Shown here: positions 1 to 64,000 of the stretch, piece by piece
Layout of the letters: every line of letters begins with the position of its first letter
Numbering within the stretch: the first letter of the stretch is position 1
Origin: a phage
Sequence record: PX880099.1
Strand: one strand, 5' to 3'
Length of the DNA stretch: 64,000 nt
Position numbers and translations under genes: made by a program
Notes under the pieces: model-generated
Database searches by the model: none
The model's input: the letters and a program-made list of their open reading frames with translations, nothing else
What the model was told of the DNA's origin: nothing

Positions 1-1167
1 ACGATCATATTGGATATAAACTCGCTCCTCGGTTACTTGCACGTCTACCACATTTTTAAATGTGTAGGTCTGTTGCGTAGTGTAGAGGACACGAACGACA
101 CTCTTCTTACCTACCGGAGGCTTCTTACGAGGCTTACGGTAACGTGGTTTAGGGTTGTTAGTTGGAAGCCAACCAACAATATCCCGATCATATCCAACAT
201 GACCCCAAGTGAAATGCGTAGCCGATCCACTATCCGTAGTTCCGTCACGAAAGAGAACTTCTACGTGACCACCACAAGGGCGGTGTCCACCATTATTATA
301 GTTGTATTTTGCCGTGCGCGGGAGAATGAAGTATTCTTTAATCGCCCACTCTTCCAGATTGTCGATATTCCAAGTGAATACTGTTCCCTTAGCAACATCT
401 GTTTGACCATTGTTGAAGCGAACCTGCACGAAATCTTCCGAAGGCATAACACCTGTGTTCGGCAGATATTCAAATGCAGTATCTTCCGCTACAAACTGTT
501 CTTCCTCTTGCTCCTCAATACTTGGCACAGGCGCAGCTTCATCGTATTTCGCAGCAAACATATTTTTAAATTCTTGAGCCGTGACTTCTACAAGGCCGCG
601 ATCACCAGTAGCAGCAGAGTGTGGGCGTGGTAAATCCCCAACTTCAATATGCATTGCATCTAAGCCTGCTTGACGATCAAAGAAGATAACCTTGCGGAAT
701 TGTTTATCTTTATATTGTGGCAGTTCATACATACTTGGATCGATTGTCTTCAAACGTTCAGCATCTTCTGGCTTCCAGAAGCTTTTACCTGTTGCAAATC
801 TAAAGTCTACCAGTAGTTTAACAACATCTCCTAATGATAAACTATCTGCATCTACGAAAACGTCTTCGATTCCCAATAACCCTGATTTCTTAAGAATCAA
901 ATCTAACATGTAACCTCCTGTGGTTTGTTCTGCGTCTGGATAACGATCAACACTGGTGCTGGTTACACCGTTTATTTCACCAGTGGAGGCATTGTAGGAA
1001 ATATATGGGAAGGTCATATCGTTCATTGCAAAATCACCTGAACAGGTTGGATCATCTTCTCCCTCCCAGCCATACACCTTCACAATACCTTCACACAATT
1101 TGTCATACACACCAGCGCGACGTGCTGCTTCAGCAACTTCCTGTTTACGGGCAAATTTATTAATCAT
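1..1167 (-). CDS. hypothetical protein, N-terminal 389 codons (gene continues beyond window start)
   Basis: Reverse-strand frame open from ATG at 1165-1167 (AGGAGG upstream) to the window edge, translated by hand without a stop; absent from ORF track because no in-window stop. Confidence 0.55.
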   Translation of the reverse strand, partial: MINKFARKQEVAEAARRAGVYDKLCEGIVKVYGWEGEDDPTCSGDFAMNDMTFPYISYNASTGEINGVTSTSVDRYPDAEQTTGGYMLDLILKKSGLLGIEDVFVDADSLSLGDVVKLLVDFRFATGKSFWKPEDAERLKTIDPSMYELPQYKDKQFRKVIFFDRQAGLDAMHIEVGDLPRPHSAATGDRGLVEVTAQEFKNMFAAKYDEAAPVPSIEEQEEEQFVAEDTAFEYLPNTGVMPSEDFVQVRFNNGQTDVAKGTVFTWNIDNLEEWAIKEYFILPRTAKYNYNNGGHRPCGGHVEVLFRDGTTDSGSATHFTWGHVGYDRDIVGWLPTNNPKPRYRKPRKKPPVGKKSVVRVLYTTQQTYTFKNVVDVQVTEERVYIQYDR

Positions 1168-1717
1168 GATTCCTCCTGTTAATTGCCATAGATGCACGAG
1201 GTTCGGCTATGGCTGTTGCATAAATATATGGATGACCTTGTGGGGACAATCTTGTTCCGAATGACCCTAATTCTAAACCATTCATGTCTTCCACGTCAAG
1301 CCCTATTTCTGTTTCTACAATTCTTGTTTGGACTTTGTAGTAGGTCCAGAAGAAGTATCGCATTTCTTCGGCATACTCTTTCACTTCACCAAAGCTGGGA
1401 TAGAACTCAATCAACTCCAGCTTCAAGAAGATGTTGAAGTGAGAATCATCCAACACTTCCTCTGTGCGGTAACATGGTGTCAGGGCCATGTAGGGATGAC
1501 CAGCGATAAACTCGTAGCCATCCTTTTCCATTTGCAAGAATGATTGCTCGGCACTGGCAACATAAAACTTCCCATTAGGATGCCCCAAAGGAGCATCTTC
1601 TTTGCCAGGTGGCAGTGTGAATGCCAAAATATCTGCATCCACTAAATAAGGAACATCTAACATTTCAGCAAAGCGTCCATAACTCTGGATGGCTTCGGCA
1701 ATCACACCTGTGTTCAT
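1160..1717 (-). CDS. class II aminoacyl-tRNA-synthetase-like catalytic-core protein (function unknown)
   Basis: 185 aa; motif-2-like CYRTEE...ELIEF and motif-3-like GLELGSFGTRL; SD before ATG; start overlaps upstream stop. Confidence 0.4.
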   Translation of the reverse strand: MNTGVIAEAIQSYGRFAEMLDVPYLVDADILAFTLPPGKEDAPLGHPNGKFYVASAEQSFLQMEKDGYEFIAGHPYMALTPCYRTEEVLDDSHFNIFLKLELIEFYPSFGEVKEYAEEMRYFFWTYYKVQTRIVETEIGLDVEDMNGLELGSFGTRLSPQGHPYIYATAIAEPRASMAINRRNHD

Positions 1718-1965
1718 GACCTTCCTCCTGTGCGGAAAGCGCGTTTAGTAATGTTGGACATAATGATTAAATCTTGTAAAGTCATATCTGGGAACTGTTG
1801 TTCTAAAACTCCCTCGACAGCCCCTATAATATCTGACAATTCAACAAGTTGCATTATTTTGCAATCCTGCTCAACAGCATCAAAAAGTTCTTCTACTTCC
1901 TCTTTAATCTTTTCTATGCTGCCATAAGGTTGTTTCTTAATGTCTGTTATGTGATACCCTGCCAT
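1714..1965 (-). CDS. small protein, possibly MazG-like NTP pyrophosphohydrolase fold
   Basis: 83 aa, EEVEELFDAVEQD...LSDIIG pattern; SD before ATG. Confidence 0.3.
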   Translation of the reverse strand: MAGYHITDIKKQPYGSIEKIKEEVEELFDAVEQDCKIMQLVELSDIIGAVEGVLEQQFPDMTLQDLIIMSNITKRAFRTGGRS

Positions 1966-3558
1966 TTAACGATCCTCTCTGATTTGATTAATCTTACGAG
2001 CAAGGGCAGCTATAAGCTTATCTTCTTCAGATACAGGAGCCGTGCTCTTACCTAAACGATGCATGTCTAAAATCTCTTGAACAGTTCGGTTCCATTGCAG
2101 ACATTTAATACAACGTGTATGTGCAACATACAGAAGATTTCGTTCTGATTCTTCAAGACCTACCCACTCACCCTTCTTATCGTAATTAGAAGGGAAGTCA
2201 TTTGCAACAATAACCTGATCCCATTCCAAACCTTTTGATTTGTGGGCTGTAGTTAAAGTAACTTTAGCCGTTGGAGAGTTACGGTGCATACGTAAAGTGT
2301 ATGCAATATTATTAGCTTTACCAGAAACAACAATGTTTAAAAGTCGTTTTGCATCAGGATCTGATTCTGCACACTCTACAAATTCTTCCCAAGAAGTGTA
2401 AGGTAGAACTGTCTCATGCTTAACTTTGTCCAAATCACCTCTACGTAAAGCATTAACACTATCAACCATAGAAATGAAATCTTTGGTATCTACGTTAATA
2501 ATAATCTCTTCTCCGTTAGCGATTCGGTCCATAGCTTCGAGCAACAGGGTCAAATTCTTACGGAAAATAATGGTGTAAGGTTTACTATAATCTACCACAT
2601 CAGAATGAAAACTTCCAGTGACAGTATCATAACCTTTCCCTACCAGCGGATGCTTCAGAGGTGAGCGATCAGAAAGGATCGCATTAGCAATGTCCGCAAC
2701 TTTAGGACCAAAGCGAAAACAAGCTGTCAGAGGCAACTCAACCCCATATGTAGCCGTTTGCTTCATCATGTTCTGGCTTCCACGGAACTGATAAATACTC
2801 TGAAACTCATCACCCACAACAACAATACGTTTAGCCGATTTAGCATTGCGAAGGATAGACAGGAATGCAGGGTTAACATCCTGGAATTCATCTCCAAAAA
2901 TAATATCGTATCCTAAATCTTCTTTACTCAATTCAAAGAGTTTCACATAGGTGTCATGAGTCATAATGGTTTCTGATTTAGGATCAATACGCTCACGCCA
3001 AAGTTGCTTCGCATATTTAACAACTTCGTTAATAAGTTTTTGTTCGTTGATGTTCTTACGTTTAAGATCTGACATATGCACTTTAGGAAAATGTTTATGT
3101 CCAATATGTTCATCGTCAGAAAACTCGTATTTAGCTAAAGTTTGTTTTACCATTAACCCGATCATTGCACGAGTCAGTAGCACTTTACCATTCTTATCAA
3201 TCAAGTTCTGAATCTTGAATTTTTTGGCAATCTCACTACCAGTTCCAGCTACGTTAACATATTGACCTTCTGGACGAGACAATTTGTGTCGAAGGTTTTG
3301 TGGAAGACGCTGGTAACAGATTGAATGTAGCGTTCGGCACATAACATTAGGCGGCATTTTACGTCGAGCTTCCTCTGCCATACTTTTGTTAAACGCCAAG
3401 TATAGAATACTATCATTTGTGCCATTAGCCAACATATACAGCGTTGACGTTTTACCTGATCCAGATTTAGCTTGAATTGTAACGAAACGATTTTCTTGAT
3501 ACCCACTTTCAATAGCGTATTGTTCGTCGGTAGGTGTAAAACTCAATTGTGTAGACAC
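1966..3558 (-). CDS. UvrD/Rep-family SF1 DNA helicase
   Basis: 530 aa; Walker A AKSGSGKT, DEFQD box, VGDEFQSIYQFRGS, KSKGLEWDQV, VAHTRC; GTG start with strong SD. Confidence 0.85.
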   Translation of the reverse strand: MSTQLSFTPTDEQYAIESGYQENRFVTIQAKSGSGKTSTLYMLANGTNDSILYLAFNKSMAEEARRKMPPNVMCRTLHSICYQRLPQNLRHKLSRPEGQYVNVAGTGSEIAKKFKIQNLIDKNGKVLLTRAMIGLMVKQTLAKYEFSDDEHIGHKHFPKVHMSDLKRKNINEQKLINEVVKYAKQLWRERIDPKSETIMTHDTYVKLFELSKEDLGYDIIFGDEFQDVNPAFLSILRNAKSAKRIVVVGDEFQSIYQFRGSQNMMKQTATYGVELPLTACFRFGPKVADIANAILSDRSPLKHPLVGKGYDTVTGSFHSDVVDYSKPYTIIFRKNLTLLLEAMDRIANGEEIIINVDTKDFISMVDSVNALRRGDLDKVKHETVLPYTSWEEFVECAESDPDAKRLLNIVVSGKANNIAYTLRMHRNSPTAKVTLTTAHKSKGLEWDQVIVANDFPSNYDKKGEWVGLEESERNLLYVAHTRCIKCLQWNRTVQEILDMHRLGKSTAPVSEEDKLIAALARKINQIREDR

Positions 3559-3572
3559 GTATTTCTCCTCTC

Positions 3573-4082
3573 TTAATAAAAACTCTTGACAATCCTCATC
3601 ATTTCCTTAGCTCTGCTGGCATAAGGTTCTTTTAGATTAGGTGGCAAATGTGCATTAATGTATCCCATTTGTTTTTCCCATGTCCACTTATCTTTAAATC
3701 TTGGCATGGTATCTCCTGCTAAACTGTTTTCTTTTCGTGTTTGAATAATCCAATTACATGGAAAATGCACACCACCTTTACGGAAGGGAATATAATGTCC
3801 CAATGTGAATGCCTTATTGTTCTTTAAACGTCCAGCTAAATTAAGATTAACAATAAGACTACGAAACACATAGTATTGATAAAGATTGTCAACAGTATAT
3901 ACAGAGTAGTATGCTCTAAGTGCATTATCTCTACTAAGATTACCAACATCCAAACTGCACCAGTTTAAATTACTTGGATCATAGTTGTGATTATCAATCC
4001 ATTCTTCTCTTTCCTCAAATTCTGCATTAACAGCAGATTGCCCTGCTGTAGATACAAAAAGAGAATTTGCATCAAAGAACAT
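3573..4082 (-). CDS. hypothetical protein
   Basis: 169 aa ORF, SD AAGGAGGGAG before ATG. Confidence 0.55.
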   Translation of the reverse strand: MFFDANSLFVSTAGQSAVNAEFEEREEWIDNHNYDPSNLNWCSLDVGNLSRDNALRAYYSVYTVDNLYQYYVFRSLIVNLNLAGRLKNNKAFTLGHYIPFRKGGVHFPCNWIIQTRKENSLAGDTMPRFKDKWTWEKQMGYINAHLPPNLKEPYASRAKEMMRIVKSFY

Positions 4083-4092
4083 ACTCCCTCCT

Positions 4093-4446
4093 TTAGTTTA
4101 CATCGTTTAGAGCATTACCAATCTTTAAGATAATAACATCGTTAAGGGCTTCTTCTCCATTAAGGCCAGAGAAAGCAGGAGTAACGAAAGTTACCATATA
4201 ATAATGGTCTTCTTGTAGGATTGCGATAACGCCGTCTAGTTTAACATCTCCTGTGAAACGAAAAACTTTCAACTTTTGTTCTAAAGGAAGATCTCCTTCA
4301 ACATTTAAAACCATATCTCCAACACCAAACTTTTCTGCCCCGATGTAGATGTAAGCTTGGTCCTCTTTTTTATGATAATACAGTGTTGCTTGTTTGTCTT
4401 GTAGTGTTGTGATACCAAACACATCTACATCAATAATATTTTTCAA
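4093..4446 (-). CDS. hypothetical protein (probable TTG start)
   Basis: Track ORF 4093-4503 overlaps upstream gene by 61 nt; GGAGGAG followed by TTG at 4444-4446 gives a TTGA-coupled start. Confidence 0.4.
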   Translation of the reverse strand: MKNIIDVDVFGITTLQDKQATLYYHKKEDQAYIYIGAEKFGVGDMVLNVEGDLPLEQKLKVFRFTGDVKLDGVIAILQEDHYYMVTFVTPAFSGLNGEEALNDVIILKIGNALNDVN

Positions 4447-4811
4447 AAATTCTCCTCCCAAATCCAATAATTGTCTACATAAGTAGGATGCCTTTTGTCC
4501 CACTCTTTTCTAGCCCAAGCCACGGCTGCTATCAATACATCTCCATGACAAGGTTGAGGGGAGCAGAAGCAAACTAAATCTTTCCCTTCTAGCTCTAATA
4601 AATCTTCAAGAGTGATCTTACCACAACGAATTTGCTCCCACAACCACTCTTTATACCTTTGTATAGTTGATCCTCGTGGTTCATCATCTTTTAACTTAAA
4701 AGGGTTTGCAAACTTGGAGGCTTTTAGTCCCATATGTGGCATTGCTCTACCAATATAAACAGCACCTTCTGGGATTGTTTTGCCTAAATGGTAAAAGTTT
4801 AATACCTTCAT
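4443..4811 (-). CDS. DUF4326-family protein
   Basis: 122 aa; VYIGR...ANPF...CFCSPQPCHGDVL pattern typical of DUF4326. Confidence 0.65.
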   Translation of the reverse strand: MKVLNFYHLGKTIPEGAVYIGRAMPHMGLKASKFANPFKLKDDEPRGSTIQRYKEWLWEQIRCGKITLEDLLELEGKDLVCFCSPQPCHGDVLIAAVAWARKEWDKRHPTYVDNYWIWEENF

Positions 4812-4812
4812 A

Positions 4813-5175
4813 TTAACCTAAACACATACGTGCGATCAGACCTTGAATTAGTTTATCTGCTTCTTCTCGATCATAGTCGGTATCTTCTATACCACCATCT
4901 TCGTCACGATAAACTTTACCTTCCAGGTACCCAGCATCGATCAAACCAATAATCAAATCGAACTGCCAACAAGAATTACCGAAAGGACGTTTTCCACTGA
5001 AACTGTCTTCTTCTTCCCAAAGTGTAGAGAGCAGTCGTCTGAAATATTCACGCACAGTAACAGTGCCAAGATCATCGTCTTCAAAAACAACATCTAAAGC
5101 ATCTGGTTCAGCTTTATCTACAACAGGCACATAACGTTGACCATTAATAACAACATCTACAATCGTTTCTCTCAT
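4813..5175 (-). CDS. hypothetical protein
   Basis: 120 aa ORF, SD GAAGGAGG before ATG. Confidence 0.55.
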   Translation of the reverse strand: MRETIVDVVINGQRYVPVVDKAEPDALDVVFEDDDLGTVTVREYFRRLLSTLWEEEDSFSGKRPFGNSCWQFDLIIGLIDAGYLEGKVYRDEDGGIEDTDYDREEADKLIQGLIARMCLG

Positions 5176-5531
5176 TTTTCCTCCTTCTTGTATTCTAAGA
5201 ACATGTCAACTTCATAAGCTGCCCGTTCATTAAATTTACTAGGATCTACTAAAATAAAAAGTTGTTTATTTATATCTTGAAACTCTTTTACTACAATGTA
5301 AAGGTGTTTCTTACAAGAGAAGCCTGTTGCTTGATAAGCATCGCCCCAATCATCCACACCTTTTAATGTTTCTACATACTTACATTTTATTTTATCTTTA
5401 CCGTCTTGGTAAAGTGCTTCACCTCCGAACCATGTGAAGAATTTAGTGCGATCTGCCCCAACCTTAAAGCCGTCACGAGCAAAAACACCAGTAGAGGCTA
5501 ATAACAGCAAGGCAAACAGCACTTTTCTCAT
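5172..5531 (-). CDS. secreted protein with N-terminal signal peptide
   Basis: MRKVLFALLLLASTGVFA signal-like N-terminus; ATG at 5529-5531 with GAGGAG SD (track start is an upstream GTG). Confidence 0.55.
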   Translation of the reverse strand: MRKVLFALLLLASTGVFARDGFKVGADRTKFFTWFGGEALYQDGKDKIKCKYVETLKGVDDWGDAYQATGFSCKKHLYIVVKEFQDINKQLFILVDPSKFNERAAYEVDMFLEYKKEEK

Positions 5532-5839
5532 CACATCTCCTCGTCGGACTTCAAGGCTTTAGAGAATACTACATTAAACATTTCACCGCAACCATTATTA
5601 ACATAATACATGATGTAATTATCATCTTCGTCTACAGGCGCACGATACTCCAATTCATAACTATACAGATTAGAATTACTTGTGCAACCTTGTGGATACC
5701 AAAAGTAAAGTTCACCACAAGATTCTACCCATTTAAGACCAGTCCGATCTTCAAACACCAATGTAGAAGGGTTTTCTGAATCTTTCACAGCTTCTTCATA
5801 CTGTTGATGTACCATAACTGCTAATGATAATGTACTCAT
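5531..5839 (-). CDS. hypothetical protein
   Basis: ORF with GGAGG SD; start re-picked to ATG (MSTLSL). Confidence 0.5.
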   Translation of the reverse strand: MSTLSLAVMVHQQYEEAVKDSENPSTLVFEDRTGLKWVESCGELYFWYPQGCTSNSNLYSYELEYRAPVDEDDNYIMYYVNNGCGEMFNVVFSKALKSDEEM

Positions 5840-6012
5840 CACGCCTCCAAATAGTGTTTACAAATGACAAAACGCCATGTTTGTTTATAATAGTCTCTTT
5901 TTTCAAGAGCCTCTTTGTAAGAGGGTATACGTTGCGACAGAAGCATCCATTCACAATCTGCACCCATTCTTCCATAAAGCGCGTAACGGATGTTACTTTG
6001 TTTATCTCCCAT
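5839..6012 (-). CDS. small hypothetical protein (57 aa)
   Basis: Hand-translated ORF MGDKQSNIRYALYGRMGADCEW..., AAGGAGG SD; below track length cutoff. Confidence 0.4.
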   Translation of the reverse strand: MGDKQSNIRYALYGRMGADCEWMLLSQRIPSYKEALEKRDYYKQTWRFVICKHYLEA

Positions 6013-6055
6013 AAATGCCTCCTTAATCTTGTTTACAAGTATACCCTCTAATTAG

Positions 6056-6253
6056 TTACACTTTTTCCCAAGTACCAAAAGCACAGGAAGGGTAGATTCC
6101 AACTTGAGGGTTTCCGTTATCATCTTTGAAAGTAAAACTGTTGTTGTCTTTATCAAGAACTGTAGAATAAATCTTACCAACAGTAACGCAGTTGGAAGCT
6201 TGACCCAGTTCAGTAAGAGTAAGACATTTCATTTTCTGTTTCTTTGTAGCCAT
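6056..6253 (-). CDS. hypothetical protein
   Basis: 65 aa ORF, SD AAGGAGAC before ATG. Confidence 0.5.
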   Translation of the reverse strand: MATKKQKMKCLTLTELGQASNCVTVGKIYSTVLDKDNNSFTFKDDNGNPQVGIYPSCAFGTWEKV

Positions 6254-6335
6254 TTATAAAGTCTCCTTAGTAAGTGAATCTTTATTCTCCACAAAGAGCT
6301 TTGCACATGTCAAGTAACTCTTTGTGAGATTAATC

Positions 6336-6605
6336 TTAATGATTGATGATGTTGATGACGATCTTAGTTTCAACCTTAGCCCAACAGGAATCTGCTTCAT
6401 TAAAACGACTATTTGCAATGTATTCTCCTGCACGAGAACCTGTTAAGCAAACTGCACCTGTATCTGTAGCTAAGTAGTAGTCCCGTTCTTGTTCATTTAC
6501 TTCTGAGTTGTAGTAATAGAAAACAGACATAGGTTCAATTTCAGATAAACGGTATAACTTTGGAACAGGGGATTTCTCGATAAACTCAACAGAAGTTTTA
6601 CTCAT
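6336..6605 (-). CDS. hypothetical protein
   Basis: 89 aa ORF, SD AGGAGAA. Confidence 0.5.
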   Translation of the reverse strand: MSKTSVEFIEKSPVPKLYRLSEIEPMSVFYYYNSEVNEQERDYYLATDTGAVCLTGSRAGEYIANSRFNEADSCWAKVETKIVINIINH

Positions 6606-6799
6606 TTGTTTTCTCCTAGATCTAAACTAATTAAGAAGTCACGAAGGATGATCATTTGTTCTGTAGACAATGATAATACACCTTCTCCATAAATATCACC
6701 AGACCATTCAGCAGTTAGATCTAGTGTACCAGTACCAGGAAACCAATCAATAGTGATCTGATTACCATTAGAGTCAGGTAGTATTTCACTGACTAACAT
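6602..6799 (-). CDS. hypothetical protein
   Basis: Start re-picked to internal ATG (MLVSEIL) which has a strong SD AATAGGAGAG; track start lacks SD. Confidence 0.45.
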   Translation of the reverse strand: MLVSEILPDSNGNQITIDWFPGTGTLDLTAEWSGDIYGEGVLSLSTEQMIILRDFLISLDLGENK

Positions 6800-6915
6800 A
6801 ACACACTCTCCTATTATTGTTCTTGATCTTACGATCATCTACCGATAAGAACAAGTACTTAAATCTCTGTTCTTCGAACATCTAACGATAGAGATTAATC
6901 TATTACATAATCTAT

Positions 6916-6972
6916 ACTCGCTATCGCTCGACCCTTCGGGGTTAGGGTAGCATATTTTTTGAAAAAAGTCAA
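6916..6972. repeat. conserved 57-bp element, copy 1 (ACTCGCTATCGCTCG - hairpin - TAGGGTAGCATATTTTTTGAAAAAAGTCAA)
   Basis: About 88 percent identical to 43085-43141; internal hairpin ACCC-TTCG-GGGT differs in sequence but not position from copy 2. Confidence 0.6.
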
Positions 6973-7292
6973 CACTTATTTTTGGTAAGTAGATAAATCA
7001 ATTGTTCACCTGCTTCTGGTGCATATAGTGCTTTAGTATCGAAGTCAAAGAAGTGAGTGACTCCTGTTACTTTGGATGCCTGAATAGATAATCGTGCAAG
7101 CTTAAGCAGATTATCCATTTCTGCAATCTTTGCACGAAACACTGCACGTGTAGCGTCAAAAGCTGCATGTGGCATGTATTTACGATTTAGACTACTACGT
7201 TTAAATTTACGATAATCTGCAATGATCTTGTTACGTTCTTTGTTCAAGTGCTTTACCAGTGCAGTGTATACATGTGGTTCTTTGTTAGCCAT
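6969..7292 (-). CDS. hypothetical basic protein
   Basis: Start re-picked to ATG (MANKEPH) preceded by GAGGAG. Confidence 0.5.
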   Translation of the reverse strand: MANKEPHVYTALVKHLNKERNKIIADYRKFKRSSLNRKYMPHAAFDATRAVFRAKIAEMDNLLKLARLSIQASKVTGVTHFFDFDTKALYAPEAGEQLIYLLTKNKC

Positions 7293-7497
7293 TGTTAATC
7301 TCCTCTTCATATGTTGGTAGTGCATGGTATGCGATCACAGGTGCCAAGTCAAAATAAAAATGACCATTGATAACAGCTATCGTGCCATTGCGTGTTTTGT
7401 TAACTTCACAAAATCCCTTCTTGCCGTTTGCCATGATTACAAGCCACTCTCCGATAGGAACATCCTCGGTACCAGATACTTTAATCCATCCACTCAC
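7285..7497 (-). CDS. hypothetical protein (GTG start)
   Basis: 70 aa ORF, AGGGGAAG SD before GTG. Confidence 0.45.
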   Translation of the reverse strand: MSGWIKVSGTEDVPIGEWLVIMANGKKGFCEVNKTRNGTIAVINGHFYFDLAPVIAYHALPTYEEEINNG

Positions 7498-7751
7498 TTT
7501 ACTTCCCCTTTGTAATCGGACACTATACCAGGTCTTACTTTTGCCTTAAGATGTTTCAACTCTACCATAGGAGTTGCCACTTGTATAGGGCTAACTTCAA
7601 CCTTGTAGATAGTATATTCATAAGTCGCATATTTACCGATGGAATGCAAATACTTAATTGCGTGTTCAGGGGAATCTGCTTCAACATACCCTAAATCTTT
7701 CGTAGTACGACCTTCGGTATCGCCTTCAGTGGTTACGTGATAAAGTGTCAT
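7494..7751 (-). CDS. hypothetical protein
   Basis: 85 aa ORF, SD GAAGGAGG. Confidence 0.5.
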   Translation of the reverse strand: MTLYHVTTEGDTEGRTTKDLGYVEADSPEHAIKYLHSIGKYATYEYTIYKVEVSPIQVATPMVELKHLKAKVRPGIVSDYKGEVK

Positions 7752-8071
7752 AAAACCTCCTTCTGGTTGGCTGCTTCAATCATAACGTTAAGAGTCTCCA
7801 TACCGCTTTCAACTGCTTGAGCAATCTCTTGGAACACTGTTTTCTTAAAGATGTATAAAGATCCTGCCTGTAAGCGTTGCACACAGCATAAGAGGGTTTG
7901 GTGATCCATAACAAAGTCTCCATAAGCACAATCAATTTTCCCTGTGATTGGGTTGTCTCGTGAGCGAGGATCGTATTCTAATGTGATATGCGTTACACCA
8001 GGTAAAGTAACAAACTGACAACGGATGTTGACACGTGGTGCAATTGACACGCTAAACAAACTGTTTGACAT
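7748..8071 (-). CDS. hypothetical protein
   Basis: 107 aa ORF, SD GAGGAGG. Confidence 0.5.
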   Translation of the reverse strand: MSNSLFSVSIAPRVNIRCQFVTLPGVTHITLEYDPRSRDNPITGKIDCAYGDFVMDHQTLLCCVQRLQAGSLYIFKKTVFQEIAQAVESGMETLNVMIEAANQKEVL

Positions 8072-8218
8072 TTAAACCTCCTCGTAGTAAGGCAAAGTTT
8101 TGATCAGCTGTTCTGAAGTGCCATTCTCTGTCCATGTAACCCCGTTGTCAAGAGAAACATACCCTTTCTTATCGATAAATTTACGGAGACAACCAGTGAA
8201 CTTGTTTTTGTAGATCAT
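8072..8218 (-). CDS. small hypothetical protein (48 aa)
   Basis: Hand-translated MIYKNKFTGCLRKF..., fills the gap between flanking genes, ATGA overlap. Confidence 0.4.
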   Translation of the reverse strand: MIYKNKFTGCLRKFIDKKGYVSLDNGVTWTENGTSEQLIKTLPYYEEV

Positions 8219-8649
8219 TTCTTCTTTCCTTTCTTTAATTTGTTGTGACCTTTACCCTTATAAAGCTTGTGATTACGAGCAGATGGGTTATTTTGGTTCT
8301 CCAGTCGGCTAACAGGTGTATTCCAAAGATTTCCTGCTACAAAAGATGCTGCCACAAGTTCTTCCAGGTATACAAAATCCAAAGCAGGTATCTTTGTTTC
8401 CCTCATCTTGCGTTCTACATTAGACAACACGCCTTCTTCCTTACTGTCTTCTTTTTCAATTACAGACCAACCCTCTTCCTGCCAAGCTTCCCCTCTGAAC
8501 CAAGTTTCCATGTTATAACCTTGTTCGTCGAGAATAACACCATCTCGCATCTCAAACCATTCACCACCGCAAAAATAACTGTGCTCAACACGTCTACCTT
8601 CCTTCATTGCTTCTTTAGCTTCGGTCCAAGTCAGTTTGATGTTTTGCAT
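8215..8649 (-). CDS. DUF2829-like protein (possible Tad2-type signal-sequestering anti-defence protein) with basic C-terminal tail
   Basis: N-terminal WTEAKEAMKEGRRV...GEW and later EEGWSVIE resemble DUF2829; first gene after the promoter at 8680-8707. Confidence 0.45.
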   Translation of the reverse strand: MQNIKLTWTEAKEAMKEGRRVEHSYFCGGEWFEMRDGVILDEQGYNMETWFRGEAWQEEGWSVIEKEDSKEEGVLSNVERKMRETKIPALDFVYLEELVAASFVAGNLWNTPVSRLENQNNPSARNHKLYKGKGHNKLKKGKKK

Positions 8650-8679
8650 TTGTTTTCTCCTCTTGTTTTGTATGAGTTG

Positions 8680-8707
8680 ATCTTAACAGGACTAAAAAGC
8701 ATGTCAA
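8680..8707 (-). promoter_or_regulatory. sigma70-type promoter for the minus-strand operon (TTGACA-16-TAAGAT)
   Basis: Reverse complement reads TTGACATGCTTTTTAGTCCTGTTAAGAT, same architecture as the PeSL promoters. Confidence 0.45.
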
Positions 8708-8763
8708 TACTTGATCTGAAATTATTTTCAGGTATCATATATGAACATTAACAAGAGAGGTAG

Positions 8764-9057
8764 ATGATGAACATTACTTTAGCAACTAAGAATATTTCTG
8801 AGACAATTAACGGTTTTGGTGTCATTGTAGCCTTACACGGTAACAACGAGAAATGGTTGGCTTCTTTTGAAGAGGATCGTCAGCACAACATTATTTTAGA
8901 TGCTCCTATAAAAGTTATGCATATCGTTGGTGAAAGCAAAGTGCTCACTTCCTCCCGTTCAAAAGAACAAATTACAAATGAATTAGTAAAACTGCTTGAC
9001 AATGTTCTTAACATGTTTGATAATGCACCCATCGATACAAAACGTGTCTTAATGTGA
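8764..9057 (+). CDS. hypothetical protein
   Basis: 97 aa ORF, SD AGAGAGG. Confidence 0.5.
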   Translation: MMNITLATKNISETINGFGVIVALHGNNEKWLASFEEDRQHNIILDAPIKVMHIVGESKVLTSSRSKEQITNELVKLLDNVLNMFDNAPIDTKRVLM

Positions 9058-9069
9058 GAGGAGAACCAA

Positions 9070-9357
9070 ATGTATTATTCACAAAATGAAGTAGCAAACA
9101 TTAAACTGGCAGTTGGCGATCTTATTGTGTCACCTAACTACCATTGGGATAACACAGACTTGGTTGAAGTAGTAACTCATGTTGGGTTTGAGGGTGTTGT
9201 GCTCTACACCCTGGGTGGAGGTGTTGTTGGGGAAATGGAACGTTATACAACGACCAAGAAACTGGTAAGTTCTTATCGTATGTTCTTGCATCAAGGCTCA
9301 GAAGAGTATGCAACCTTCTTGTTGAAATTGGACGCAGATCGGGAGAAGGCACGATGA
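9070..9357 (+). CDS. hypothetical protein
   Basis: 95 aa ORF, SD GAGAGGAG. Confidence 0.5.
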   Translation: MYYSQNEVANIKLAVGDLIVSPNYHWDNTDLVEVVTHVGFEGVVLYTLGGGVVGEMERYTTTKKLVSSYRMFLHQGSEEYATFLLKLDADREKAR

Positions 9358-9710
9358 AAATTGTACACGATGAAATTCAAATAGAAGAAAGTGACCTGAT
9401 GGATTTGGATGCAGCTTTGGGGAAGGTAATCTATGCAGGAATTAAAGCCTTCCGTGAGAAGGCAAACAATAGCACGTTTGTCATGATCCCCACTAAACTG
9501 ATGCGTGTTTTGTATCCAAATAGAAGTGCGCCGTATACAGATGAAGAAGAGGAGACAGGTAGAAGAGAGTGGTTAAATATTTTAGAAAAGATGGAGAATG
9601 CTTTTATTGATAGTGGTAATCCAGAAATCGTGTATACTGAAGATCAAAGGAAGGCACGGTTAGAGGGCCGTCTTTTATTCGCTAGTTATTTTGATAATCT
9701 TTGGAGCTAA
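9354..9710 (+). CDS. hypothetical protein
   Basis: 118 aa ORF, ATGA overlap with upstream stop. Confidence 0.5.
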   Translation: MKIVHDEIQIEESDLMDLDAALGKVIYAGIKAFREKANNSTFVMIPTKLMRVLYPNRSAPYTDEEEETGRREWLNILEKMENAFIDSGNPEIVYTEDQRKARLEGRLLFASYFDNLWS

Positions 9711-9712
9711 AT

Positions 9713-9889
9713 ATGTCTGAATTCTTCACAATGGCTTTCTTAGGGATCTATCTGATTATTAGTGCTGTTGGCTTAATCATGTCTCTAATAGAGGAAATGG
9801 GAATTAAGTGGAATTGTGCATTCGGTATAGCTCTTATGCTCACTCCGGTTTGGATCTACATCTGCAAAGCAGTTGAACTCATTGGTTAA
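9713..9889 (+). CDS. small membrane protein
   Basis: Hydrophobic MSEFFTMAFLGIYLIISAVGLIM...; start re-picked to ATG after GGAG. Confidence 0.45.
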   Translation: MSEFFTMAFLGIYLIISAVGLIMSLIEEMGIKWNCAFGIALMLTPVWIYICKAVELIG

Positions 9890-9899
9890 TGGAGGTAAT

Positions 9900-10238
9900 A
9901 TGTTTAGTAAAGAAATGAGAGAGGTGATCGCTACTCTGGTAGTAGATCATGGTGTTGAAGTTGAGCGTCACGTTTGGAAAGATGAGCCTCCTTTCTTTGA
10001 TTTGGCATCACGGGCTAAAAGTCACATGTATCTCCTTGAAGATGATAAGGATTTTATTCTGCGTATGCGTTATGATCGAGAGTTTAGAATTCCTCTTGAC
10101 ACAGATCCTGATGATGTAGTATTGTGGTTGGCAGAGCATTTCGCATTTAACGCTCTACATGGAAGAAGTTTTGGTAATGAACGTTGGGATACCATTTGTC
10201 GTAAACATAATATTGAACCAGAATACGGGAGTATGTAA
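9900..10238 (+). CDS. hypothetical protein
   Basis: Start re-picked to ATG (MFSKEM) after AATGGAGG. Confidence 0.5.
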   Translation: MFSKEMREVIATLVVDHGVEVERHVWKDEPPFFDLASRAKSHMYLLEDDKDFILRMRYDREFRIPLDTDPDDVVLWLAEHFAFNALHGRSFGNERWDTICRKHNIEPEYGSM

Positions 10239-10489
10239 TGTTAAGTATCAAACCTAAAATGATTACTGAAGATCAAAAAGATTACATTTATAAATGTGGT
10301 CGGGTGTGGAAAGAATACACTAAAGGTAATGAAGTTATTGTAGTTACGGAACATGCTATTTCTTTATCAGATCTTTTTGGTGATTATTTGCAAGTCATTA
10401 AAATTGGTATTGACAGAGGTTTGGTGCAGGTGTTAACATTATCCCAAGTTGAAGCAGAACACTTAGACAAAATCATTGTCGAGTTCTAA
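10238..10489 (+). CDS. hypothetical protein
   Basis: 83 aa ORF, TAATG overlap. Confidence 0.5.
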   Translation: MLSIKPKMITEDQKDYIYKCGRVWKEYTKGNEVIVVTEHAISLSDLFGDYLQVIKIGIDRGLVQVLTLSQVEAEHLDKIIVEF

Positions 10490-10502
10490 GAGGAGAAAGA
10501 AT

Positions 10503-10667
10503 ATGATCTCTTTAGAATCAATAGCTTTTAAGAAGGGGTATACCGCAGGGTTCAAGTTTGGTATGTTTAATAAAGTAAATCCATATTGTCCAATGACACA
10601 CAAAAAGGAATTCGAAGAATGGGAAGATGGATTTTCTAAAGGCTATCAGGCAAAAGGTTGGTTGTAA
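10503..10667 (+). CDS. small hypothetical protein
   Basis: Start re-picked to ATG (MISLES) after AGAGGAGAAAG. Confidence 0.45.
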   Translation: MISLESIAFKKGYTAGFKFGMFNKVNPYCPMTHKKEFEEWEDGFSKGYQAKGWL

Positions 10668-10676
10668 GGAGAGAAT

Positions 10677-10841
10677 ATGATTTTAAACTTCATCATCAAC
10701 TTGTGTTTGACATTGGGGTTACTCTGTGCAATAGTATCCCCTTTGGTTGGTGAATATTGTTCTGAACTGGCGATGTTTATAGTTCTTGGTGCGGCTATTG
10801 CTAATATGTTTGTCGCTGCGATTTGTATGTTGTGGGAATAG
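10677..10841 (+). CDS. small hydrophobic membrane protein (54 aa)
   Basis: Hand-translated MILNFIINLCLTLGLLCAIV..., SD AAGGAGAG. Confidence 0.4.
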   Translation: MILNFIINLCLTLGLLCAIVSPLVGEYCSELAMFIVLGAAIANMFVAAICMLWE

Positions 10842-10852
10842 GAGGGAAGTTT

Positions 10853-11209
10853 ATGAAAAAACTAATCTTAGCCACATTGCTGGCTACCGTAAGCTTCACC
10901 ACTTACGCTCAAAAATTTGTAGCAGTTAAAACAGATATTGGTAAAGATGTTGTGATCACAGGCAACAAGTTTTACTATACACCTGGGAATGGTGTTCTAG
11001 AAGAGTGTAAAGATGTTGAGGCATATACGGGAAAAGAAGATAACACGGAACGTCCTTTTTATTCGATTATAGCTACTTGCAAAAATGAAATAGTAGCTAT
11101 TAAACAATACAAAGATGCCCCTGGAGGAGAATACTTATTAGTCAAGAATATTAAGAGTGAAAAAACTGCAAAGTTTACAGTAATTATTTTAAAAGGAGAA
11201 ACGTTCTAA
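10853..11209 (+). CDS. secreted protein with signal peptide
   Basis: MKKLILATLLATVSFTTYA signal-like N-terminus; SD GGAGGGAAG. Confidence 0.55.
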   Translation: MKKLILATLLATVSFTTYAQKFVAVKTDIGKDVVITGNKFYYTPGNGVLEECKDVEAYTGKEDNTERPFYSIIATCKNEIVAIKQYKDAPGGEYLLVKNIKSEKTAKFTVIILKGETF

Positions 11210-12348
11210 TGAAATACACTATTTTTGGAGATGTAGCTGTTGTAAATAAGGAATATGGCGTTGAAGCTAATAAACTTCCTGCTGGAGTTTGGGTTGTCAA
11301 CTGCGATCCGCACGGTAACTACTCTTTAGTGCGTGGTGAAAGTTTCTCTCTTCCGAACACTCTTTATGGGGAAACTAAAGATCGCGCCGCACATGTTATT
11401 AAAACATTTGCTCGTCGTAGTAAAGAAGGTAAAAATACTGGGGTGTTACTGACAGGGACAAAAGGCAGTGGTAAGACGATGTTAGCTAAACTTATTAGCA
11501 TGTCTCTAATGTCCACAGAAGGTTTAGGTATTCCAACCATTTTGGTTACACAGCCTTACACAGATGCTGGCTTCTTAGAATTTATGAGTAAAATTACAGA
11601 TCGTGCTGTTGTTTTATTTGACGAATTTGATAAAGTGTACGCTAAGAAAGAAGATCAGGAAGCACTGTTGACCTTGTTGGATGGAACAGGAAGTGGGAAT
11701 AAACTTTACATCCTCACTAAAAATAGTGGTTATATCTCGGAATATTTTGTAAACCGTCCTAGTCGTATCTACTACAGTTTCAATTACGATAAACTGTCTA
11801 GTGAAACTATGTTAGATTACTTGGATAAGAACTTGGTAAATAAAAAGCACGTAGATAACTTCCAACGTTTATGGGATGTTAGCACAGAGTTGTCTTTCGA
11901 TGTTATTCAAGGCATTGTAGAAGAATTGAATTTCTATCCAAAAATGACTTTTAAAGAATGTCTTGAAATGATGGGTATTTCTTTAGGGAACGATGCTAAA
12001 TGGAATGTGGCTTCTATCGTAGCTAATGGCAAAACCTTGAAGGTGAATTGGATCAATAACTGGCACGACTTCACCCCTACTAAGTTTTTGTCGGGCGCTT
12101 GTTCCCTGAACATCTATCTACAAAGTTTGAAAGATGATGAAGTGGAAGCAATGGAAACCAACAGTTATGTTATCCTGGATGAAGATGGTGATCCACATAT
12201 TGATCTATGTGCAACGGCTGATGGTCTAACTTGTGATCTGATTGAAGGTGGTAAGATTCTGGTTATGAGCACTACACCAGGAAACACTTTGCGAGTGGTG
12301 CTGGAGCCTGTAACACAACGTTCCACTACACTTGGTAGCGTGTTCTAA
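11209..12348 (+). CDS. AAA-type ATPase
   Basis: 379 aa; Walker A GTKGSGKT, Walker B VVLFDEFDK. Confidence 0.6.
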   Translation: MKYTIFGDVAVVNKEYGVEANKLPAGVWVVNCDPHGNYSLVRGESFSLPNTLYGETKDRAAHVIKTFARRSKEGKNTGVLLTGTKGSGKTMLAKLISMSLMSTEGLGIPTILVTQPYTDAGFLEFMSKITDRAVVLFDEFDKVYAKKEDQEALLTLLDGTGSGNKLYILTKNSGYISEYFVNRPSRIYYSFNYDKLSSETMLDYLDKNLVNKKHVDNFQRLWDVSTELSFDVIQGIVEELNFYPKMTFKECLEMMGISLGNDAKWNVASIVANGKTLKVNWINNWHDFTPTKFLSGACSLNIYLQSLKDDEVEAMETNSYVILDEDGDPHIDLCATADGLTCDLIEGGKILVMSTTPGNTLRVVLEPVTQRSTTLGSVF

Positions 12349-12353
12349 TAAAG

Positions 12354-12378
12354 ATGCCCCGCAAGGGGCATTTGTTAT
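12354..12378 (+). terminator. rho-independent terminator-like hairpin
   Basis: ATGCCCC-GCAA-GGGGCAT followed by TTGTTAT. Confidence 0.5.
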
Positions 12379-12438
12379 GGAGGGATTTTAGTTATTCTTT
12401 TGTTGTAGGCTCGCACTAATAGCTAAAGGGGGGGAGGT

Positions 12439-13899
12439 GTGCCAAAAATAGTCACTTGGGAACAATATAAAACAGATATAAAACAAGCTTATCAAGGTAA
12501 GTCTTGGACTGTTGTAGATTATATTGAGCCGTGGAACGGCAATAAAACTAAACTTAGATGCATCTGTGCTCTGCATGGAGAATGGAAAACAACAAGCATA
12601 AATACCGCTAAACTAGGGAGGGGTTGTCCAGAATGCGGTAGGGAGATTATAAGTAAAGCAGTATCTATAAACAAATCAAAAACCTGGGAGCAATATAAAG
12701 AAGAAGTGCAAACCACTTACAATCAGGCAGGTAAGTTTTGGACTGTTACAGGATGGCACGGAGAATGGAAAGGATGGAATACTAAACTGGTTTGTTGTTG
12801 TGCTTTACATGGGGAGTGGAGGTCTACTTCTATATCTTCTGCGAAAAACGGGAGTGGATGCAGGAAGTGTATGGGAGAAGCAAACAGAGAAAGAACATCG
12901 ATTGCATGGGAGCAATATAAAGAAGAAGTAGAAGAAGCTTATAAAGAAAAACCCTGGATTGTTAGAGGCTATGTGGAACCGTGGAACGGTTCCCGCACTA
13001 AGTTGATTTGTGAGTGTAAGGTTCATGGTCAATGGTGCACTACCACTGTAAACAGTGCTAAACAAGGGACTGGATGCTACAGTTGTCAAAGAGAAATGAC
13101 GAAACAAAGGAATACAATGGAGGATAAACAACATGTTGAAGATTTTATAAAAGCTTGTCCTGATAATGTAGAGCGTAAATATTATCGTAGCGATAGAGTA
13201 GATAGATTAGGTCGTCAGGTTTACTGGATTGTAGAATGTCCTATATGTGCAGAGGATGATTATTGTAAAGAAGGCTTATGCGATAATAAATTTGAGATGA
13301 AGATGAGTCATTTGAAAAGGGGTGGCCTTCCTTGCCGTTGTTCTAAATATTATCATTACACTCCTGAACAATGGGCCTACCGTATGACCAAAGCTTGCCA
13401 GGAACGAGGGGATCAATTTATAGGATTCATTGATAAGGTAAGCAATAACAGCAAGTTTAAATATCTATGTAGGGAGCATGGAGAGCAAACGATCACACCT
13501 ACCGATTATCTCAATGGGAAAGGTTGTCCAGGCTGTAAGAACAGAAATATGCAAGAATTTTACATCAATATTATTCTTGATGAGTACGGAGAAGACACGG
13601 GAGCTTACAAGTTGGGGATTGCAAAGGACAGTGATATCAGGATCAAAGGGCAGAATGCAAACAACAATTACTCTATGCGCCGTATAGCATTGTTCGATCT
13701 GCCGTCCTACCAAGCTTGCAGGGCGTTAGAGAGTAAGCTAAAGTCTAAGACTGATCAGATTCTACCGTCTATTGGCTGTGTAGAACGCTTGCACATGAAA
13801 GATGGTCATAGTGAAACCTTCCTGCGCGAGGATTTGGCTATCGTCTTAAGTGCTATCAACCAAGCAGGTGGAATAATGAGAGAGGAGGAAACATGTTAG
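12439..13899 (+). CDS. cysteine-rich protein with three tandem about 70-aa modules, probable zinc-binding (GTG start)
   Basis: Module WEQYK...EPWNG..TKL.C.C..HGEW.T......G.GC..C repeated three times, then a Cys-rich C-terminal half. Confidence 0.55.
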   Translation: MPKIVTWEQYKTDIKQAYQGKSWTVVDYIEPWNGNKTKLRCICALHGEWKTTSINTAKLGRGCPECGREIISKAVSINKSKTWEQYKEEVQTTYNQAGKFWTVTGWHGEWKGWNTKLVCCCALHGEWRSTSISSAKNGSGCRKCMGEANRERTSIAWEQYKEEVEEAYKEKPWIVRGYVEPWNGSRTKLICECKVHGQWCTTTVNSAKQGTGCYSCQREMTKQRNTMEDKQHVEDFIKACPDNVERKYYRSDRVDRLGRQVYWIVECPICAEDDYCKEGLCDNKFEMKMSHLKRGGLPCRCSKYYHYTPEQWAYRMTKACQERGDQFIGFIDKVSNNSKFKYLCREHGEQTITPTDYLNGKGCPGCKNRNMQEFYINIILDEYGEDTGAYKLGIAKDSDIRIKGQNANNNYSMRRIALFDLPSYQACRALESKLKSKTDQILPSIGCVERLHMKDGHSETFLREDLAIVLSAINQAGGIMREEETC

Positions 13900-14258
13900 T
13901 TGACGTTCAAATTATGCGCAACGAAAGAATGGACTTCTTTGAAGCAGTAGAGAAACATCTGATCAGATGGGACTATGAATTTGTTCCTGCTGGATGTGGA
14001 CCAGTAGAGCATTTAGCGGAAGACGACGATGTATACATGATCATTCGTCAAGTGTACCAGACAGACCAGTGTGAAGAAACTCCCGAACTGATTTTGTTTG
14101 AGTGTAAAGATCTTGCAAAATATTTTGACTATGGCGGAAAAGAGGGTCATAATCTCTCCAGATACAATAAACGTCTACTTATCTTAGACTACATGCGGAA
14201 CAACAAACACAAACTCATCGACGCAGACGCAGTTTATGGCTACTGGTGGATGGACTAA
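13893..14258 (+). CDS. hypothetical protein
   Basis: 121 aa ORF, SD GAGAGGAGG. Confidence 0.5.
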   Translation: MLVDVQIMRNERMDFFEAVEKHLIRWDYEFVPAGCGPVEHLAEDDDVYMIIRQVYQTDQCEETPELILFECKDLAKYFDYGGKEGHNLSRYNKRLLILDYMRNNKHKLIDADAVYGYWWMD

Positions 14259-14271
14259 CAAAGGAGAAACT

Positions 14272-14451
14272 ATGGCACGTTTAGCAGATCATGAAATCTT
14301 TAAACCTATTCTGAACCACTATGATGAACTTAAAGCAGTGTTGGATTGTTATAGAGAGGATGAAGAACGTTTGGAAGTCAATCTTAAGATAGTTCTGATG
14401 AAAGCTTTTCAAGACGGGCAAGCTAAAGTTTTAGAAGGCATGAAAAAATGA
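14272..14451 (+). CDS. small hypothetical protein
   Basis: Start re-picked to ATG (MARLADHE) after AAAGGAGAA. Confidence 0.45.
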   Translation: MARLADHEIFKPILNHYDELKAVLDCYREDEERLEVNLKIVLMKAFQDGQAKVLEGMKK

Positions 14452-14990
14452 GAATAACTGATGAATATGTATTCTTCTTTTCACATAAAGATGTGTTTAG
14501 TAATTGGTATATTGCACCCTTTACAGAAACTGAACCAGGTTACAATGAGACTTTCTGTTGTGTTGAGCAATATATGATGTGGCGTAAGGCTTTGCTGTTC
14601 AAGGATCATGCGATTGCAGCAGCTATCCTTGATCACTCAACTATACGTGACAACGAGAGGAAACAAGCATACTACAAACGTATGGGTCGAGCGGTATCTG
14701 GTTTTAATAATGATATGTGGGAAGAGAACCGTGAGCGTATTGTTATGCGAGGCTTATGCTTGAAATATGTACAGAATCCAGATTTGTATGCAGACTTACA
14801 CCTTTACCAATACAAAACGTTTGTTGAAGCAAATCCTTACGATAAGGTTTACGGTATTGGAATGGGAATGTATGAACCAGGGGTGCTAAACCCTGCTACC
14901 TGGAAAGGGCAGAATCTTTTAGGCAAATATCATAATAAACTGATCGAAATACTTTTCCCAGACAAAATACCGCAAAGACGATATTTGTGA
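14448..14990 (+). CDS. NADAR-domain (YbiA/DUF1768-like) protein, candidate ADP-ribose-processing enzyme
   Basis: 180 aa; FFFSHKDVFSNWYIAPF, CVEQYMMWRKALLF, W..NRERIVMRGLCLKY.QNPDL, GIGMG...W.GQNLLGK match the NADAR pattern. Confidence 0.7.
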   Translation: MRITDEYVFFFSHKDVFSNWYIAPFTETEPGYNETFCCVEQYMMWRKALLFKDHAIAAAILDHSTIRDNERKQAYYKRMGRAVSGFNNDMWEENRERIVMRGLCLKYVQNPDLYADLHLYQYKTFVEANPYDKVYGIGMGMYEPGVLNPATWKGQNLLGKYHNKLIEILFPDKIPQRRYL

Positions 14991-15233
14991 TATTTTAACT
15001 TTTTTCATTTTTAGAACAAAGGTGTCACTTTGTAGCACAGAAATAAGGCTCCTACAGCACCGTAGAGAGCCTGTTATTTTGTCCTATACAAACCCTTGTC
15101 TTTTTCAGTTTGCATCACTAGGATTCGATCTGAGTGGGTTCCTGAAGGTTTACCAATAAGATTAAAGGTTATATCAAATTCCCACTATCTTTTATCTCAA
15201 AAATCCCTCAAATTATTTAAACTTTTTAAGAAT

Positions 15234-15418
15234 TTACAAAAGTGAAAGTTGAAAACCAAAATTTAAAGTTTAGGAAAATTATCTTAAAATGTTAGATACA
15301 AAACAAAACTCAAAAGTCAAGGAAAATTTTAAAAATTTTGCGCGCCCACAGTATTTAAAGTTTTTTTGCTTTTACAAAAATGAAAGTACAAAAGCAAAAT
15401 TTAAAGTTTACAAAAATT
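15234..15418. repeat. pair of about 48-bp direct repeats (15234-15280 and 15371-15418) in an AT-rich non-coding region
   Basis: TTTACAAAAGTGAAAGTTGAAAACCAAAATTTAAAGTTTAGGAAAATT vs TTTACAAAAATGAAAGTACAAAAGCAAAATTTAAAGTTTACAAAAATT. Confidence 0.6.
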
Positions 15419-15433
15419 TTTATGCAGGTGAAA

Positions 15434-15548
15434 ATGAGAAGAGTTCTCATATGGAAATGCAAATGATAATGATTCGCATTTAAGTTTATAAATGAGATTG
15501 ATTCTTATTTAATAAGGTAAATGACAATCATTCTCATTTAGAGAATGA
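15434..15548. promoter_or_regulatory. cluster of palindromic hairpin or operator-like sites built on ATGAGAA/TTCTCAT and AATGAnAAT..ATTCTCAT (Fur-box-like)
   Basis: ATGAGAA-GAG-TTCTCAT (15434-15450), AAATGC-N15-GCATTT (15455-15481), TCATTCTC-ATTTA-GAGAATGA (15528-15548). Confidence 0.45.
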
Positions 15549-15761
15549 CGCGCAGGGGCGGTGTTTGTCTCGCGCTCCCGTGTCCACTCGCCATGTAATA
15601 AGAATAACAGATCCAGCCAGGAAAGCAAGCGATTATTTTATCTTTACATTTCTTTACAAATATATAGCACCCAGCCTACCGGCGATCAACCTTCCAACCA
15701 GTGCCCCCTGGTATGTTAGCCCCGCCTTTACGCCGTGGGGTGGCGCTTCCTCTTCTGTATG
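15541..15761 (-). ncRNA. candidate structured non-coding transcript from a GC-rich island
   Basis: Strong minus-strand promoter at 15768-15796, then about 220 nt of GC-rich sequence with several short stems and no ORF of 60 aa or more on that strand. Confidence 0.25.
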
Positions 15762-15767
15762 TAAAAC

Positions 15768-15796
15768 AGTATAAGCCCGATCCCTGGGCTTGTCAA
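15768..15796 (-). promoter_or_regulatory. sigma70-type promoter on minus strand (TTGACA-17-TATACT)
   Basis: Reverse complement reads TTGACAAGCCCAGGGATCGGGCTTATACT. Confidence 0.5.
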
Positions 15797-15798
15797 GA

Positions 15799-16065
15799 TT
15801 ATTTTTTGTTTTCTTGCCAGGATAGGACACCTAACCAAAAATACATATCGCCCCGCGCCCCTGGTGGTATCTTGCTTTCCCCGCCGCCACTGCAAGCCCA
15901 TAGATAACCATTTGCGAACGTATCAAAATGATCTATCTCTTCCACCTTATGATCGCCCAGGTTGAGAACGGTTTCAACCTTTAAGCCCGTTGCGCTTGCT
16001 ACCTGGTGCACCGTGCCGCCTTGCCAGCCCAATGAGTGCATAAGGTGTAATGTAGTATTTGTCAT
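15799..16065 (-). CDS. hypothetical protein (GC-rich, compositionally atypical)
   Basis: 88 aa ORF with upstream minus-strand TTGCTA-17-TATTAT promoter and a GCGCC..GGCGC hairpin in the leader. Confidence 0.35.
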   Translation of the reverse strand: MTNTTLHLMHSLGWQGGTVHQVASATGLKVETVLNLGDHKVEEIDHFDTFANGYLWACSGGGESKIPPGARGDMYFWLGVLSWQENKK

Positions 16066-16173
16066 GATATCGCCCTTTCTTTGTTGTGCGCCCTGGTTGG
16101 CGCGGTAGAAAGATAATAGCCCTTTTCTTTATATATAGCAAGCAAAAAGAAAATAAAAAAGATTGAAAAATGG

Positions 16174-16230
16174 TTGACGTTAACCAGGCGGCGGCGTAGT
16201 ATTCATCTTGTAGGGCGGCAATGGTGCCGC
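16174..16230 (+). promoter_or_regulatory. PeSL-like cassette 1: early promoter plus GC hairpin
   Basis: TTGACG-N17-TAGTAT, then GCGGCA-ATGG-TGCCGC. Confidence 0.6.
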
Positions 16231-16251
16231 TCACTATTTGGAGTTAAGATC

Positions 16252-16449
16252 ATGGCAACATTGCACATTGTGGCGAAAGCTGGACAAATCAACGTAGTGG
16301 TAAACGGTTTTACTGAGTTCAGTCACCCCCAGGATGATCATGAAACGGTTTTATCTTTCATTGATTCCCTGTTAGAAATGGGAGTCATTACAGAAGACCA
16401 GCACGCTACAAAATGCAAGCGCGTTAATCAAATTGTAGGAATAGAATAA
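16252..16449 (+). CDS. small early protein
   Basis: 65 aa; start at ATG (MATLHIV); track extension is read-through of the hairpin. Confidence 0.5.
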   Translation: MATLHIVAKAGQINVVVNGFTEFSHPQDDHETVLSFIDSLLEMGVITEDQHATKCKRVNQIVGIE

Positions 16450-16455
16450 AAAGTA

Positions 16456-16515
16456 TTGACAACAAACAACAACCTGATAAGATGTATCACATAGGGCGGC
16501 GGAATGGTCCACCGC
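16456..16515 (+). promoter_or_regulatory. PeSL-like cassette 2
   Basis: TTGACA-16-TAAGAT, hairpin GCGGCGG-AATGGT-CCACCGC, conserved leader CACAACAGAAGAGAGATTATCA. Confidence 0.65.
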
Positions 16516-16540
16516 TCACAACAGAAGAGAGATTATCATC

Positions 16541-16813
16541 ATGGCATCATATAGCGCAACAATGATCGTAGCTGGCACCACTGGTAAACCTATGCGCGGT
16601 GGCGGATCTTTCGCTAATATCAATATTGACGGGCGTTTATCCCTGGACGCAGCGATCACCGTGGCGCGGGAAACATTTAAGAAAGAATGTAAATTCAATA
16701 AACAAGATTATCTCGGTTTTGCTATTGAAAAAACCGCGCGCTTTGTTGATTATAAAAGCCCGAAAATGGTTGACACTACATTAAAAGCGCAAGATGTAGC
16801 GTTTTTGCTTTAA
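16541..16813 (+). CDS. small early protein
   Basis: 90 aa ORF behind PeSL leader. Confidence 0.55.
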   Translation: MASYSATMIVAGTTGKPMRGGGSFANINIDGRLSLDAAITVARETFKKECKFNKQDYLGFAIEKTARFVDYKSPKMVDTTLKAQDVAFLL

Positions 16814-16816
16814 GGC

Positions 16817-16871
16817 TTGACATTAACGAATAATTTGTTAATATGTTACATAAAGCGGGAATAGTTCCCGC
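16817..16871 (+). promoter_or_regulatory. PeSL-like cassette 3
   Basis: TTGACA-16-TAATAT, hairpin GCGGGAA-TAG-TTCCCGC. Confidence 0.65.
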
Positions 16872-16889
16872 TATTTGTAAGGTGGTAGA

Positions 16890-17147
16890 ATGTTTTACAT
16901 CAAATTAAAAGGTCACGTGATCGCGTTCAAAGATAACGCTTTTTACAGATTAGCAAAATATGCGTTAATACATCCCCACTATGTTTATATAAGGGGGCGT
17001 GATGAAATAAATATCTTTGATCAAACAACATGCGAGAACATCGAGATCCGCAAGGTTGGCGTACGTGATTATCGTACATCTTTCTACCCTTGCAAGGATT
17101 CAGCAAGTCTTTTTAAAGTATGCCAATTGTTGAAAAAAGGTGGTTAA
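16890..17147 (+). CDS. small early protein
   Basis: 85 aa ORF. Confidence 0.5.
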   Translation: MFYIKLKGHVIAFKDNAFYRLAKYALIHPHYVYIRGRDEINIFDQTTCENIEIRKVGVRDYRTSFYPCKDSASLFKVCQLLKKGG

Positions 17148-17148
17148 T

Positions 17149-17706
17149 ATGGGCCGCGAATATGTGATCCAGTCTTGGGTAAAACATGAAGCAGATGATC
17201 CGCGCATCATTCCCGATCATCTTATCGATGAATCCACGGGATATAGTGGTGAGCAAATAGGTAACAGATTAGCACGTAGTAACGGCAACGTAAAAGCGCG
17301 TTATGTGCGCCCTGGCTGGCTGGCAAATGGTAACGCTGATTTATCCAGTGCGGAAGATGCGAGCGACGGCGCGAAAGATAATCCTTTGTACAAAGTTGAT
17401 CCAGCTTTTCGTGTCCTGGATGAATACCCCAGCAAGATAGCGGCGCTCGATCAGGCCCTGGAAAGTAAGCGCATCACCTGGACCGCTTACAACATGGCAA
17501 AAAACGTACTTGATGGTAAATTGATTCAAGCTGAAAGAAAATTAGCCAAAATTGCAGCCATAGCCCAGGAGGAAGACGAGGAGACAACGGAAGAGGAAGA
17601 GTACGAAGAGATCCCGCCGTTGTTGTGTGTTGATGCTTTTCCTGATTATCAGCCGACAGAGGAAGAAAAAAGGATCGCACTAGAAAACTTTGAAAATAGT
17701 CTTTGA
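17149..17706 (+). CDS. hypothetical protein with acidic C-terminal tail
   Basis: 185 aa; ATG after AAAGGTGG. Confidence 0.5.
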   Translation: MGREYVIQSWVKHEADDPRIIPDHLIDESTGYSGEQIGNRLARSNGNVKARYVRPGWLANGNADLSSAEDASDGAKDNPLYKVDPAFRVLDEYPSKIAALDQALESKRITWTAYNMAKNVLDGKLIQAERKLAKIAAIAQEEDEETTEEEEYEEIPPLLCVDAFPDYQPTEEEKRIALENFENSL

Positions 17707-17760
17707 CATATCGCCGCCACTGGCATAATATTTACCACGTAGGGCGGCAATGGTGCCGCT
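17704..17760 (+). promoter_or_regulatory. PeSL-like cassette 4
   Basis: TTGACA-17-TAATAT, hairpin GCGGCA-ATGG-TGCCGC. Confidence 0.65.
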
Positions 17761-17788
17761 CATAGTGAAATTATGCAAGAGGCTTACA

Positions 17789-17884
17789 ATGATTAATAAA
17801 GAAAATAGCTTGACGGTTGGAACGATTAACGCTATCATTCTAGCCGTTCCATTTTGGGTTGTAGTAGCGGCTATTATTTTCTAA
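17789..17884 (+). CDS. hydrophobic micro-protein (31 aa)
   Basis: Hand-translated MINKENSLTVGTINAIILAVPFWVVVAAIIF between two PeSLs. Confidence 0.3.
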   Translation: MINKENSLTVGTINAIILAVPFWVVVAAIIF

Positions 17885-17892
17885 AAATATTC

Positions 17893-17953
17893 TTGACAAC
17901 GTTTTTTAATCTGATAAGATGTATCACGTAGGGCGGCGGAATACTTCCCCGCC
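17893..17953 (+). promoter_or_regulatory. PeSL-like cassette 5
   Basis: TTGACA-16-TAAGAT, hairpin GGCGG(C)GGAA-TAC-TTCCCCGCC. Confidence 0.65.
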
Positions 17954-17974
17954 AAAACAAAAAAGGGTAACACA

Positions 17975-18337
17975 ATGAGCAAGCAAATCAATACTATCAT
18001 GTTTAATCTGGTATCTTTCCGCGATGATATGAAAAATTTACCACGTGAAACGGTTGATATTCATGTTTCAGCTTATCGCGCCCTTATTGACATGTTACCG
18101 CTAAAACGTGATCAACATGCCGCTAATATGATGCTTAATGCTATGCTTAAAAAGATGATTCAAACGGATCTTACTCTGGCGTATGAGTATCAAGGGCGCT
18201 TATATGCGACTTACAACAAAGCGGTACCTGGTCTGGGAAGTACCGAAGAGTTGCACGGCTTAAACCTGGATCAAAACACTTGGGATAGTATGCGCCGCGT
18301 TATGGTATGGGCCGAAAGCGGTAAAATTTACGAATAA
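17975..18337 (+). CDS. small early protein
   Basis: 120 aa ORF. Confidence 0.55.
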   Translation: MSKQINTIMFNLVSFRDDMKNLPRETVDIHVSAYRALIDMLPLKRDQHAANMMLNAMLKKMIQTDLTLAYEYQGRLYATYNKAVPGLGSTEELHGLNLDQNTWDSMRRVMVWAESGKIYE

Positions 18338-18343
18338 AAACGG

Positions 18344-18400
18344 TTGACACTGTTTAAACTTCTGGTATAGTTTATCACGTAGGGCGGCAATGGTGCCGCC
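18344..18400 (+). promoter_or_regulatory. PeSL-like cassette 6
   Basis: TTGACA-16-TATAGT, hairpin GGCGGCA-ATGG-TGCCGCC. Confidence 0.65.
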
Positions 18401-18420
18401 AACAATAAAAGGTTAACATC

Positions 18421-18600
18421 ATGGCTATCATTGCAAAAACTGAGATTATAGGTTTAGATTCGATCCTCCTGGCTTATGAGGAAACTTTAAAAATGTATGT
18501 AGTGACCTATGGTGATTATGTGCGTGAATACGAATACATTGATCTTGCTTTCGAATGTTACATTCGCCAGGTCAATAAAGCCTATAATGATTATCGTTAA
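18421..18600 (+). CDS. small early protein (59 aa)
   Basis: Hand-translated MAIIAKTEIIGLDS...; conserved ATGGCTATC start. Confidence 0.45.
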   Translation: MAIIAKTEIIGLDSILLAYEETLKMYVVTYGDYVREYEYIDLAFECYIRQVNKAYNDYR

Positions 18601-18619
18601 AAGTTTTAGTCTTATACTA

Positions 18620-18671
18620 TTGACAATGAGTGATAGTATAAGCATAATAACTTTTATCGGGAATACTTCCC
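18620..18671 (+). promoter_or_regulatory. PeSL-like cassette 7 (shortened hairpin)
   Basis: TTGACA-17-CATAAT, hairpin GGGAA-TAC-TTCCC. Confidence 0.5.
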
Positions 18672-18697
18672 ACTAACCAAAAAGAGAGAGTGACACC

Positions 18698-19063
18698 ATG
18701 GCTATTAATATCAATGTTTCCGCTTATGCTACCCTGGCTAACACGGCTAAAATTGAATTATCCAGCATTGAGGCGGTGCATATTAGCGCCCGTCGCTGGT
18801 TTCAACAGTCCTACGGTAACACATATTTTTCTTTAATGGTTGACGTTGAGATCGGCGGTAAACTGATCGAGGTGGTTAACGTTCCGTTTCAATATGGCTA
18901 TGGTGATCATTTTGATACCGTCGCCCTGGAAGAATTTAGCAAGGTTATCAACCTTGAGGGCAAGGAATTTTCACGCGGCGCGTATCTTTCCCGTTTTTGC
19001 CGTGACAATGGGATCACTGTATACAGTCATGCAAGCGATGTAAAACGTAAAAAAGATTTATAA
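18698..19063 (+). CDS. small early protein
   Basis: 121 aa ORF, MAIN start. Confidence 0.55.
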   Translation: MAININVSAYATLANTAKIELSSIEAVHISARRWFQQSYGNTYFSLMVDVEIGGKLIEVVNVPFQYGYGDHFDTVALEEFSKVINLEGKEFSRGAYLSRFCRDNGITVYSHASDVKRKKDL

Positions 19064-19069
19064 AAAGCA

Positions 19070-19128
19070 TTGACAGCACGAATAAAAAGAGTAAACTGTA
19101 TTACATAGAGAGCGGGAATAGTTCCCGC
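19070..19128 (+). promoter_or_regulatory. PeSL-like cassette 8
   Basis: TTGACA-16-TAAACT, hairpin GCGGGAA-TAG-TTCCCGC. Confidence 0.65.
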
Positions 19129-19152
19129 CTCATTCAAAGAGAGATTATCATC

Positions 19153-19392
19153 ATGGCTATTACTAAAACTTACAACGGTCACAAAAACAAAACTCACTGG
19201 AATGTAAGCCTTTGGATTAATAACGACGAATCATTATATCGGTTGGCGAAAGAATTTATCGCCGCTAATACTAATCGTAATGATGCTGCCCGTGATATGA
19301 TGTTATTCCTGGAACAAACTGGACAAGATAAAACTCCAGACGGTTTCAAGTATAGCACTACAGCGATCCGCGCCGCGATGGTTGGAATGTAA
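19153..19392 (+). CDS. small early protein
   Basis: 79 aa ORF, MAIT start. Confidence 0.55.
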   Translation: MAITKTYNGHKNKTHWNVSLWINNDESLYRLAKEFIAANTNRNDAARDMMLFLEQTGQDKTPDGFKYSTTAIRAAMVGM

Positions 19393-19401
19393 TAAAAACA
19401 G

Positions 19402-19461
19402 TTGACAACGTTTAAAATTAGTGTAAGATGTATCACATAGGGCGGGAAGTGGTTTCCCGCC
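19402..19461 (+). promoter_or_regulatory. PeSL-like cassette 9
   Basis: TTGACA-16-TAAGAT, hairpin GGCGGGAA-GTGGT-TTCCCGCC. Confidence 0.65.
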
Positions 19462-19483
19462 AACAACAGAGAGATTAAAGATT

Positions 19484-19711
19484 ATGGCTATCAATATTGT
19501 TCGCGTATCCGGCACCGTTGGCACTTCCCAGGTTATTGCAGTTGTAACAAACAAAAAGATTAATGATGTATGTGAGATCTTGAATAAGTGGGCTATTGCT
19601 AATTTTGGGGAATATGCAAGCGTCGAGTACATCGAATCCTACCAGGTGCCAACCATCAGCCTGACCGATCTCAACGTTGATCGCCTGTTATGCCTGGATG
19701 AATTAATCTGA
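19484..19711 (+). CDS. small early protein
   Basis: 75 aa ORF, MAIN start. Confidence 0.55.
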   Translation: MAINIVRVSGTVGTSQVIAVVTNKKINDVCEILNKWAIANFGEYASVEYIESYQVPTISLTDLNVDRLLCLDELI

Positions 19712-19720
19712 AAAAGATTG

Positions 19721-19776
19721 TTGACACGGGAAAGAAAAAGAGTAAACTGTATTACGTAGGGCGGCAATAGTGCCGC
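19721..19776 (+). promoter_or_regulatory. PeSL-like cassette 10
   Basis: TTGACA-16-TAAACT, hairpin GCGGCA-ATAG-TGCCGC. Confidence 0.65.
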
Positions 19777-19801
19777 TCACAACAGAAGAGAGATTATCAC
19801 G

Positions 19802-20014
19802 ATGGCTAATATCCGCACACTGTTAAAAAATGCAAGTCAAGTTTTATTTTCTGATCACGATCATTTTAATAAAGATATTACAGGCGTGAAGAATATCAAA
19901 GATGTAAAAAGTGTTATGGGTATATATTGCAATGTTAAACGTGTTGGAACGTTCGGTGATAAAGTATTGTACCAATCAGGTGATTACAATTTTACTTTGA
20001 CGATTATTTCATAA
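19802..20014 (+). CDS. small early protein
   Basis: 70 aa ORF. Confidence 0.55.
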   Translation: MANIRTLLKNASQVLFSDHDHFNKDITGVKNIKDVKSVMGIYCNVKRVGTFGDKVLYQSGDYNFTLTIIS

Positions 20015-20019
20015 AACGC

Positions 20020-20081
20020 TTGCAATACTGCAAAAATAAAGTAAACTGTATTACATCAAGGCGGCGGAATGGTCCACCGCC
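20020..20081 (+). promoter_or_regulatory. PeSL-like cassette 11
   Basis: TTGCAA-16-TAAACT, hairpin GGCGGCGGA-ATGG-TCCACCGCC. Confidence 0.6.
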
Positions 20082-20105
20082 TAACAAAGAGAAGAGGAAA
20101 ATATT

Positions 20106-20273
20106 ATGATCACTTTCGCTACCCGTGAAGCCGCTCGCAACGTTGCACGTAAAGTTAACGCCGCCAACCTGGGCGCTACGCTTAAAGCCCCTGTAAAAGA
20201 TGAATCAGGAAAATGGATCTTCCCTGGTCTACGTCATGCTGACAAGTTAGGTACTTTAAGCCTTAAAAAATAA
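20106..20273 (+). CDS. small early protein (55 aa)
   Basis: Hand-translated MITFATREAARNVARKVNAANLG...; shares its first 16 nt with the gene at 20526. Confidence 0.45.
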   Translation: MITFATREAARNVARKVNAANLGATLKAPVKDESGKWIFPGLRHADKLGTLSLKK

Positions 20274-20276
20274 TCG

Positions 20277-20313
20277 TTGACTTTTCGTTATAGCGCCTTA
20301 TAATGGGCGCTAT
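20277..20313 (+). promoter_or_regulatory. promoter with palindrome overlapping the -10 (operator-like)
   Basis: TTGACT-16-TATAAT; inverted repeat ATAGCGCC-N8-GGCGCTAT spans the -10. Confidence 0.45.
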
Positions 20314-20350
20314 AGAGAAGAGAAACCAGTCACAACAGAGAGAAAATATC

Positions 20351-20512
20351 ATGACCAATAAAGAAAAAGCCATCATTAAAGCACATTATCCACATCTAAC
20401 ATTACGTTTTAAAGCCGATGGATCTGTTATGGCCTCCAGTGGGCGCGGGTATGCTTACGGTTTACTTTACACCGCACAACAAGCGCAAGATCATTTAAAC
20501 GCAGTAAAATAA
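20351..20512 (+). CDS. small early protein (53 aa)
   Basis: ATG (MTNKEKAII) after AGAGAGA; track start is upstream read-through. Confidence 0.45.
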   Translation: MTNKEKAIIKAHYPHLTLRFKADGSVMASSGRGYAYGLLYTAQQAQDHLNAVK

Positions 20513-20525
20513 CAAGGAAACCATT

Positions 20526-20747
20526 ATGATCACTTTCGCTATTGTCGCCGTTGTTGCTGGTCAAGTTTACGTAAATGAGACATTTACTACAGAAGACAAG
20601 GCAGCAGGAGATATAACCGCCGTTTACAATGAGTGCAAGGCAGTAGAAAGGATGTTAGCGCCTTGTATGCTAATGAGTGAACGCCAGGACGGAATAACAG
20701 TATTTACTAACATTGGAACAGGGTACCAAATGGTAGTAACAAAATAA
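20526..20747 (+). CDS. small early protein
   Basis: 73 aa ORF, hydrophobic N-terminus MITFAIVAVVAG. Confidence 0.5.
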   Translation: MITFAIVAVVAGQVYVNETFTTEDKAAGDITAVYNECKAVERMLAPCMLMSERQDGITVFTNIGTGYQMVVTK

Positions 20748-20750
20748 AGC

Positions 20751-20807
20751 TTGACACCGATTTAATTTTTAGTAAACTGTTACAGGTAGGGCGGGAATAG
20801 TTCCCGC
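20751..20807 (+). promoter_or_regulatory. PeSL-like cassette 13
   Basis: TTGACA-16-TAAACT, hairpin GCGGGAA-TAG-TTCCCGC. Confidence 0.65.
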
Positions 20808-20826
20808 TCAAAAAGAGAGAAAGACC

Positions 20827-21180
20827 ATGAAAGCACAAAATGCAATTAAAGAGTACATCCTTGCCGCTATCGATTTTAATGATTACGGTATTACAACCGA
20901 AAAAGAGAAGATCGCGGAATTGATGCGCCGTTTTAATTCCGAGTACTGGTACCCTGATAACCAATCACGTTTTAATTATAGTATTGTTAAAGCACTTGCA
21001 TCATGGTTACAAGGTTTGCCATCAGATATCAATATCGCTTTCGAATATTGGGAAATTGATCGCTTGTTAACATCCTGGGGATACATTAAAGAGAATAGCA
21101 GCGATGATAAAATCCAACGAGAAAGGGAAAATTATTGGCTTTATATTGCAGGCGTGATCCTTGCTTGCTCTTATGAATGA
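20827..21180 (+). CDS. small early protein
   Basis: 117 aa ORF. Confidence 0.55.
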   Translation: MKAQNAIKEYILAAIDFNDYGITTEKEKIAELMRRFNSEYWYPDNQSRFNYSIVKALASWLQGLPSDINIAFEYWEIDRLLTSWGYIKENSSDDKIQRERENYWLYIAGVILACSYE

Positions 21181-21186
21181 TAAACC

Positions 21187-21240
21187 TTGACAATTTTACA
21201 AAACAGTTTAAATTAACAATATAGCGGCAATGGTGCCGCT
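21187..21240 (+). promoter_or_regulatory. PeSL-like cassette 14
   Basis: TTGACA-16-TAAATT, hairpin AGCGGCA-ATGG-TGCCGCT. Confidence 0.6.
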
Positions 21241-21259
21241 CATATGAAGAGGAAACAAA

Positions 21260-21406
21260 ATGAATACATCTAATCGCGCAGAAAAAATTCAATCTTCCAA
21301 GATCCGCAAAGCCTGGAACGAGGAAGTGATCCGCAAAGGCGACAAGCGTAATAAAACAAAGCGCGGGAAGAGTGACAAATATAATTGGATGGATTTAGAG
21401 GATTAA
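21260..21406 (+). CDS. small basic protein (48 aa)
   Basis: Hand-translated MNTSNRAEKIQSSKIRKAWN... Confidence 0.4.
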   Translation: MNTSNRAEKIQSSKIRKAWNEEVIRKGDKRNKTKRGKSDKYNWMDLED

Positions 21407-21414
21407 CATAACAA

Positions 21415-21440
21415 GGGCGCATCAAGCGCCCTTTCTTTTT
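21415..21440 (+). terminator. rho-independent terminator
   Basis: GGGCGC-ATCAA-GCGCCC followed by TTTCTTTTT. Confidence 0.65.
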
Positions 21441-21461
21441 ACATGTAGAGGATAAACAAAA

Positions 21462-21647
21462 ATGACTTTAAACGAGCTTAAAACAGCCTACAACGCAACA
21501 TTAAAAATAGCCGTGCGTTACCGTGATGCGTATGGTTTTATCGCGCAGGGCGTGATCCTGGGCTTTTCTGACGATGGTTTGATCTATGTTGATGCACATC
21601 ACAACAAGGTTAAACCTGAAAACGTCATTAGCATAAAATATCTTTAA
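21462..21647 (+). CDS. small early protein
   Basis: 61 aa ORF. Confidence 0.5.
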   Translation: MTLNELKTAYNATLKIAVRYRDAYGFIAQGVILGFSDDGLIYVDAHHNKVKPENVISIKYL

Positions 21648-21653
21648 AAACGG

Positions 21654-21709
21654 TTGACAGCATAACCAAGTATGATAAGATGTATCACATAGGGCGGGAA
21701 TAGTTCCCG
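21654..21709 (+). promoter_or_regulatory. PeSL-like cassette 15
   Basis: TTGACA-16-TAAGAT, hairpin CGGGAA-TAG-TTCCCG. Confidence 0.6.
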
Positions 21710-21732
21710 ACCACATAAAAGAGAAAAACATT

Positions 21733-21945
21733 ATGACCACTATCACAACAAAACAAGAAAAAATTATTACAGACATTGCCGCAGTAGCCGCTATTGCTAT
21801 TATTGGTACCTACTATGACACCGCGCGACCTTCCTCCTTACATGAGATCGCCGCCGTTGCATCAGTTGGCGTACTGTTTTACGTTGGTAAACGCTATTTA
21901 TCACCAATGATTAACAAGCTGACACCGTGGAAAAATAAAGGTTGA
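21733..21945 (+). CDS. small membrane protein
   Basis: 70 aa, hydrophobic core IAAVAAIAIIGTYY...VGVLFYVG. Confidence 0.5.
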   Translation: MTTITTKQEKIITDIAAVAAIAIIGTYYDTARPSSLHEIAAVASVGVLFYVGKRYLSPMINKLTPWKNKG

Positions 21946-21996
21946 TCCTGTTTTATATTGTGTTATAGTTATCGTGTAGGGCGGCAATGGTGCCGC
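21942..21996 (+). promoter_or_regulatory. PeSL-like cassette 16
   Basis: TTGATC-16-TATAGT, hairpin GCGGCA-ATGG-TGCCGC. Confidence 0.6.
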
Positions 21997-22016
21997 GCCC
22001 CTTTGAGGATGCAATC

Positions 22017-22301
22017 ATGCGTAAAGCTAACACCGTGCTAATGTTTTCCCTGATTAATAATGCCGCTTACTTGTCCAACATGACGCAGGAGGGTAACACA
22101 TTAACGGCAACATTCACCAATAAGCTTGACCGAGTGATCATAATCTCACTGAAAACAGTTAGTAAAGGCTTTTACTCGTTAGCTTATCATTGTATCACTG
22201 ACACCGACGAGACAAGCCAGGACTATAGCGCCCCTTTCCCTGAATCAATGGCACGGGAGATCATCGCCGCCGTTGTAAATGATGGTTTGTTTACTGCATA
22301 A
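22017..22301 (+). CDS. small early protein
   Basis: Start at ATG (MRKANTV); track extension is hairpin read-through. Confidence 0.5.
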   Translation: MRKANTVLMFSLINNAAYLSNMTQEGNTLTATFTNKLDRVIIISLKTVSKGFYSLAYHCITDTDETSQDYSAPFPESMAREIIAAVVNDGLFTA

Positions 22302-22318
22302 AATAATTCAGAAAAGGC

Positions 22319-22375
22319 TTGCAATAATTTTCAGACCGTGTATATTTAATTCATAGGGCGGCGGGAATAGTTTCC
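22319..22375 (+). promoter_or_regulatory. PeSL-like cassette 17 (degenerate hairpin)
   Basis: TTGCAA-16-TATATT, weak GGAA..TTCC stem. Confidence 0.4.
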
Positions 22376-22398
22376 TAAGCAAACGAGAGGATTACACG

Positions 22399-22518
22399 AT
22401 GAGCAAGTATACAGTAGAATACACGGTAGAAAATCCGGCAGTATCCGAAGGTAAAAAGATGACATTTGCCATCAGTATAATCGCTTTCGTTATCACTATC
22501 TTATCAATCATCTTATAA
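22399..22518 (+). CDS. hydrophobic micro-protein (39 aa)
   Basis: Hand-translated MSKYTVEYTVENPAVSEGKKMTFAISIIAFVITILSIIL. Confidence 0.35.
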   Translation: MSKYTVEYTVENPAVSEGKKMTFAISIIAFVITILSIIL

Positions 22519-22528
22519 GGTGCGTACT

Positions 22529-22690
22529 ATGAAAACAACAGACATTATCAAAGAGATCGCCCTTGCCGCTGACGTTGAGATCGAGGAAGTGATCGCGCTC
22601 AACCTTACAGAAAACGATCTGCGCAACTATGAAGCGGAAAGCGTGAAAGCAAGCGGCGCGGTCCTGGCATATAATCCGGCTAACAAGTAA
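22529..22690 (+). CDS. small protein (53 aa)
   Basis: Hand-translated MKTTDIIKEIALAADVEIEEV... Confidence 0.4.
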   Translation: MKTTDIIKEIALAADVEIEEVIALNLTENDLRNYEAESVKASGAVLAYNPANK

Positions 22691-22699
22691 GGGGATAAC

Positions 22700-22810
22700 A
22701 TGAATCCAAAAGATATGCAAGCATGGAAAGGGTACGACGATCTAAGCGCCTTGCGCAATAAGTCAAGCCGTAACCTTAGACGGTTGGAAGCAAAGAAAAA
22801 GAAAAAATAG
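22700..22810 (+). CDS. small basic protein (36 aa)
   Basis: Hand-translated MNPKDMQAWKGYDDLSALRNK...KKKKK. Confidence 0.3.
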   Translation: MNPKDMQAWKGYDDLSALRNKSSRNLRRLEAKKKKK

Positions 22811-22811
22811 T

Positions 22812-22867
22812 TTGACAAGTCCGCCTAGTCTGATAATATGTATCTTGTAGGGCGGCAATGGTGCCGC
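22812..22867 (+). promoter_or_regulatory. PeSL-like cassette 18
   Basis: TTGACA-16-TAATAT, hairpin GCGGCA-ATGG-TGCCGC. Confidence 0.65.
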
Positions 22868-22888
22868 TCACAAGAAGAGAGAAAAATC

Positions 22889-23173
22889 ATGAAAATCACA
22901 AAAAGCCTAACTAATTATGCAGCACGTCGCGGATTATGTTTAACCGTTGAAAACTTAGGGAAAGAAGACTTTTTGTGTTTTTGGGAGCTTGAAAATGATT
23001 GCGAGTGGATGTTTTCTTATTCTATCTGCGAAGATCAAAACGGTTGTTTGTTAACCTGGCGCGGTAATATCTATTTACCGGAAGAAATTAAAGAAGAGTT
23101 ACCAGGTACGATCATGACAGAGAGACAGCTTAAGGAAGTGATCAATTTTGTAGGGCAAAACATTAAAAAATAA
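22889..23173 (+). CDS. small early protein
   Basis: Start at ATG (MKITKSL). Confidence 0.5.
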   Translation: MKITKSLTNYAARRGLCLTVENLGKEDFLCFWELENDCEWMFSYSICEDQNGCLLTWRGNIYLPEEIKEELPGTIMTERQLKEVINFVGQNIKK

Positions 23174-23174
23174 T

Positions 23175-23235
23175 TTGACAGTAGGCAAACAACGTAGTAA
23201 AGTTTATTACATAGAGCGGCGGAATGGTCCACCGC
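23175..23235 (+). promoter_or_regulatory. PeSL-like cassette 19
   Basis: TTGACA-17-TAAAGT, hairpin GCGGCGG-AATGGT-CCACCGC. Confidence 0.6.
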
Positions 23236-23258
23236 TCACAACAGAAGAGAAACAAATC

Positions 23259-23429
23259 ATGATCCCGACTATGTTTTATGTATCGCGCAAAGGTCACAAT
23301 ATTTTTTGGTCTGAAGATTTAAATGAAGCTATGACGTTTGCCCGTGATCGTGTTGCTATCGGTGGCGTTAATATCACCGTGACCGATGAAAACGGCATTG
23401 AATACTATAACGGCGATGATGAAGAGTAA
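23259..23429 (+). CDS. small early protein (56 aa)
   Basis: Start at ATG (MIPTMFYV). Confidence 0.45.
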   Translation: MIPTMFYVSRKGHNIFWSEDLNEAMTFARDRVAIGGVNITVTDENGIEYYNGDDEE

Positions 23430-23473
23430 TCAACAAGGCGGGATTAATTCCGCCTATATTAAAGGGTAATACA

Positions 23474-23611
23474 ATGAAAACTTTCAACGCAACAGCCTCG
23501 ACAATTGGTTATATTATTACAGTGCAAGCCGTGGATCTGGTAGCAGCAGCAAACAAGATTAAAAAGATGATCCCGCCAGGTAGTGAATTTTCCGTTTGGG
23601 AAGTAAAATAA
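23474..23611 (+). CDS. small protein (45 aa)
   Basis: Hand-translated MKTFNATASTIGYIITVQAV... Confidence 0.35.
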   Translation: MKTFNATASTIGYIITVQAVDLVAAANKIKKMIPPGSEFSVWEVK

Positions 23612-23614
23612 ACC

Positions 23615-23676
23615 TTGACAATAATTTGTTATCTGGTAAAGTGTATTACGTAGGGCGGGGCAATGGTGCAACGCCC
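23615..23676 (+). promoter_or_regulatory. PeSL-like cassette 20 (variant hairpin)
   Basis: TTGACA-16-TAAAGT, hairpin GGGCG-N13-CGCCC. Confidence 0.5.
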
Positions 23677-23694
23677 ATTAATGAGGGTAGAATC

Positions 23695-23799
23695 ATGTTA
23701 GAGAAAATTTTCACGGTTGTAATAGTGGGCCTGGCGTTATCGGTTGGAGTGGTTGCAACTATGGCTAACATGATCCTATCTTCCCACGGTATCGGTTAA
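23695..23799 (+). CDS. hydrophobic micro-protein (34 aa)
   Basis: MLEKIFTVVIVGLALSVGVVATMANMILSSHGIG. Confidence 0.35.
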   Translation: MLEKIFTVVIVGLALSVGVVATMANMILSSHGIG

Positions 23800-23809
23800 G
23801 GTGAAACAA

Positions 23810-23971
23810 ATGATCACGAACAAAACAGGCAAAACGGAATTTTTACGCGGCTTACAAGTTGGTAAGCCTGAGATCTGGCATTGCACGAAGTCCGCGCATA
23901 ATGAAATGAAAGATTTCACCGCTACTTTACAACGTGTTAAAATATCTATTACGCAGAAAAAGCCTTATTAG
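23810..23971 (+). CDS. small protein (53 aa)
   Basis: Hand-translated MITNKTGKTEFLRGLQVGKP..., SD AAGGTGA. Confidence 0.4.
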   Translation: MITNKTGKTEFLRGLQVGKPEIWHCTKSAHNEMKDFTATLQRVKISITQKKPY

Positions 23972-24020
23972 TAGTAGAAAACGAGATCCCGCAAACCATT
24001 ATTATTGTCGAGCGTACAGC

Positions 24021-24407
24021 ATGAAAACAGAAATCATTAACGAAATCATCAACGGCTATAAAGAAGCCTTTATTTTTGCTGAATCAGCAAGGGATCATGA
24101 AGGTAATTTTATAGATGACATGACTGATTATGATTTTTCAGATCAAGCCCATCAACGGATCGCCCAGGATGTAACAGCCTTTATTAATGCTAATCTTGCC
24201 GCTATCTCTGAGGCAATGAGCGACGGCGCAACAGCCAACCAGATCGGGAATGATTTACATTTTACCCGTAACGGTCACGGCGTAGGATTTTGGGATCGCC
24301 CTGAAATATACACCACTAACACGGCGAACCGCCTAACAAATGCAGCTAAGTTTATGCCGAACGTGTCGGCTTACATTGGTGAAGATAATTTGATTTATAT
24401 TGAATAA
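24021..24407 (+). CDS. hypothetical protein
   Basis: 128 aa from ATG (MKTEIINEI); weak RBS. Confidence 0.45.
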   Translation: MKTEIINEIINGYKEAFIFAESARDHEGNFIDDMTDYDFSDQAHQRIAQDVTAFINANLAAISEAMSDGATANQIGNDLHFTRNGHGVGFWDRPEIYTTNTANRLTNAAKFMPNVSAYIGEDNLIYIE

Positions 24408-24413
24408 AAAGTA

Positions 24414-24470
24414 TTGACACAGATCGCCAGTGTGCTAATATTTACCACGTAGGGCGGCAATGGTGCCGCC
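24414..24470 (+). promoter_or_regulatory. PeSL-like cassette 21
   Basis: TTGACA-16-TAATAT, hairpin GGCGGCA-ATGG-TGCCGCC. Confidence 0.65.
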
Positions 24471-24488
24471 GATAATGAGGAAAATAAA

Positions 24489-24788
24489 ATGGAAACTATC
24501 GCTATTGTTACCGTAGAAAAACTGGTTGTTGGTGATGTGTTCGCGTTAATGGTGCCTAACAGCAGCAAACTGGGCGCTTATGAAGTGATGGACCATAAAA
24601 ATGAATCATTTGGCGACGGTTGCACAATGGCGGTAAAATCCTTAAAGGATGGAATCATCCGCCAGGCTAACTGGCACAAAGGGAATCAAGTCGGTTTAAT
24701 ATCAGCTAATTTCTTGCCAGAAGAGCAAACGTTAGACCAACTATCAGGCGGTAAGACGTTAGCCGAACTACTGGAAACAGCGATCTAA
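24489..24788 (+). CDS. small early protein
   Basis: 99 aa ORF. Confidence 0.55.
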   Translation: METIAIVTVEKLVVGDVFALMVPNSSKLGAYEVMDHKNESFGDGCTMAVKSLKDGIIRQANWHKGNQVGLISANFLPEEQTLDQLSGGKTLAELLETAI

Positions 24789-24796
24789 TCAACAAA

Positions 24797-24812
24797 GGGG
24801 CGGCAACGCCCC
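24797..24812 (+). other. GNRA-loop hairpin (GGGGCG-GCAA-CGCCCC), intergenic
   Basis: Same design as 25079-25094; no T-tract, so RNA stability or processing element rather than a classical terminator. Confidence 0.45.
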
Positions 24813-24832
24813 ACATCAGAAAGGAAAAGATT

Positions 24833-25069
24833 ATGAGTATTGCAACAGTATTAAACGCCGTTAAAACCGCTGAATCATCCGGCTTGCATGTTGAGCTTAT
24901 AGATCAACCAGGTGGCGATCTCCTTGTCCAGGTTTACCCGCCGAAAGTAGGGGATGATTATTATTGGGCTTATTCTGATACGTTCGAACAAGTAGACACG
25001 AAAGCGATCACGGCTTTTATTTTAAAAGCTATTGAAGAAAATAACTTTCATCATAACATCAATCAATAA
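24833..25069 (+). CDS. small early protein
   Basis: 78 aa ORF, SD AAAGGAAAAG. Confidence 0.55.
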   Translation: MSIATVLNAVKTAESSGLHVELIDQPGGDLLVQVYPPKVGDDYYWAYSDTFEQVDTKAITAFILKAIEENNFHHNINQ

Positions 25070-25078
25070 ACCATAAGC

Positions 25079-25094
25079 GGGGCGGTAACGCCCC
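25079..25094 (+). other. GNRA-loop hairpin (GGGGCG-GTAA-CGCCCC), intergenic
   Basis: Paralogous to 24797-24812. Confidence 0.45.
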
Positions 25095-25123
25095 ATTAAA
25101 CGCAATAGGAAGAGGATAGACGC

Positions 25124-25414
25124 ATGAAAAACATGATCGCAGTAGTTGCCCTAGTTGTTGGTATTAACGCGCCTGTACTGGCTAATGAGTTGTCAGAATC
25201 CATCACGCTAACCGATATCAACGCAATAAACCGGATCGGCGTTAATTATCGCCTATGCCTTGCCGCTAAAACTTTCCAGGACGGCACGACAGAATACCAC
25301 GGATTCGAGGGTATCCGCTGCGGTGAGCTTGCACGCGACCTTAAAGAAGATCCAGACCTTGAGGCCATACCGATGACCGTAAACGGTAAAGCTTACGTAA
25401 ACCGCCAACAATGA
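25124..25414 (+). CDS. secreted small protein (signal peptide)
   Basis: MKNMIAVVALVVGINAPVLA signal-like N-terminus. Confidence 0.55.
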   Translation: MKNMIAVVALVVGINAPVLANELSESITLTDINAINRIGVNYRLCLAAKTFQDGTTEYHGFEGIRCGELARDLKEDPDLEAIPMTVNGKAYVNRQQ

Positions 25415-25545
25415 GAAAGGTAATCATCACAATGGGGATCGTAGTAGCAACGCTGGCGCTTATCCCCTTCATGGTTGAACATGTGCTGATCAGTGTTGTC
25501 CTTGTAGTCAGTGACCTATTGGAAACGGTTGGCACCTGGTTTTAA
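25411..25545 (+). CDS. hydrophobic micro-protein (44 aa)
   Basis: Hand-translated MRKVIITMGIVVATLALIPFMVEHVLISVVLVV..., ATGA-coupled. Confidence 0.35.
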   Translation: MRKVIITMGIVVATLALIPFMVEHVLISVVLVVSDLLETVGTWF

Positions 25546-25719
25546 GATAATAAATAGGGCTTGCAATAGTCCTATTTTTTGTTATACTTATTGAACGGGC
25601 GGCACCTGGGAGCAGGTGAAGATAATCACCGGAAGATCCCGCTATATATCGATAGCTAATACCTATCAAACAACAAAACATCAAAGAGATAAACTATCAA
25701 ATCTTTACAATCCTACCTA

Positions 25720-25778
25720 TTGACACCGGATCACGCTTACATTATTATTTATCACGTAGGGCGGGAATGTTTCCCGCC
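25720..25778 (+). promoter_or_regulatory. PeSL-like cassette 22
   Basis: TTGACA-16/17-TATTAT, perfect hairpin GGCGGGAA-TGT-TTCCCGCC. Confidence 0.65.
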
Positions 25779-25796
25779 TGATTTAGGAGTCATATC

Positions 25797-26030
25797 ATGA
25801 TCGAACAAATTAAAAGCACTAAACCAAATGTTAACGGTAATGTTTCTCACTTTATCGGGGATAATGAAAGAGGTACACCGTACGCCGCCGTAACCGTTCA
25901 ACCGAACGGGGATTATTGGTTTACCGTGTACGGATCTTACTCTTTTGGACGTTCGGCACATGATAAGATCTTGCAAGTGGTTAAGCCTACTGGGAAGAAT
26001 ATCACAGCAGAAAAATTTTATAAAAAATAG
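25797..26030 (+). CDS. small early protein
   Basis: 77 aa ORF, SD AGGAG. Confidence 0.55.
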   Translation: MIEQIKSTKPNVNGNVSHFIGDNERGTPYAAVTVQPNGDYWFTVYGSYSFGRSAHDKILQVVKPTGKNITAEKFYKK

Positions 26031-26031
26031 C

Positions 26032-26089
26032 TTGCTTTATATACCCTGTTAACTTATAGTTATTGCGTAGGGCGAGCAATACAGCAAGC
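26032..26089 (+). promoter_or_regulatory. degenerate PeSL-like promoter
   Basis: TTGCTT-17-TATAGT; flanking inverted repeat GCTTGCT...AGCAAGC. Confidence 0.35.
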
Positions 26090-26108
26090 CCACAAAGAGG
26101 AAAATAAA

Positions 26109-26477
26109 ATGAGCAAATCAGCAATTAAAGCACTTGAAAAAGCACAAGAAGTGATCGCAACGTCAACCACTGGCGCAAAGGTTAATCTCGTTTGTTATCT
26201 GACAGATGAAACTATCCGTAAAAATTGGCGTAATGCTGATTTACTGGCTTGCTTATTGATTAATAGTGTCGCTAATGCTTTCCAGTGTGAAACAGCCGAG
26301 AGCCTGGAGGAAAACTTGTTTGATAATATGGATCAAGCCATTGAAACCTATATACAATCAAACCTGGATAGCTGGAACAGTAAAACATGGCCCGACAATT
26401 TACGCGATACAACTGATCAACTGATCCGCCTTGCCCTGATGGTTGAACGCGATAACGTTTACAACAGCACAAAGTAA
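26109..26477 (+). CDS. small early protein
   Basis: 122 aa ORF, SD AAGAGGAAAA. Confidence 0.55.
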   Translation: MSKSAIKALEKAQEVIATSTTGAKVNLVCYLTDETIRKNWRNADLLACLLINSVANAFQCETAESLEENLFDNMDQAIETYIQSNLDSWNSKTWPDNLRDTTDQLIRLALMVERDNVYNSTK

Positions 26478-26487
26478 GATTATACAA

Positions 26488-26507
26488 GGGCGCACTAAGC
26501 GCCCTTT
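26488..26507 (+). terminator. terminator-like hairpin
   Basis: GGGCGC-ACTAA-GCGCCC followed by TTT. Confidence 0.5.
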
Positions 26508-26542
26508 AACGTAAAGAAATGTAAATAATGCGCTATCCCCTA

Positions 26543-26571
26543 TTGACAGGGGATCGGCGTTATATTATATT
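26543..26571 (+). promoter_or_regulatory. sigma70-type promoter with palindrome over the -35
   Basis: TTGACA-17-TATATT; ATCCCCT-ATTGAC-AGGGGAT inverted repeat. Confidence 0.45.
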
Positions 26572-26616
26572 TAACTTACTGGCAGCAAACAACGAAACGA
26601 AACAAAGGACAACATC

Positions 26617-27036
26617 ATGAACATTAAATCAAATAATCCAGCTTACTCCTTCGATAACGCTTTTTGTCACGGTAGCGCCGCCAAAGGCTTCGAAATCGAT
26701 GGTAAATTGGTTATCGTGAACGTTGACGGGGAAGAGGTTGCAGTGTATCCGGTAAACGATGTTAAAAGCCGTTTACAATGCCGCATGGATGTTACCGCAT
26801 ATCAGCTTGATCCGGTCCGTGTAGTTGCCTTGGTGTTAGAGGAAGAGATCAAAGCAATGCATCACAGTAATAAGTTTATTGGTGACGCGCAGGATAATAT
26901 GAACGTTTGCCGCCATAAAGTTAATGAAGCATTGAAAGAATGCGGTTTTAAGGATCTGATGATTAAACGTGATGAAAAATTCCGCTTTCGTAATGACCTG
27001 GCAAACCGGATCTACTCAATCTATGAAGCGTTATAA
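26617..27036 (+). CDS. hypothetical protein
   Basis: 139 aa ORF, SD AAAGGACAA. Confidence 0.55.
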   Translation: MNIKSNNPAYSFDNAFCHGSAAKGFEIDGKLVIVNVDGEEVAVYPVNDVKSRLQCRMDVTAYQLDPVRVVALVLEEEIKAMHHSNKFIGDAQDNMNVCRHKVNEALKECGFKDLMIKRDEKFRFRNDLANRIYSIYEAL

Positions 27037-27051
27037 TTGACAACAAAACAA

Positions 27052-27077
27052 GGGCGCACCAAGCGCCCTTTCTTTTT
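27052..27077 (+). terminator. rho-independent terminator
   Basis: GGGCGC-ACCAA-GCGCCC followed by TTTCTTTTT; closes the PeSL gene cluster. Confidence 0.65.
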
Positions 27078-27283
27078 GCCCGAACAATATTGATAGCTTT
27101 CGCCTATGAAAAACCGACACAGAACAAAACTGAATAAATCGCGGTATCGAGCTAATCAACCAGCAAACGAATAACCATACCTCCCAGGGTTACAGGCTGT
27201 TAGAGAGCCATTTAGAGCGGTTAAAATCGATCAACAACCAACAACAAACCATCAAAAACACCCTTTTACCTCCTTTCTAGTGC

Positions 27284-27302
27284 AATGATAACCATTATCA
27301 TC
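27284..27302. promoter_or_regulatory. near-consensus Fur-box-like site
   Basis: AATGATAACCATTATCATC, 15 of 16 positions match the core of GATAATGATAATCATTATC. Confidence 0.4.
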
Positions 27303-28037
27303 TACCCATGATTATCTATGCAATATAAGCGCATAATTATAATGTTGATAATAGTTCGCAACAACTAACCAACAAACAACATAAAACAATAAGCAAACTA
27401 ATCATAATCAAAGGAATAATAGCAAGATGATTGATAACGACAAACAATCAAACCATGATGAATACTAAGCAAGATAACGATAACACGACAAAACAACCAA
27501 CTAACGAACAATAACAAACGAAACCATTAAAATAATAACTATTAGCAAAATAGTGCATGAATGAAATCATTACAAAACGAATCATTCATAGAGTCATCAT
27601 TAGCACGCTATGCCGGACACATAGCGAGCTAATAATAAGCCAACTACACCCCAACAATCATAACCATCGGTGATGGTTATTTCTTGTTACTGCGTAGCTT
27701 GCAATAATTGCAAGCGTAATGACGCTTACACTTATTGCGCTGGCTTATTATTAGCATTATATGTAATTACCAAGATCATAACATTAGCGCAATAACAATA
27801 ATCATTGTGGTAATTACGTAAGGAAACAATTAGCATGGCAATAATTATGGGGGCAATGGGAGGATGATTATCATCATTCCGATACATTGCACACTATGCA
27901 CATAATAGAATAAAAAGCAATAATTTTGGGGGCGAAATGTTACCGCCACAGGCGGGAATGTTGAGCAAGTTCTCTTAAACGTAAATAAAATCAGAATAAT
28001 CTTGATTTATTTTAGTTTTTATGTTAATAAACGTTTA

Positions 28038-28056
28038 AATAATAATCATTCTCATA
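28038..28056. promoter_or_regulatory. AATGAnAAT..ATTCTCAT motif copy
   Basis: AATAATAATCATTCTCATA. Confidence 0.35.
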
Positions 28057-28215
28057 TAAATAATAGTCTGCTTGTCATGAGCGGGATTAGTTGACAATGT
28101 TCCGTCATATGATGAGGTTGCCAAGCCATTGATAAATAAGTGTTTGTGTGATTTATAATCAGGTGGCCCACCTTGTCGCTATGTTGGCATGAGCCTTGCA
28201 TAAGTCATTGAATAC

Positions 28216-28236
28216 GAATGATAATTATTCTCATTC
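28216..28236. promoter_or_regulatory. palindromic AATGAnAAT..ATTCTCAT motif copy
   Basis: GAATGA-TAATTATTC-TCATTC. Confidence 0.4.
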
Positions 28237-28576
28237 GCATGATATTTGGGAATTGTCGCTGCGTGGACCTGACGGCCCGAAAATTCGCGTTAAGCACTTC
28301 TTACGTATGCACCATGATTTTTGCCATATCATATTGATTCTATTAGATATTCTTGCCATGATTGCCATGAAACAGGGTGTCCCGAAATAATCTCTCCCCG
28401 TAGATATTTTGGGTTACTTTTTATACAAGAGTGGGGTGTCAAAAATAATCGGTATATATGGGATAATTGATAGGAATCCCCTATGATAATTCGATTGTAA
28501 TTCCCTAAGATTGATCGTATGATGTTGGTGATTAATGATTGCCATGAAAGATGGCTAACGATGAGAGGAGATTATC

Positions 28577-28951
28577 ATGCAAGAGAGTAAAAATGTTCCG
28601 TTGAGCAGTGCAACATTGCTTCGCTTCTATAAAGCATGGATTGCCAACTATCCTGCAATGAATCGCACAACGAGTGGCTTATGTGGTTGTCTGGTAGATT
28701 ATGTAGATGATTTTGTTGGTGAGACAACTAGAGAAGAAGATAGAAGATGGCGTGATCATTTGTTGGACCGTTTGAAATATGAAATGAGGAAACAATTTAC
28801 ATGTGCAGGGTTGGACTACAATCTTCCGTTCAATGCAGATTGCATGGATTACCTTTCAGAGTGTATAAACTTGGCGTGTCATACCAACACGTTACGTCTT
28901 CAATGGGTGAAAGACAGAATTGAAGATGCAAATAATGCTTGCATTGAATAA
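28577..28951 (+). CDS. paralog family A member 1
   Basis: FYKAWI...GLCGCL...NLPF...RLQWVKDRI shared with four other genes. Confidence 0.6.
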   Translation: MQESKNVPLSSATLLRFYKAWIANYPAMNRTTSGLCGCLVDYVDDFVGETTREEDRRWRDHLLDRLKYEMRKQFTCAGLDYNLPFNADCMDYLSECINLACHTNTLRLQWVKDRIEDANNACIE

Positions 28952-29000
28952 AGATGTTTGTATAATGGATGACATAACAGATAGCCAATGAGGAGATGAA

Positions 29001-29210
29001 ATGAAGAATTTGAAAACTGTCACAATGTTCTTGACTAATCCTACACGTGTGCAAGCACTGGCTAAAGCCAGCCGTGTAGCTGTAGAATTCCAAAACTTTA
29101 AGCCGTCCGTTGTGACAGGCAGTGAAACGTGTGTTATCGATTTCATTAACGAATACTTCCGAGGGAATCCGGTTGGTCGTTACTTTATTAAGGGTCTGAA
29201 GGATGCATAG
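29001..29210 (+). CDS. hypothetical protein
   Basis: 69 aa ORF, SD GAGGAG. Confidence 0.5.
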   Translation: MKNLKTVTMFLTNPTRVQALAKASRVAVEFQNFKPSVVTGSETCVIDFINEYFRGNPVGRYFIKGLKDA

Positions 29211-29211
29211 C

Positions 29212-29433
29212 ATGAAACGCATGAAAATTCGTATTGAGAATGATGGTGGTTATAAAGGACTTACCCGTGCAAAATTCCCACTTGTGTTGGAAGCTACGGT
29301 GGAATACAGTGGGCTTGCTCATGTGCGATTCTCGAAGATGATGGAAGTGCAGGAATGGTTTTGGGACGAGATAGATGCACGAGAAGGGGAAGATTATGTT
29401 TTCTTTCCTCACGAATATGAAATTGTTTATTAA
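29212..29433 (+). CDS. hypothetical protein
   Basis: ATG (MKRMKIR) after AAGGA. Confidence 0.45.
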   Translation: MKRMKIRIENDGGYKGLTRAKFPLVLEATVEYSGLAHVRFSKMMEVQEWFWDEIDAREGEDYVFFPHEYEIVY

Positions 29434-29445
29434 AGGTTGTATGCA

Positions 29446-29685
29446 ATGATCACACCACAACAAAATGAAGCAGCAATGGATCTTCTTGATAGTTTGTATT
29501 TCGATAATTGGTACTCTGAATGTGAATGGATGAATATGCAAACTCTGAAAGAGAAGACAAAAGCGTTGATTACAGTAGATCAATTTCTTGCAGAGACGGA
29601 AAGAATGAATTATGATATGGCATCTCGCGCACGACGCGTTTCCATTTTCAATAAAATGTTAGCATTATGGGGAGGTAGAAAATGA
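29446..29685 (+). CDS. hypothetical protein
   Basis: ATG (MITPQQN); track start is TTG. Confidence 0.45.
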   Translation: MITPQQNEAAMDLLDSLYFDNWYSECEWMNMQTLKEKTKALITVDQFLAETERMNYDMASRARRVSIFNKMLALWGGRK

Positions 29686-30143
29686 GACAATTCACTATAC
29701 TGGCAGCTTATGTGCAATGTGTTCACGATTATGTTAGTGCTCATACAGGTTTGCTGGAAGTTACCAGTAAAATTGAAGGTAATATGGGTACTGTCTGTGT
29801 GCAACATACTTTATCCAATGTGCCGTTTAAAGTGTTCACTGTTGTAGCTGCCGATTACAATCGTGTAGATGTGCGTTTCTTGGATCATAATTTTCGTAAC
29901 GCACTAGATAATATCGAAGATTATCTTCCCGTGAAACCTTTGTCATTTCCACCAAGTCGTGCAAATAATGTAGTGACAAATCTTAATGAAAGAAATGTGG
30001 CTATGCACAAAAAAGTCCGTCAACTGAAAATGCTGATGGAAATGCAAGAAGAGATTGAAAAAGAACTGAAAGAAGATTTTGGTATGCTTCCAAAAGACGC
30101 TTTGAAATGGTATGATGAACTAGGAGGAGAAAGTTATGAATAA
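29682..30143 (+). CDS. hypothetical protein
   Basis: 153 aa ORF, SD GGGGAGG. Confidence 0.55.
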   Translation: MRQFTILAAYVQCVHDYVSAHTGLLEVTSKIEGNMGTVCVQHTLSNVPFKVFTVVAADYNRVDVRFLDHNFRNALDNIEDYLPVKPLSFPPSRANNVVTNLNERNVAMHKKVRQLKMLMEMQEEIEKELKEDFGMLPKDALKWYDELGGESYE

Positions 30144-30330
30144 AGGAACTACTGTATATTTAGTGACTAAGAACACCCCAGGTTGGAATCAGTGCACAAC
30201 GACTCCATATAAGATTTGTGCAACACTGGAACTAGCACAACGTGCAGAAGCGGAAGTTGATGCTATGCGATACAGCTACGGGGAGATCATTCCTTTCACT
30301 CTGGAACAAGAAGGAGCACATAGTGTTTAA
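30136..30330 (+). CDS. stand-alone copy of the family-B C-terminal module
   Basis: VYLVTK...LELAQRAEAE...YGEIIPF resembles C-termini of the four family-B genes. Confidence 0.5.
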   Translation: MNKGTTVYLVTKNTPGWNQCTTTPYKICATLELAQRAEAEVDAMRYSYGEIIPFTLEQEGAHSV

Positions 30331-30778
30331 GGTAGGGTTTACTTATAAATTCAAAAGCGTTGCTGACCAAGGAGATATGGCAACACATGACAAAGCAAAT
30401 ATTGCTGTTTGCCAAGCGATTGGAAACGAAGTTTTCAAAGTTATGAATACAGATGATAAGTATGGTCATGTTCTTGAGTTTTATATCAATGGTACCCTCT
30501 ATACAGCAGGTGTTACCCCAGGGTTTAATTCGTATACTTATTTGATTGATAACGAAGAATTTAAATATTTTGAAGAAGTAAAGGAGGAAACAATGGGTAA
30601 AGCAGAACCACAATGGCATGTTGTGATCGTAGGATCAGAGTGTGTAGATGTTTGTTCTAGTTTTGAAAAAGCTTCTGAAGTCGCTACAAAAGCTAAGAAG
30701 GACTATCCGTCGAAGACGGTTGAGATTTACGCTCGTGTTGCAGTAGCAAACGCCACAATCACTATTGATAAGGAGTAA
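30323..30778 (+). CDS. paralog family B member 1 (GTG start)
   Basis: N-terminus (M)FKVGFTYKFKS after AAGGAG; conserved C-terminal VEIYARV. Confidence 0.55.
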   Translation: MFKVGFTYKFKSVADQGDMATHDKANIAVCQAIGNEVFKVMNTDDKYGHVLEFYINGTLYTAGVTPGFNSYTYLIDNEEFKYFEEVKEETMGKAEPQWHVVIVGSECVDVCSSFEKASEVATKAKKDYPSKTVEIYARVAVANATITIDKE

Positions 30779-30783
30779 AGCCA

Positions 30784-31242
30784 ATGTTCAAAGAAGGTCA
30801 TGTCTACCGTTTCCAGGATGAGGATTATATGCGACTATATTCTACCTTTGATAACAGTATTGCGGCTATCATTGGAGAGAATTTTTTCGAGGTGTTGAGC
30901 ACTGATGCAAATGGTAATATCTTGTCAATGGTTGTAATAGGTATGAGAGATGGTATTATCACTGCTGGTGATGGGGATCGTTACATAATCAATTCTGCTC
31001 ATATAGATTATTTTGTTGACGGTGGTGTTCGTGGTGGTCGTGGAAAACCCCAAGAAGAACCTGTTGATACGACAAAAGAAGAGTGGTATGTTGTAATGAC
31101 TGATGACACCTGTATTTCTGGATTTGAAAGTTATGAAGAAGCTTTGAAAGAAGCAGCAGAGCATAAAATGGCTAATCCTACAGAAGAGGTTGAAGTTTAT
31201 AAACGTCTGGTTGTTGCTACCATCGGCGTATCTTTTGTTTAA
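30784..31242 (+). CDS. paralog family B member 2
   Basis: MFKEGHVYRFQ...VEVYKRL. Confidence 0.55.
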   Translation: MFKEGHVYRFQDEDYMRLYSTFDNSIAAIIGENFFEVLSTDANGNILSMVVIGMRDGIITAGDGDRYIINSAHIDYFVDGGVRGGRGKPQEEPVDTTKEEWYVVMTDDTCISGFESYEEALKEAAEHKMANPTEEVEVYKRLVVATIGVSFV

Positions 31243-31254
31243 AAGGGGAATGTT

Positions 31255-32040
31255 ATGTTTAAAGTAGGTTTTGTTTATAATTTCAAATCGGAAGATACCA
31301 AAAAGAATTTTGGTAAAGCTAGTATTCGTAACGCTTTCTTTGTAGGTTGCATTCAAGATAGCAAGTTTAAAGTTTTAGATGTTGATTTTCTAGGTTCTGT
31401 GTCAAAGGTGAAGGTATTAGACACAAATAAGATCATCGAAGGTAGTTCTGGGCTTTTTCCTGAAGGCTATAAGCTTGTAAGTTGTATAGATTATAGTCGT
31501 TTTGAAGAACATCCTCCTGAAGATTATGAGGATTCTCCTACAGGAGGTTGTGTCTTTGTAGAAGGTGGTGTCTATAAGTTTGCAAGTGAACAAGATCGTA
31601 AGCTTTTCGCCAATTATATTGACGGCGGACAAACGACAAACAATGTAAACCGAAAAATTTCCGATCTTATTGGAGATGATCCTTTCGTGATCACAAAGAT
31701 GGTTGGACAAGATGTAACAGCAATCCGTAGGCTTGTATGTAATACAAATCATGTAGCAGGTGAAGGTTGGTTCAAAGAAGCTTGTGCACTGCTAATCAAA
31801 AGCGATAACCCTTACTTTAAAAATATTAAAAATGCTGTTGAGCCTAAACAAGAGGAACCCGCAGCGAATTTTAAACACTATGCTATTGTTAAAGGTATGA
31901 ATGTCCAACTGGTGTCACATTCTTACGAAGAGATCGCCACAGAAGCAAAAAAGATGAAGGAAGAATACCCAATTTCTACTGTTGAGATCTATGAGCGTAT
32001 TGGTGTTGTTAGTATTGAGCCTACTGCGGTAATAAAATAA
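31255..32040 (+). CDS. paralog family B member 3 (internally duplicated)
   Basis: MFKVGFVYNFKS...GGVYKFAS...VEIYERI. Confidence 0.55.
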   Translation: MFKVGFVYNFKSEDTKKNFGKASIRNAFFVGCIQDSKFKVLDVDFLGSVSKVKVLDTNKIIEGSSGLFPEGYKLVSCIDYSRFEEHPPEDYEDSPTGGCVFVEGGVYKFASEQDRKLFANYIDGGQTTNNVNRKISDLIGDDPFVITKMVGQDVTAIRRLVCNTNHVAGEGWFKEACALLIKSDNPYFKNIKNAVEPKQEEPAANFKHYAIVKGMNVQLVSHSYEEIATEAKKMKEEYPISTVEIYERIGVVSIEPTAVIK

Positions 32041-32049
32041 GGAGCTATT

Positions 32050-32487
32050 ATGTTCAAAGCTAATGCTGTTTACTGTTTCAAAAGTAAAGCTGCCTGTGAA
32101 GCTTTCTCTGTGATCTCGGATGAAAATTTCAAAATGGCAGCTTTGATTGAAGGGTCTTGTTTCCGCGTCGAAGATGTTAGTGAATCAGGGTCTGTTTGCT
32201 CATTGACTTTATTGGACAGCGGGGATATTATTGAAGCTGGACAGTATCCGTTCAGAAGTTGGGAGATATTGTTAGCTCGCGGAGAGCGTAACTTTTTTAT
32301 GTGTGTGTCTGCGGGGGAAGTTGTGAAAGAAACTAATGATGTTTCTGTTTACAATTCTGAATTTATAAGTTATAGTGAGTATCAACATCTGGAAGGCATT
32401 GTTGGTCACTTGTTATCTCTGATTGACGTTGAATGTGACCTGCCTGAATCATTGAAAGAAGAATTGAAAGCATTAGATCTGTTATAA
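32050..32487 (+). CDS. paralog family B member 4
   Basis: MFKANAVYCFKS... Confidence 0.55.
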   Translation: MFKANAVYCFKSKAACEAFSVISDENFKMAALIEGSCFRVEDVSESGSVCSLTLLDSGDIIEAGQYPFRSWEILLARGERNFFMCVSAGEVVKETNDVSVYNSEFISYSEYQHLEGIVGHLLSLIDVECDLPESLKEELKALDLL

Positions 32488-32514
32488 TGTTTCGCACAAC
32501 GAAAGGAGAATAAG

Positions 32515-32814
32515 ATGAATCTGACCGAACAGTTACGCCGTATTGCAAAAGAAACTTCCTTCAACTTCCCTGTTGAAGAAGTGATCGAGACATGTTTTGC
32601 TGAAGCACGAGCGGGAAACTTTTCAAGGAATTTCACGCCCTCTGATTTTGGTCTGGATAATTCCCCTACCCACCCAGGGGAGATCTACAATCAGGTGAAG
32701 TGGATGGATGAAGCAGTAGCAATTCTTCGTGAGCGTGGGCTTATTGTTTATAAAGAAATGGATCTGAATGGGGCATACGAGTGGATCACTATTGACTGGT
32801 CGGAGGTGAAATAA
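32515..32814 (+). CDS. hypothetical protein
   Basis: 99 aa ORF, SD AAAGGAGAA. Confidence 0.55.
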   Translation: MNLTEQLRRIAKETSFNFPVEEVIETCFAEARAGNFSRNFTPSDFGLDNSPTHPGEIYNQVKWMDEAVAILRERGLIVYKEMDLNGAYEWITIDWSEVK

Positions 32815-33023
32815 TGGTTACTATCACATTGACAGTTACACAAGAGCAAGCAGAAGAATTACGTGATGCAGTAGCATATATGGGGCGCTCTTATTATATG
32901 CCTCATAAATCACAAGATGTTTTTGCTACAGCCGTTGAGAAAGCTTTAAACAAATACCGAGAAACTCATGCCGTTCCTAAAGTATCAGTAGAAGAGTTTG
33001 GCACTTGGCACGAAGTTCACTAA
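32814..33023 (+). CDS. hypothetical protein
   Basis: 69 aa ORF, SD GGAGGTG. Confidence 0.5.
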   Translation: MVTITLTVTQEQAEELRDAVAYMGRSYYMPHKSQDVFATAVEKALNKYRETHAVPKVSVEEFGTWHEVH

Positions 33024-33033
33024 GGAGGTTTCG

Positions 33034-33267
33034 ATGAAAGGTAACAAGATGAAAGTTAATCAGGTACCGAGCGCATACACTCTGTGGCTTGCGCGAGCGT
33101 TAAACCAGACGATCAAAAATCCTAAGAAGCCAATGAAGAGTGGGAAGAAGTTTATGTCTAAGGGCAAAACAACCTTTGGCTTCACTCGTATGTCTGTTAA
33201 GATGAAAAGACTGGGGTATAAGCCAAACTACGCTCGTTACCCTTCCGAATACAACTGGTTTGATTAA
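33034..33267 (+). CDS. small basic protein
   Basis: ATG (MKGNKMKV) after AAGGAGG. Confidence 0.5.
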   Translation: MKGNKMKVNQVPSAYTLWLARALNQTIKNPKKPMKSGKKFMSKGKTTFGFTRMSVKMKRLGYKPNYARYPSEYNWFD

Positions 33268-33282
33268 AGAGGAGAACAAAAC

Positions 33283-33567
33283 ATGAAAACATCTATTCGC
33301 GTGAAACATGATCCAAACAGCAGTTACCCATACGCGTATGTTGAACGTCATGAAGGAGACTATTACACCATAAAACGTAAAGTCCCAACTGATACAGGGT
33401 TTAACTTCGATGTTATCGCACTGGATGATCAAGGTGTTGATAATCTGGTGAACGCATTACTCGCATTGAAGGAAGTACGACATGAAAATCAGACTAAAGG
33501 TAAAGTGGCTTTCGATTCTTGTGATCGTTTAGCCGAAGAGATTGCCGAATGGCGTGACACTAACTAA
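33283..33567 (+). CDS. hypothetical protein
   Basis: 94 aa ORF, SD AAGAGGAGAA. Confidence 0.55.
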   Translation: MKTSIRVKHDPNSSYPYAYVERHEGDYYTIKRKVPTDTGFNFDVIALDDQGVDNLVNALLALKEVRHENQTKGKVAFDSCDRLAEEIAEWRDTN

Positions 33568-33582
33568 AACAGGAGAAAGATT

Positions 33583-33759
33583 ATGGCTACTTTTCAACAA
33601 CTGAAAGATGTTTCACGTTTAGTAAGAAAAATCCGAGAAGCAGACGCTGCTGTGCGAAATGCACTAACGCCAGCAGAGCGTGAAGATCTTGAAGAGGAGG
33701 TGAAAACAGCCGAGAATGCTTTTGCTGCGTATCTTTCAACACTGTATACAGGAGGTTAA
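33583..33759 (+). CDS. small protein (58 aa)
   Basis: Hand-translated MATFQQLKDVSRLVRKIREAD..., SD CAGGAGAAAG. Confidence 0.45.
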   Translation: MATFQQLKDVSRLVRKIREADAAVRNALTPAEREDLEEEVKTAENAFAAYLSTLYTGG

Positions 33760-34074
33760 ATGTCAGAAGAACTTAAAGAATTTTATCAGGCATATCATAA
33801 CTGGCTATTAGCTGGTGCTCCAGATAATAATCCTTTCTGGCATGATAAAGGGTTATGTAGCTGCCTATATCTTTGGTCTGGTGGTTATGATGACCTAAAT
33901 TATGAAATGCAAATGCAATTCCGCGAAGCAGGTTTGTCTGAAGAATACCCGTTTGATGATGGGGATTGGTTTAAATATGATTTTGCACAAAGAAACGGGC
34001 TGCTACATTTGAATGCTGCTCGTATAAAATGGGTAAAAGATCATGTCACACAGGAGGATGTGCAATGCCTATAG
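33760..34074 (+). CDS. paralog family A member 2
   Basis: FYQAYHNWL...GLCSCL...EYPF...RIKWVKDHV. Confidence 0.6.
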   Translation: MSEELKEFYQAYHNWLLAGAPDNNPFWHDKGLCSCLYLWSGGYDDLNYEMQMQFREAGLSEEYPFDDGDWFKYDFAQRNGLLHLNAARIKWVKDHVTQEDVQCL

Positions 34075-34265
34075 TGTTTGTTTTCTTGGCAATTGTTATG
34101 GTGGTTCTTTTCGCTGTATGGCTTTGGGATTTTGACCCAGGAGCCGCGCAGCAAAGAGCTACAGACTTGAAAGAACAATGTATTGTGCTCAAACATGAAC
34201 GAAATGCGGAGAAATTTCTTGACCTGGAGTGTGATCGCCTTGTAAGATACAAGCAAGATAAATAA
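34065..34265 (+). CDS. small membrane protein
   Basis: MPIVFVFLAIVMVVLFAVWLW after CAGGAGG. Confidence 0.45.
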   Translation: MPIVFVFLAIVMVVLFAVWLWDFDPGAAQQRATDLKEQCIVLKHERNAEKFLDLECDRLVRYKQDK

Positions 34266-34279
34266 CCTTGAGGTGCAAA

Positions 34280-34468
34280 ATGGTAATTGAGATTAAACTT
34301 GAATATGCTGGGGCTGTTGCCTTGATCGCACAAATGCTTGGAGCAAAGATTGAAGAAGTGTATATCAACGCCTGGAGCGTAGAGATTGATGTTCCTATGG
34401 ACAACATTGCTAATCGCTTGCTGGTGGCAGAGTGTGAACGCACCAACATAATCTACAAAGGAACATAA
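34280..34468 (+). CDS. small hypothetical protein
   Basis: ATG (MVIEIKL) after GAGGTG. Confidence 0.45.
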   Translation: MVIEIKLEYAGAVALIAQMLGAKIEEVYINAWSVEIDVPMDNIANRLLVAECERTNIIYKGT

Positions 34469-34469
34469 T

Positions 34470-34691
34470 ATGAAAATTAGAGTTTGTGATGTATTGGGTT
34501 ATGTTGGTTTTGAGAATGTTCAGATTCCTTTTGTTGTTGAAGCACATCTTGTTAGTGAGGATATGACAACATTCTTTGTTACGATAGAAGAAATGTCCAA
34601 AGTTGAGGGATGGGAGTGGTTTGAAGAAGATGTTTGGGAAGGTTGTGATTACGTATTTTTCTCTGACGAAGTGAATGTTCTTGCGGAGTAG
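34470..34691 (+). CDS. hypothetical protein
   Basis: 73 aa ORF. Confidence 0.5.
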   Translation: MKIRVCDVLGYVGFENVQIPFVVEAHLVSEDMTTFFVTIEEMSKVEGWEWFEEDVWEGCDYVFFSDEVNVLAE

Positions 34692-34693
34692 GT

Positions 34694-34900
34694 ATGTCTT
34701 GTTTTACAAAAGCAGTCTCCATATGTAAGAAACAGTATGAAAGTGATTACGGAATATTTAATATTCCAGTAGATCATACAGTGTATTGTTCATGTGGTGG
34801 CAGAATGAAGAAAACAGTGATTTATGCGGATAATGGAGATGAACTTGTTCCAGTTATGGTTTGCAAAGCTTGTCATTCTGTTAAAACATTAAAAGCGTAA
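34694..34900 (+). CDS. small zinc-ribbon-like protein
   Basis: CSCGG...CKACH cysteine pairs. Confidence 0.5.
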   Translation: MSCFTKAVSICKKQYESDYGIFNIPVDHTVYCSCGGRMKKTVIYADNGDELVPVMVCKACHSVKTLKA

Positions 34901-34996
34901 GGAGTCGGGACACCCGACGATTGGAGCTAAAAATTTTGCGTACAACCCTTTCCGCCCAACAGGGGGCGCATCGGGTAAACAAAGAGGAGAGTTTAT

Positions 34997-35395
34997 ATGA
35001 AAAAGATTATCGTAGGTTTATTGTTACTCATTGCATCTCTTGGAACAGCGAATGCATCTCAAGTTTATGAGTGTGTATCAGACGTAGTTGTTAAAAATCT
35101 GAAAGGTGAAGTGATTTCTGGTCCTAAGAAAATGGCTTCTGTTGTCATTAATAAAGACAACTCCTTTATCCTTAAAAATTCGGGTGGTGCTTTGATGAGC
35201 GGTATTCTTCAAAACACAGGAGGAAAGAGTAAAGATGGAAGTTCTATGTACGGTTCACAGCAGTTTATTGGCACTACCGAAGTTGTGATGATGCGCACAG
35301 AGTATCGAGATACTTTAGCTTGGTTTGCATTTCTAAAAAATGATAAAACAATAACGAATGTTCTTACTCTAGAAGCTGATTGTACGCAACGATAA
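34997..35395 (+). CDS. secreted protein (signal peptide)
   Basis: MKKIIVGLLLLIASLGTANA. Confidence 0.55.
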   Translation: MKKIIVGLLLLIASLGTANASQVYECVSDVVVKNLKGEVISGPKKMASVVINKDNSFILKNSGGALMSGILQNTGGKSKDGSSMYGSQQFIGTTEVVMMRTEYRDTLAWFAFLKNDKTITNVLTLEADCTQR

Positions 35396-35403
35396 GGGGA
35401 TTT

Positions 35404-35850
35404 ATGACTAAAGTGAGGCATTACGCTGTAAACTGCAACGATGCTTGGCGTTTGTGTCCTGATGATCCGACAGAAGGCACATTTGTAAGATATGAGGATT
35501 ATAAAGAGTTATCGGATGCTGTGATCGCATTGTTAACTGATATCCGTTCACGTTATCCAGGACAAGATTTCACTTGCCCTCACATCAAACTTCTTGCTTG
35601 TCTGGTAGAAGGTGAGAAAGAAGTGGAAGATGGCTTCAAGCGTGTAGAGTATCAAGGTGAAACTTTAGAGGTTCCTGAATTTGTTAATTATATTGCAACA
35701 GATTCGAGTGGCGAGCGTTATGGCTACAGCCATAAGCCAGAGATTCCTGATTGGATTCCCGCTTGGAGATATTCCGTTAGGACCGGAGACTATATCTTCC
35801 TTGGTGTAGGTAGTAGTAAGGATTGGCGTTTCTCTTTGACAGAGGTTTAA
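35404..35850 (+). CDS. hypothetical protein
   Basis: ATG (MTKVRHY) after AAGGGGA. Confidence 0.5.
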   Translation: MTKVRHYAVNCNDAWRLCPDDPTEGTFVRYEDYKELSDAVIALLTDIRSRYPGQDFTCPHIKLLACLVEGEKEVEDGFKRVEYQGETLEVPEFVNYIATDSSGERYGYSHKPEIPDWIPAWRYSVRTGDYIFLGVGSSKDWRFSLTEV

Positions 35851-35854
35851 TAAT

Positions 35855-36118
35855 ATGGAAGAAACATTACCAGCAGCATATCGTTTGAATGATGAGCGTA
35901 TTTGGGAGTGGACCGACGTTTCTTGTTTTTACCCTGAAATAGTTCAGTATTGGCGAGCGAAAGGGTGTGTTGTAGTTATCAACCCTTGTGGACCAGTGGA
36001 TGAAGATTGCTTGTATCTCGATGGAAAGTGGCACAGTTATTGTCGCTGGCCTTTTGAGTGGATGTGTAAAGAAGATCTCCCAGAGGGTTGGGAGTATCCA
36101 AAAGCAAATAGGAGATAA
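35855..36118 (+). CDS. hypothetical Cys/Trp-rich protein
   Basis: 87 aa ORF. Confidence 0.5.
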   Translation: MEETLPAAYRLNDERIWEWTDVSCFYPEIVQYWRAKGCVVVINPCGPVDEDCLYLDGKWHSYCRWPFEWMCKEDLPEGWEYPKANRR

Positions 36119-36119
36119 T

Positions 36120-36482
36120 ATGTCTAAAGATTTTGTTGAAGTGTTTGTCAAAGATGAAGAAACTGGTTTAGGCACGGGTTTCATTTGTGAAGAAACTTTT
36201 AAACGTGAACAAGAAAAAGCTATCCTTATGCGAAACTATGATCATGCACTAGAACAATGGAAAAATGCAGAACAAAAATGCAAAAACCTTTATGCAGAAA
36301 ATAGAAAACTACAAGATCAAATGGAGTTGTTAGCTATCAGTTTACGATCTCTCATTTTGGCTGTAGAAGATGGTTTTAAAAATCCAGATGGTTTTCCTGT
36401 GAGCGATATTGAACATGATTTGTATCTTGCTCGTGGTGCTTACTTTTATGTTAAACAGAAGTCTGTAGAAGGAGAGAAGTGA
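36120..36482 (+). CDS. hypothetical protein, coiled-coil-like
   Basis: ATG (MSKDFVEV) after AGGAGA. Confidence 0.5.
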   Translation: MSKDFVEVFVKDEETGLGTGFICEETFKREQEKAILMRNYDHALEQWKNAEQKCKNLYAENRKLQDQMELLAISLRSLILAVEDGFKNPDGFPVSDIEHDLYLARGAYFYVKQKSVEGEK

Positions 36483-36679
36483 TGGAAGAAAAACTGGAAC
36501 GTATTATCGAGTTAGCCATGTCTATTGGCTACGACGATTGTTTTCTCCAAACTATTGGAGAAACACAGAACGATTACGACTCTTGGGTGAAAGAGTTGGA
36601 AGAACTCAAAACTTCCTTGATTGCTGACTTTGCTGAAGCAGAGGATAAAGCGGATCGTTACAACTATCTGTGTCGATAA
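36479..36679 (+). CDS. hypothetical protein
   Basis: 66 aa ORF, SD GGAGAG. Confidence 0.5.
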   Translation: MMEEKLERIIELAMSIGYDDCFLQTIGETQNDYDSWVKELEELKTSLIADFAEAEDKADRYNYLCR

Positions 36680-36683
36680 ACCT

Positions 36684-36712
36684 TGACATTTCTTTTATGT
36701 ATGGTATACATA
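36684..36712 (+). promoter_or_regulatory. sigma70-type promoter
   Basis: TTGACA with A/T-rich -10 region (TATACA/TACATA) 15-17 bp downstream. Confidence 0.4.
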
Positions 36713-36740
36713 CATTATCAACACAGATAAGGAGAGAAAA

Positions 36741-37085
36741 ATGATTAAACTCTTATGTGCAGAGTCTTCTGTCGAGTTCCTTAAAGAGGGTAAGCAGTAT
36801 CTAGCTTCCCAAGTTATAGATAATCCAGGTTTGTTTTATATTACAGACGAAGAAGGGGATACCCTGTGTATCTCTTTGATTATGGATTGTGGTCGGTTTC
36901 ATGTAATTGAGGATGACACTATTCGTCTCTTTGAGGTTTCCTACACAAAAGACAATGGTCCTGTCCGTAAATATCAAATTCCAGCAAAATCCGCCTTTAA
37001 CGCATGTGTACGATTAGGTCAAATCTACGGGGACGATAAAGATTGTCGTGAAGATGTATTTATCAACGTGATCGAGGTAAAATAA
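36741..37085 (+). CDS. hypothetical protein
   Basis: 114 aa ORF, SD AAGGAGAG. Confidence 0.55.
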   Translation: MIKLLCAESSVEFLKEGKQYLASQVIDNPGLFYITDEEGDTLCISLIMDCGRFHVIEDDTIRLFEVSYTKDNGPVRKYQIPAKSAFNACVRLGQIYGDDKDCREDVFINVIEVK

Positions 37086-37411
37086 TGAAAACAAGTAAAG
37101 ATTTGATGGAGTTTTATAAAATTTATCTAGCATGGATTGATGTTGGTGCTCCTGATGGTAAACCTTTTCGGCGGGATTGTGGTTTGTGTGCCAACTTGTT
37201 CGATTATGTGCACAGAGGTAATTACAACCCCATTATAACAACCTTGTCAGATGAAATGCACGCACAGTTTTACCATAAAGGGTTGAATCAAGGACTCCCT
37301 TTCAATGAGAACTACGATGCATATGTCTTAGAGTCAGATGCAGATGCCTGTCACCTGAACGTGGACAGAATTAATTGGGTAAGAGATCGTATTGCAGAGG
37401 AGGATGAATAA
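37085..37411 (+). CDS. paralog family A member 3
   Basis: FYKIYLAWI...GLCANL...GLPF...RINWVRDRI. Confidence 0.6.
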   Translation: MKTSKDLMEFYKIYLAWIDVGAPDGKPFRRDCGLCANLFDYVHRGNYNPIITTLSDEMHAQFYHKGLNQGLPFNENYDAYVLESDADACHLNVDRINWVRDRIAEEDE

Positions 37412-37638
37412 TGTCGGATTATAACTGGTATGAACTTGAAGCTGTTTGTCAGTTTTATGATTCAATAGTTCTACGTGATCCAATCTGTCAAGAATTGAGT
37501 CGCCGTGCAAGTGCATTGGCAATCCGTGTTAAAATAAATGGTTGGAACCCAGACTTGGAAAAAGAGTTGGAATTTCTCTTAGAAACAACACGTGTCTTCC
37601 ACAAAGTGTTCCCTGAATGGTTTGAGATGGAAGAATGA
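37411..37638 (+). CDS. hypothetical protein
   Basis: 75 aa ORF, SD GAGGAGGA. Confidence 0.5.
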   Translation: MSDYNWYELEAVCQFYDSIVLRDPICQELSRRASALAIRVKINGWNPDLEKELEFLLETTRVFHKVFPEWFEMEE

Positions 37639-37856
37639 TCATGTGGATTGTGCGTCTTAAGTATGATGGCCCTAATCCTTGGGTGAGAACAGTTTGCGGA
37701 TGTGATACTAAAGAGTCAGCAGATAAAGCTGGAAGAATGATAAGTGCCTTTTATAATAGTAAACCTCTTTGTTTAGAAATGTCTGGTGTGGTTTGTATGA
37801 GCATGTTCGAATACTACTCTTATGAGATCAAAGAACACCAAGGAGAATGGAAATAA
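37635..37856 (+). CDS. hypothetical protein
   Basis: 73 aa ORF, ATGA-coupled. Confidence 0.5.
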   Translation: MIMWIVRLKYDGPNPWVRTVCGCDTKESADKAGRMISAFYNSKPLCLEMSGVVCMSMFEYYSYEIKEHQGEWK

Positions 37857-37860
37857 ATCG

Positions 37861-37889
37861 TTGACAGAAGGATCTGTCTTTGTCATAAT
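37861..37889 (+). promoter_or_regulatory. sigma70-type promoter with GACAGA..TCTGTC palindrome
   Basis: TTGACA-17-CATAAT. Confidence 0.45.
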
Positions 37890-37918
37890 CATCTCATCGA
37901 AACAAAGAGGAGAAAATC

Positions 37919-38332
37919 ATGAAAAAGTTTATTTGCACCCGTTCCACTAACAGTGATATCCTTGTAGGTAAGGTTATCAAAGGAGAACTCTTCCATGCAA
38001 ACGGTAAGAAATATATTCTGCTGAAAGATTCTTTCAACGGGGAATATCCGCGCTGCACTTTCTTCAATTACAACACTCCGTTTGCTTTAGAAGGAGATGC
38101 TTGGGAATGGGCTGAACTCAATCCTTGTTGTGAGGAAGAAGAATCTATGTTCTTAGGTTTAAACGTTTACCGTGTAGATTACACCATGTGCGGAGCGGAA
38201 CATTCTGTTCGCGTAGAAGCCGAATCCAAACTACAAGCACCTTTCAAGGCAGGATTGACTTTGGGTCATTGTTTGGCAAACATTGAAGATGTTGTGATCC
38301 AAAGAGTTGTTTTAGAGAAAGAGGCTATTTGA
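37919..38332 (+). CDS. hypothetical protein
   Basis: 137 aa ORF, SD AGAGGAGAAAA. Confidence 0.55.
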   Translation: MKKFICTRSTNSDILVGKVIKGELFHANGKKYILLKDSFNGEYPRCTFFNYNTPFALEGDAWEWAELNPCCEEEESMFLGLNVYRVDYTMCGAEHSVRVEAESKLQAPFKAGLTLGHCLANIEDVVIQRVVLEKEAI

Positions 38333-38384
38333 GAGAAGACGGCACAATATTTAAATATAAAGATTAACCACAAAGGAGATAGAT

Positions 38385-38684
38385 ATGCAAGTTGAAGACC
38401 TGATCAAAATTTTGAATGAAGCCAAAGAGAAAGGTGCTATCAAGGACTGGAAACGTGAAACAAGTGAAGACCTATCTCACTGTTGCCGAGAATTTTACAT
38501 CGAAGGTATTGCTAACGATCATTATACTATTGAATGGTATATTAACTTAATGACTCTTAAACACGGTTCATTTGAGGTTTGGTTTGATGACATTGATGTA
38601 AATGGTTTTCATCCTGGCTATAAAATCGCTATGCAGTTATCTTATCGTAGAGAAGTTGTAGCACATTTGGGTTTACATAACTAA
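38385..38684 (+). CDS. hypothetical protein
   Basis: 99 aa ORF, SD AAAGGAGA. Confidence 0.55.
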   Translation: MQVEDLIKILNEAKEKGAIKDWKRETSEDLSHCCREFYIEGIANDHYTIEWYINLMTLKHGSFEVWFDDIDVNGFHPGYKIAMQLSYRREVVAHLGLHN

Positions 38685-38694
38685 GGAGAAAAGA

Positions 38695-39018
38695 ATGCAA
38701 GCAGTTGTTAACGAAGCTATTATGAACTTATCCTTCTTGTTAGCTGGTTTAGGAGGTGTTCTCATAGGTTTGGCTCTTATCTGGTGTATTCGTCGATTAA
38801 TCGGGTACCGACAAAAAGGTGTTTCATGTTTTGTATCTTACAATTTTACAACTGCTTACAGCAATGAGGTTGGATCTGGTAATGCTCAAGCATTTTTACC
38901 AACATATCCTCCTACGGTGGAAGATATTCGAAACTTGGAAGTAGAACTTATGGGACTAAGTGATAACTATACATCTCTCGTTATTCAAAATATTTTTCGA
39001 CTAAAACAGGAGGCGTGA
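38695..39018 (+). CDS. membrane-anchored hypothetical protein
   Basis: N-terminal hydrophobic LSFLLAGLGGVLIGLALIWCI. Confidence 0.5.
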   Translation: MQAVVNEAIMNLSFLLAGLGGVLIGLALIWCIRRLIGYRQKGVSCFVSYNFTTAYSNEVGSGNAQAFLPTYPPTVEDIRNLEVELMGLSDNYTSLVIQNIFRLKQEA

Positions 39019-39231
39019 ATGAAGGCACATTACCCTCATCCCTTTGATCCTAAAAACAAAGCCGTAATTCTTCGTCAGTGGCAACGGGTTTGTCGTACTA
39101 AATGTCCAATTAATAGCCAACACAATGTGGACAAGGACTATCTTGGGACATTTGTTGAATACACTTACATAGACAAAAACAAGCGTAAACAACATGTCGA
39201 GGAATACTGTTTAAGAGTAGAATGGCTGTAA
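39019..39231 (+). CDS. hypothetical protein
   Basis: 70 aa ORF, SD CAGGAGG. Confidence 0.5.
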   Translation: MKAHYPHPFDPKNKAVILRQWQRVCRTKCPINSQHNVDKDYLGTFVEYTYIDKNKRKQHVEEYCLRVEWL

Positions 39232-39243
39232 ATAATAAATACC

Positions 39244-39272
39244 TTGACAAGTGTTTATTCGTTTTGTAAAGT
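39244..39272 (+). promoter_or_regulatory. sigma70-type promoter upstream of the recombinase gene
   Basis: TTGACA-17-TAAAGT. Confidence 0.45.
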
Positions 39273-39301
39273 GAGAATACAGCAATGGTTTAGGAGTGGT
39301 T

Positions 39302-39973
39302 ATGAAAAAGTTTGTTGTTTACAGTCGTCTTTCTAAACAGAAAAAAGGTGAGGCACAATATGGTATGGAGAGCCAAGAGAATGATATCCGTTACTTCTTA
39401 GACTCTGTGCCTGATGCGGAAGTTATTGGTCAATTTTCTGAATACTATTCTGGTAAGGGCGATTGGAAGCAACGTAAGGAACTGGTTAAAGCGGTTGAAA
39501 TGTGTAAAGCTACCGGAGCAACTTTATTGGTAGCTAAAGTTGACCGCTTGGGTCGTAACAACGCCTCCGTAGCAACTCTTCTGGAGATGATCGATGTTAA
39601 GATAGCCATCATGCCAGACGCAGATAAAATGGTTATACAGCTTCTATCTGTTCTGGCTGAACAAGAAGTTAGAGGTATTGCTGATCGTATTAAAAAGGGT
39701 CTTGCTGTAGCAAAAAGTAAAGGTGTTTTATTAGGTAGTGCTAATCCTAAAACTGCCGCTGCACGTAGAAAAGGAAAAATGGAATACAACTCTGTTAAAG
39801 CAGACGCTTTTGCAGAGACATTCCGTGAACGCTTGGAGATCCTTAGAGATTTAAATACACCTTACAAAACTATTGCTGAAAAATTCAATAGTAAGAAAAT
39901 AGCAACAGCACGTGGTGGTAAATGGGATGCTAAAACTGTTTCTCGTTTGTGTGCCAGACTTAACATTAAATAG
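39302..39973 (+). CDS. serine recombinase (resolvase/invertase family)
   Basis: 223 aa; VVYSRLSKQ catalytic-serine region, LLVAKVDRLGRN, C-terminal HTH-like segment; ATG after AGGAG. Confidence 0.6.
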   Translation: MKKFVVYSRLSKQKKGEAQYGMESQENDIRYFLDSVPDAEVIGQFSEYYSGKGDWKQRKELVKAVEMCKATGATLLVAKVDRLGRNNASVATLLEMIDVKIAIMPDADKMVIQLLSVLAEQEVRGIADRIKKGLAVAKSKGVLLGSANPKTAAARRKGKMEYNSVKADAFAETFRERLEILRDLNTPYKTIAEKFNSKKIATARGGKWDAKTVSRLCARLNIK

Positions 39974-39981
39974 GAGAGGAT

Positions 39982-40392
39982 ATGAAACAAGAAAATGAAT
40001 CTGTAGATCACTTAATCATGCTGTCAACCCTTTTTGCCGGATGGGACGTATTTTTTGAAAATTTGTTCAATTCTGCTACAGATGGTTCCGATTTTATGCG
40101 GCAGTTTAAACGACGAACTGTTGAGGACTATGCTTTCTATTCAGGTCGGATTGAAAAAGGTTACGAAGATACAAATACAACACTCACCATTAAAGTTTTA
40201 GATGTGATGTTTAGTGTTATAGATGCTATCGACGAAAGTCTTCCGATCCTGGACAATTGTAATACGAAAGCCTATGTTTACAAAATAGCCCGTGCTTATG
40301 TGTCTGCAAACAGTTGTCTTCTTTCCACGCAGATTGCCGTGAACAATCTTGCCAACTTGTTCGACGAAGGAGAAACTTTTTATGACAATTGA
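39982..40392 (+). CDS. hypothetical protein
   Basis: 136 aa ORF, SD AGGAGAGGA. Confidence 0.55.
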   Translation: MKQENESVDHLIMLSTLFAGWDVFFENLFNSATDGSDFMRQFKRRTVEDYAFYSGRIEKGYEDTNTTLTIKVLDVMFSVIDAIDESLPILDNCNTKAYVYKIARAYVSANSCLLSTQIAVNNLANLFDEGETFYDN

Positions 40393-40747
40393 TTTGAAGT
40401 GTAAAAGGATTCTTTTAGATTTCTATAATAATTGGTTAGAACACCTCCGTCTCTTTCCAAGAGAAAGTGGTTACGCTGATGTTGGCTTATGCCGAGGTCT
40501 ACGTATGTATATAAGTGATGAATTTCGGGCCGAGCATTCTTTAGCATATTCTGTTTATGGTATGCAATTAGCCAGTTTTGAAAACGCTGGCTTAGATACA
40601 ACTTTCCCATTTAACACAGCAAAATCTTTTGAGCAAGAGTGTAAGGAAAAACGTTGCATGTTTAATGAAAAACGTGTACAGTGGGTTAAGGATCGAGTTA
40701 AACAACTGGAACAAGAGTTGGATTTCTTCTATGATGAGGCAGAATAA
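40382..40747 (+). CDS. paralog family A member 4
   Basis: ATG (MTIDLKC) after GAAGGAGAA; FYNNWL...GLCRGL...TFPF...RVQWVKDRV. Confidence 0.55.
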   Translation: MTIDLKCKRILLDFYNNWLEHLRLFPRESGYADVGLCRGLRMYISDEFRAEHSLAYSVYGMQLASFENAGLDTTFPFNTAKSFEQECKEKRCMFNEKRVQWVKDRVKQLEQELDFFYDEAE

Positions 40748-41019
40748 TGGATAGACAAACCTTAAAAACAATGGCAGATGCCACTAATTCCCCGTACTTT
40801 GAAAAAGTAAGTAAATTGGTAGCTCAAGCCGCAGAGGAAGGATATTATAACATAAACATCCACAACCCAAGTCTTATACTAGAAATGCCAAGTGATAAGA
40901 AGATACAAGAAAGTATCTGTGAAGGTATTGTTAGTTACTGGCGCGAGCGTGGGTGTGGTGCAAACATGGCTTTAGACAGTGCAAACATTGTAAGATATAT
41001 AAATATTTCTTGGGGGTGA
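40747..41019 (+). CDS. hypothetical protein
   Basis: 90 aa ORF. Confidence 0.5.
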   Translation: MDRQTLKTMADATNSPYFEKVSKLVAQAAEEGYYNINIHNPSLILEMPSDKKIQESICEGIVSYWRERGCGANMALDSANIVRYINISWG

Positions 41020-41023
41020 TTTT

Positions 41024-41635
41024 ATGATTCAATGCACTCATATCCAAATTACTTGGAGAGATGAACTTTACCATTTGGGACAATTTACTGTAGGGGAAAC
41101 ATACCCTATCATTAAACATAATCCTAACATCGCAAACTTTGACAGGATGGTTCTTGTTGAGGACGATCTAGGTCAAACTTATTCTTTAGATCTAAAATAT
41201 CCGTTTTCTTACGGCTACGATTGGATCGTTACTTTTGAAGACGTGGAGGAAAATAAAACAATGAACGAAAAAAATTCTTGGTATTATCGTTGTGAACTGC
41301 CGCCAGTAGGTGAAAAGGTTATCTTTGTTCCTGATTTGGAAAGATATTCTTGGGACAGTTCTTATTCTGTTCCTAAAGAAGGCACCGAAGTTGAAGTTAT
41401 TGCACATCGCACAACTTCGCATGGTAACGATGTAGCAGTTGTTTTCTGGGATGATGAAGGCGCTGCTTGTGCAGGTGGCTTTGTTGCAGGTAATTTTGAA
41501 CCCCTGCCAGATCCTTTGAAGGAGGCAATTTTAGGCGTAGCTTCTTTTGGACTCTCTTACACATCTGCACAGGAGATCGTAGAAGGTATTTTAAACGGTA
41601 CCGTTCCAAACGAAATTTTCAAACAGATTAAATAA
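41024..41635 (+). CDS. hypothetical protein
   Basis: 203 aa ORF. Confidence 0.55.
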   Translation: MIQCTHIQITWRDELYHLGQFTVGETYPIIKHNPNIANFDRMVLVEDDLGQTYSLDLKYPFSYGYDWIVTFEDVEENKTMNEKNSWYYRCELPPVGEKVIFVPDLERYSWDSSYSVPKEGTEVEVIAHRTTSHGNDVAVVFWDDEGAACAGGFVAGNFEPLPDPLKEAILGVASFGLSYTSAQEIVEGILNGTVPNEIFKQIK

Positions 41636-41640
41636 CAGTT

Positions 41641-41668
41641 GCACCCCGTTCTTCGGGGTGTTATTGTA
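41641..41668 (+). terminator. terminator-like hairpin
   Basis: GCACCCCG-TTCTT-CGGGGTG followed by TTATTGTAT. Confidence 0.5.
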
Positions 41669-41686
41669 TACGTAAAGGAGGAGATA

Positions 41687-42025
41687 ATGTATTACACTGA
41701 AGACTACATACTGTATAACTTTTTTAAAGGCTGGTTGAAATGGGCTGAACAAGCTCCTGTCGGAGATTGTGTTTTTCCTTGGGATTCTCGTCAAGGTTTG
41801 TGTCGTTGTTTGGAAGATTGGCTTATAACCACAAACTACAACTCAGAAACTAAGAAATCTACATCACAGAGACTAAAAATGTTATTTGAAGAAGATGGTT
41901 TAGATCCGATTTATCCTTTCGGTGAGGAAAGTTTCCACAATGGTCTTTTCCTTGGCACTCAACATTATGATAAAGATCGTGTAGATTGGGTAAAAGAAAA
42001 GGTAGCACAGTATGAATGGGGTTAA
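41687..42025 (+). CDS. paralog family A member 5
   Basis: ATG (MYYTEDY) after AAGGAGGAG; FFKGWL...GLCRCL...IYPF...RVDWVKEKV. Confidence 0.55.
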   Translation: MYYTEDYILYNFFKGWLKWAEQAPVGDCVFPWDSRQGLCRCLEDWLITTNYNSETKKSTSQRLKMLFEEDGLDPIYPFGEESFHNGLFLGTQHYDKDRVDWVKEKVAQYEWG

Positions 42026-42215
42026 GAATTATCACCGCTGGTTAGAAAGCTATCTTAAGAAATGTGAACTTGGTGTTCCAGGTTATACTTACGACACGGA
42101 CGAGATTCTTGATGAAATGGAAGTTTGGTTTAAAGAGCCTCGTGAACTATTGGCAAATATTCTAATGGCTTGGGATGGTACGGCACAAAGCATCGGAGGA
42201 GGTAGAAATGAGTAA
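42012..42215 (+). CDS. hypothetical protein
   Basis: 67 aa ORF. Confidence 0.45.
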   Translation: MNGVKNYHRWLESYLKKCELGVPGYTYDTDEILDEMEVWFKEPRELLANILMAWDGTAQSIGGGRNE

Positions 42216-42342
42216 GAAATTGTTTAATATTCGTGAGAACCGTGATGGATCGTTCTCTGTAGTCAATGAGTTTAACGTTTCGGTTGGGACTTTTATTACT
42301 AAACGTCAAGCAGAACAAGTAAGAGATACTTTAAACAAGTAA
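42208..42342 (+). CDS. small protein (44 aa)
   Basis: Hand-translated MSKKLFNIRENRDGSFSVVNEF..., SD GGAGGAGG. Confidence 0.4.
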   Translation: MSKKLFNIRENRDGSFSVVNEFNVSVGTFITKRQAEQVRDTLNK

Positions 42343-42359
42343 GTTTTTAAGGGGGACTT

Positions 42360-42779
42360 ATGTTAGGTAACATCAAAGCTTTTTTCAAACGTATTGTTGA
42401 AGGAAGTCCAACAGAAGGTGCATTAGGAAGATCTCTAACAGGAGAACCCCTTGCCATAATTTCTATCAGTCGGCATGGTGGATATTCCATTCGACAAACA
42501 CCTTTAGGTATAGAAGGTAGTATGCTTTCTTGGACAATATCTCAAGTTGGTGATAACAGACTTGCAGCTATAGCGTTACTTCGTGGGGAGTATGACTATT
42601 GTTTATCAGCATCTTGTAAAAAGCACCTCATAGAGCACATTAGAGACAGAGTAGAAAGAGAAGGCGGATACTTCTTCGAAACTAAGAGAAACGAACAAGG
42701 AACTCTTGACTTCACTAAGGTTTACTGGGACAATCATACTCGTCAAACTGTTGAACAACTTCTGGAGGAAAGATGTTAA
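42360..42779 (+). CDS. hypothetical protein
   Basis: 139 aa ORF, SD AAGGGGGA. Confidence 0.55.
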   Translation: MLGNIKAFFKRIVEGSPTEGALGRSLTGEPLAIISISRHGGYSIRQTPLGIEGSMLSWTISQVGDNRLAAIALLRGEYDYCLSASCKKHLIEHIRDRVEREGGYFFETKRNEQGTLDFTKVYWDNHTRQTVEQLLEERC

Positions 42780-42982
42780 AAGCTTTTGCTGTATACTCTA
42801 CTGTAGGATTCTTTTATTGGATTATAGTTATTGTCGGATGTTGGTTAGGTTCTTGTGTTGTGATGGGAGAATGGTTAACATACAATGTATTCGAATGGGA
42901 TGTAGTTTGTAGATCATTACTTGTTATATGGACTGCTATTGTTTGTTGGATAACTGTTAGTCTAACATTAGATCTATATTGA
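42773..42982 (+). CDS. small membrane protein
   Basis: Hydrophobic FAVYSTVGFFYWIIVIVGCWLGSCVVMG. Confidence 0.5.
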   Translation: MLKAFAVYSTVGFFYWIIVIVGCWLGSCVVMGEWLTYNVFEWDVVCRSLLVIWTAIVCWITVSLTLDLY

Positions 42983-43084
42983 TTAATAGATGGTAGATAG
43001 ATGATCATAGTTTATCTACCTTCACTTACGTTTCATACCTCACTATCGTGAGTAACATGAAACATTATTATATAGAAATCTACT

Positions 43085-43141
43085 ACTCGCTATCGCTCGT
43101 AAACATATGTTTAGGGTACCATACTTTTTTGAAAAAGTCAA
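43085..43141. repeat. conserved 57-bp element, copy 2
   Basis: ACTCGCTATCGCTCG - AAACAT/ATGTTT hairpin - TAGGGTACCATACTTTTTTGAAAAAGTCAA; matches 6916-6972. Confidence 0.6.
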
Positions 43142-43275
43142 TGGTGACTCACCTATCAATTATCTGTTTAAGATAAGTCTTACCTATCAATCTAACTCTT
43201 AACTAGTATTGCACCTATAGTAAGACTATTCCTATAGTTATTAACCCTCTTCTTCTGTAGAATGTAATTAGATCC

Positions 43276-43304
43276 TTGACAAACTCACAAAACTTGTGTT
43301 ACAT
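43276..43304 (+). promoter_or_regulatory. sigma70-type promoter
   Basis: TTGACA-17-TTACAT. Confidence 0.4.
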
Positions 43305-43342
43305 TGTGTCTCACAGGTGAATAATACCGAACAGGAGGAAGA

Positions 43343-43558
43343 ATGAGTTCCAATTTTCTATACAAAGCAAAAGATTCACGAGATGGAGAGAACCATTGGT
43401 GGTTGATCACAGAAGATGGTGTTATCATCCTACCGTGGGACGGAGAGACGAAAGTTCAAATATTAGAGAAAGTAAAAGGTGTTAGTTTTAATGTTAGTCA
43501 TGACATAACAACTTTCAAAGCTTTTGCTGTGAATCCTAGTCTTGTTGCTGAATGGTAA
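43343..43558 (+). CDS. hypothetical protein
   Basis: 71 aa ORF, SD CAGGAGGAAG. Confidence 0.55.
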   Translation: MSSNFLYKAKDSRDGENHWWLITEDGVIILPWDGETKVQILEKVKGVSFNVSHDITTFKAFAVNPSLVAEW

Positions 43559-43571
43559 TCCAGGAGAAAAT

Positions 43572-43790
43572 ATGACTAAAATGTATGCAGCCGTTGATAA
43601 GCTGGATGGGTCTGATTCTGTTTTTATTTTGAATAAAATGGGTGTCTTAGTTTATGCCCGAACTTCTCAAAACATAGAACACCAAGTGGAAGCAGCACAA
43701 ATTTTAGAGCAAATAACCCCTCCATACCTATACTCAAATGTTGAGCGTTTTAACGATGCACTTGGTTTGACGTTAATAGCGGAATGGTAA
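43572..43790 (+). CDS. hypothetical protein
   Basis: ATG (MTKMYAAV) after CAGGAGAAAA. Confidence 0.5.
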   Translation: MTKMYAAVDKLDGSDSVFILNKMGVLVYARTSQNIEHQVEAAQILEQITPPYLYSNVERFNDALGLTLIAEW

Positions 43791-43792
43791 TA

Positions 43793-43978
43793 ATGGCGAA
43801 AATGTTGGAAATTGATAATGTCGTAACAATCAACTTTACGTCCATACCTTGCCCCTATTGTGGTGGTGCAGGATATGTTATGGCGGATGTAGGTCAAATT
43901 TACGAGTGTAACCCGTGCAAAACCACAGGCTATATCGAAATAGAATCAGAGGAGAAACACTATGAGCCAAAACGCTAA
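43793..43978 (+). CDS. small zinc-ribbon-like protein
   Basis: CPYCGG...CNPCK. Confidence 0.5.
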   Translation: MAKMLEIDNVVTINFTSIPCPYCGGAGYVMADVGQIYECNPCKTTGYIEIESEEKHYEPKR

Positions 43979-44411
43979 AGAAAAAGAAGTAATCACGGTA
44001 ATCCGTCAGATGGAAGGTGCCGAAAACAACGCTTTTGTTACTAAGATTCTTCTTAATATCTTTGAAGATATTATTTTAAACAATCCTGGTCATAAAGATT
44101 ATCAGTATGATGTTATGATGGGTGCTTTGCTTGAGATTAACAAAAACACTTTTGCTGAATATGAGCAACACATGCTTTTACCAGAGGAAGATCAGGATTA
44201 TTTGTTATCTGGTGCTTTAAGTGCACAAGAAAATTTCTACCACGTTCTTAATATGGCTTATGCAGATGAACTTGCTGTTTCCCTTGAAGAGCGTATTCAA
44301 ATGGTTCGTGATGTGATGAATGAACAAATCCAAGAAGTTGAAGACTTGGTAGCAGAACCTTTAGCAGAAATTCGTGCAGCTATTGAAAAACAAAAAGGAA
44401 CTCAATCATGA
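43962..44411 (+). CDS. hypothetical protein
   Basis: 149 aa ORF, SD AGAGGAGAAA. Confidence 0.55.
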   Translation: MSQNAKEKEVITVIRQMEGAENNAFVTKILLNIFEDIILNNPGHKDYQYDVMMGALLEINKNTFAEYEQHMLLPEEDQDYLLSGALSAQENFYHVLNMAYADELAVSLEERIQMVRDVMNEQIQEVEDLVAEPLAEIRAAIEKQKGTQS

Positions 44412-44575
44412 TGCAAGTAGGTGATGTGGTTTGCCTTAAAGGTGCAAACAAACAAATGACAGTAATAGAAAGTTATGGTGAATCTTGTAAAGTAACTTGG
44501 TTCGATGAAAACGGGGAATTGCAACACGCCATATTCGATCAAAAAGCTTTGAGGAAGGTTGAAGAAAAAGAATGA
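44408..44575 (+). CDS. YodC/DUF2158-like small protein (55 aa)
   Basis: Hand-translated MMQVGDVVCLKGANKQMTVIESYGE... Confidence 0.45.
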   Translation: MMQVGDVVCLKGANKQMTVIESYGESCKVTWFDENGELQHAIFDQKALRKVEEKE

Positions 44576-44835
44576 GCCATCCGTCAATATTTTTCTGTTT
44601 TGTAGATCTTGAAAACGAGTCTTTAATCGTTGATAGTGAGGGTTACTTCACTTATTGGGAATCCGAGCACGAAACTATAAGTGTAGTGAAAGAAATTATG
44701 CAAACCAATCCAAGCCTACCAGCGCATAAGTACGGTATTGCAAAAGTGTTTGTTACTAAAACAGAGTACACAAAAGAGCGAAGCACTTTGTACCATAATA
44801 TTGAAGTGATTCACTATTTCAAAGATGTTATTTAG
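44572..44835 (+). CDS. hypothetical protein
   Basis: 87 aa ORF, ATGA-coupled. Confidence 0.5.
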   Translation: MSHPSIFFCFVDLENESLIVDSEGYFTYWESEHETISVVKEIMQTNPSLPAHKYGIAKVFVTKTEYTKERSTLYHNIEVIHYFKDVI

Positions 44836-44843
44836 GAGGTTAT

Positions 44844-45452
44844 ATGGAAGAGAAGATTTGGGATGGTAAAGATCCTTTAGAAGTTGGACACGTAGCGCGT
44901 GTCAAAAAATCTACTACGGGTCCTGGTTTTTCTGGTTTGTATCATATACCAGAAGAAGGTCAGCACGTTACAATTTTGGCTCGTGACAAACAAAACGGAG
45001 CAACGCCTGTGTGGATTGTTCGTTGGTATGACAAAGATCTTAACATTTGCTTGTCACCTATTATGGCTCATTTGCTGGAAGCCCCTTGCTCTGAAGAAGC
45101 TCTCATTTTTGTTTCTGCTTTTCAGAAAGCCACAGGTTTAACATTAGATGCAAAAGATGTGCAAAAAGCACTTGACATTATTGAGGAAGACAACGATACT
45201 ACATCTAACGACGAACTGGTTGAAGTTACAATATTATCTTCAGCAGATATCCGAGAGATTGAGAATTGTGATTTTCCAATCACATTTAAAATGTCGCAGA
45301 AAGACGTGCAGTCATCTGGAAGTTGTTTTGGCATACCTCGTTGGTTTTTTGATTCTATCAAAAATTCTACTACAGAGGGATCAGACTATGATCAAGATGA
45401 CATGCTTTGGTTCTTAAAAAACCGAGAGATTGTTCTCTCACCACTTAAGTAA
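44844..45452 (+). CDS. hypothetical protein
   Basis: 202 aa ORF, SD TAGGAGGTT. Confidence 0.55.
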   Translation: MEEKIWDGKDPLEVGHVARVKKSTTGPGFSGLYHIPEEGQHVTILARDKQNGATPVWIVRWYDKDLNICLSPIMAHLLEAPCSEEALIFVSAFQKATGLTLDAKDVQKALDIIEEDNDTTSNDELVEVTILSSADIREIENCDFPITFKMSQKDVQSSGSCFGIPRWFFDSIKNSTTEGSDYDQDDMLWFLKNREIVLSPLK

Positions 45453-45461
45453 GGAGAAATA

Positions 45462-45563
45462 ATGGTTTCATTTATCGTAGGTGTAGTTGTAGGCTATCTT
45501 ATTAACAAATATCAAGACGTTATCACGGCAAAAGTAAAAGACATTTTAGACTCATCTAAATAA
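45462..45563 (+). CDS. micro-protein (33 aa) with hydrophobic N-terminus
   Basis: Hand-translated MVSFIVGVVVGYLINKYQDVITAKVKDILDSSK, SD AAGGAGAAA. Confidence 0.35.
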   Translation: MVSFIVGVVVGYLINKYQDVITAKVKDILDSSK

Positions 45564-45572
45564 TCTATCAAA

Positions 45573-45600
45573 GCTGCATCTTCAATAGGTGCAGCCTTTT
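45573..45600 (+). terminator. rho-independent terminator
   Basis: GCTGCA-N11-TGCAGC followed by CTTTT. Confidence 0.5.
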
Positions 45601-45615
45601 AAAAGGAGATATGGC

Positions 45616-45789
45616 ATGACTAAACGCACTGATTTTAAATGTATGCATTGTGGGAAATCTTTTGGGGATCATCAAGCTCGCACATTCAACTGTCCACGTA
45701 AAGGTCGCGGAAATTTTAAAGGTTTTAATCCCGCACATGTTTATTCTCCAGATTACGATAAGCCAGAAGAAGAAAAATTTGTTATTTAA
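45616..45789 (+). CDS. small zinc-finger-like protein
   Basis: ATG (MTKRTDF) after AAAAGGAGA; CMHCGKSF...H...CPRKG. Confidence 0.45.
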   Translation: MTKRTDFKCMHCGKSFGDHQARTFNCPRKGRGNFKGFNPAHVYSPDYDKPEEEKFVI

Positions 45790-45801
45790 TAAGGAGGTCA
45801 T

Positions 45802-46083
45802 ATGGAACTCGTTCAAGAATTGTATAATGCTTTAGGAGCAAAAGGAAAAGATTGGCCCGAACATGCGCTTATTGCTATAAGAGACTCCGATGGTGAGATT
45901 AAGTTTTCAAGCGTAAGTAAAGAGCACATCGTAGAAACAAAACTGGGTATTTACATGCGTGGAACTTATTGCTTATTCAACACCAGAATGGTAGAAGCCC
46001 CTGTTATCGAGGATGGAACAAAAGGTTGCCCCACAATCGTAACAAAATCTGAATATGAGAAGTTTTTCTACGCTAAGGCTTGA
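45802..46083 (+). CDS. hypothetical protein
   Basis: 93 aa ORF, SD AAGGAGGT. Confidence 0.55.
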   Translation: MELVQELYNALGAKGKDWPEHALIAIRDSDGEIKFSSVSKEHIVETKLGIYMRGTYCLFNTRMVEAPVIEDGTKGCPTIVTKSEYEKFFYAKA

Positions 46084-46127
46084 CACAGAAACAATACTAT
46101 AGGATAGTGATCCTATCGTAGCAATAG

Positions 46128-46150
46128 AACCCGCTTCGGCGGGTTTTTTC
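46128..46150 (+). terminator. strong rho-independent terminator
   Basis: AACCCGC-TTCG-GCGGGTT followed by TTTTT; same hairpin recurs at 50869-50890 on the other strand. Confidence 0.7.
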
Positions 46151-46174
46151 ATATCTGTAGCAATAGGAGGTCGT

Positions 46175-46405
46175 GTGTTAAATAAAATCGAAGAAGGTTG
46201 TATGGCATTTTTGGTAGATAACCCGTTTCCCTTTATGGTTAAGGTCCATGTAGGAGAGTATTTAGGTTATGACGAATGGGATTGTAGTATCAATAGTGAA
46301 ATGCACCACTACCAACCAACAATACTTAAGACGGATCAAATGGCGCGTATTACAGTAGAGGATGAATTGATCATTGAGTTATACGAGAGAGCACTACACA
46401 AGTAA
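46175..46405 (+). CDS. hypothetical protein (GTG start)
   Basis: 76 aa ORF, AGGAGG before GTG. Confidence 0.45.
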   Translation: MLNKIEEGCMAFLVDNPFPFMVKVHVGEYLGYDEWDCSINSEMHHYQPTILKTDQMARITVEDELIIELYERALHK

Positions 46406-46450
46406 GCTAGAACCCACCTAAATCGAACAGAGACGCTCTAAAATAGAAAA

Positions 46451-46479
46451 GGCACCCACTTGGGTGCCTTTGTTTTATT
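46451..46479 (+). terminator. terminator at the convergence of plus and minus blocks
   Basis: GGCACCC-ACTT-GGGTGCC followed by TTTGTTTTATT. Confidence 0.6.
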
Positions 46480-46747
46480 CTTCGTTAGATTGCGTCTCAG
46501 ACGCGTTAAATTCGGTTTCAGTACAACTTGCTAGGTAACTTATATTTTGCATCACTACGACTACAGGTGTTTGAAGTTTATCTTCTAGCCCCGCAGCCAC
46601 TTGAGCCAAGGCATTATCAATATTTGATTTCCTAACGCCTGTTCCATGTCCTGTTGCCAAGTAAAGATTACCTTCCCCTTTTTGTGTAGCATTAGCAAAG
46701 TAGTAAACGTAATGTGCAAGGTAGTAATCACGGATTTCTTCAGTCAT
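46475..46747 (-). CDS. hypothetical protein
   Basis: 90 aa ORF, SD AGGAG. Confidence 0.5.
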   Translation of the reverse strand: MTEEIRDYYLAHYVYYFANATQKGEGNLYLATGHGTGVRKSNIDNALAQVAAGLEDKLQTPVVVVMQNISYLASCTETEFNASETQSNEE

Positions 46748-46758
46748 TTTATTCTCCT

Positions 46759-46781
46759 AATAAGAAAGGGGCCGAAGCCCC
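46759..46781 (-). terminator. terminator-like hairpin GGGGC-CGAA-GCCCC
   Basis: On the minus strand followed by TTTCTTATT; identical stem-loop recurs at 58868-58886. Confidence 0.5.
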
Positions 46782-46790
46782 TTGAGTGGT

Positions 46791-47606
46791 TTATTTGTTT
46801 AAGTGGTCTTCGACCATTTTAATGAAACCTTCATTGCTGAAGGCTGTTGCAGCTTTTTCTCGGTAAACAAAAACTCCACGATCTTCATAGAGAAGTGTTT
46901 CTTCGTAATTAACTCCAGGGTTAACTACAACCATTTTTGTACCCATACTAAGCGCAGGGAATAATTCCCAATTAAAATTGATAACTTGGTTTGAACATCC
47001 TACTACTACAACCAAATCTTGCATGGTCAAAGTATCGAACAAGTGAGCCATATCTGCATACAAAGGTGCAGCCTCACCAAAAAATACAACATTAGGCTTC
47101 ACCCAGTTATAATCATCTATGTTTATACTATTGTAACCAATATCTACCAGTGTTTTGTAATCTCCAGGATGCATACGGTAAACTACTTCAGGAAGATATC
47201 CGTGCACGTGAATAACAGAATCTCTGTCTACACCTGCTCGCTCTAATAGATCATCAACGTTTGTCGTCAAGTTTACTACTTGGTTAGGATATTCCTTAAA
47301 CCACTTTGCTATTTGAATATGTGCAGCATTAGGTTGTACATCTTTAAGCTCAACACGTCTTTTGTTATAAAATTCGTGTGTTTTGGCATACAAATCCATA
47401 CCGTTCTCGTCTACACCACCGACCACTGGAAGATCTGGAGATGTTCTAACACGATAACCTGCTTGGAAAGCTCCAATATCGCAGACCTCTTCTAAATCAT
47501 ATTCTTCCCATAAGGCACGACCACTATCGGTGTCTGTTCGGAATGTTCTAATCCCACTATCTGCACTTAAACCTGCACCGCTTACAAAAATCACTCGTCT
47601 TGGCAT
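46791..47606 (-). CDS. Sir2-family (sirtuin-like) NAD-dependent enzyme lacking an obvious zinc ribbon
   Basis: 271 aa; FVSGAGLSADSGIRTFR, TTNVDDL, VIHVHG, VVFFGE, VVVVGCS. Confidence 0.7.
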   Translation of the reverse strand: MPRRVIFVSGAGLSADSGIRTFRTDTDSGRALWEEYDLEEVCDIGAFQAGYRVRTSPDLPVVGGVDENGMDLYAKTHEFYNKRRVELKDVQPNAAHIQIAKWFKEYPNQVVNLTTNVDDLLERAGVDRDSVIHVHGYLPEVVYRMHPGDYKTLVDIGYNSINIDDYNWVKPNVVFFGEAAPLYADMAHLFDTLTMQDLVVVVGCSNQVINFNWELFPALSMGTKMVVVNPGVNYEETLLYEDRGVFVYREKAATAFSNEGFIKMVEDHLNK

Positions 47607-48082
47607 TCTTCCTCCTCATAATCATCATAATCTTCGTCATCCAAATCGTACACTTCGTCTTGAGAATAACTCACTTCAAAGTAAATATCAAACTCCGCAA
47701 ACAAACGTAGAATGTTGGACATGCTATAATAATTATCGTAGGCAGATTCAGCTTCATAGTAAACATAAAGCAAATGGTTAGCCTTATCATCTTCCAAATA
47801 TTTCCCGTCTGCATACGCATAGTCTGCATATGCTTTACCTGCATCTTCCACAAGAGAACGATCAAGCAGAGTAGGAAATGGTTTCTCTTTTTCTTTTAGT
47901 TTGCTCACCAACCAGTGTGCAATATCATGCCAATCTGCATCCTCTCCGCTGAAGCAGCTTGCGATTTCGCCAAACTTGGCATCTCCTAAGTCTCCGCTAA
48001 TAGTGATCATGGTTGAACTATTGTAACCACAAGTTTCGCAATTTGAACAACTGTTGTGCACATGAATTTCTACTTGAAACAT
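47591..48082 (-). CDS. hypothetical protein with Cys-rich N-terminus and acidic C-terminal tail
   Basis: 163 aa ORF, SD AGGAGGGAAT. Confidence 0.5.
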   Translation of the reverse strand: MFQVEIHVHNSCSNCETCGYNSSTMITISGDLGDAKFGEIASCFSGEDADWHDIAHWLVSKLKEKEKPFPTLLDRSLVEDAGKAYADYAYADGKYLEDDKANHLLYVYYEAESAYDNYYSMSNILRLFAEFDIYFEVSYSQDEVYDLDDEDYDDYEEEECQDE

Positions 48083-48140
48083 ATTCCCTCCTATAAAAGA
48101 AAAGCCCCCTGAAACAGGAGGCTTTGTTCAGATATCGGCA

Positions 48141-48794
48141 CTATACCAGACTTTCAAGGTATTTGTCAAGGGCTTCTTGATCACCTTGACAAACATAGCA
48201 ACGGAAGTCTTGAGCCGAAGGTTGTTTATTTTCATCCCAGTCCCAATAAACATTACCCTTATAACGTGAACCAGGAAACTCAAAAGAGGCTGTATGTGTA
48301 ATGTATCCTGGGCCACCAGTGAAATCACAGAATGAGAATTGGGGGTATGCCGCCTTTACTGCCTCAATAAACCAAGCTTTACGATCTAAAGCTTCATTGA
48401 TGCTATACGCATGTCTCTCCATTTCTTCCCACGTTTTCCAGACACTTCTTTCATCAGGAGAAAAGACAAGCCATTCTGGAAGGTAGAGAGTGTCATAGTA
48501 ATCATCATATTCGATCTCGGAGGCGCACGAGGCTGACTCCTCCAGTCTTGAGTAATCAAAAGCAGAATATACCCACCAACCATCTTCCAGTAAGGCTTTG
48601 ATAGGGACGAAGCCTTTATCAGCATATTGATCGAATTGTTTGACACGGTGGCTTGTGCAGTCTTCAAACTCACATTCTAAACGATATGACCCTTTTCGAC
48701 GAGCCTCAAGACCGTGTGTACTGAAAATAACAACACTTCCTTCACCATCATTACGATCTACTTGATAAGCAACTACTGGTTTTGAATTTGACAT
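48141..48794 (-). CDS. hypothetical protein
   Basis: 217 aa ORF, SD AAGGAGAAA. Confidence 0.55.
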   Translation of the reverse strand: MSNSKPVVAYQVDRNDGEGSVVIFSTHGLEARRKGSYRLECEFEDCTSHRVKQFDQYADKGFVPIKALLEDGWWVYSAFDYSRLEESASCASEIEYDDYYDTLYLPEWLVFSPDERSVWKTWEEMERHAYSINEALDRKAWFIEAVKAAYPQFSFCDFTGGPGYITHTASFEFPGSRYKGNVYWDWDENKQPSAQDFRCYVCQGDQEALDKYLESLV

Positions 48795-49477
48795 TATTTC
48801 TCCTTATCTAGAAGATTATTAGACAAAAACACTGCACGGGCAAAACCACGTGCTGTTAGTGATCTAAGTTGTTTTGTTTTTGCACTAGCTCCACCTAAGC
48901 TTTTCCAACCCCAGAAGCAGCCTATATGATCTACTGGTTTCTTCACTGGTTGAACAAAACCATTGCCGTGCCAAATACAAGTTTTCTTTGTATACCCATC
49001 ACGGGTAGGCATTTTAGGATGAAAGCTTCCTTCCTCTTCAAACAAATACCCACCATACTCATAAGGATCAAAGTAAAAATCGGGTTTACGCCATAAGGTT
49101 GAAAGTTTACCTACTGGGTTCTCAATCATCCAAGGAACATTATATTTGTTACCCAAAGCTTCCACTACACGAATATTAGCTAAAGCTTCATCTAATTCCT
49201 CTGTGCTACGTTCGTGTTTGCTACCACTACCTGCTAACATAGTGCAAGGTGGAAATCCAAAAATAATATCGGGTTTAGGTATCCCATAATCTTCAGGGTT
49301 GAATGTAGAATCTATCCAGGCATTCACATAGGTTATGTTTGGGTGCTCCATCCTAACCTCGTATTTACCGTGATCCCCTTCATCAGCGTTTACACAAAAA
49401 CACTTGTGACCTGCTTCGGCATAACGTAACACCATGATCCCAGATCCGTCAAACATAGACAAAACTGTTTTACTCAT
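48794..49477 (-). CDS. compact DNA (cytosine-5)-methyltransferase-like protein
   Basis: 227 aa from ATG (MSKTVL) after GGAGGGG; motif I LSMFDGSG, motif IV FGFPPC, ENPVG. Confidence 0.55.
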   Translation of the reverse strand: MSKTVLSMFDGSGIMVLRYAEAGHKCFCVNADEGDHGKYEVRMEHPNITYVNAWIDSTFNPEDYGIPKPDIIFGFPPCTMLAGSGSKHERSTEELDEALANIRVVEALGNKYNVPWMIENPVGKLSTLWRKPDFYFDPYEYGGYLFEEEGSFHPKMPTRDGYTKKTCIWHGNGFVQPVKKPVDHIGCFWGWKSLGGASAKTKQLRSLTARGFARAVFLSNNLLDKEK

Positions 49478-49865
49478 TACCCCTCCATTCAAGACAAGCC
49501 ATAACTTTACGCCAATCACTTTCTGTAAGAAAAATCTCGTTTGCTTTCTTCCACAAATCTAAATCGTGAAGGGTTGGAATACGATATGTTAGTTCACAGA
49601 ATCTATGCTCTTCTTCTGTAATATAACCAAAATGCAGAGCCACATCGTGAAACCAACACCAACCATGCATCTCTCGAACAACATGGTCATGTTGAGACAT
49701 TGTTTTATGCCGTAAACCTAACCAACAAGGAACGGATACTTTAGTAGTCTTTAATCTGTGATCAACAGTATTAGAGTATTCAATAATAGCTGTCAGTTTC
49801 AATCGTGCTTTTTCTAAATCCTCATGCGTCACTTTGAAATAACTTTCTGAAAGATATCCACACAT
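49470..49865 (-). CDS. hypothetical protein
   Basis: ATG (MCGYLSE) after GAAGGAGG; track start is TTG. Confidence 0.5.
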   Translation of the reverse strand: MCGYLSESYFKVTHEDLEKARLKLTAIIEYSNTVDHRLKTTKVSVPCWLGLRHKTMSQHDHVVREMHGWCWFHDVALHFGYITEEEHRFCELTYRIPTLHDLDLWKKANEIFLTESDWRKVMACLEWRGNE

Positions 49866-49866
49866 A

Positions 49867-50808
49867 TTAATAACCTCCTTCAAAAGGCTTTACTACATGT
49901 TGATTAGCTTTAAAACGTTCAACATAGTCGTTTTCACCCATGTTTTCATATAGTTTAGTAACAACATAAAAGTTTTCCCAAGCATATTCCCTAAACCAAC
50001 CACTAGTGATGGATGTGCAGACTTTAGATAAAGCCATTATAAAACTTTGCTTAGGGGTTGGACCTCCGATCTCTTCACCGAAAGGAATTTGTGAACGTTC
50101 CAAAGCCAAAACACACGCTTCTTCATAAACACCTAACAGGCGCACATGTTTTGGTTGAGCAAAAAACTTTTCTTTGCTGGTCATAACTTCACTTCCATCT
50201 TTCATATAAGATTTATATGCTGGAGCATCCATTACCGCGATTGCTTCATGGATAGAATCATGATCATAAACATACGGAACCTCATCACCTTTAAAGAAGT
50301 CTTTACTTTTTACGTTTAAGTTTGGATGAGAGTAAGTGTATGTTTCTTTCTCACGCAACTCATAAATACTCTTAAGATTTTCTGGGATCTTTGCGCCCAG
50401 TGATCGCATGAAATGAATATCTTTCATAGTTTTAAAGAAGTGAGGACTATCCTTTTTAAAACGATGACTCATTTTAAGAAGGTAGAGCACATCTAAAGGA
50501 GCAACAACGTGTCCAGCGTAAGTTCGACGAATATCATCAGAGTCTTCACAATAACTAATCAAAGCTTCTGTGCTATCTCCTTGAGAAGCAATATCGTATT
50601 CCAAATGTGCACCAGCTATCATTTTGACATGGCCTTTGTTCCCTTTACGTTCTACAAGTTCAACAAACTCATCTTGAGAGAACATTTTTGATAATTCTTC
50701 CCACTCTTGTTCTGTACACAGGTAATCTAGATCTACACAAGGGCGATACAAGTCTTTTCCCATGTCCATAGCATGAATTTGTAATGCACGGCTACCAATT
50801 AACACCAT
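49867..50808 (-). CDS. hypothetical protein, fold unassigned
   Basis: 313 aa ORF, SD GAGGAGAAA; N-terminal IGSRAL...DLD loosely reminiscent of a nucleotidyltransferase motif. Confidence 0.5.
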   Translation of the reverse strand: MVLIGSRALQIHAMDMGKDLYRPCVDLDYLCTEQEWEELSKMFSQDEFVELVERKGNKGHVKMIAGAHLEYDIASQGDSTEALISYCEDSDDIRRTYAGHVVAPLDVLYLLKMSHRFKKDSPHFFKTMKDIHFMRSLGAKIPENLKSIYELREKETYTYSHPNLNVKSKDFFKGDEVPYVYDHDSIHEAIAVMDAPAYKSYMKDGSEVMTSKEKFFAQPKHVRLLGVYEEACVLALERSQIPFGEEIGGPTPKQSFIMALSKVCTSITSGWFREYAWENFYVVTKLYENMGENDYVERFKANQHVVKPFEGGY

Positions 50809-50838
50809 AATATTTCTCCTCTATTGGTTGATAGGTTA

Positions 50839-50868
50839 AGTTTATCAAGCTTCCAGATTCCTGTCAAT
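50839..50868 (-). promoter_or_regulatory. sigma70-type promoter (TTGACA-17/18-TAAACT) on minus strand
   Basis: Reverse complement TTGACAGGAATCTGGAAGCTTGATAAACT just downstream of the terminator. Confidence 0.45.
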
Positions 50869-50890
50869 AAAAAACCCGCCGAAGCGGGTT
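50869..50890 (-). terminator. rho-independent terminator (ACCCGC-TTCG-GCGGGT plus T-run)
   Basis: Same sequence as the plus-strand terminator at 46128-46150. Confidence 0.65.
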
Positions 50891-50898
50891 ATTATTTA

Positions 50899-51171
50899 CT
50901 AACACATTGAGGAAGAAGAGATCCAAACACCTCTTGTGGTTAAACCATTTTCATCCAACTCTACACCATAATCTTCACAAATGAAATCAATATAGTGATC
51001 TGCGGCTGGCGTTCCTGTAGGGTAATAAGTTTCTCCGTTACCGTAGTCACCTATCCAAGCTTGTTCCTGGAACTGTTCACAAAGTTCTTCAATTTCCTTA
51101 CGAAACTTTCTTTGTGCTTGTTCCATCTCTTTAACTTTCTTTTTTATCAGCAGTTCGCCTTCAGATTCCAC
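50899..51171 (-). CDS. paralog family C member 1, small acidic protein (GTG start)
   Basis: C-terminus GVWISSSSMC shared with two neighbours. Confidence 0.5.
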   Translation of the reverse strand: MESEGELLIKKKVKEMEQAQRKFRKEIEELCEQFQEQAWIGDYGNGETYYPTGTPAADHYIDFICEDYGVELDENGLTTRGVWISSSSMC

Positions 51172-51180
51172 AATCTCTCC

Positions 51181-51399
51181 TTAACAGCTACTACTGTGCC
51201 AAACGCCTTGAGAATTAACGACGAAACCATCATCACCTTCACCATAACAAGAAGAGGATTGCCAATCTTCAAAACAGATTGCGTCATTTTCTAAACTAAG
51301 ACCAAAACCAGCATCTTCAGCTTCTTTTGTAAGTTCGTCCACTAAAGCCATAATAGCTTGGGCTTTTTCAGTTAATTCTTCAACATTACGATCACTCAT
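51181..51399 (-). CDS. paralog family C member 2, small acidic protein
   Basis: ATG (MSDRNVEE) after GGAGGAG; C-terminus GVWHSSSC. Confidence 0.5.
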   Translation of the reverse strand: MSDRNVEELTEKAQAIMALVDELTKEAEDAGFGLSLENDAICFEDWQSSSCYGEGDDGFVVNSQGVWHSSSC

Positions 51400-51674
51400 T
51401 AGTATTTCTCCTCCGGTTGGAAAACTGAACGACAAGCCCACATACTAGCTTCTTTTAAATGTTTAATAGCACAACGGATTTGATCAATACGTTCGTATGC
51501 AAGATCTAATTCTTTTTCTGTGCCGTCAAAAGACCCATGATATGCTTCACAATACTCTTCCTCTAAAGCTTTGAAGATTAAACCTAAACGCTCTTCTGCA
51601 TCTTTAATAGCGTTAACCTTGCCAATCTTATCGTCAGTATGCGCCTTATAACCTTTGATATCTTCGATTCCCAC
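51399..51674 (-). CDS. hypothetical protein (GTG start)
   Basis: GTG after TAGGAGG; track start is TTG. Confidence 0.4.
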   Translation of the reverse strand: MGIEDIKGYKAHTDDKIGKVNAIKDAEERLGLIFKALEEEYCEAYHGSFDGTEKELDLAYERIDQIRCAIKHLKEASMWACRSVFQPEEKY

Positions 51675-51685
51675 TTTACCTCCTA

Positions 51686-51883
51686 TTAACAACTTAAAGA
51701 AGATGGATGCCAATTTGTTCCAGTATTCTCATTTTCATCTTCTGGATCATAATAACCACCCATCCCATATTCAGGGGAGAAACGGAAACCTTTACCAGTC
51801 TCATCTGCTAACTGCTCTGCTTCCGCTAAAGCCTCATAAGCTGCTTTTACGGCTTCTTCTACTGTTTTAAACTTGGTCGTCAT
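51686..51883 (-). CDS. paralog family C member 3, small acidic protein
   Basis: C-terminus NWHPSSLSC; SD GGAGAGGAG. Confidence 0.5.
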   Translation of the reverse strand: MTTKFKTVEEAVKAAYEALAEAEQLADETGKGFRFSPEYGMGGYYDPEDENENTGTNWHPSSLSC

Positions 51884-52157
51884 AAAATTTCTCCTCTCCT
51901 AAAGACATGTTGACATGAAATGCACGATATGTAAATTCGTTGTCCGTTGTGTTTGAATAAAACTCAAATTGAACAACACCGTCTTGAGAAGACAGATACA
52001 TGCCAATTTGAACTGTTCCTTCTGGTACCAGGTAAGCATACTCTGGACGTAGTGTTACATTGTAAAAATAAAGTTCCCCAACACCCATTTCATCCCAAGC
52101 TTCCCAAGCGGTAACGAAGTTACTTTCAAAACTTGTTACTGATCCGAACTCTGCCAT
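51867..52157 (-). CDS. hypothetical protein
   Basis: 96 aa ORF, SD GAGGAGG. Confidence 0.5.
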   Translation of the reverse strand: MAEFGSVTSFESNFVTAWEAWDEMGVGELYFYNVTLRPEYAYLVPEGTVQIGMYLSSQDGVVQFEFYSNTTDNEFTYRAFHVNMSLGEEKFYDDQV

Positions 52158-52648
52158 AAAACCTCCTCAATCTTGTAGTTTGACTCCATCTCCAACACAT
52201 TTCCACGAACGTCTCTCCGAAGAAAGGCATAAGCTTTATTAGGTATTGTAGACTCATATTTAACCATATCTGGCACAGCAAAAGATACTACTACTCCTGC
52301 TGGGCTTCTGTCAAGAGCCTTATTAATATTTCTAAGGATATCGTTAGCCAAGATTTCTGCCAATTCTCCAAGAACAGTTTCGGTTATATCTTTATATCCC
52401 ATTAAGTATTTGTTGATATCTTTCATCTCTGTATTGTTCAGAGTATAGTCCAAAGGATAGAAATTCAAAGCGGAGTCACTTTTATGTGTCCACATGAAAT
52501 GCACCCGATCCGAGCAGAATCGTAACCCTCTGTGAAGAATATCTTCTACAACAGGGAGAATTTCTTTTGTCACATCATTAACCATGTTGTAATCTAAGAT
52601 TTCTGCCAAGTTTGTTCTTTGTTCACCACGTTTACGTTTAGGAATCAC
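52136..52648 (-). CDS. hypothetical protein (GTG start)
   Basis: 170 aa ORF. Confidence 0.45.
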   Translation of the reverse strand: MIPKRKRGEQRTNLAEILDYNMVNDVTKEILPVVEDILHRGLRFCSDRVHFMWTHKSDSALNFYPLDYTLNNTEMKDINKYLMGYKDITETVLGELAEILANDILRNINKALDRSPAGVVVSFAVPDMVKYESTIPNKAYAFLRRDVRGNVLEMESNYKIEEVLWQSSDQ

Positions 52649-53219
52649 TTGTTATTGCCCTCATTACCAAAGGTCGTAGAAAATCGTAAATCTCTTGTTT
52701 TGTTTTCCCACGAATGTTTAAACAAGGAACATTATTGGCTTTAGCTATCTTCCAAGCCGTAGCTGTTCCACCTTTTGCATCTCCATGTTTATCAGTATTA
52801 GCACAAGCCAACAAGAAACATGATGGAGCAGGATTCTCCAAATCTCTACCTAACACTTGATGCACATTACGTTGGTGCAATTTTCTAGCACCCTGCTTAA
52901 GCTTTTCATAGGCTGGGTGAACATCTTTGATCCATTGCACAGAGATAGCATAGTTCATTGTATCTGGTTTTGCAAGAACAATAACATCCCCTGGAATCTG
53001 ATTACCTTTGAAATTTTCCCAAGGAACATAAATCTCCTTGTTAGTAGGATTTTCAGACTCTTGGACACCTGTTTCAAAAGCAGAATCACTACCCTCTGCC
53101 TTCCCAGACCTTAATTTAAACCCAAGGTTTGAAAGCCATTTCCCTATGCCTACCATCAAAGCCCACTCTTCTTCGGATATGTCTCTACTTCCAACTCCCG
53201 TATAGAACAGTTCTGCCAT
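52638..53219 (-). CDS. DprA/SLOG-like Rossmann-fold protein
   Basis: ATG (MAELFYTGVGSR) after GAGGTG; TGVGSRDIS and LRSGKAEGSDSAFETG resemble the DprA nucleotide-binding core. Confidence 0.4.
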   Translation of the reverse strand: MAELFYTGVGSRDISEEEWALMVGIGKWLSNLGFKLRSGKAEGSDSAFETGVQESENPTNKEIYVPWENFKGNQIPGDVIVLAKPDTMNYAISVQWIKDVHPAYEKLKQGARKLHQRNVHQVLGRDLENPAPSCFLLACANTDKHGDAKGGTATAWKIAKANNVPCLNIRGKTKQEIYDFLRPLVMRAITSDS

Positions 53220-53226
53220 AATCACC

Positions 53227-53535
53227 TCAACAAGTAATTTCAAAAGGTGTATAGGGTTCCGTATTTCTCATGATCCAAGGACTGCTAGGATTGCTCGGAT
53301 CATAAGGACCGAAAGGTTTTATGGTAGGTTGTGTTTCTTTCTTCTGAATCTCTTCAAAAATACGACGAAGTTCAGAATATTCTTGATCCACCATAAGATT
53401 CGGTGCATCTGATTCTACAGCTTGCAGGTTATTTTCCTTAAAAACAACCTCACGAACAAGATTAACATCCTCTGTTTCTAAGATAACTTCTTTACGGATA
53501 TTACCTACACTTTGAATAATTGTAATCTTATACAT
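53227..53535 (-). CDS. hypothetical protein
   Basis: 102 aa ORF, SD GAGGAGG. Confidence 0.5.
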   Translation of the reverse strand: MYKITIIQSVGNIRKEVILETEDVNLVREVVFKENNLQAVESDAPNLMVDQEYSELRRIFEEIQKKETQPTIKPFGPYDPSNPSSPWIMRNTEPYTPFEITC

Positions 53536-54278
53536 TAATCCTCCTCAAGAGTTGAATAAAATTGAAGACCACCGTCCATATCGAAATAAGCAAATGTTAA
53601 GTTATTATTGAACACAGATCCAGTATCCATATAAACACGATTCGCATTGATAATAGGTGTTTTTACATAAGAGTGTCCATGAAACACATAATCCACACCC
53701 ATCACAACAGGAAGTTTCATTCCCTCTTTAGCACAGTCTACCATGTCTCTGTCCCACATAAGTGCTTCAGCAAAACGGTTTTCCTGTGTTTTTGTCATCT
53801 TCAAAATGTATTCTGGAATATCTGTTACAGGGAGATATTCCAAAGAAGATGGATACCCACCATGAATAAACGCAAGTTTCATGCCTCTGTAGTTAACAAT
53901 GAGAACAACAGGTAAATCTTCTGTCATCATTGCTAAGGCTGTAGCTCCTTCTTCACCACATTCTTCAAGGACCGTATATCCTCCATTTTGATACCAACAC
54001 TCGAAGTAGCTACGATCTCCTTCCAGCATACCTTTAATCATCATATCTTCATGATTTCCACGAACAGCGTAGCGATTGTGTTTACGAGTAAATTCTAAAA
54101 CACAACGAAAGTTTTGCTTTCCACGGTCAGTAAGATCTCCTAAAGATACAACTACATCTGTATCTCGGATACCTAACTTTGCCTTTCCTTTTTCATACAA
54201 ATTATAACAACCGTGTAGATCTCCAATTATAAAAAGATCTTGATCGCTTTTAACAGTAATTTCTCTGTGTATGATCAC
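53535..54278 (-). CDS. Ser/Thr protein phosphatase (calcineurin-like metallophosphoesterase)
   Basis: GDLHG, GDLTDRG, GNHE motifs; GTG start after GAGGAGGA. Confidence 0.8.
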   Translation of the reverse strand: MIIHREITVKSDQDLFIIGDLHGCYNLYEKGKAKLGIRDTDVVVSLGDLTDRGKQNFRCVLEFTRKHNRYAVRGNHEDMMIKGMLEGDRSYFECWYQNGGYTVLEECGEEGATALAMMTEDLPVVLIVNYRGMKLAFIHGGYPSSLEYLPVTDIPEYILKMTKTQENRFAEALMWDRDMVDCAKEGMKLPVVMGVDYVFHGHSYVKTPIINANRVYMDTGSVFNNNLTFAYFDMDGGLQFYSTLEED

Positions 54279-54604
54279 TTATCCTCCTCAAAATCTAAGA
54301 AAATAAAAATATTTACCTTTCCTTCAATCTCTTGTTCTAAAACAAGATCGGCAAATTCTGCATAAGCTTTCTCTTCAACTTTTTCAATATGTTCTGCGGC
54401 ATCTTTAAAAGGTGTATCCCCATCCACCTTTACTAATAAGAAAAGAGATCGCATTTCGACGCTTTTACTGTTACGAGGAAGGAAATCTACAGCTTCAACA
54501 ATTCTCCAACCCAAATAGCCAGGGGTTTTATGAATCTCCCCTAAATACTTTTCTAAGATTTTACGACCCTCGTCGATAAGGGCTTGTTCTGTAGTAATTT
54601 CCAT
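54275..54604 (-). CDS. hypothetical protein
   Basis: 109 aa ORF, SD GAGGAGGAAGG. Confidence 0.5.
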   Translation of the reverse strand: MEITTEQALIDEGRKILEKYLGEIHKTPGYLGWRIVEAVDFLPRNSKSVEMRSLFLLVKVDGDTPFKDAAEHIEKVEEKAYAEFADLVLEQEIEGKVNIFIFLDFEEDK

Positions 54605-54614
54605 TCCTTCCTCC

Positions 54615-55205
54615 TCAAATTATTAACGAAACCGCATGACTAAATCTTGGTTCAGATATAACCTCTGCTACAGTCACATATGTATCGTGCAGCCAAAAAG
54701 ATTCTACTCTACAAACACAAATACCGTTGATAATGAAATCTACACAGGATTTATTATTTTCGCACACCTGTTGACTATAAACAACCCCTAAAGAGTCATA
54801 AAGTGATCTCACTGTTGCTATCATTTCATCTGTTTCGTCTTCCTGTGAAACAAAGAAAACGAATACAGACAAGTTATTAGCGAAAGTATTGCTATTCTCT
54901 ACTTCAACCGACTTACAAGGTAAAAAGGAGTAATATTTACCGCTAGGTATCAATTTCGCCTCAACCTGGTTAAGTATGCTTTGAGATGGTTTTGTTACAT
55001 AAAAAAGATTTTCTGTTGGGTTTTCAACATTACTCCTTACTATGCAACGAGTGGGGTTCGAAGGATCAAAAACATGATCGAAATCGACACACACAGGTAA
55101 GTTAACAACTTTAAACTTTTTGCTAAGAATGCTTACTGCTGTAAAAATCAAACCAGCATTTATTTTGCCAGTGAAAGTTGAACGCATAACTACTCCTCGG
55201 ATCAT
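54615..55205 (-). CDS. hypothetical protein
   Basis: 196 aa ORF, ATGA-coupled. Confidence 0.5.
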   Translation of the reverse strand: MIRGVVMRSTFTGKINAGLIFTAVSILSKKFKVVNLPVCVDFDHVFDPSNPTRCIVRSNVENPTENLFYVTKPSQSILNQVEAKLIPSGKYYSFLPCKSVEVENSNTFANNLSVFVFFVSQEDETDEMIATVRSLYDSLGVVYSQQVCENNKSCVDFIINGICVCRVESFWLHDTYVTVAEVISEPRFSHAVSLII

Positions 55206-55396
55206 TCTACCAAAGAGAATTCCGCCTCTTCCAGGTAGATTACAGACCTTGTTGCATGATATTTAACGCTCCAGAAATTACCTTCGCGCCGTAAAAGTAT
55301 CTCATTCACATCAAGATTGCTTAGAAAAACCATATAACTTAAAGCTTGTTGACGCGTTGAGAATTGTTTCTCTAAAAGTTCTTCTCCGCTCTGCAT
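55202..55396 (-). CDS. hypothetical protein
   Basis: 64 aa ORF, SD AAGGAGGG. Confidence 0.5.
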   Translation of the reverse strand: MQSGEELLEKQFSTRQQALSYMVFLSNLDVNEILLRREGNFWSVKYHATRSVIYLEEAEFSLVE

Positions 55397-55407
55397 AATC
55401 CCTCCTT

Positions 55408-55434
55408 AAAATACTCCCTCCGAAAAGGGAGTAT
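55408..55434 (-). terminator. terminator-like hairpin
   Basis: ATACTCCC-N8-GGGAGTAT; followed on minus strand by ATTTTAAGG. Confidence 0.4.
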
Positions 55435-55441
55435 AAGTATA

Positions 55442-55645
55442 TCACGTAGTTGTTATGTTGTCTTCTTGGATACTAGAATCCACTTCTGCAAACATATCTT
55501 CTGCACTGTAATTATTTCCAGTCCAGCGTGATAAAAGGACAGCACCAATCTCTTTTGCATGAGATTCGGACTCCGCATAAACGTTAGTCCCAGTGTCACC
55601 TTTTTTCTTTTCATGTGCATAAATGCAGTAATAATTGTAAGCCAT
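55442..55645 (-). CDS. hypothetical protein
   Basis: 67 aa ORF. Confidence 0.5.
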   Translation of the reverse strand: MAYNYYCIYAHEKKKGDTGTNVYAESESHAKEIGAVLLSRWTGNNYSAEDMFAEVDSSIQEDNITTT

Positions 55646-55881
55646 TAGTCTTCCCAGTCATTGTCCTCGGTAGAGTGAACCAAAGCTCGCACGATACCAC
55701 CGTAATCTACTGCCTGATTTGCAGCATGTTCGGCATAAACTTCAATGGCTTTTTTGAAGAAAAGAGCAGTAGCTGCTTCAATATTATCCATTTCGCCATC
55801 TACATCAGTAGAAAGTGAAAGGTTGAGGCTTTCATCTACTTCATCAAAATCAATAGCCACTGTCATAATTAGTTTACCCAT
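55645..55881 (-). CDS. hypothetical acidic protein
   Basis: 78 aa ORF, SD AAGGAGTG. Confidence 0.5.
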   Translation of the reverse strand: MGKLIMTVAIDFDEVDESLNLSLSTDVDGEMDNIEAATALFFKKAIEVYAEHAANQAVDYGGIVRALVHSTEDNDWED

Positions 55882-55893
55882 AGTTCACACTCC

Positions 55894-56403
55894 TTAAACA
55901 AAATAAAATGGTTGAGAGAGGCCCAAACGATTCTTTGGGTCGTATACATACCAAGCGTATGCTGTCTTATCTGTTCCACCTGCAACAAACGAAGGCCGTT
56001 CTGAAAGGACTATAAGGTTCGTTGGTGGATTCTTTTGATGGAACTCTCGTCGTTTCTTTGACTCCAAGAAGCCCAACCGAAGAAGATAAATACAAACATC
56101 CGCCTCTTTTAAGCTCTTTTCCAAGAACTCCATTGCTAACTTGAATGGAGGATTTGTGATTATAATGTCGGGACGATTTTCCCATTCATGACTAAAATAA
56201 TCTTTACCTTCTTCAAGTTCACAATATTCTGAACCTTCAGGAAAATGGCGATAAATCGCTTCAGCTTCACCTCTACAAGGTTCTGCAAAAACCCAACCTT
56301 CTTCCTTTAGATTTTTGAAATCTATAACACTAAACAAACTATTGATTGCTTTTTGCGGTGTCGGATAATAATCGCTCGTTGGGCGATCATAATCTAATGC
56401 CAT
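55894..56403 (-). CDS. small SAM-dependent methyltransferase-like protein with NPPF motif (candidate N6-adenine or N4-cytosine DNA MTase)
   Basis: 169 aa; IIITNPPF catalytic-type motif; SD AGAGGAGA. Confidence 0.45.
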   Translation of the reverse strand: MALDYDRPTSDYYPTPQKAINSLFSVIDFKNLKEEGWVFAEPCRGEAEAIYRHFPEGSEYCELEEGKDYFSHEWENRPDIIITNPPFKLAMEFLEKSLKEADVCIYLLRLGFLESKKRREFHQKNPPTNLIVLSERPSFVAGGTDKTAYAWYVYDPKNRLGLSQPFYFV

Positions 56404-56821
56404 CTAAAATCTCCTCTTTTGTAATATTATCCAACTCTTTAAAGGATGAAATCTCATTTAATAATCCTATTTGATCAGCCTCTAGAGGATAAGTGTTTTT
56501 ATCTGTTTTTCTAGACAGAATATCTTCAACAAACTTATCAATAGCCAAAGAAGAATCATAAAATTTTAAAAGTTGGTAATCCATAGGAGATATTTTGTCA
56601 TCTCTTAGAAATATTTCTAACATGTTTTCAGGAGTATCGTGGTTTAGTTTATGTTCACCAAAAATATTAACTTCGTAAACATCTTTGCCAAACCAACGTT
56701 TTTTCTTTTCAACAGTATAGGTTTTTGCCACCAGACCATCTAAACAGTTTCTTGCCCTCTTACATGTTTGACGGTAAGAGTGGATAGCGCCTTCAACAAA
56801 CTTAGCAGGAACTTGTAACAT
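56387..56821 (-). CDS. hypothetical protein
   Basis: 144 aa ORF, SD TAGGAGA. Confidence 0.5.
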   Translation of the reverse strand: MLQVPAKFVEGAIHSYRQTCKRARNCLDGLVAKTYTVEKKKRWFGKDVYEVNIFGEHKLNHDTPENMLEIFLRDDKISPMDYQLLKFYDSSLAIDKFVEDILSRKTDKNTYPLEADQIGLLNEISSFKELDNITKEEILDGIRL

Positions 56822-56837
56822 TATTAATCTCCTATGT

Positions 56838-56861
56838 TTAAGAAATGCCCCCGAAGGGGCA
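56838..56861 (-). terminator. terminator hairpin GCCCC-TTCG-GGGGC (minus strand)
   Basis: Followed on minus strand by TTTCTTAAA. Confidence 0.5.
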
Positions 56862-56866
56862 GTTTG

Positions 56867-57559
56867 TTAAATAGCGGTTCCTTCGAAATCCGCCACATTT
56901 ACGAGATTAATATTTTCAGATTTAGAAGTCAAGTTGTTTTCTGCAACAGATTTTTCTTCAGTATCCGCCTCGTTACCTGCCACGTTACGAGGTTCTTCTT
57001 CACCGTAGGGATTACCGAATTTCAAAAGATTGATTAATTCTTCTTTGGAGAAGTTTTCTAAATCATCGTCTGTTAATTCAATAATCTCGTCTTGTTCTTC
57101 AATAAATGTTTCACCACCAGAAAAAGCATCTCGCTTTTTAGCTACTTCCATAGCCTGTTCTGGTGTTGCCCCTGCATCAAGAGCAGCTAAAGCAAAGTCT
57201 GACCCACTCCCCACTGCATAATATTCTTCATCAATCGGATATGCACGTGTTGGGTTGTTACCTTCGTGCAGGAAAATACGTCCGTCTGGATGAACAACAA
57301 GTGCAATAAACTCTTCATCTTCTTTGTCTGGATCAGAATGAATCATCAAACCAGGGACAGCATCGCGTGCTGCTTCGCACTGTAGATTTTGTTCAAACCA
57401 TTGAAAGAAAGAAAGCACGGAGGTCAGACGACCAGCACCACCTACAAGGTAATCTCCAATTTTTCGGACCTTTTTGAAATTAATAGAATCTACACGTCCA
57501 CCAAAAGTTACCTTACCATCACTCAAAATCTTATTTTTGGTTGCAATAATTGTCGTCAC
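56867..57559 (-). CDS. HslV/proteasome-beta-like Ntn hydrolase with acidic C-terminal extension
   Basis: N-terminus M-TTIIATKNKI (Thr right after initiator), KVRKIG, GGAGR, VGSGSDFALAA pattern; GTG start after GAGGAGG. Confidence 0.55.
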   Translation of the reverse strand: MTTIIATKNKILSDGKVTFGGRVDSINFKKVRKIGDYLVGGAGRLTSVLSFFQWFEQNLQCEAARDAVPGLMIHSDPDKEDEEFIALVVHPDGRIFLHEGNNPTRAYPIDEEYYAVGSGSDFALAALDAGATPEQAMEVAKKRDAFSGGETFIEEQDEIIELTDDDLENFSKEELINLLKFGNPYGEEEPRNVAGNEADTEEKSVAENNLTSKSENINLVNVADFEGTAI

Positions 57560-58059
57560 TATTCTTCCTCCTCTGTTAATGTTTTAAGAACCGCTTTCCC
57601 GCCATTCACATATTTGCAGATGTATTCTATCGCACGTAGTGTCTCTTTGTCAACAAAAATTTGATCAGACGTTGCGAGCGGGTTATTAAGAAGATCACTG
57701 CAATCACGAACAAGCAGTGCTTTCTTATTAAACAAATTACTTAAGAACAGTAACTTCGCCTCTTCTTCTGTTATATGCAGAAGGCTAGGATCGGAGCCAG
57801 CTATTCCTATTATACAATCAAACAAGCTTTCTTTACTATCAGAAAGTTCTTGAAAATGGTTTAAAAGCCAATCTTCTCCTAGACACCAACATTTAAACAT
57901 TTCCAGTTTATCTCGGAGGGTCATATTCTCTAAAGTAAGAGCAATCTCTTTTTCAATATGGTTTACACAAATTTGACGAAATTCGTTAGGTTTTACGAGT
58001 CCCGTTTGATAGCACTCATCTATACCGCTTCTTCCGATAGCTATTGTTGCTACACCCAT
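57559..58059 (-). CDS. hypothetical protein
   Basis: ATG (MGVATIA) after AAGGAGG; track start is TTG. Confidence 0.5.
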   Translation of the reverse strand: MGVATIAIGRSGIDECYQTGLVKPNEFRQICVNHIEKEIALTLENMTLRDKLEMFKCWCLGEDWLLNHFQELSDSKESLFDCIIGIAGSDPSLLHITEEEAKLLFLSNLFNKKALLVRDCSDLLNNPLATSDQIFVDKETLRAIEYICKYVNGGKAVLKTLTEEEE

Positions 58060-58094
58060 CAATCCTCCTTATAAATGGCTTCCCTGCCATGTTA

Positions 58095-58853
58095 TTAAAT
58101 AAACACTTCAGTAATCAGTTTAGACAAACGTCCACGTTTATTATCGTCCGTTGTCAGTTCAACGTATCCAATAAAATCTACAATTGGCTCACGAACACCT
58201 TCTTCATTTTCTGGATACAAAAGTTCCAAAATTTGATGCAGACCATTGCTACGTTTTTTAATTGCATATGTCTGGCGAACATCGCCTAATACAATAACAT
58301 GCGTATTAATACCTGCACGTTCAATAAGAAGTTTAAGTGTTTCTGTTGACATAAGTTGTGCTTCGTCAATAATGACGATTGTATTATCCAGGGTAGCCCC
58401 CAACAAATAGTTAGGAATATTCAATTCGATCTTACCTGATCCAATATCGTTTTCCAATTTGTTGGCTGTCATGAATTGCTGGAAAATACGTTTTGTAGAT
58501 TCATAGTGTGCTGCTAGTTTATCTGTTTTATCCCCAGACAAGAAACCAATCTGGTCATCTCCGACTTCAGTAGGGTTCTTAATAAAAAGTAGTTTACGGA
58601 AGTCTCCTGAACGAAGCATCTGCAAAGCTTTCCATAAAGCAACAGAGGTTTTACCAGTCCCTGCCGGAGCATTTACAACAGTCAGATCATTCCAAATCAT
58701 ACTTTGAACAATCTTATTTTGGTCCCCTTCAGGCATAAATTCATCTAAACGGTAATCGTCATTACCTACCGCTTTTGCTGCATAACGGCTTTCAATCTTT
58801 GCTGAATTAGCCAGTTTCTGCCGTTGTGTTTTAGCTGCGGTTTTATTTCCCAT
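58095..58853 (-). CDS. phoH: PhoH-like ATPase
   Basis: APAGTGKTSVAL Walker A, IVIIDEAQLMS Walker B; ATG (MGNKTAA) after AAGGAG; track N-terminal extension overlaps a terminator hairpin. Confidence 0.8.
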   Translation of the reverse strand: MGNKTAAKTQRQKLANSAKIESRYAAKAVGNDDYRLDEFMPEGDQNKIVQSMIWNDLTVVNAPAGTGKTSVALWKALQMLRSGDFRKLLFIKNPTEVGDDQIGFLSGDKTDKLAAHYESTKRIFQQFMTANKLENDIGSGKIELNIPNYLLGATLDNTIVIIDEAQLMSTETLKLLIERAGINTHVIVLGDVRQTYAIKKRSNGLHQILELLYPENEEGVREPIVDFIGYVELTTDDNKRGRLSKLITEVFI

Positions 58854-58867
58854 AGTAGCACTCCTTT

Positions 58868-58886
58868 TAGAAGGGGCCGAAGCCCC
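58868..58886 (-). terminator. hairpin GGGGC-CGAA-GCCCC downstream of lysozyme gene
   Basis: Identical stem-loop to 46759-46781. Confidence 0.45.
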
Positions 58887-58890
58887 TTTA

Positions 58891-59391
58891 TTAGTTGTAA
58901 GCATCTAAAGTTCCAGAAGTCAGAACTTTAATTACTCGTTCAGCACGGTTTGGCGTCTGGCTATACCATCGGCTTTTACGCATGTTTTTACCTGCTTGAG
59001 TATAATATGCATTGCTGATTAAAGTCAAGCTATTTTGAAACCCTTCAGCACCTTTTAACCCCAACTGGAAAACCATGTTGATTATTCCCAATTTACGAGT
59101 ATCACTAACCTTATCATAGATTGGTGATAAGATAGTACTGTTTTTTATGTCTCTCTTCACTTTTGCAACATCGTCAGCAAAGATTTGACGGGCTTCTTTT
59201 TCTGTGATAACTCCATTAGTCTTACGACCAAGAAGATTATCTAAGATTTGAATAGCCTTTGCTTTATCTTTTATTTTAGTCAGAAGGTGTCCTATGCCGA
59301 CTGTCCAATAACCAAGATGGTCTTGATAAACAGTAAGCTTCAGTCCTTCATCGACTCGTAGCATATCAAACTCATCTACTACTTTAGCCAT
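58891..59391 (-). CDS. T4-type lysozyme (endolysin, GH24-like)
   Basis: LRVDEGLKLTVYQDHLGYWTVGIGHLLTK, INMVFQLG, KSRWYSQTPNRAERV closely parallel T4 lysozyme. Confidence 0.85.
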   Translation of the reverse strand: MAKVVDEFDMLRVDEGLKLTVYQDHLGYWTVGIGHLLTKIKDKAKAIQILDNLLGRKTNGVITEKEARQIFADDVAKVKRDIKNSTILSPIYDKVSDTRKLGIINMVFQLGLKGAEGFQNSLTLISNAYYTQAGKNMRKSRWYSQTPNRAERVIKVLTSGTLDAYN

Positions 59392-59398
59392 TTACTTC

Positions 59399-59548
59399 CT
59401 ATTCGTCGTCTCCTACTCCGTGATCCAACTCGTTAAACAACAGATGTTCTGGAGAAGTTTCACGTTTTGGTTTCGTTTTCTTTATGTTGGACTTCAGCTC
59501 ATTTGCCAAAGCACGAGAAAAGATCTTACGTTTCTGTTTACTTTTCAT
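59399..59548 (-). CDS. small basic protein (49 aa)
   Basis: Hand-translated MKSKQKRKIFSRALANELKS..., SD GGAGTAA. Confidence 0.4.
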   Translation of the reverse strand: MKSKQKRKIFSRALANELKSNIKKTKPKRETSPEHLLFNELDHGVGDDE

Positions 59549-59553
59549 AATTG

Positions 59554-59814
59554 TTACTCCGCAATTTGAGCCATGAGATCACGCAGTTCGGTAAAACCGC
59601 CTACGTATGTTACCTCCCCGTTCACTTCAGACAGAATTTGTGGAAATGTGCGTGGAGGAACTCCGGTAAGATCAACAACTGTTTTAGTCATTGATTCTAA
59701 ATCATAGTCTTGGTCAAGACTTAAATATTCAAACTGTTTATTGCGCATAGTCAATAGTTGTTTTGACATTTCACAAAATTGACAGTTAGGTTTACCAAAA
59801 ATTACAAATTCCAT
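59554..59814 (-). CDS. nrdC: glutaredoxin-like protein (NrdC-type)
   Basis: 86 aa; CQFC active-site CxxC, GGF..LR C-terminal region. Confidence 0.7.
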   Translation of the reverse strand: MEFVIFGKPNCQFCEMSKQLLTMRNKQFEYLSLDQDYDLESMTKTVVDLTGVPPRTFPQILSEVNGEVTYVGGFTELRDLMAQIAE

Positions 59815-60656
59815 TACCTCTCCTTATTAAGTAATACTGCTAAAGACTGTTCAATACCTTTATTTAAATCTGATTTTGTAAGATAGTGACTGGTTACTAG
59901 TTGTGACTTCACCGGACGTGCTGCTGGAGCATTATAGGTTGAAGCTGATACCGCCGATATCTTAACAGGTTCTGGCATCTGTGTCAAGATCTTTTCCGCA
60001 AACTCCGCCCAAGAAATAAGATGGCTTCCTGCAAAATGGTAAGTCTTAACAGACCTTGACCAACCTGTTTTTAATACTTCAAAAATAGCTTCTGCTAAAT
60101 CTGGAGCATATGTTGGACAAGAGAACTGATCAGCAACAATAATAAAATCACGTTGTCCATCATTATAGCGAGACAACATGGTTTTTAGAAAGTTATTTCC
60201 AAATTCGCTATATACCGAGGCTGTTCGAATAATATATGCATTTGGGTTAACTCCTCGCACCATTTTTTCACCAAGTTCTTTCGTATACCCATAATTGTTT
60301 ATTGGGTTAGGTGTAGTATCTTCAAAAATAGGATGAGAATAATTAAAAATATAGTCTGTGGAAATATGCACAAAATCAATTTTAAGTTTGCTGCACACTG
60401 CCGCAATATTTGCAGGGCCATAAGCATTAACAGCCAAAGCAGTAGCAAAATCTTGTTCGGCTTTATCTACAGCCGTATAAGCGGCGCAATTAATAACACC
60501 ATCTACATAATCTTCAATAATAGCGTTTCGCACAGCTTCAAAATTTGTAATATCTACACGTTCTTTAGGATAAATTAAAGATACATTTGCAGGGGCAACT
60601 TTACGTAAAGCTTGTCCCAGTTGTCCATTACCACCCAATACCAAATATGTTAGCAT
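59814..60656 (-). CDS. rmlD: dTDP-4-dehydrorhamnose reductase
   Basis: LVLGGNGQLG Rossmann N-terminus, overall RfbD/RmlD pattern; last gene of the four-gene operon. Confidence 0.85.
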   Translation of the reverse strand: MLTYLVLGGNGQLGQALRKVAPANVSLIYPKERVDITNFEAVRNAIIEDYVDGVINCAAYTAVDKAEQDFATALAVNAYGPANIAAVCSKLKIDFVHISTDYIFNYSHPIFEDTTPNPINNYGYTKELGEKMVRGVNPNAYIIRTASVYSEFGNNFLKTMLSRYNDGQRDFIIVADQFSCPTYAPDLAEAIFEVLKTGWSRSVKTYHFAGSHLISWAEFAEKILTQMPEPVKISAVSASTYNAPAARPVKSQLVTSHYLTKSDLNKGIEQSLAVLLNKER

Positions 60657-61216
60657 ACACCCTCGCTACGTAACTGTTGAAAAGATTTAGCCATTGCATC
60701 TTTTGTTGATAGGATAGGTTTAAAACCTTCATCAAAAATCATATCGAAGCCCCAATCGATCCCTATATCAGGATCATCCCAACGTAAACTTTGTTCACTA
60801 GAAGGGTCGTATGGAGTTGTGCATTTGTATTCAAAGATAGCATCCATACTCAAAACTATAAAACCATGTGCCAAACCAGGTGGAAGCCAAAACTGCGTAT
60901 GGTGTCGTGCACGAAGAACAACACCGTCCCAAGCACCGTAAGTAGGACTATCTTTACGTAAGTCTACAGCGAAATCCAATACTTCACCACTTACACAACG
61001 AACAAGCTTACCTTGCGGATTATTTGTTTGAAAGTGCATTCCTCGCAAAACACCGAAGTTTGATTTAGACATGTTATCTTGAACGAAAGTTTGTCTACCA
61101 ATAATATCTTCGTATTTTTGTTCATTATATGTTTCTAAAAAGAAACCACGGTCATCTTTATAAACGTCTGGTTTGATAATTACCGCACCTTCAATTTTTG
61201 TTTTTTCTACTTTCAT
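60650..61216 (-). CDS. rmlC: dTDP-4-dehydrorhamnose 3,5-epimerase
   Basis: ATG ([10 protein letters not shown]) after GGAGGGAAA; [24 protein letters not shown] cupin motifs. Confidence 0.85.
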
Positions 61217-62091
61217 TTTCCCTCCGCTAATTTGAGTAGGTATTGCCCGTACTCTGTTTTCTTCAGTGAGTTTCCATGATAGACCAAAGTCTCTAAAGAA
61301 ATCCACCCTTTTTTGAAAGCAATTTCTTCCAGGCACGCAATCTTCAATCCTTGACAGTTCTCAATAGTCTGCACGAATTGACCAGCTTCCATCAGACTGG
61401 CGTGTGTTCCTGTGTCAAGCCAAGTAAATCCTCGTCCGAGAACTTCTACTTGTAACTTCCTGTCTTCGAGGTAGCTGCGATTGATATCGGTGATCTCCAG
61501 TTCTCCACGCGCGGAAGGGGTTACTTCTAATGCACGTTGAATAACAGAGTTATCATAGAAATACAAACCTGTGACAGCATAATCTGATTTAGGATTTTCA
61601 GGTTTCTCTTCAATAGAAATAACTTGACGATTACTCCCAAATTCAACCACACCGAATCGTTCAGGATCTTTCACCAAACACCCGAAGATACAAGCTCCGC
61701 CCCAAACATCTACCATCTCACTAGCGTTAATCAGTAGTTTACCAAAGCTTTGTCCGAAGAACAGGTTGTCACCTAAAATAAGAGCAACAGAGTCTTCTCC
61801 GATAAAATCTTTACCGATGATGAAAGCGTCCGCAAGACCTCGTGGCTCGGATTGGATTGCGTAAGTGAGTTTTATCCCAAACATAGACCCATCTCCAAGA
61901 AGATGCTCAAAGTCTTCCTGATCGCCTGGTGTGGTGATGATTAAGATATCCTTAATGTCAGCCAACATCAATACCGATAAAGGGTAGTAGATCATGGGTT
62001 TGTCATACACAGGGAGCAATTGCTTGCTCACACTGCGTGTTACCGGATGAAGGCGGGTTCCACTTCCTCCCGCCAAAATAATACCTTTCAT
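61213..62091 (-). CDS. rmlA: glucose-1-phosphate thymidylyltransferase
   Basis: [18 protein letters not shown]...LGDN, full-length RmlA pattern. Confidence 0.9.
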
Positions 62092-62099
62092 AACCCTCC

Positions 62100-63092
62100 T
62101 TAAATCTTCTCACTCCACCATTGAGGGTTGTTTAAGTACCATTCAATCGTTGAGTAGAGATCTTGTTCAAATGTAGAGTTTGCACTCCAACCCAGTTCAG
62201 ACTCTATTTTAGAAGGATTGATTTCATAACGCAAGTCATGTCCTTTACGATCTTCAACAAAAGTTATCAAGTTGGAAGAAGGGTAGGTTCCTGCTTCTGG
62301 ATGTACAGCATCCATGTAGTCACAAACCATATAGATGATCTCCATATTGGTTTTGGGATTACGTGTTCCAACATTATACGTTTGACCTGGTTCTCCACCT
62401 GTTGCCACTTGAAGAATAGCTCGCGCATGATCCTCAACAAAAAGCCAGTCTCGCACCTGATCGCCTTTACCATACACCGGAATCTCTTTATTCGTCAAGA
62501 TACTTGTGATGATTTTTGGGATCAGCTTTTCTGGATGTTGATAAGGTCCAAAGTTATTGGAGCAGTTGGTTATCACAACAGGTAAACCGTAGGTACGGTA
62601 CCAAGCTTTCACAAGATGGTCAGATGCTGCCTTAGACGCACTGTACGGGCTTGAAGGGGCATAAGCTGTCTCTTCGGTAAAGGGAACGCCAGAGTCTGCC
62701 ATATCGCCGTACACTTCGTCTGTGGAGACGTGTACGAACATCTTCAGTTTATTTTTTGGGAGGAGCCTTGCAGCTTCCAATAAATTGTATGTGCCAATAA
62801 TATTGGAGTCGATGAAAACTCGTGGATTCTTGATAGAATTATCCACATGACTCTCTGCCGCTAAGTGAATGATGAAATCGGGATTGCACTCTACTACTAA
62901 ACTTTTGACCTGGGTTTCGTTTGCCAAATCTGTTATGCTTAGTTTAACGTGAGTGATATCGCCTACATTCTCAATATCTGCTGCATAGCCCATCTTATCA
63001 ACGACAAAAACTTCGTTATTGGGATCTTGACAAAGAGAGCGCACCACGGCACTCCCAATAAAACCAAGACCACCTGTTACCAGATAGCGCAT
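62100..63092 (-). CDS. rmlB: dTDP-glucose 4,6-dehydratase
   Basis: [22 protein letters not shown] catalytic triad region. Confidence 0.9.
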
Positions 63093-63101
63093 CAGTTCTC
63101 C

Positions 63102-63428
63102 TTACCAGACATGTTGAGAAATAATAGTTTCCGTTTTAATGTTATATTTTTCAAGTAGCTTTGCATAGGCTTCTTTTGCATTCTCATTCAATTGCTCAAG
63201 ATCTACAGCTATGCTTCCTTCTCCGCCTTCTAAATCAAGGCCATATATGCAATAAGACTCATCCGCATCGTAGAAAGGAGAGATGCGGCTTAAGTCAAGA
63301 CCTTCTTGTAAGAACCAGTTAAAATCTCCGTCAAATTCTTCTTCAATTCTAGGATCTTCTCCTACAGCCTCTTCCCACTTATTAAAAGGTGCACCCTGTA
63401 ACATACGCCATTCGATATCAATACCCAT
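63102..63428 (-). CDS. hypothetical acidic protein
   Basis: 108 aa ORF. Confidence 0.5.
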   Translation of the reverse strand: MGIDIEWRMLQGAPFNKWEEAVGEDPRIEEEFDGDFNWFLQEGLDLSRISPFYDADESYCIYGLDLEGGEGSIAVDLEQLNENAKEAYAKLLEKYNIKTETIISQHVW

Positions 63429-63582
63429 TTTTCATCTCCTCCTCTTCTTGAGCAGCTTTAATAATTGCTTCATAAATATCGTAAGCAATGCCTCCACAAC
63501 ATCTAGCTTCGAAAGCTATTGCTTCTGCAATGTGATCTGTTAATTCTCGTGGAATGCGAACATACTCTTTTTCACTCTCCAT
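63418..63582 (-). CDS. small protein (54 aa)
   Basis: Hand-translated MESEKEYVRIPRELTDHIAEAIAFEARCCGG..., SD GGAGG. Confidence 0.4.
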   Translation of the reverse strand: MESEKEYVRIPRELTDHIAEAIAFEARCCGGIAYDIYEAIIKAAQEEEEMKNGY

Positions 63583-63724
63583 CTTCTACCTCCAACCCTT
63601 CTTTTTCAAAGACTACTACTCGTCCCTCACCATGACAATTCAGGCAAGGAAATGTTACCATAATTTCCACTTCCATCTGTCCCGTCCCACCGCACACAGG
63701 ACAAAAAATAAGTTTTTCAGCCAC
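63572..63724 (-). CDS. small zinc-ribbon-like protein (50 aa, GTG start)
   Basis: Hand-translated (M)AEKLIFCPVCGGTGQMEVEIMVTFPCLNCHGEG..., AAGGAGG before GTG. Confidence 0.35.
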   Translation of the reverse strand: MAEKLIFCPVCGGTGQMEVEIMVTFPCLNCHGEGRVVVFEKEGLEVEDGE

Positions 63725-63933
63725 TATTCCTCCTTAATTATTTCAAATTTGGCAACACCATTTACAATAATATGACCACAAGACATAACTCCTAGCCAAG
63801 GATCGCCGTTTTTCTTCAGGCGTTTACCGAATACATCACAAAAACCATTCTTCATTTCAGAGGCTTCATAAGAAGCCCCTTTATCAAAAACGTCTTTGAA
63901 TGTGTCAATTATACCAACACATTTCAAAATCAT
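63724..63933 (-). CDS. hypothetical protein
   Basis: 69 aa ORF. Confidence 0.5.
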   Translation of the reverse strand: MILKCVGIIDTFKDVFDKGASYEASEMKNGFCDVFGKRLKKNGDPWLGVMSCGHIIVNGVAKFEIIKEE

Positions 63934-64000
63934 TCGAAGTCAAGCTCCTCATCATCAGAGAGATCTTTGTTAGCTGAATTCAATTTGTAGTTAGTTAACT
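63930..64000 (-). CDS. 3' end of a gene that starts beyond the window end
   Basis: Reverse-strand frame open from the window edge to a stop at 63930-63932 (...DDEELDFE*). Confidence 0.3.
   Translation of the reverse strand, partial: LTNYKLNSANKDLSDDEELDFE

Follow-up and report, generated by a model that had tools for sequence, protein, structure and literature searches.

Repeated intrinsic terminators of a Phapecoctavirus genome probably resemble one another through a small design space

Known systems and the phage under study

Tailed phages evolve in a modular manner, giving mosaic genomes with junctions at gene borders. In T4-like phages, promoter-early stem-loops (PeSLs) are small repeated stem-loop regulatory cassettes that serve as sites of homologous recombination at which ORFans are shuffled (Arbiol et al. 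2010, PMC2839356; Comeau et al. 2014, PMC4122927). The UUCG tetraloop, originally discovered in T4 mRNA, has been termed "extraordinarily stable" (PMC4371310). Promoter-coupled terminators have been described in bacteria; in a semi-synthetic construct of that study the stem-loop DNA supplies the -35 hexamer (Fletcher et al. 2026, bioRxiv 10.64898/2026.08.19.745784).

The stretch of 64,000 nt analysed here (PX880099.1; the window) belongs to a Phapecoctavirus, with ~98% identity to Schickermooser, ESCO5 and phAPEC8. The explanation favored below takes the host to be E. coli (i.e. a phAPEC8-like coliphage), with transcription by the host RNA polymerase. The minus-strand transcription block occupies 46461-64000, and the plus and minus blocks converge at a bidirectional terminator (Table 1); in phi92 another hairpin occupies the equivalent place.

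Seven repeated hairpins and their setting

A first-pass annotation had picked out seven terminator hairpins, reused at distant loci and on both strands, and all seven are present where it placed them. A 22-nt perfect inverted match (AACCCGCTTCGGCGGGTTTTTT) relates 46128-46149 on the plus strand to 50869-50890 on the minus strand. An 18-nt match (AAGGGGC-cgaa-GCCCCTT) is shared by 46766-46783 and 58871-58888, with core GGGGC-UUCG-GCCCC at 46768-46781 and 58873-58886. The sequence AAGGGCGC-aNYaa-GCGCCCTT is found at 21413-21433, 26486-26506 and 27050-27070. The GGGGC pair had been described with a CGAA loop; both copies exist, but they lie in the minus-strand block, so that the RNA loop is UUCG, of the same tetraloop class as in the ACCCGC pair. 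Equally, copies do occur on both strands, but this only mirrors the two convergent gene blocks, every copy being sense to its own genes.

Table 1. Positions, predicted folding energies and settings of the features discussed
Feature	Coordinates	Strand	kcal/mol	Setting and remarks
Array of at least 15 early cassettes	16186..25790	+		Indel junctions fall within cassettes
21413 terminator, AAGGGCGC-AUCAA-GCGCCCUU + UCUUUUU	21413..21440	+	-14.7 (z -6.8)	After 48-aa gene 21260-21406; ARNold in Schickermooser
Gene 24833-25069 with flanking hairpins GGGGCG-GCAA-CGCCCC (24797-24812) and GGGGCG-GUAA-CGCCCC (25079-25094)	24797..25094	+		
26486 hairpin, AAGGGCGC-ACUAA-GCGCCCUU	26486..26506	+	-14.7	After gene 26109-26477; no U-tract
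27050 terminator, AAGGGCGC-ACCAA-GCGCCCUU + UCUUUUU	27050..27077	+	-16.8	After gene 26617-27036, end of early block; ARNold in Schickermooser
46128 terminator, AACCCGC-UUCG-GCGGGUU + U6	46128..46149	+	-13.7 (z -3.95)	45 nt past stop of gene 45802-46083, ahead of gene 46175-46405; ARNold in Schickermooser
Bidirectional terminator, AAAGGCACCC-ACUU-GGGUGCCUUU	46448..46471	both	-19	Annotated in Schickermooser, phAPEC8
46766 terminator, AAGGGGC-UUCG-GCCCCUU + UCUUAUU	46766..46783	-	-12.7	Between Sir2 gene 46791-47606 and gene 46475-46747; left border of mosaic Sir2 module; ARNold in Schickermooser
Hypervariable three-gene module (Sir2, 163-aa gene, 217-aa gene)	46791..48794	-		Alleles reassort gene by gene among relatives
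48101 terminator, AAAGCCUCCUG-UUU-CAGGGGGCUUU + UCUUUU	48101..48125	-		Inside mosaic Sir2 module
Putative sigma70-like promoter, TTGACA-N17-(TG)ATAAACT	50839..50867	-		10/12 matches, extended -10
50873 terminator, AACCCGC-UUCG-GCGGGUU + U6	50869..50890	-	-13.6 (z -4.27)	After gene 50899-51171; directly abuts putative promoter; ARNold in Schickermooser, phAPEC8
55411 terminator, AUACUCCCUU-UUCG-GAGGGAGUAU + UUUAAGG	55411..55434	-		UUCG loop; ARNold in Schickermooser
56846 terminator, UGCCCC-UUCG-GGGGCA + UUUCUU	56846..56861	-		C(UUCG)G; conserved in phiWec181, L129
58871 hairpin, AAGGGGC-UUCG-GCCCCUU	58871..58888	-	-12.8 (z -2.1)	Between lysozyme gene 58891-59391 and PhoH-like gene (start ~58853); no ARNold call in Schickermooser

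All seven are intergenic, sense-oriented and downstream of a stop codon, and each is predicted to fold stably (-12 to -17 kcal/mol, z -2.1 to -6.9). Hairpins lying inside coding sequences after correction of starts were sought, and none falls within a gene with annotated, SD-supported starts. The apparent overlap of the 58871 hairpin with ORF 58095-58904 vanishes, as the PhoH-like gene starts at 58852/58853, not 58904. A U-tract follows the hairpin at 46128 and 50873 (U6), 46766 (UUUCUUAUU), and 21413 and 27050 (UUUCUUUUU), and is missing or weak at 58871 (tail UUCUAAAAGG) and 26486 (tail UUUAACGU). The stable C(UUCG)G tetraloop is found at 46128, 50873, 46766, 58871 and 56846; in the GGGCGC family the loop is ANYAA, of 5 nt, and lies outside the UNCG/GNRA class.

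Several of these hairpins are already carried in GenBank records as ARNold terminators (Schickermooser, phAPEC8). Together with the stable GC stems, the intergenic sense placement and the U-tracts in five of seven, this bears out their description as terminator hairpins; termination itself is predicted from the sequence, as is attenuation at the two copies where the U-tract is missing or weak. They share with the canonical C(UUCG)G intrinsic terminators of E. coli and of T4 intercistronic regions a GC-rich stem of 6-8 bp, a C-G-closed UUCG loop, in five of seven a U-tract, and a sense position after the stop codon, and E. coli chromosomes and prophages carry the same 22-mer. Nothing essential differs, although the U-tracts of 58871 and 26486 are poor, and these two may do no more than attenuate transcription or stabilize the mRNA. 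The hairpins are probably ordinary intrinsic terminators. In the proposed mechanism a 6-8 bp G/C stem with a hyperstable loop would form just past the stop codon in the sense transcript, which the U-tract (five of seven) would release; the hairpin may also shield the 3′ end of the mRNA. The 58871 hairpin is probably an attenuator or mRNA-end stabilizer, because its U-tract is weak.

Identity of the copies

Shuffled sequences gave no match to any of the motifs in 100 shuffles each, placing the repeats far above chance. However, shuffled or random sequence is the wrong null for these hairpins; when functional terminators serve as the null, the repetition loses its significance. This empirical null was taken from UUCG terminators in 2.1 Mb of unrelated phage DNA, where the commonest 5-bp stems are GGGGC (18%) and CCCGC (11%). 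With only 38 independent terminators behind it, this null predicts ~0.9 identical pairs for the five UUCG hairpins, against two seen (P of two or more is 0.15-0.18). We note that an observed total of two identical pairs and one triplet within 64 kb lies on the high side of the null.

The exact 22-mer occurs in at least 120 unrelated IMG/VR viral contigs, with unrelated flanks and GC contents from 30 to 67%, and in bacterial contigs (at least 120) that span many phyla. Near-matches are present in 5426/5426 E. coli genomes, at a median of eight places per genome, with one example in a prophage. At least 120 viral contigs likewise contain the 18-mer AAGGGGCTTCGGCCCCTT, in some cases twice. GGGCGC-ANYAA-GCGCCC is much rarer globally, its 12 stretches comprising eight unrelated contigs and four from relatives.

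Similarity between the copies ends at the hairpin and its A/U tracts, with no homology of the flanks. Comparison of the same loci in phiWec181, the IMG/VR relatives L129-L132 and phi92 reveals intact stems within flanks that are only ~70-78% identical. The 46128 terminator is identical in phiWec181 (flanks 70-78%), and its equivalent, AACCCGCTTCGGCGGGTTTT, precedes phi92 gp036. The 50873 terminator is kept upstream of a 313-aa gene in L129-L132; in L133-135 an A-U pair has become U-A by compensatory change (TCCCGC..GCGGGA), and L148-150 have GGGCUC-UUCG/UCCG-GAGCCC. The 26486 hairpin is kept in L278. Loops switch among the stable tetraloops UUCG, UACG, GCAA, GUAA and GAAA; the observed loops are UNCG or GNRA in 8/8 cases, on the sense strand only. 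The stem at 46766 does not vary, and its loop is UACG in phiWec181/L129 and GAAA in L130/phi92/PHB05; the 58871 stem is also invariant, with GCAA in phiWec181 and L129, GUAA in L130 and L132, and GAAA in phi92. At 55411 the stem differs in phiWec181 and L129, where the loop includes UUCG.

We therefore favor, with a probability of about 0.8, the reading that the repeated hairpins are independent terminators (two of them attenuator hairpins) that were neither copied nor swapped, and look identical because terminators have a very limited design space. A C(UUCG)G loop with four or five further G/C pairs and A/U tracts would leave only a few dozen good sequences, among which the ACCCGC and GGGGC stems would rank with the commonest in nature. 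Purifying selection on RNA structure would have held each copy at its own locus since before the Stephanstirmvirinae genera split.

The identical copies could alternatively be paralogues, generated by old duplication or ectopic gene conversion within the genome. Across the whole subfamily both loci keep GGGGC/GCCCC stems, and they share a loop both in the window (UUCG/UUCG) and in phi92 (GAAA/GAAA), which could be a hint of occasional gene conversion. Yet in phiWec181/L129 and in L130 the loops of 58871 and 46766 differ (GCAA against UACG, and GUAA against GAAA), the copies lack flank homology, and the occurrence of the same sequences in hundreds of unrelated genomes makes descent unnecessary to explain their identity. 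Overall we regard common descent as highly improbable. The GGGCGC family is comparatively lineage-restricted, and its 21413 and 27050 copies have 34/36 nt in common with unrelated flanks; these two may plausibly descend from one ancestral hairpin within the early region.

The strong conservation of the hairpins with tetraloop switching is also what would be expected of a structural RNA element, so that some, especially 58871 and 26486, might be RNA-processing or stability elements or protein-binding sites rather than terminators. Both have weak tails and no ARNold call, and similar tail-less GGGGCG-GNAA-CGCCCC intercistronic hairpins lie at 24797 and 25079. This is unlikely, since the phi92 orthologues have a better U-run (UUUUAUAAGG), no Rfam family matches within the window, and the freedom of the loop to change tetraloop class argues against sequence-specific recognition by a protein.

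Junctions and cassette exchange

The first-pass annotation took the exact reuse of terminators as support for modular cassette exchange, and the hairpins as likely recombination junctions. The former is undercut by the restriction of similarity to hairpin and tracts, the ubiquity of the sequences in unrelated genomes and the vertical conservation of each copy at its locus. As to the latter, five close genomes provided 15 identity-shift or indel junctions between 40 and 64 kb. Only two of these are 40 nt or less from any terminator (0.8 expected, P ~0.19), i.e. there is no enrichment, whereas for gene boundaries the same distance takes in 9-11 of the 15 (5 expected, P ~0.004). The mosaic junctions follow the borders of genes, whether terminators are there or not, rather than the terminators themselves. 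No junction was found at 46128, 50873, 58871, 21413 or 26486 in any genome compared (Schickermooser, DIJ07P1 and B15 for 21413; Schickermooser and B15 for 26486). Only 46766 adjoins one, at ~46803 in ESCO5/ECML/REC.

This junction belongs to the Sir2 module, whose alleles are A-X-P in the window, A-Y-P in Schickermooser, B-X-P in phAPEC8, B-Z-Q in ESCO5/REC and B'-Y-Q in ECML. As in gene-boundary mosaicism the alleles reassort per gene, and the junctions lie within tens of nucleotides of a gene border both with and without a terminator. The body of the Sir2 gene is 94-100% identical to those of Justusliebigvirus phi92 and PHB05 (per 100-nt window, ~46900-47400), and identity is still 88-98% up to ~47600.

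The 50873 terminator and the putative promoter fused to its U-tract make a composite intergenic element. In phiWec181 and L129-L132 a 12-nt insertion displaces TTGACA...TAAACT/TAGACT, which is likewise found past the hairpin. The U-tract runs into the -35 element of the putative promoter (TTTTTTATTGACA), coupling predicted sites of termination and initiation as in the promoter-coupled terminators. The phage element differs in having a separate TTGACA after the U-tract.

Such a composite of terminator and sigma70-like promoter is PeSL-like, and with the PeSL precedent (PMC2839356, PMC4122927) raises the possibility that the identical terminators are portable joints for swapping cassettes by homologous recombination. 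Junctions of the Sir2 module at ~46803, 48070-48078 and 48134 place 46766 and the 48101 terminator in short conserved islands beside divergent alleles (that of 48101 is 48071-48215, with divergence on either side), and the early region of the same genome has near-identical hairpins that demonstrably flank single-gene indels. However, five of the seven loci showed no junction in the genomes compared, the junction counts follow gene boundaries, and the inter-genus Sir2 exchange has both ends within the gene (~46900 and ~47500-47600), away from the hairpin. Moreover the copies share 18-24 nt (36 nt for 21413/27050), far short of the ~100 bp of a PeSL motif, and most have no promoter (only 50873 does), lying among conserved genes away from indel junctions. 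We consider a role as recombination joints to be decidedly improbable, and retain the reading of independent terminators.

Hairpin-linked cassette exchange is thus not supported for the seven hairpins but is seen elsewhere in the window, as PeSL-type indels in the early region involving different repeats. There the cassettes have the order A-rich tract, TTGACA-N17-TAnnnT, TATCACGTAGG, GC stem-loop, SD and ATG. Single-gene indels between close relatives (16-26 kb) are flanked by these repeated promoter and stem-loop cassettes, leaving chimeric cassettes, or by GGGGCG-GNAA-CGCCCC hairpins that are nearly identical, and the crossover falls within the hairpin. In phage B15 the gene at 24833-25069 is absent, and a single chimeric hairpin remains. 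The early cassettes are, like PeSLs, repeated regulatory cassettes with copies at indel junctions, unlike the seven terminators; the GGGGCG-GNAA-CGCCCC pair also has its copies at junctions. The early cassettes differ from PeSLs in that the stem-loop is downstream of the -10, where the transcript has its 5′ end, and is not placed between or over the promoter hexamers.

It is possible, and we put this forward tentatively, that the Stephanstirmvirinae have a PeSL-like system of their own, in which GC-rich hairpins in regulatory cassettes are short crossover sites for inserting, deleting or replacing single genes, and in which the seven terminators are occasional members and not mere look-alikes. 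Such a system would span the 5′-proximal stem-loops of at least 15 early promoters and the tail-less GGGGCG-GNAA-CGCCCC intercistronic hairpins, possibly also taking in the Sir2-flanking terminator islands at 46766 and 48101. In phage B15 the gene at 24833-25069 is absent, and a single chimeric hairpin remains.

Seven intergenic hairpins and their setting

The window is matched at 97-99% identity by ~65 genomes of Phapecoctavirus (using queries of 7 kb and 24 kb), the phAPEC8-like E. coli myophages of the subfamily Stephanstirmvirinae. Close matches include vB_EcoM_Schickermooser, ESCO5/ESCO13, DE16 and DIJ07P1; phiWec181 is more distant (~75% nucleotide identity) and the Justusliebigvirus group (phi92, PHB05) further still (~70%). 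Transferred annotation and ORF maps divide the window into three transcription blocks (see the table), the second and third of which converge at a bidirectional terminator (46448-46471).

Features of the window, with positions and strands
Feature	Position	Strand	Remark
Transcription block 1	1-8235	-	from transferred annotation and ORF maps
Transcription block 2	8236-46460	+	from transferred annotation and ORF maps
Transcription block 3	46461-64000	-	from transferred annotation and ORF maps
AACCCGCTTCGGCGGGTTTTTT	46128-46149	+	exact 22-nt inverted match with next
AACCCGCTTCGGCGGGTTTTTT	50869-50890	-	hairpin 50873
AAGGGGC-cgaa-GCCCCTT	46766-46783		exact 18-nt direct match with next
AAGGGGC-cgaa-GCCCCTT	58871-58888		
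AAGGGCGC-aNYaa-GCGCCCTT	21413, 26486, 27050		three copies
GGGGCG-GCAA-CGCCCC	24797-24812	+	intercistronic hairpin without U-tract
GGGGCG-GUAA-CGCCCC	25079-25094	+	intercistronic hairpin without U-tract
Sir2, 163-aa and 217-aa genes	46791-48794	-	hot spot of gene-by-gene allele reassortment in Phapecoctavirus

Motif search of the window located all seven hairpins that the first-pass annotation had described as terminators, and none of the three motifs occurred in 100 shuffles of the window. Using annotated, SD-supported start sites all seven are intergenic, and each folds into the expected hairpin (-12.7 to -16.8 kcal/mol). ARNold terminator features are annotated in Schickermooser/phAPEC8 at the equivalents of 46128, 46448, 46766, 48101, 50873, 55411, 21413 and 27050. 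The hairpins are thus intergenic, in the sense orientation, stable and partly pre-annotated, and their reading as terminators is supported; elements of this kind are not new, and some of these are annotated in GenBank. A scan of the whole window against Rfam at the gathering threshold gave no matches. A census of 40-64 kb found ten sense-strand intergenic hairpins, six with a UUCG loop, five of these being perfect C(UUCG)G hairpins.

The two ACCCGC copies do lie on opposite DNA strands, as had been pointed out, but each is sense to its own genes and the arrangement merely reflects the two convergent blocks. The GGGGC pair reads GGGGC-UUCG-GCCCC as RNA because both copies are inside the minus-strand block.

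From established knowledge of termination, host RNA polymerase would pause on the U-tract while the newly made RNA folds into its GC hairpin, capped by a hyperstable tetraloop, within the exit channel, leading to release of the transcript; the 3′ hairpin left on the message would then shield it from exonucleases. There is no real U-tract at 58871 and 26486, where the most likely role is transcription attenuation or stabilization of the upstream mRNA end. The U-tract of 50873 leads directly into a promoter-like TTGACA-N17-(TG)ATAAACT, so that this element would end one unit and restart the next. It is a predicted composite terminator/promoter, for which a comparison system is available (bioRxiv 10.64898/2026.08.19.745784).

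The 91-nt intergenic region of the 46128 terminator also contains a small inverted repeat, TAGGAT-AGTG-ATCCTA (46099-46116, +), the stem of which is kept in phiWec181 (with loop ACTG) though the flanks have diverged. A promoter-like site just upstream of the terminator (46080-46108) overlaps this repeat; promoter-like matches in this region barely exceed the shuffled expectation (67 compared with 53.8).

Elsewhere, two stretches are without convincing ORFs. The first (15000-16150) contains an AT-rich 72-nt direct repeat twice (15209-15280 and 15347-15418, 82% identical), and the second (27100-29650) spans the begin/end point of the Schickermooser record. The large ORF 12439-13899 contains three direct repeats of ~225 nt (TGGGAGCAATATAAAGAAGAAG...) at 12457-12989 (+), so that its product carries a repeated domain.

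Why the copies look identical

The flanks of the hairpin copies are unrelated, and no similarity extends past the hairpin itself and the adjoining A/U tracts. The exact 22-mer is found at at least 120 IMG/VR loci of 30 to 67% GC, where it is the only motif in common with the window, and at least 120 times in bacterial contigs (taking one genome per species), including those of Pseudomonas, Enterobacteriaceae, Burkholderiales and Bacteroidota. Every one of 5426 complete E. coli genomes contains near-matches, at a median of 8 places per genome; one of these, AAACCCGCTTCGGCGGGTTTTTTT, adjoins a prophage 'DNA circularization protein' gene. The 18-mer occurs at least 120 times in the viral scan, with two copies in several unrelated contigs. 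The GGGCGC-ANYAA hairpin is rarer than either, with 12 stretches, eight of them unrelated and four from relatives.

An empirical null was constructed from 2.1 Mb of unrelated phage DNA from these scans, with the selected instance removed; it rests on a small sample of 38 other UUCG terminators. The commonest 5-bp stems among these are GGGGC (18%) and CCCGC (11%), and the collision probability is ~0.096. For five UUCG hairpins ~0.9 identical pairs are then expected compared with two observed, with probabilities of 0.62-0.65 for one or more pairs and 0.15-0.18 for two or more. It is clear enough that functional constraint alone yields repetition of this extent.

Each copy is old and has been passed down vertically at its own locus. 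The hairpins 46128, 50873, 56846 and 46448 show no change in phiWec181, whose flanking genes are 65-80% identical, and AACCCGCTTCGGCGGGTTTT before gp036 in phi92 is the counterpart of 46128. In IMG/VR relatives at 70-78% amino-acid identity, the terminator before the 313-aa gene orthologue has the same stem as 50873. In relatives at 53% identity the stem at this locus is TCCCGC..GCGGGA, with the outer pair flipped in a compensatory manner, and at 42-44% identity the hairpin is GGGCUC-UUCG/UCCG-GAGCCC. The GGGGC/GCCCC stem at 46766 and 58871 is invariant across the subfamily, with loops of UUCG, UACG, GCAA, GUAA or GAAA. Read on the minus strand, which is the sense strand, every one is a UNCG or GNRA tetraloop, and none is when read on the opposite strand; this fixes the functional strand. 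The invariant stem with tetraloop switching is a signature of selection on RNA structure. The two GGGGC hairpins may have evolved in concert; their loops agree in only two of four lineages.

The hairpins are identical through convergence within a very small design space, and because of this the proposal that their reuse reflects cassette exchange and marks recombination junctions is unsupported for these elements. With unrelated flanks, ubiquitous sequences, a null of ~0.9 pairs and vertical inheritance, identity is no evidence of reuse. As textbook convergent terminator design they are of little import in themselves, beyond the caution that short identical hairpins are no proof of exchange or common ancestry.

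Junctions and the Sir2 module

Per-base identity of the window was mapped against Schickermooser, phAPEC8, ESCO5, ECML-183-2, REC, phiWec181, phi92 and PHB05. WPEC1 (PV659873) was excluded as a whole-window synteny reference because it is rearranged compared with all other relatives. The matches of the WPEC1-6 records (155-161 kb) to the window are scattered over 16-20 separate places, and these records are all rearranged in this way; they are unreliable for synteny and may represent either misassembly or an unusual permutation.

Automated segmentation of five close genomes over 40-64 kb gave 15 real junction events. Two of the 15 lie ≤40 nt from any of the ten terminators, compared with 0.8 expected by chance (P ~0.19), whereas 9-11 lie ≤40 nt from a gene boundary compared with five expected (P ~0.004). 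Junctions therefore track gene borders, not terminators. No junction was found at 46128, 50873, 58871, 21413 or 26486 in any genome compared, and the suggestion that the hairpins mark recombination junctions is unsupported. The single partial exception is 46766, which adjoins a junction at ~46803.

The only strongly mosaic stretch within 40-64 kb is 46.8-48.8 kb, corresponding to the Sir2 module. The allele combinations are A-X-P in the window, A-Y-P in Schickermooser, B-X-P in phAPEC8, B-Z-Q in ESCO5/REC and B'-Y-Q in ECML. Two of the module's four gene borders carry a terminator (46766 and 48101) within a short conserved island, with some adjoining junctions at ~46803 (ESCO5/ECML/REC), ~48070-48078 (several genomes) and 48134 (phiWec181). 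The other two borders (~47600 and ~48740) are without a terminator, yet have junctions too. Over ~46900-47400 the body of the window Sir2 gene shares 94-100% identity with phi92/PHB05 in each 100-nt window, and still 88-98% out to ~47600, with 96% identity at the protein level; the allele of the congeners ESCO5, phAPEC8 and REC is just ~60% identical to the window. This pattern of similarity indicates a recent exchange between genera, starting ~120 nt inside the gene (~46900) and away from the hairpin. The locus is a hot spot reassorting gene by gene, with a nearly identical Sir2 body across genera, which may be useful to others.

Two smaller differences were observed. A divergent allele at 51400-51640 (-), within gene 51399-51713, has ~65% identity over ~250 nt compared with 98% around it; it occurs in ESCO5, ECML-183-2, REC and phAPEC8 as a small mosaic patch with no terminator nearby. 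Region 61225-63097 (-), carrying the glucose-1-phosphate thymidylyltransferase and dTDP-glucose dehydratase genes of a rhamnose cluster, is absent from ECML-183-2, both ends lying within ~12 nt of gene borders; to judge from 92% coverage, Mt1B1_P17, dw-ec and ABPW7 also lack it.

Cassettes of the early region

At least 15 copies of a cassette lie in 16186-25790 (+), each preceding a small ORF. The order is an A-rich tract, TTGACA-N17-TAnnnT, TATCACGTAGG, a GC stem-loop, SD and ATG. The stem-loop varies (GCGGCA-AUGG-UGCCGC, GCGGGAA-UAG-UUCCCGC and GCGGCGGAAUGGUCCACCGC, among others), several variants being compensated, and copies fold singly at -10.7 to -15.9 kcal/mol. When the 15 cassettes were aligned with MAFFT, RNAalifold returned no consensus structure, since the 3′ arm is misaligned by indels that separate the hairpin variants. 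The stem-loop would fall ~10 nt or less from the 5′ end of the transcript, and may be a 5′ mRNA stabilizer or a regulator site. ARAGORN found no tRNAs in the window, ruling out the GC hairpins of 16-26 kb as tRNA fragments.

The early region is rich in indels compared with Schickermooser, B15 and DIJ07P1, and many of the junctions are within cassettes. Schickermooser has additional single ORFs at window positions 23603-23669 and 24435-24500, each lying between two copies of the cassette; the single cassettes of the window at 23.65 kb and 24.45 kb are chimeras, with one crossover within the shared hairpin GTAGGGCGGCAATGGTGCCGC and the other at the -35 hexamer. A 78-aa gene (24833-25069) is bracketed by the two near-identical intercistronic hairpins. 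In B15 (MG065650) this gene is absent and one hairpin remains that joins the left flank of one copy to the right flank of the other, a clean hairpin-to-hairpin deletion or insertion. The indels of MRostami too have junctions in early cassettes; that of MRostami-2023b was discarded because its 19.8-23.6 kb junction contains a stretch of Ns.

The idea of cassette exchange thus holds for these early-region repeats, on the evidence of indel junctions and chimeras, but the flagged hairpins differ. ORF shuffling by the promoter-early stem-loops (PeSLs) of T4-like phages is on record (PMC2839356, PMC4122927), and the early cassettes behave alike in their chimeras and single-gene indels. No description of PeSL-like cassettes for Phapecoctavirus/Stephanstirmvirinae was found in the literature searched. 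A non-T4 phage lineage with PeSL-style, hairpin-flanked single-gene indels in the early region may be useful to genomicists. Together with the cross-genus Sir2 mosaic these cassettes are interesting by-products of the analysis, and both bear on how phages exchange accessory genes, perhaps defence or counter-defence genes among them, while transcription units stay intact.

DIJ07P1 (OZ035743, 142.9 kb) is without a 4.37-kb stretch of early genes (22637-27008). The deletion stops ~20-40 nt short of the 27050 terminator, and the crossover is not this hairpin but an imperfect microhomology of ~22 nt (GATCT.C.CAA..TATGAAGCG) lying within two coding regions; the predicted result is a fusion of two ORFs.

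Follow-up and report, generated by a model that had tools for sequence, protein, structure and literature searches.

A zinc-less sirtuin of Phapecoctavirus belongs to a widespread phage clade and is tentatively predicted to act as a class III-type deacylase

Introduction

In canonical sirtuins, the zinc module is required for activity, and mutations at the zinc site inactivate the enzyme. To our knowledge, PF02146 sirtuins that retain the HG motif and carry a Tyr-x-x-Arg pocket have proved to be lysine deacylases in every biochemically characterised case. Sir2 domains of the defence type lack the Cys4 zinc ribbon, as does the phage protein described here. SirTM-type transferases carry QG in place of HG and are linked to macrodomains (PMC4518038).

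Sirtuins are also encoded by phages. A missing zinc ligand was reported in 2016 for the Sir2/CobB proteins of phiSt2 and KVP40 (PMC5107563). Iyer, Burroughs, Anantharaman and Aravind (2022) described a 'distinct clade of viral sirtuins' and proposed a role in RNA repair from gene context (PMC9503650). Our literature search found no study that tested a phage sirtuin biochemically or genetically. Here we analyse a sirtuin gene in a 64-kb stretch of phage DNA (64,000 nucleotides of record PX880099.1, hereafter the window). The window comes from a Phapecoctavirus (phAPEC8-like) phage of E. coli, with 96% DNA identity to Phapecoctavirus genomes.

Results

The gene and its transcription unit

The 271-aa ORF belongs to the Sir2 family, matching Pfam SIR2 (PF02146) with an E-value of 1.3e-22 and 81 bits (cut-off 24). 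PHROG 2162, 'Sir2 (NAD-dependent deacetylase)', aligned over the full length of the protein (residues 2-271, E 8.3e-105), and the top PDB sequence match was E. coli CobB (E 1e-18). Judged by sequence comparison, these family matches are far above chance. The AlphaFold model (mean pLDDT 91.3) has both the Rossmann domain and the small domain of the sirtuin fold, and its closest structural matches are CobB, Sir2Af1 and SIRT5. The protein has a pI of 4.8 and a net charge of -15; the pI is 5.4 for the CobB-S core and 9.4 for KptA. The G+C content of the gene is the same as that of the phage (0.391 vs 0.392 for the window) and the gene is kept throughout the genus, so we regard it as a resident gene under selection. 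Recent horizontal acquisition was rejected on the same G+C values.

The ORF directly upstream encodes an acidic, Phapecoctavirus-specific protein without a fold match (Table 1), and we infer that the sirtuin is translationally coupled to it. The hairpin just 5' of this 163-aa ORF delimits a two-gene unit consisting of the ORF and the sirtuin. Eight terminator-like sites were observed where 1.6 were expected. The promoter is listed only as a candidate because promoter-like matches in this region were no more numerous than in shuffled sequence.

Six neighbouring ORFs searched against Pfam, PHROGs, NCBIfam and PADLOC gave either nothing or domains of unknown function only. In one neighbour, a 313-aa DUF7275/DUF7277 protein, the motifs G-S...D-x-D and H...H-D were suggestive of a CCA-adding-like enzyme (nucleotidyltransferase plus HD). 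This identity was considered and rejected, as a PDB profile search and hhalign against E. coli Cca both returned nothing. Its link to the sirtuin is not obligatory, because it is absent from two phages with a 97% identical sirtuin.

Table 1. Features of the sirtuin locus and the NADAR gene, in window coordinates.
Feature	Position	Strand	Evidence or detail
Sirtuin gene (Sir2 family)	46791..47606 (including stop codon)	minus	uninterrupted ORF, ATG start, 271 aa
NAD-binding loop VSGAGLSADSGIRTFR, residues 8-23	47538..47585	minus	aligns with CobB GAGISAESGIRTFR
Insertion in helical small domain, residues 46-72	47391..47471	minus	alignment; closest relatives only
Tyr80-Asn-Lys-Arg83, class III Tyr-x-x-Arg pocket motif	47358..47369	minus	aligns with CobB Y92/R95
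TTNVD codons, residues 114-118 (Asn116 and Asp118 of TQNxD motif)	47253..47267	minus	invariant in 43 homologues
Catalytic His135-Gly136 codons	47199..47204	minus	gtg at 47202-47204, CAC on minus strand
Cysteine-free beta module replacing Cys4 zinc ribbon, residues 137-170	47097..47198	minus	without cysteine
Upstream ORF	47591..48082	minus	163 aa, pI 4.05; overlaps sirtuin start by 16 nt
Shine-Dalgarno GAGGAGG, within acidic tail codons of 163-aa ORF	47611..47617	minus	sequence; 4 nt before sirtuin ATG
Terminator-like hairpin directly 3' of sirtuin stop codon	46766..46783	minus	terminator annotated at same place in phage Schickermooser
Terminator-like hairpin just 5' of 163-aa ORF	48101..48125	minus	11-bp stem; terminator annotated at same place in phage Schickermooser
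Candidate sigma-70-like promoter (TTGACA, 18-nt spacer, TATAGT, with TG)	48140..48169	minus	near-consensus match, 11/12 positions
NADAR gene	14448..14987	plus	PF08719, E 1.7e-34

Active site and substrate pocket

The NAD-binding motif occupies residues 9-23 (SGAGLSADSGIRTFR). Every other core Sir2 motif claimed in a preliminary description of this DNA was also found: TTNVDDL (residues 114-120), HVHG containing His135-Gly136, VVFFGE (173-178) and VVVVGCS (199-205). An alignment of 43 homologues with 56-77% identity to the phage sirtuin revealed that G10, A11, G12, S14, S17, G18, F22 and R23 of the loop are invariant, as are N116, D118, H135, G136, F176, E178, G203 and S205. All 139 family representatives keep H135, G136 and N116. 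The preliminary description had named a failure of the catalytic His or the NAD-binding residues to align with functional sirtuins as grounds for dropping the assignment, and these residues do align.

Both parts of the class III pocket are present, namely Tyr-x-x-Arg and a small residue at the position of SIRT5 Ala86. Y80 and R83 are invariant in the 43 close homologues, and across the 139 representatives the Tyr is found in 134 and the Arg in 108. The small residue is C42, invariant in the 43-homologue alignment and aligned with (and replacing) A76 of CobB. The other pocket residues pair as Y80/Y92, R83/R95, V117/I131, V173/V187, F176/F190 and V208/V219 (phage/CobB). The residues of the hydrophobic acyl-lysine tunnel do not vary within the clade, and each is the same as in CobB or a conservative change.

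By sequence and predicted structure, the phage sirtuin is nearest to the class III deacylases (CobB, Sir2Af1 and SIRT5), and the ADP-ribosylating SirTM proteins and the defence NADase Sir2 proteins are clearly more distant. Its top NCBIfam matches are CobB-type deacylase models, yet it scores far under their curated cut-offs (106.6 bits vs 243 for NF001753, and 86 vs 320 for the CobB equivalog NF040867). Because this is true of all CobB equivalog models, the phage sirtuin is not a CobB orthologue.

Loss of the zinc cysteines

The phage sirtuin contains two cysteines in total, C42 and C204, neither of them within residues 137-170, and it has no CxxC ... CxxC ribbon. CobB has four cysteines, all inside the zinc module; at the matching positions neither the phage sirtuin nor those of four other phage lineages have a cysteine. 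The model predicts a three-stranded sheet at the position of the zinc ribbon (strands 136-144, 152-155 and 168-173), with a block-mean pLDDT of 95-97 over residues 131-170. The loss of zinc is a trait of the whole clade, in which the four cysteines are gone and the small beta module is kept as a fold. The description of a phage Sir2 protein with complete core motifs but no four-Cys zinc module is thus confirmed by Pfam, PHROG, the alignments and the cysteine count. Across the 139 representatives, the region corresponding to residues 137-170 contains at least four cysteines in 81 and none in 40. Because these 40 relatives likewise lack cysteines in the module, their absence is a recognised variant inside the Sir2 family and no ground for exclusion from it.

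Distribution of the family

Zinc-less sirtuins form a large clade retained across many phage lineages. An identical protein had previously been deposited, and the Sir2 label had already been given in dozens of near-identical phage genomes. Homologues with 30-100% identity occur in 984 phage records, mostly annotated as Sir2. Neither the gene nor its family label nor the zinc-less trait is new. The earlier suggestion of an unusual sirtuin was not borne out, as this is a widespread annotated family whose zinc-less trait was published in 2016 (PMC5107563).

Between residues 44 and 76, the phage sirtuin and three of the four 50%-identity representatives nearest to it (P0121, P0123 and P0124) have a segment of 24-38 residues. 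The fourth representative (P0122) has 14 residues there, and most others have 11. The insertion of about 20 residues (46-72) also occurs in the T5-like phage S113; CobB and the sirtuins of the rV5-like, nt-1 and jumbo phages lack it. The distant representatives are almost all metagenomic proteins. Domain fusions of distant relatives were considered as a 'Rosetta stone' clue and set aside as uninformative, with only WG repeats, an RHS repeat and a GIY-YIG domain found.

Candidate activities

Our best guess, held tentatively, is an active zinc-independent sirtuin of the CobB/SIRT5 (class III) type, which we predict to be most likely a protein deacylase. NAD+ would occupy the usual sirtuin site, made up of the G10-R23 loop, N116/D118, G203/S205 and N229, as the invariant residues and the confident model suggest. 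An oxygen nucleophile of a macromolecular substrate would attack C1' of the nicotinamide ribose and nicotinamide would leave; His135 would activate a ribose hydroxyl and the intermediate would be resolved, all of which is standard sirtuin chemistry. The likeliest substrate would be an acyl-lysine of host or phage proteins (acetyl, and probably also acidic acyls such as succinyl and malonyl), because the pocket matches those of CobB and SIRT5 residue for residue. The phage would then produce, during infection, an NAD+-dependent protein deacylase co-translated with the small acidic Phapecoctavirus-specific protein. The acidity of the protein, predicted from its sequence, also speaks for a deacylase, as the CobB-S core is acidic whereas KptA is basic. 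No basic residues are conserved solely in the phage sirtuin's clade (43-homologue alignment). Counting against a deacylase are the cysteine-free module, where canonical sirtuins need zinc, the replacement of VYP of CobB by VIN, and the scores far under the CobB equivalog cut-offs. The conservation of the pocket could be structural, or the pocket could hold a phosphate in place of a carboxylate.

The main rival is the RNA-repair role of Iyer et al. (2022), which we consider possible but on balance unlikely. The sirtuin would use NAD+ in the manner of Tpt1/KptA to remove an RNA 2'-phosphate. The 2'-phosphate at a healed or ligated tRNA break would attack NAD+, giving 2'-phospho-ADP-ribosyl RNA. 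A His135-assisted attack by the ribose 2''-OH would then release ADP-ribose 1'',2''-cyclic phosphate and leave RNA with a clean 2'-OH. This would be the final step by which the phage mends tRNAs that host anticodon nucleases have cut. This chemistry parallels the sirtuin mechanism, and Y80 and R83 could bind the phosphate. However, the residues of the narrow hydrophobic acyl-lysine tunnel are all kept, and the protein is strongly acidic without a clade-specific conserved basic patch.

A nucleic-acid substrate is indicated because the homologues in three other lineages adjoin genes for RNA-end processing and nothing related to acylation. In the rV5-like phage EdH4, Rnl1, cREC (PF20274, E 3e-15), Sir2 and a MazG-like gene follow one another in this order, adjoined by a kinase and a metallophosphoesterase, and Seunavirus SPLA5a has the same cassette. 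In the T5-like phage S113, Sir2 is followed by two small ORFs and then HAD_SAK_2 (E 4e-19), and the jumbo phage fENko-Kae01 has, in this order, a 2H phosphoesterase, Sir2, one ORF and Nudix. Overall, 46 of 80 IMG/VR loci have an RNA-end-processing gene (Rnl1, cREC, kinase, HAD_SAK, 2H or Nudix) within 3 kb of the sirtuin. However, cREC and HAD_SAK owe their 'RNA repair' labels to context-based predictions by the group of Iyer et al., and the 2H protein of the jumbo phages best matches the anti-CBASS protein Acb1, with NAD-salvage genes also nearby.

This survey, an independent confirmation of the gene contexts, supports the RNA-repair reading in three other phage lineages and not in Phapecoctavirus. 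The Phapecoctavirus genome has about 10 tRNA genes and keeps cREC, a metallophosphoesterase, Rnl1, an AAA_33 kinase, a DNA ligase and a MazG-like gene, but this cassette lies beyond the window, ~31 kb from the sirtuin. No RNA-repair gene was found within 10 kb of the sirtuin here or in any of the six Phapecoctavirus-like IMG/VR loci (6/6). The sirtuin has moved ~31 kb away from the RNA-end-processing cassette and is now coupled to a lineage-specific acidic protein. Also speaking against RNA repair, T4-type healing by kinase/phosphatase and Rnl1 leaves no 2'-phosphate, and E. coli already encodes KptA. We know of no sirtuin that acts on RNA. If the reading is right, which we doubt somewhat, the zinc-less phage clade may be the first sirtuin group to act on nucleic acid, removing 2'-phosphates from broken tRNA ends or ADP-ribosylating them.

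It is improbable that the protein is an effector of counter-defence or host takeover, acting as an NADase, as an ADP-ribosyltransferase on defence proteins or signalling nucleotides, or as a deacylase of a defence protein. In the jumbo-phage relatives the sirtuin gene does have an Acb1-like 2H phosphoesterase on one side and a Nudix hydrolase on the other, next to NadR-like and NAPRT/NAMPT-like genes, and 17 of 80 loci have an NAD-salvage gene within 10 kb of the sirtuin. However, no such genes (NAMPT/NAPRT, NadR-like) were found in the window or in 118 kb of a related genome, and an unregulated NADase would starve the phage of NAD+. The phage sirtuin matched no PADLOC defence Sir2 model, and the traits of the defence-associated Sir2 NADases (profiles of ThsA, DSR, Sir2-HerA, SPARSA and Avs5; partner or sensor domains) were not found. 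A SirTM-type enzyme is also contradicted, as HG is invariant and the flanking ORFs contain no macrodomain. The adjacent acidic 163-aa protein, without a fold match, could be inhibitor-like.

The preliminary description had placed the sirtuin in an NAD and ADP-ribose theme. The NADAR gene of this theme is real and lies within the window, but it is 32 kb away, on the other strand and in a separate transcription block, and a counter-defence theme is not supported by it. The supposed DprA/SLOG-like ORF (52641..53219) had no Pfam match at E <= 0.01. A Tad2-like gene also failed to appear, with no Tad2 or SLOG family among the matches listed, which cover 25 of the 33 Pfam families in the window. The counter-defence reading of the phage sirtuin has little support.

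We consider it very improbable that the loss of zinc ended catalysis and left a degenerate or structural sirtuin that only binds NAD+ or ADP-ribose or partners the 163-aa protein: such an outcome would fit the inactivating zinc-site mutations of canonical sirtuins, the scores under the CobB equivalog cut-offs and the translational coupling, but the catalytic and NAD-contacting residues are all invariant despite divergence to ~30% identity, which is unexpected for a dead enzyme, the zinc-less members are a large clade kept in many phage lineages, and the zinc-free beta module has high model confidence. Overall, the evidence ranks deacylase-type chemistry first among the candidate activities and an NADase effector last.

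Discussion

The finding itself adds little, as databases and the literature already cover the gene, its Sir2 label and the absence of zinc ligands. The family is nevertheless worth experiment. About a thousand sequenced Enterobacteria and Vibrio phages carry it, among them T5-like and rV5-like phages used in therapy, and its sirtuin active site is fully conserved without zinc. If the protein is a deacylase, infecting phages would reshape the acylome of the host. If its target is the RNA 2'-phosphate, sirtuin chemistry would reach nucleic acids and phage tRNA repair would gain its missing step. Either activity, if true, would reveal zinc-free folding of the sirtuin small domain.

Among known systems, Tpt1/KptA is a functional analogue and not a homologue. 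Like sirtuins, it transfers ADP-ribose from NAD+ to an oxygen nucleophile, but its fold is ART-like and not Rossmann, and KptA is basic (pI 9.4) where the phage sirtuin is acidic (pI 4.8). The Tpt1-like role was proposed for the clade on the basis of gene context, which our survey confirms in three other lineages; in this genome no RNA-repair gene stands beside the sirtuin. ThsA, DSR2, Sir2-HerA, the Avs5 Sir2 domain and SirTM share the Sir2 Rossmann core and NAD+ binding with it. The features of SirTM (class M), QG and a link or fusion to a macrodomain, are both absent.

CobB (PDB 1S5P and 6RXJ) is a class III sirtuin with lysine deacetylase, desuccinylase and lipoamidase activity and the top match in both sequence and Foldseek searches (TM-score 0.85, normalised to target length; 27% identity). 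The two proteins share the GAGxSxxSGIRTFR, TxNxD, HG and FGE motifs. They differ in the substrate loop (VYP in CobB, VIN in the phage sirtuin), in all four zinc cysteines and the basic N-terminal extension of CobB-L, which the phage protein lacks, and in its insertions at residues 24-29 and 46-72. The class III deacylases SIRT5, Sir2Af1 and PfSir2A, whose acyl pockets are wide, bind zinc via Cys4, unlike the phage sirtuin, and are only 18-28% identical to it.

By profile match and phage origin, the protein belongs to the PHROG 2162 clade with the sirtuins of T5-like, rV5-like, KVP40/nt-1-like and jumbo phages. The five aligned lineages of this clade have in common the motifs, an acidic pI (4.8-5.1) and the absence of zinc cysteines, and only part of the T5-like group shares the insertion at residues 46-72. 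In Phapecoctavirus the sirtuin does not stand beside RNA ligase, cREC, HAD or 2H genes and instead comes after the genus-specific 163-aa ORF.

The phage sirtuin belongs to a known gene family

The product of the sirtuin gene matches Pfam SIR2 (PF02146, E 1.3e-22) and, end to end, PHROG 2162 'Sir2 (NAD-dependent deacetylase)' (E 8.3e-105). Its top sequence match among solved structures is E. coli CobB (E 1e-18). All five Sir2 motifs listed in the preliminary description were found. Across the alignment (43 homologues, 56-77% identity), G10, A11, G12, S14, S17, G18, F22, R23, N116, D118, H135, G136, F176, E178, G203 and S205 are invariant. These positions are the NAD+-binding and catalytic residues of sirtuins. 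There is good support for an active, NAD+-using enzyme.

The sirtuin region shares 96% DNA identity with many Phapecoctavirus (phAPEC8-like, Stephanstirmvirinae) E. coli phages, including Schickermooser, ESCO13 and Mt1B1_P17, most of which already carry a Sir2 or NAD-dependent deacetylase label on this gene. Using tblastn, we detected homologues in 984 phage records, with a 100% identical one in phage dw-ec. These records cover T5-like Demerecviridae, rV5-like Vequintavirinae, Klebsiella and Salmonella phages, Vibrio KVP40/nt-1-like phages and jumbo phages. In 2016, a Vibrio phage Sir2/CobB was modelled and found to lack the zinc ligand, as does that of KVP40, and T5 and other phages were named as Sir2/CobB carriers (PMC5107563). 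A 2022 survey placed the majority of viral sirtuins in 'a distinct clade' and proposed a role in RNA repair (PMC9503650). Because of these labels and papers, the gene, its family and its zinc-less feature count as already known; the sirtuin was correctly observed, but it is an ordinary representative of an established phage family and had been annotated before. Literature searches turned up no experiment on the activity of a phage sirtuin.

Some other database labels look wrong. Orf49 of Salmonella phage S113 (locus L003, 6153..6668), labelled 'Sir2', matches HAD_SAK_2 (E 4e-19) and is thus a phosphatase; in Pectobacterium phage DU_PP_V, the homologue of the sirtuin (representative P0060) bears the label 'tail assembly protein'; and a 190-aa 'histidyl tRNA synthetase' of Schickermooser (locus L001, 26588..27160; window 54618..55187) has no Pfam match.

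Genomic setting

The sirtuin gene is the second in a two-gene unit, and a 16-nt overlap probably couples its translation to that of the upstream ORF. The 163-aa product of that ORF is very acidic (pI 4.05), has invariant H9, C15, C18 and C43, is confined to Phapecoctavirus and resembles no recognisable fold. Possible roles are those of a sirtuin regulator, partner or substrate. Terminator-like hairpins flank the pair, and phage Schickermooser has terminators annotated at both equivalent places (8 terminator-like sites were found in the region vs 1.6 expected). Before the 163-aa ORF, a near-consensus candidate sigma-70-like promoter (11/12 positions, with TG) lies directly upstream of a strong terminator-like hairpin; this odd order could be accidental, or the hairpin could be an attenuator or stabilise the 5' end.

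Features of the sirtuin region and related loci (window coordinates unless a compared phage locus, L number, is named)
Feature	Coordinates	Strand	Remarks
Sirtuin gene	46791..47606	-	Single ORF filling the coordinates, ATG start, 271 aa
163-aa ORF	47591..48082	-	Upstream; its last 16 nt overlap the sirtuin gene
Shine-Dalgarno GAGGAGG	Last codons of 163-aa ORF	-	4 nt ahead of the sirtuin ATG
Terminator-like hairpin	48125..48101	-	Just upstream of the gene pair
Terminator-like hairpin	46783..46766	-	Just after the sirtuin stop codon
Promoter-like match and hairpin	48101..48169	-	Upstream of the 163-aa ORF
Bidirectional terminator-like hairpin	46448..46471	Both	Minus-strand block meets plus-strand early genes
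313-aa DUF7277+DUF7275 protein	49867..50808	-	Also L005 1843..2604, L013-L016, L049, L051, L058, L063
NADAR gene	14448..14987	+	PF08719, E 1.7e-34
Phapecoctavirus RNA-repair cassette	L008 5488..11226		Schickermooser record 46.4-52.2 kb; past the window end

Further upstream of the pair are genes for a 217-aa unknown protein, a Dcm-like methyltransferase, a 137-aa unknown protein and a 313-aa DUF7275/DUF7277 protein; on the downstream side, the gene for a 90-aa protein of no assigned function is followed by a bidirectional terminator. The sirtuin gene and the 90-aa ORF are the last genes of a long minus-strand block that converges on small plus-strand early genes. This gene order is conserved in a Phapecoctavirus with a sirtuin of only 67% identity.

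Several unrelated lineages, among them the T4-like Vibrio phage nt-1, also encode the 313-aa protein 2-3 kb upstream of their sirtuin, and two phages (L011, L012) with a 97% identical sirtuin lack it. Its invariant motifs are nucleotidyltransferase-like (G5-S6 ... D26-x-D28) and HD-like (H115 ... H183-D184); comparison with the PDB and Cca matched nothing. Elsewhere, the Pfam scan of the window found one member each of DUF4326, the CapR homology domain, the resolvase N-terminal domain and the phage tudor domain. It also found a complete dTDP-rhamnose (RmlABCD-like) gene set, which ORF sizes and a related phage's annotation place probably at ~59.8-63.1 kb (the scan gives no hit positions).

Loss of the zinc module

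The preliminary description had reported that the four-Cys zinc module is missing, and this observation was fully confirmed. C42 and C204 are the sole cysteines of the sirtuin, and none falls within residues 137-170, the segment in place of the zinc ribbon; E. coli CobB has four, all in the zinc module, which align with no cysteine in this sirtuin or in those of four other phage lineages. A confident AlphaFold2 model built with the 43-sequence alignment (mean pLDDT 91.3, pTM 0.88) has strands 136-144, 152-155 and 168-173 in place of the zinc ribbon, with block-mean pLDDT of 95-97 over residues 131-170.

Among 1.84 billion cluster representatives searched, 2176 were relatives at E <= 0.001, and the query was aligned with 138 of the best 150 of these. 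At least four module cysteines occur in 81 of the 139 sequences and none in 40, while Y80 is retained in 134 and R83 in 108. In a neighbour-joining tree, the query falls within a clade that comprises at least 16 representatives and in which no member has zinc cysteines; the remainder are mostly zinc-containing forms, and ~7 state changes explain the distribution. The tree thus indicates that zinc loss is a trait of the clade. Only the closest relatives and some of the T5-like group share an insertion at residues 46-72.

Gene context in other lineages

We checked the gene contexts behind the 2022 RNA-repair proposal independently. The order in rV5-like EdH4 is Rnl1-type RNA ligase, cREC (PF20274), Sir2 and a MazG-like gene, with an AAA_33 kinase and a calcineurin-like phosphoesterase alongside and tRNA genes adjoining. 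Seunavirus SPLA5a has the same gene set. T5-like S113 carries NrdD, a small ORF, Sir2, two small ORFs and HAD_SAK_2. Jumbo phage fENko-Kae01 carries NadR-like and NAPRT-like salvage genes, a 2H phosphoesterase (top Pfam match Acb1), Sir2, one ORF and Nudix. In jumbo relatives (L006, L070, L073, L074, L080), the sirtuin has an Acb1-like 2H phosphoesterase on one side and a Nudix hydrolase on the other, with NadR-like and NAPRT/NAMPT-like genes a few kb away. This locus could be an NAD+ turnover/recycling island or an anti-defence island.

Profiles built from these proteins were searched against 80 IMG/VR loci. An RNA-end-processing gene lies within 3 kb of the sirtuin in 46 of them, which represent only three lineages and hence few independent observations, and an NAD-salvage gene lies within 10 kb in 17. 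Chance is an unlikely explanation for three differing gene sets with one theme. Phapecoctavirus-like loci are the exception, as no such RNA-end-processing gene lies within 10 kb of their sirtuin. Their cassette (cREC, metallophosphoesterase, Rnl1, AAA_33 kinase, DNA ligase and MazG-like genes, ordered nearly as in rV5-like phages) lies ~31 kb away with its sirtuin slot empty; this implies that the sirtuin moved out of the cassette within the Stephanstirmvirinae lineage.

Candidate substrates

The evidence on the substrate is divided, one part favouring an acyl-lysine and the other an RNA end. We tentatively favour a protein deacylase, to which the protein's homology, its predicted structure, its CobB/SIRT5 pocket and hydrophobic tunnel (both conserved) and its acidity point (pI 4.8-5.1 for phage sirtuins, 5.4 for the CobB-S core and 9.4 for KptA). 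Removal of an RNA 2'-phosphate, or a related RNA-end reaction, is a less probable reading suggested by the gene context in three other lineages. However, cREC and HAD_SAK owe their RNA-repair labels to prediction, and an NAD+ cycle fits the jumbo-phage context equally well. In such a cycle, the sirtuin would yield nicotinamide and O-acyl-ADP-ribose, Nudix would remove the latter, and NAMPT with NMNAT would regenerate NAD+.

An NADase or ADP-ribosyltransferase acting in counter-defence is improbable. The preliminary description had proposed an NAD and ADP-ribose theme; its NADAR gene is real but distant from the sirtuin, its DprA/SLOG-like ORF has no Pfam support, and neither a Tad2 nor a SLOG family appears among the 25 Pfam families listed, of 33 matched, in a scan of 142 window ORFs. 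The window does not show a coherent counter-defence module around the sirtuin, and PADLOC defence models gave no real match to it. An inactive binding protein is very improbable, because the complete active site is invariant down to ~30% identity; the remaining probability falls to some other function. With a testable, unusual hypothesis at hand, the family is a good experimental target.

Comparison with known sirtuins

In the structure and class comparison, the values were as follows: Sir2Af1 (21.1), PfSir2A (18.8), SIRT4 (18.1), SIRT2, Hst2 and SIRT1 (17.3-17.5), SirTM (14.4), PsSIR2 (13.4), Sir2-HerA (12.1), ThsA (11.2) and Avs5 Sir2 (10.1). The top NCBIfam matches are CobB-type deacylase models, all well under cut-off (106 bits vs 243); the sirtuin is therefore a divergent CobB relative and not an orthologue. 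In residue-by-residue alignments, the specificity pocket of CobB/SIRT5 is kept (phage/CobB: C42/A76, at the SIRT5 Ala86 position, Y80/Y92, R83/R95, V117/I131, V173/V187, F176/F190 and V208/V219); the substrate loop reads VIN instead of the VYP of CobB. SirTM enzymes are defined by QG replacing HG and by macrodomain linkage (PMC4518038), and the phage sirtuin differs from them in having neither.
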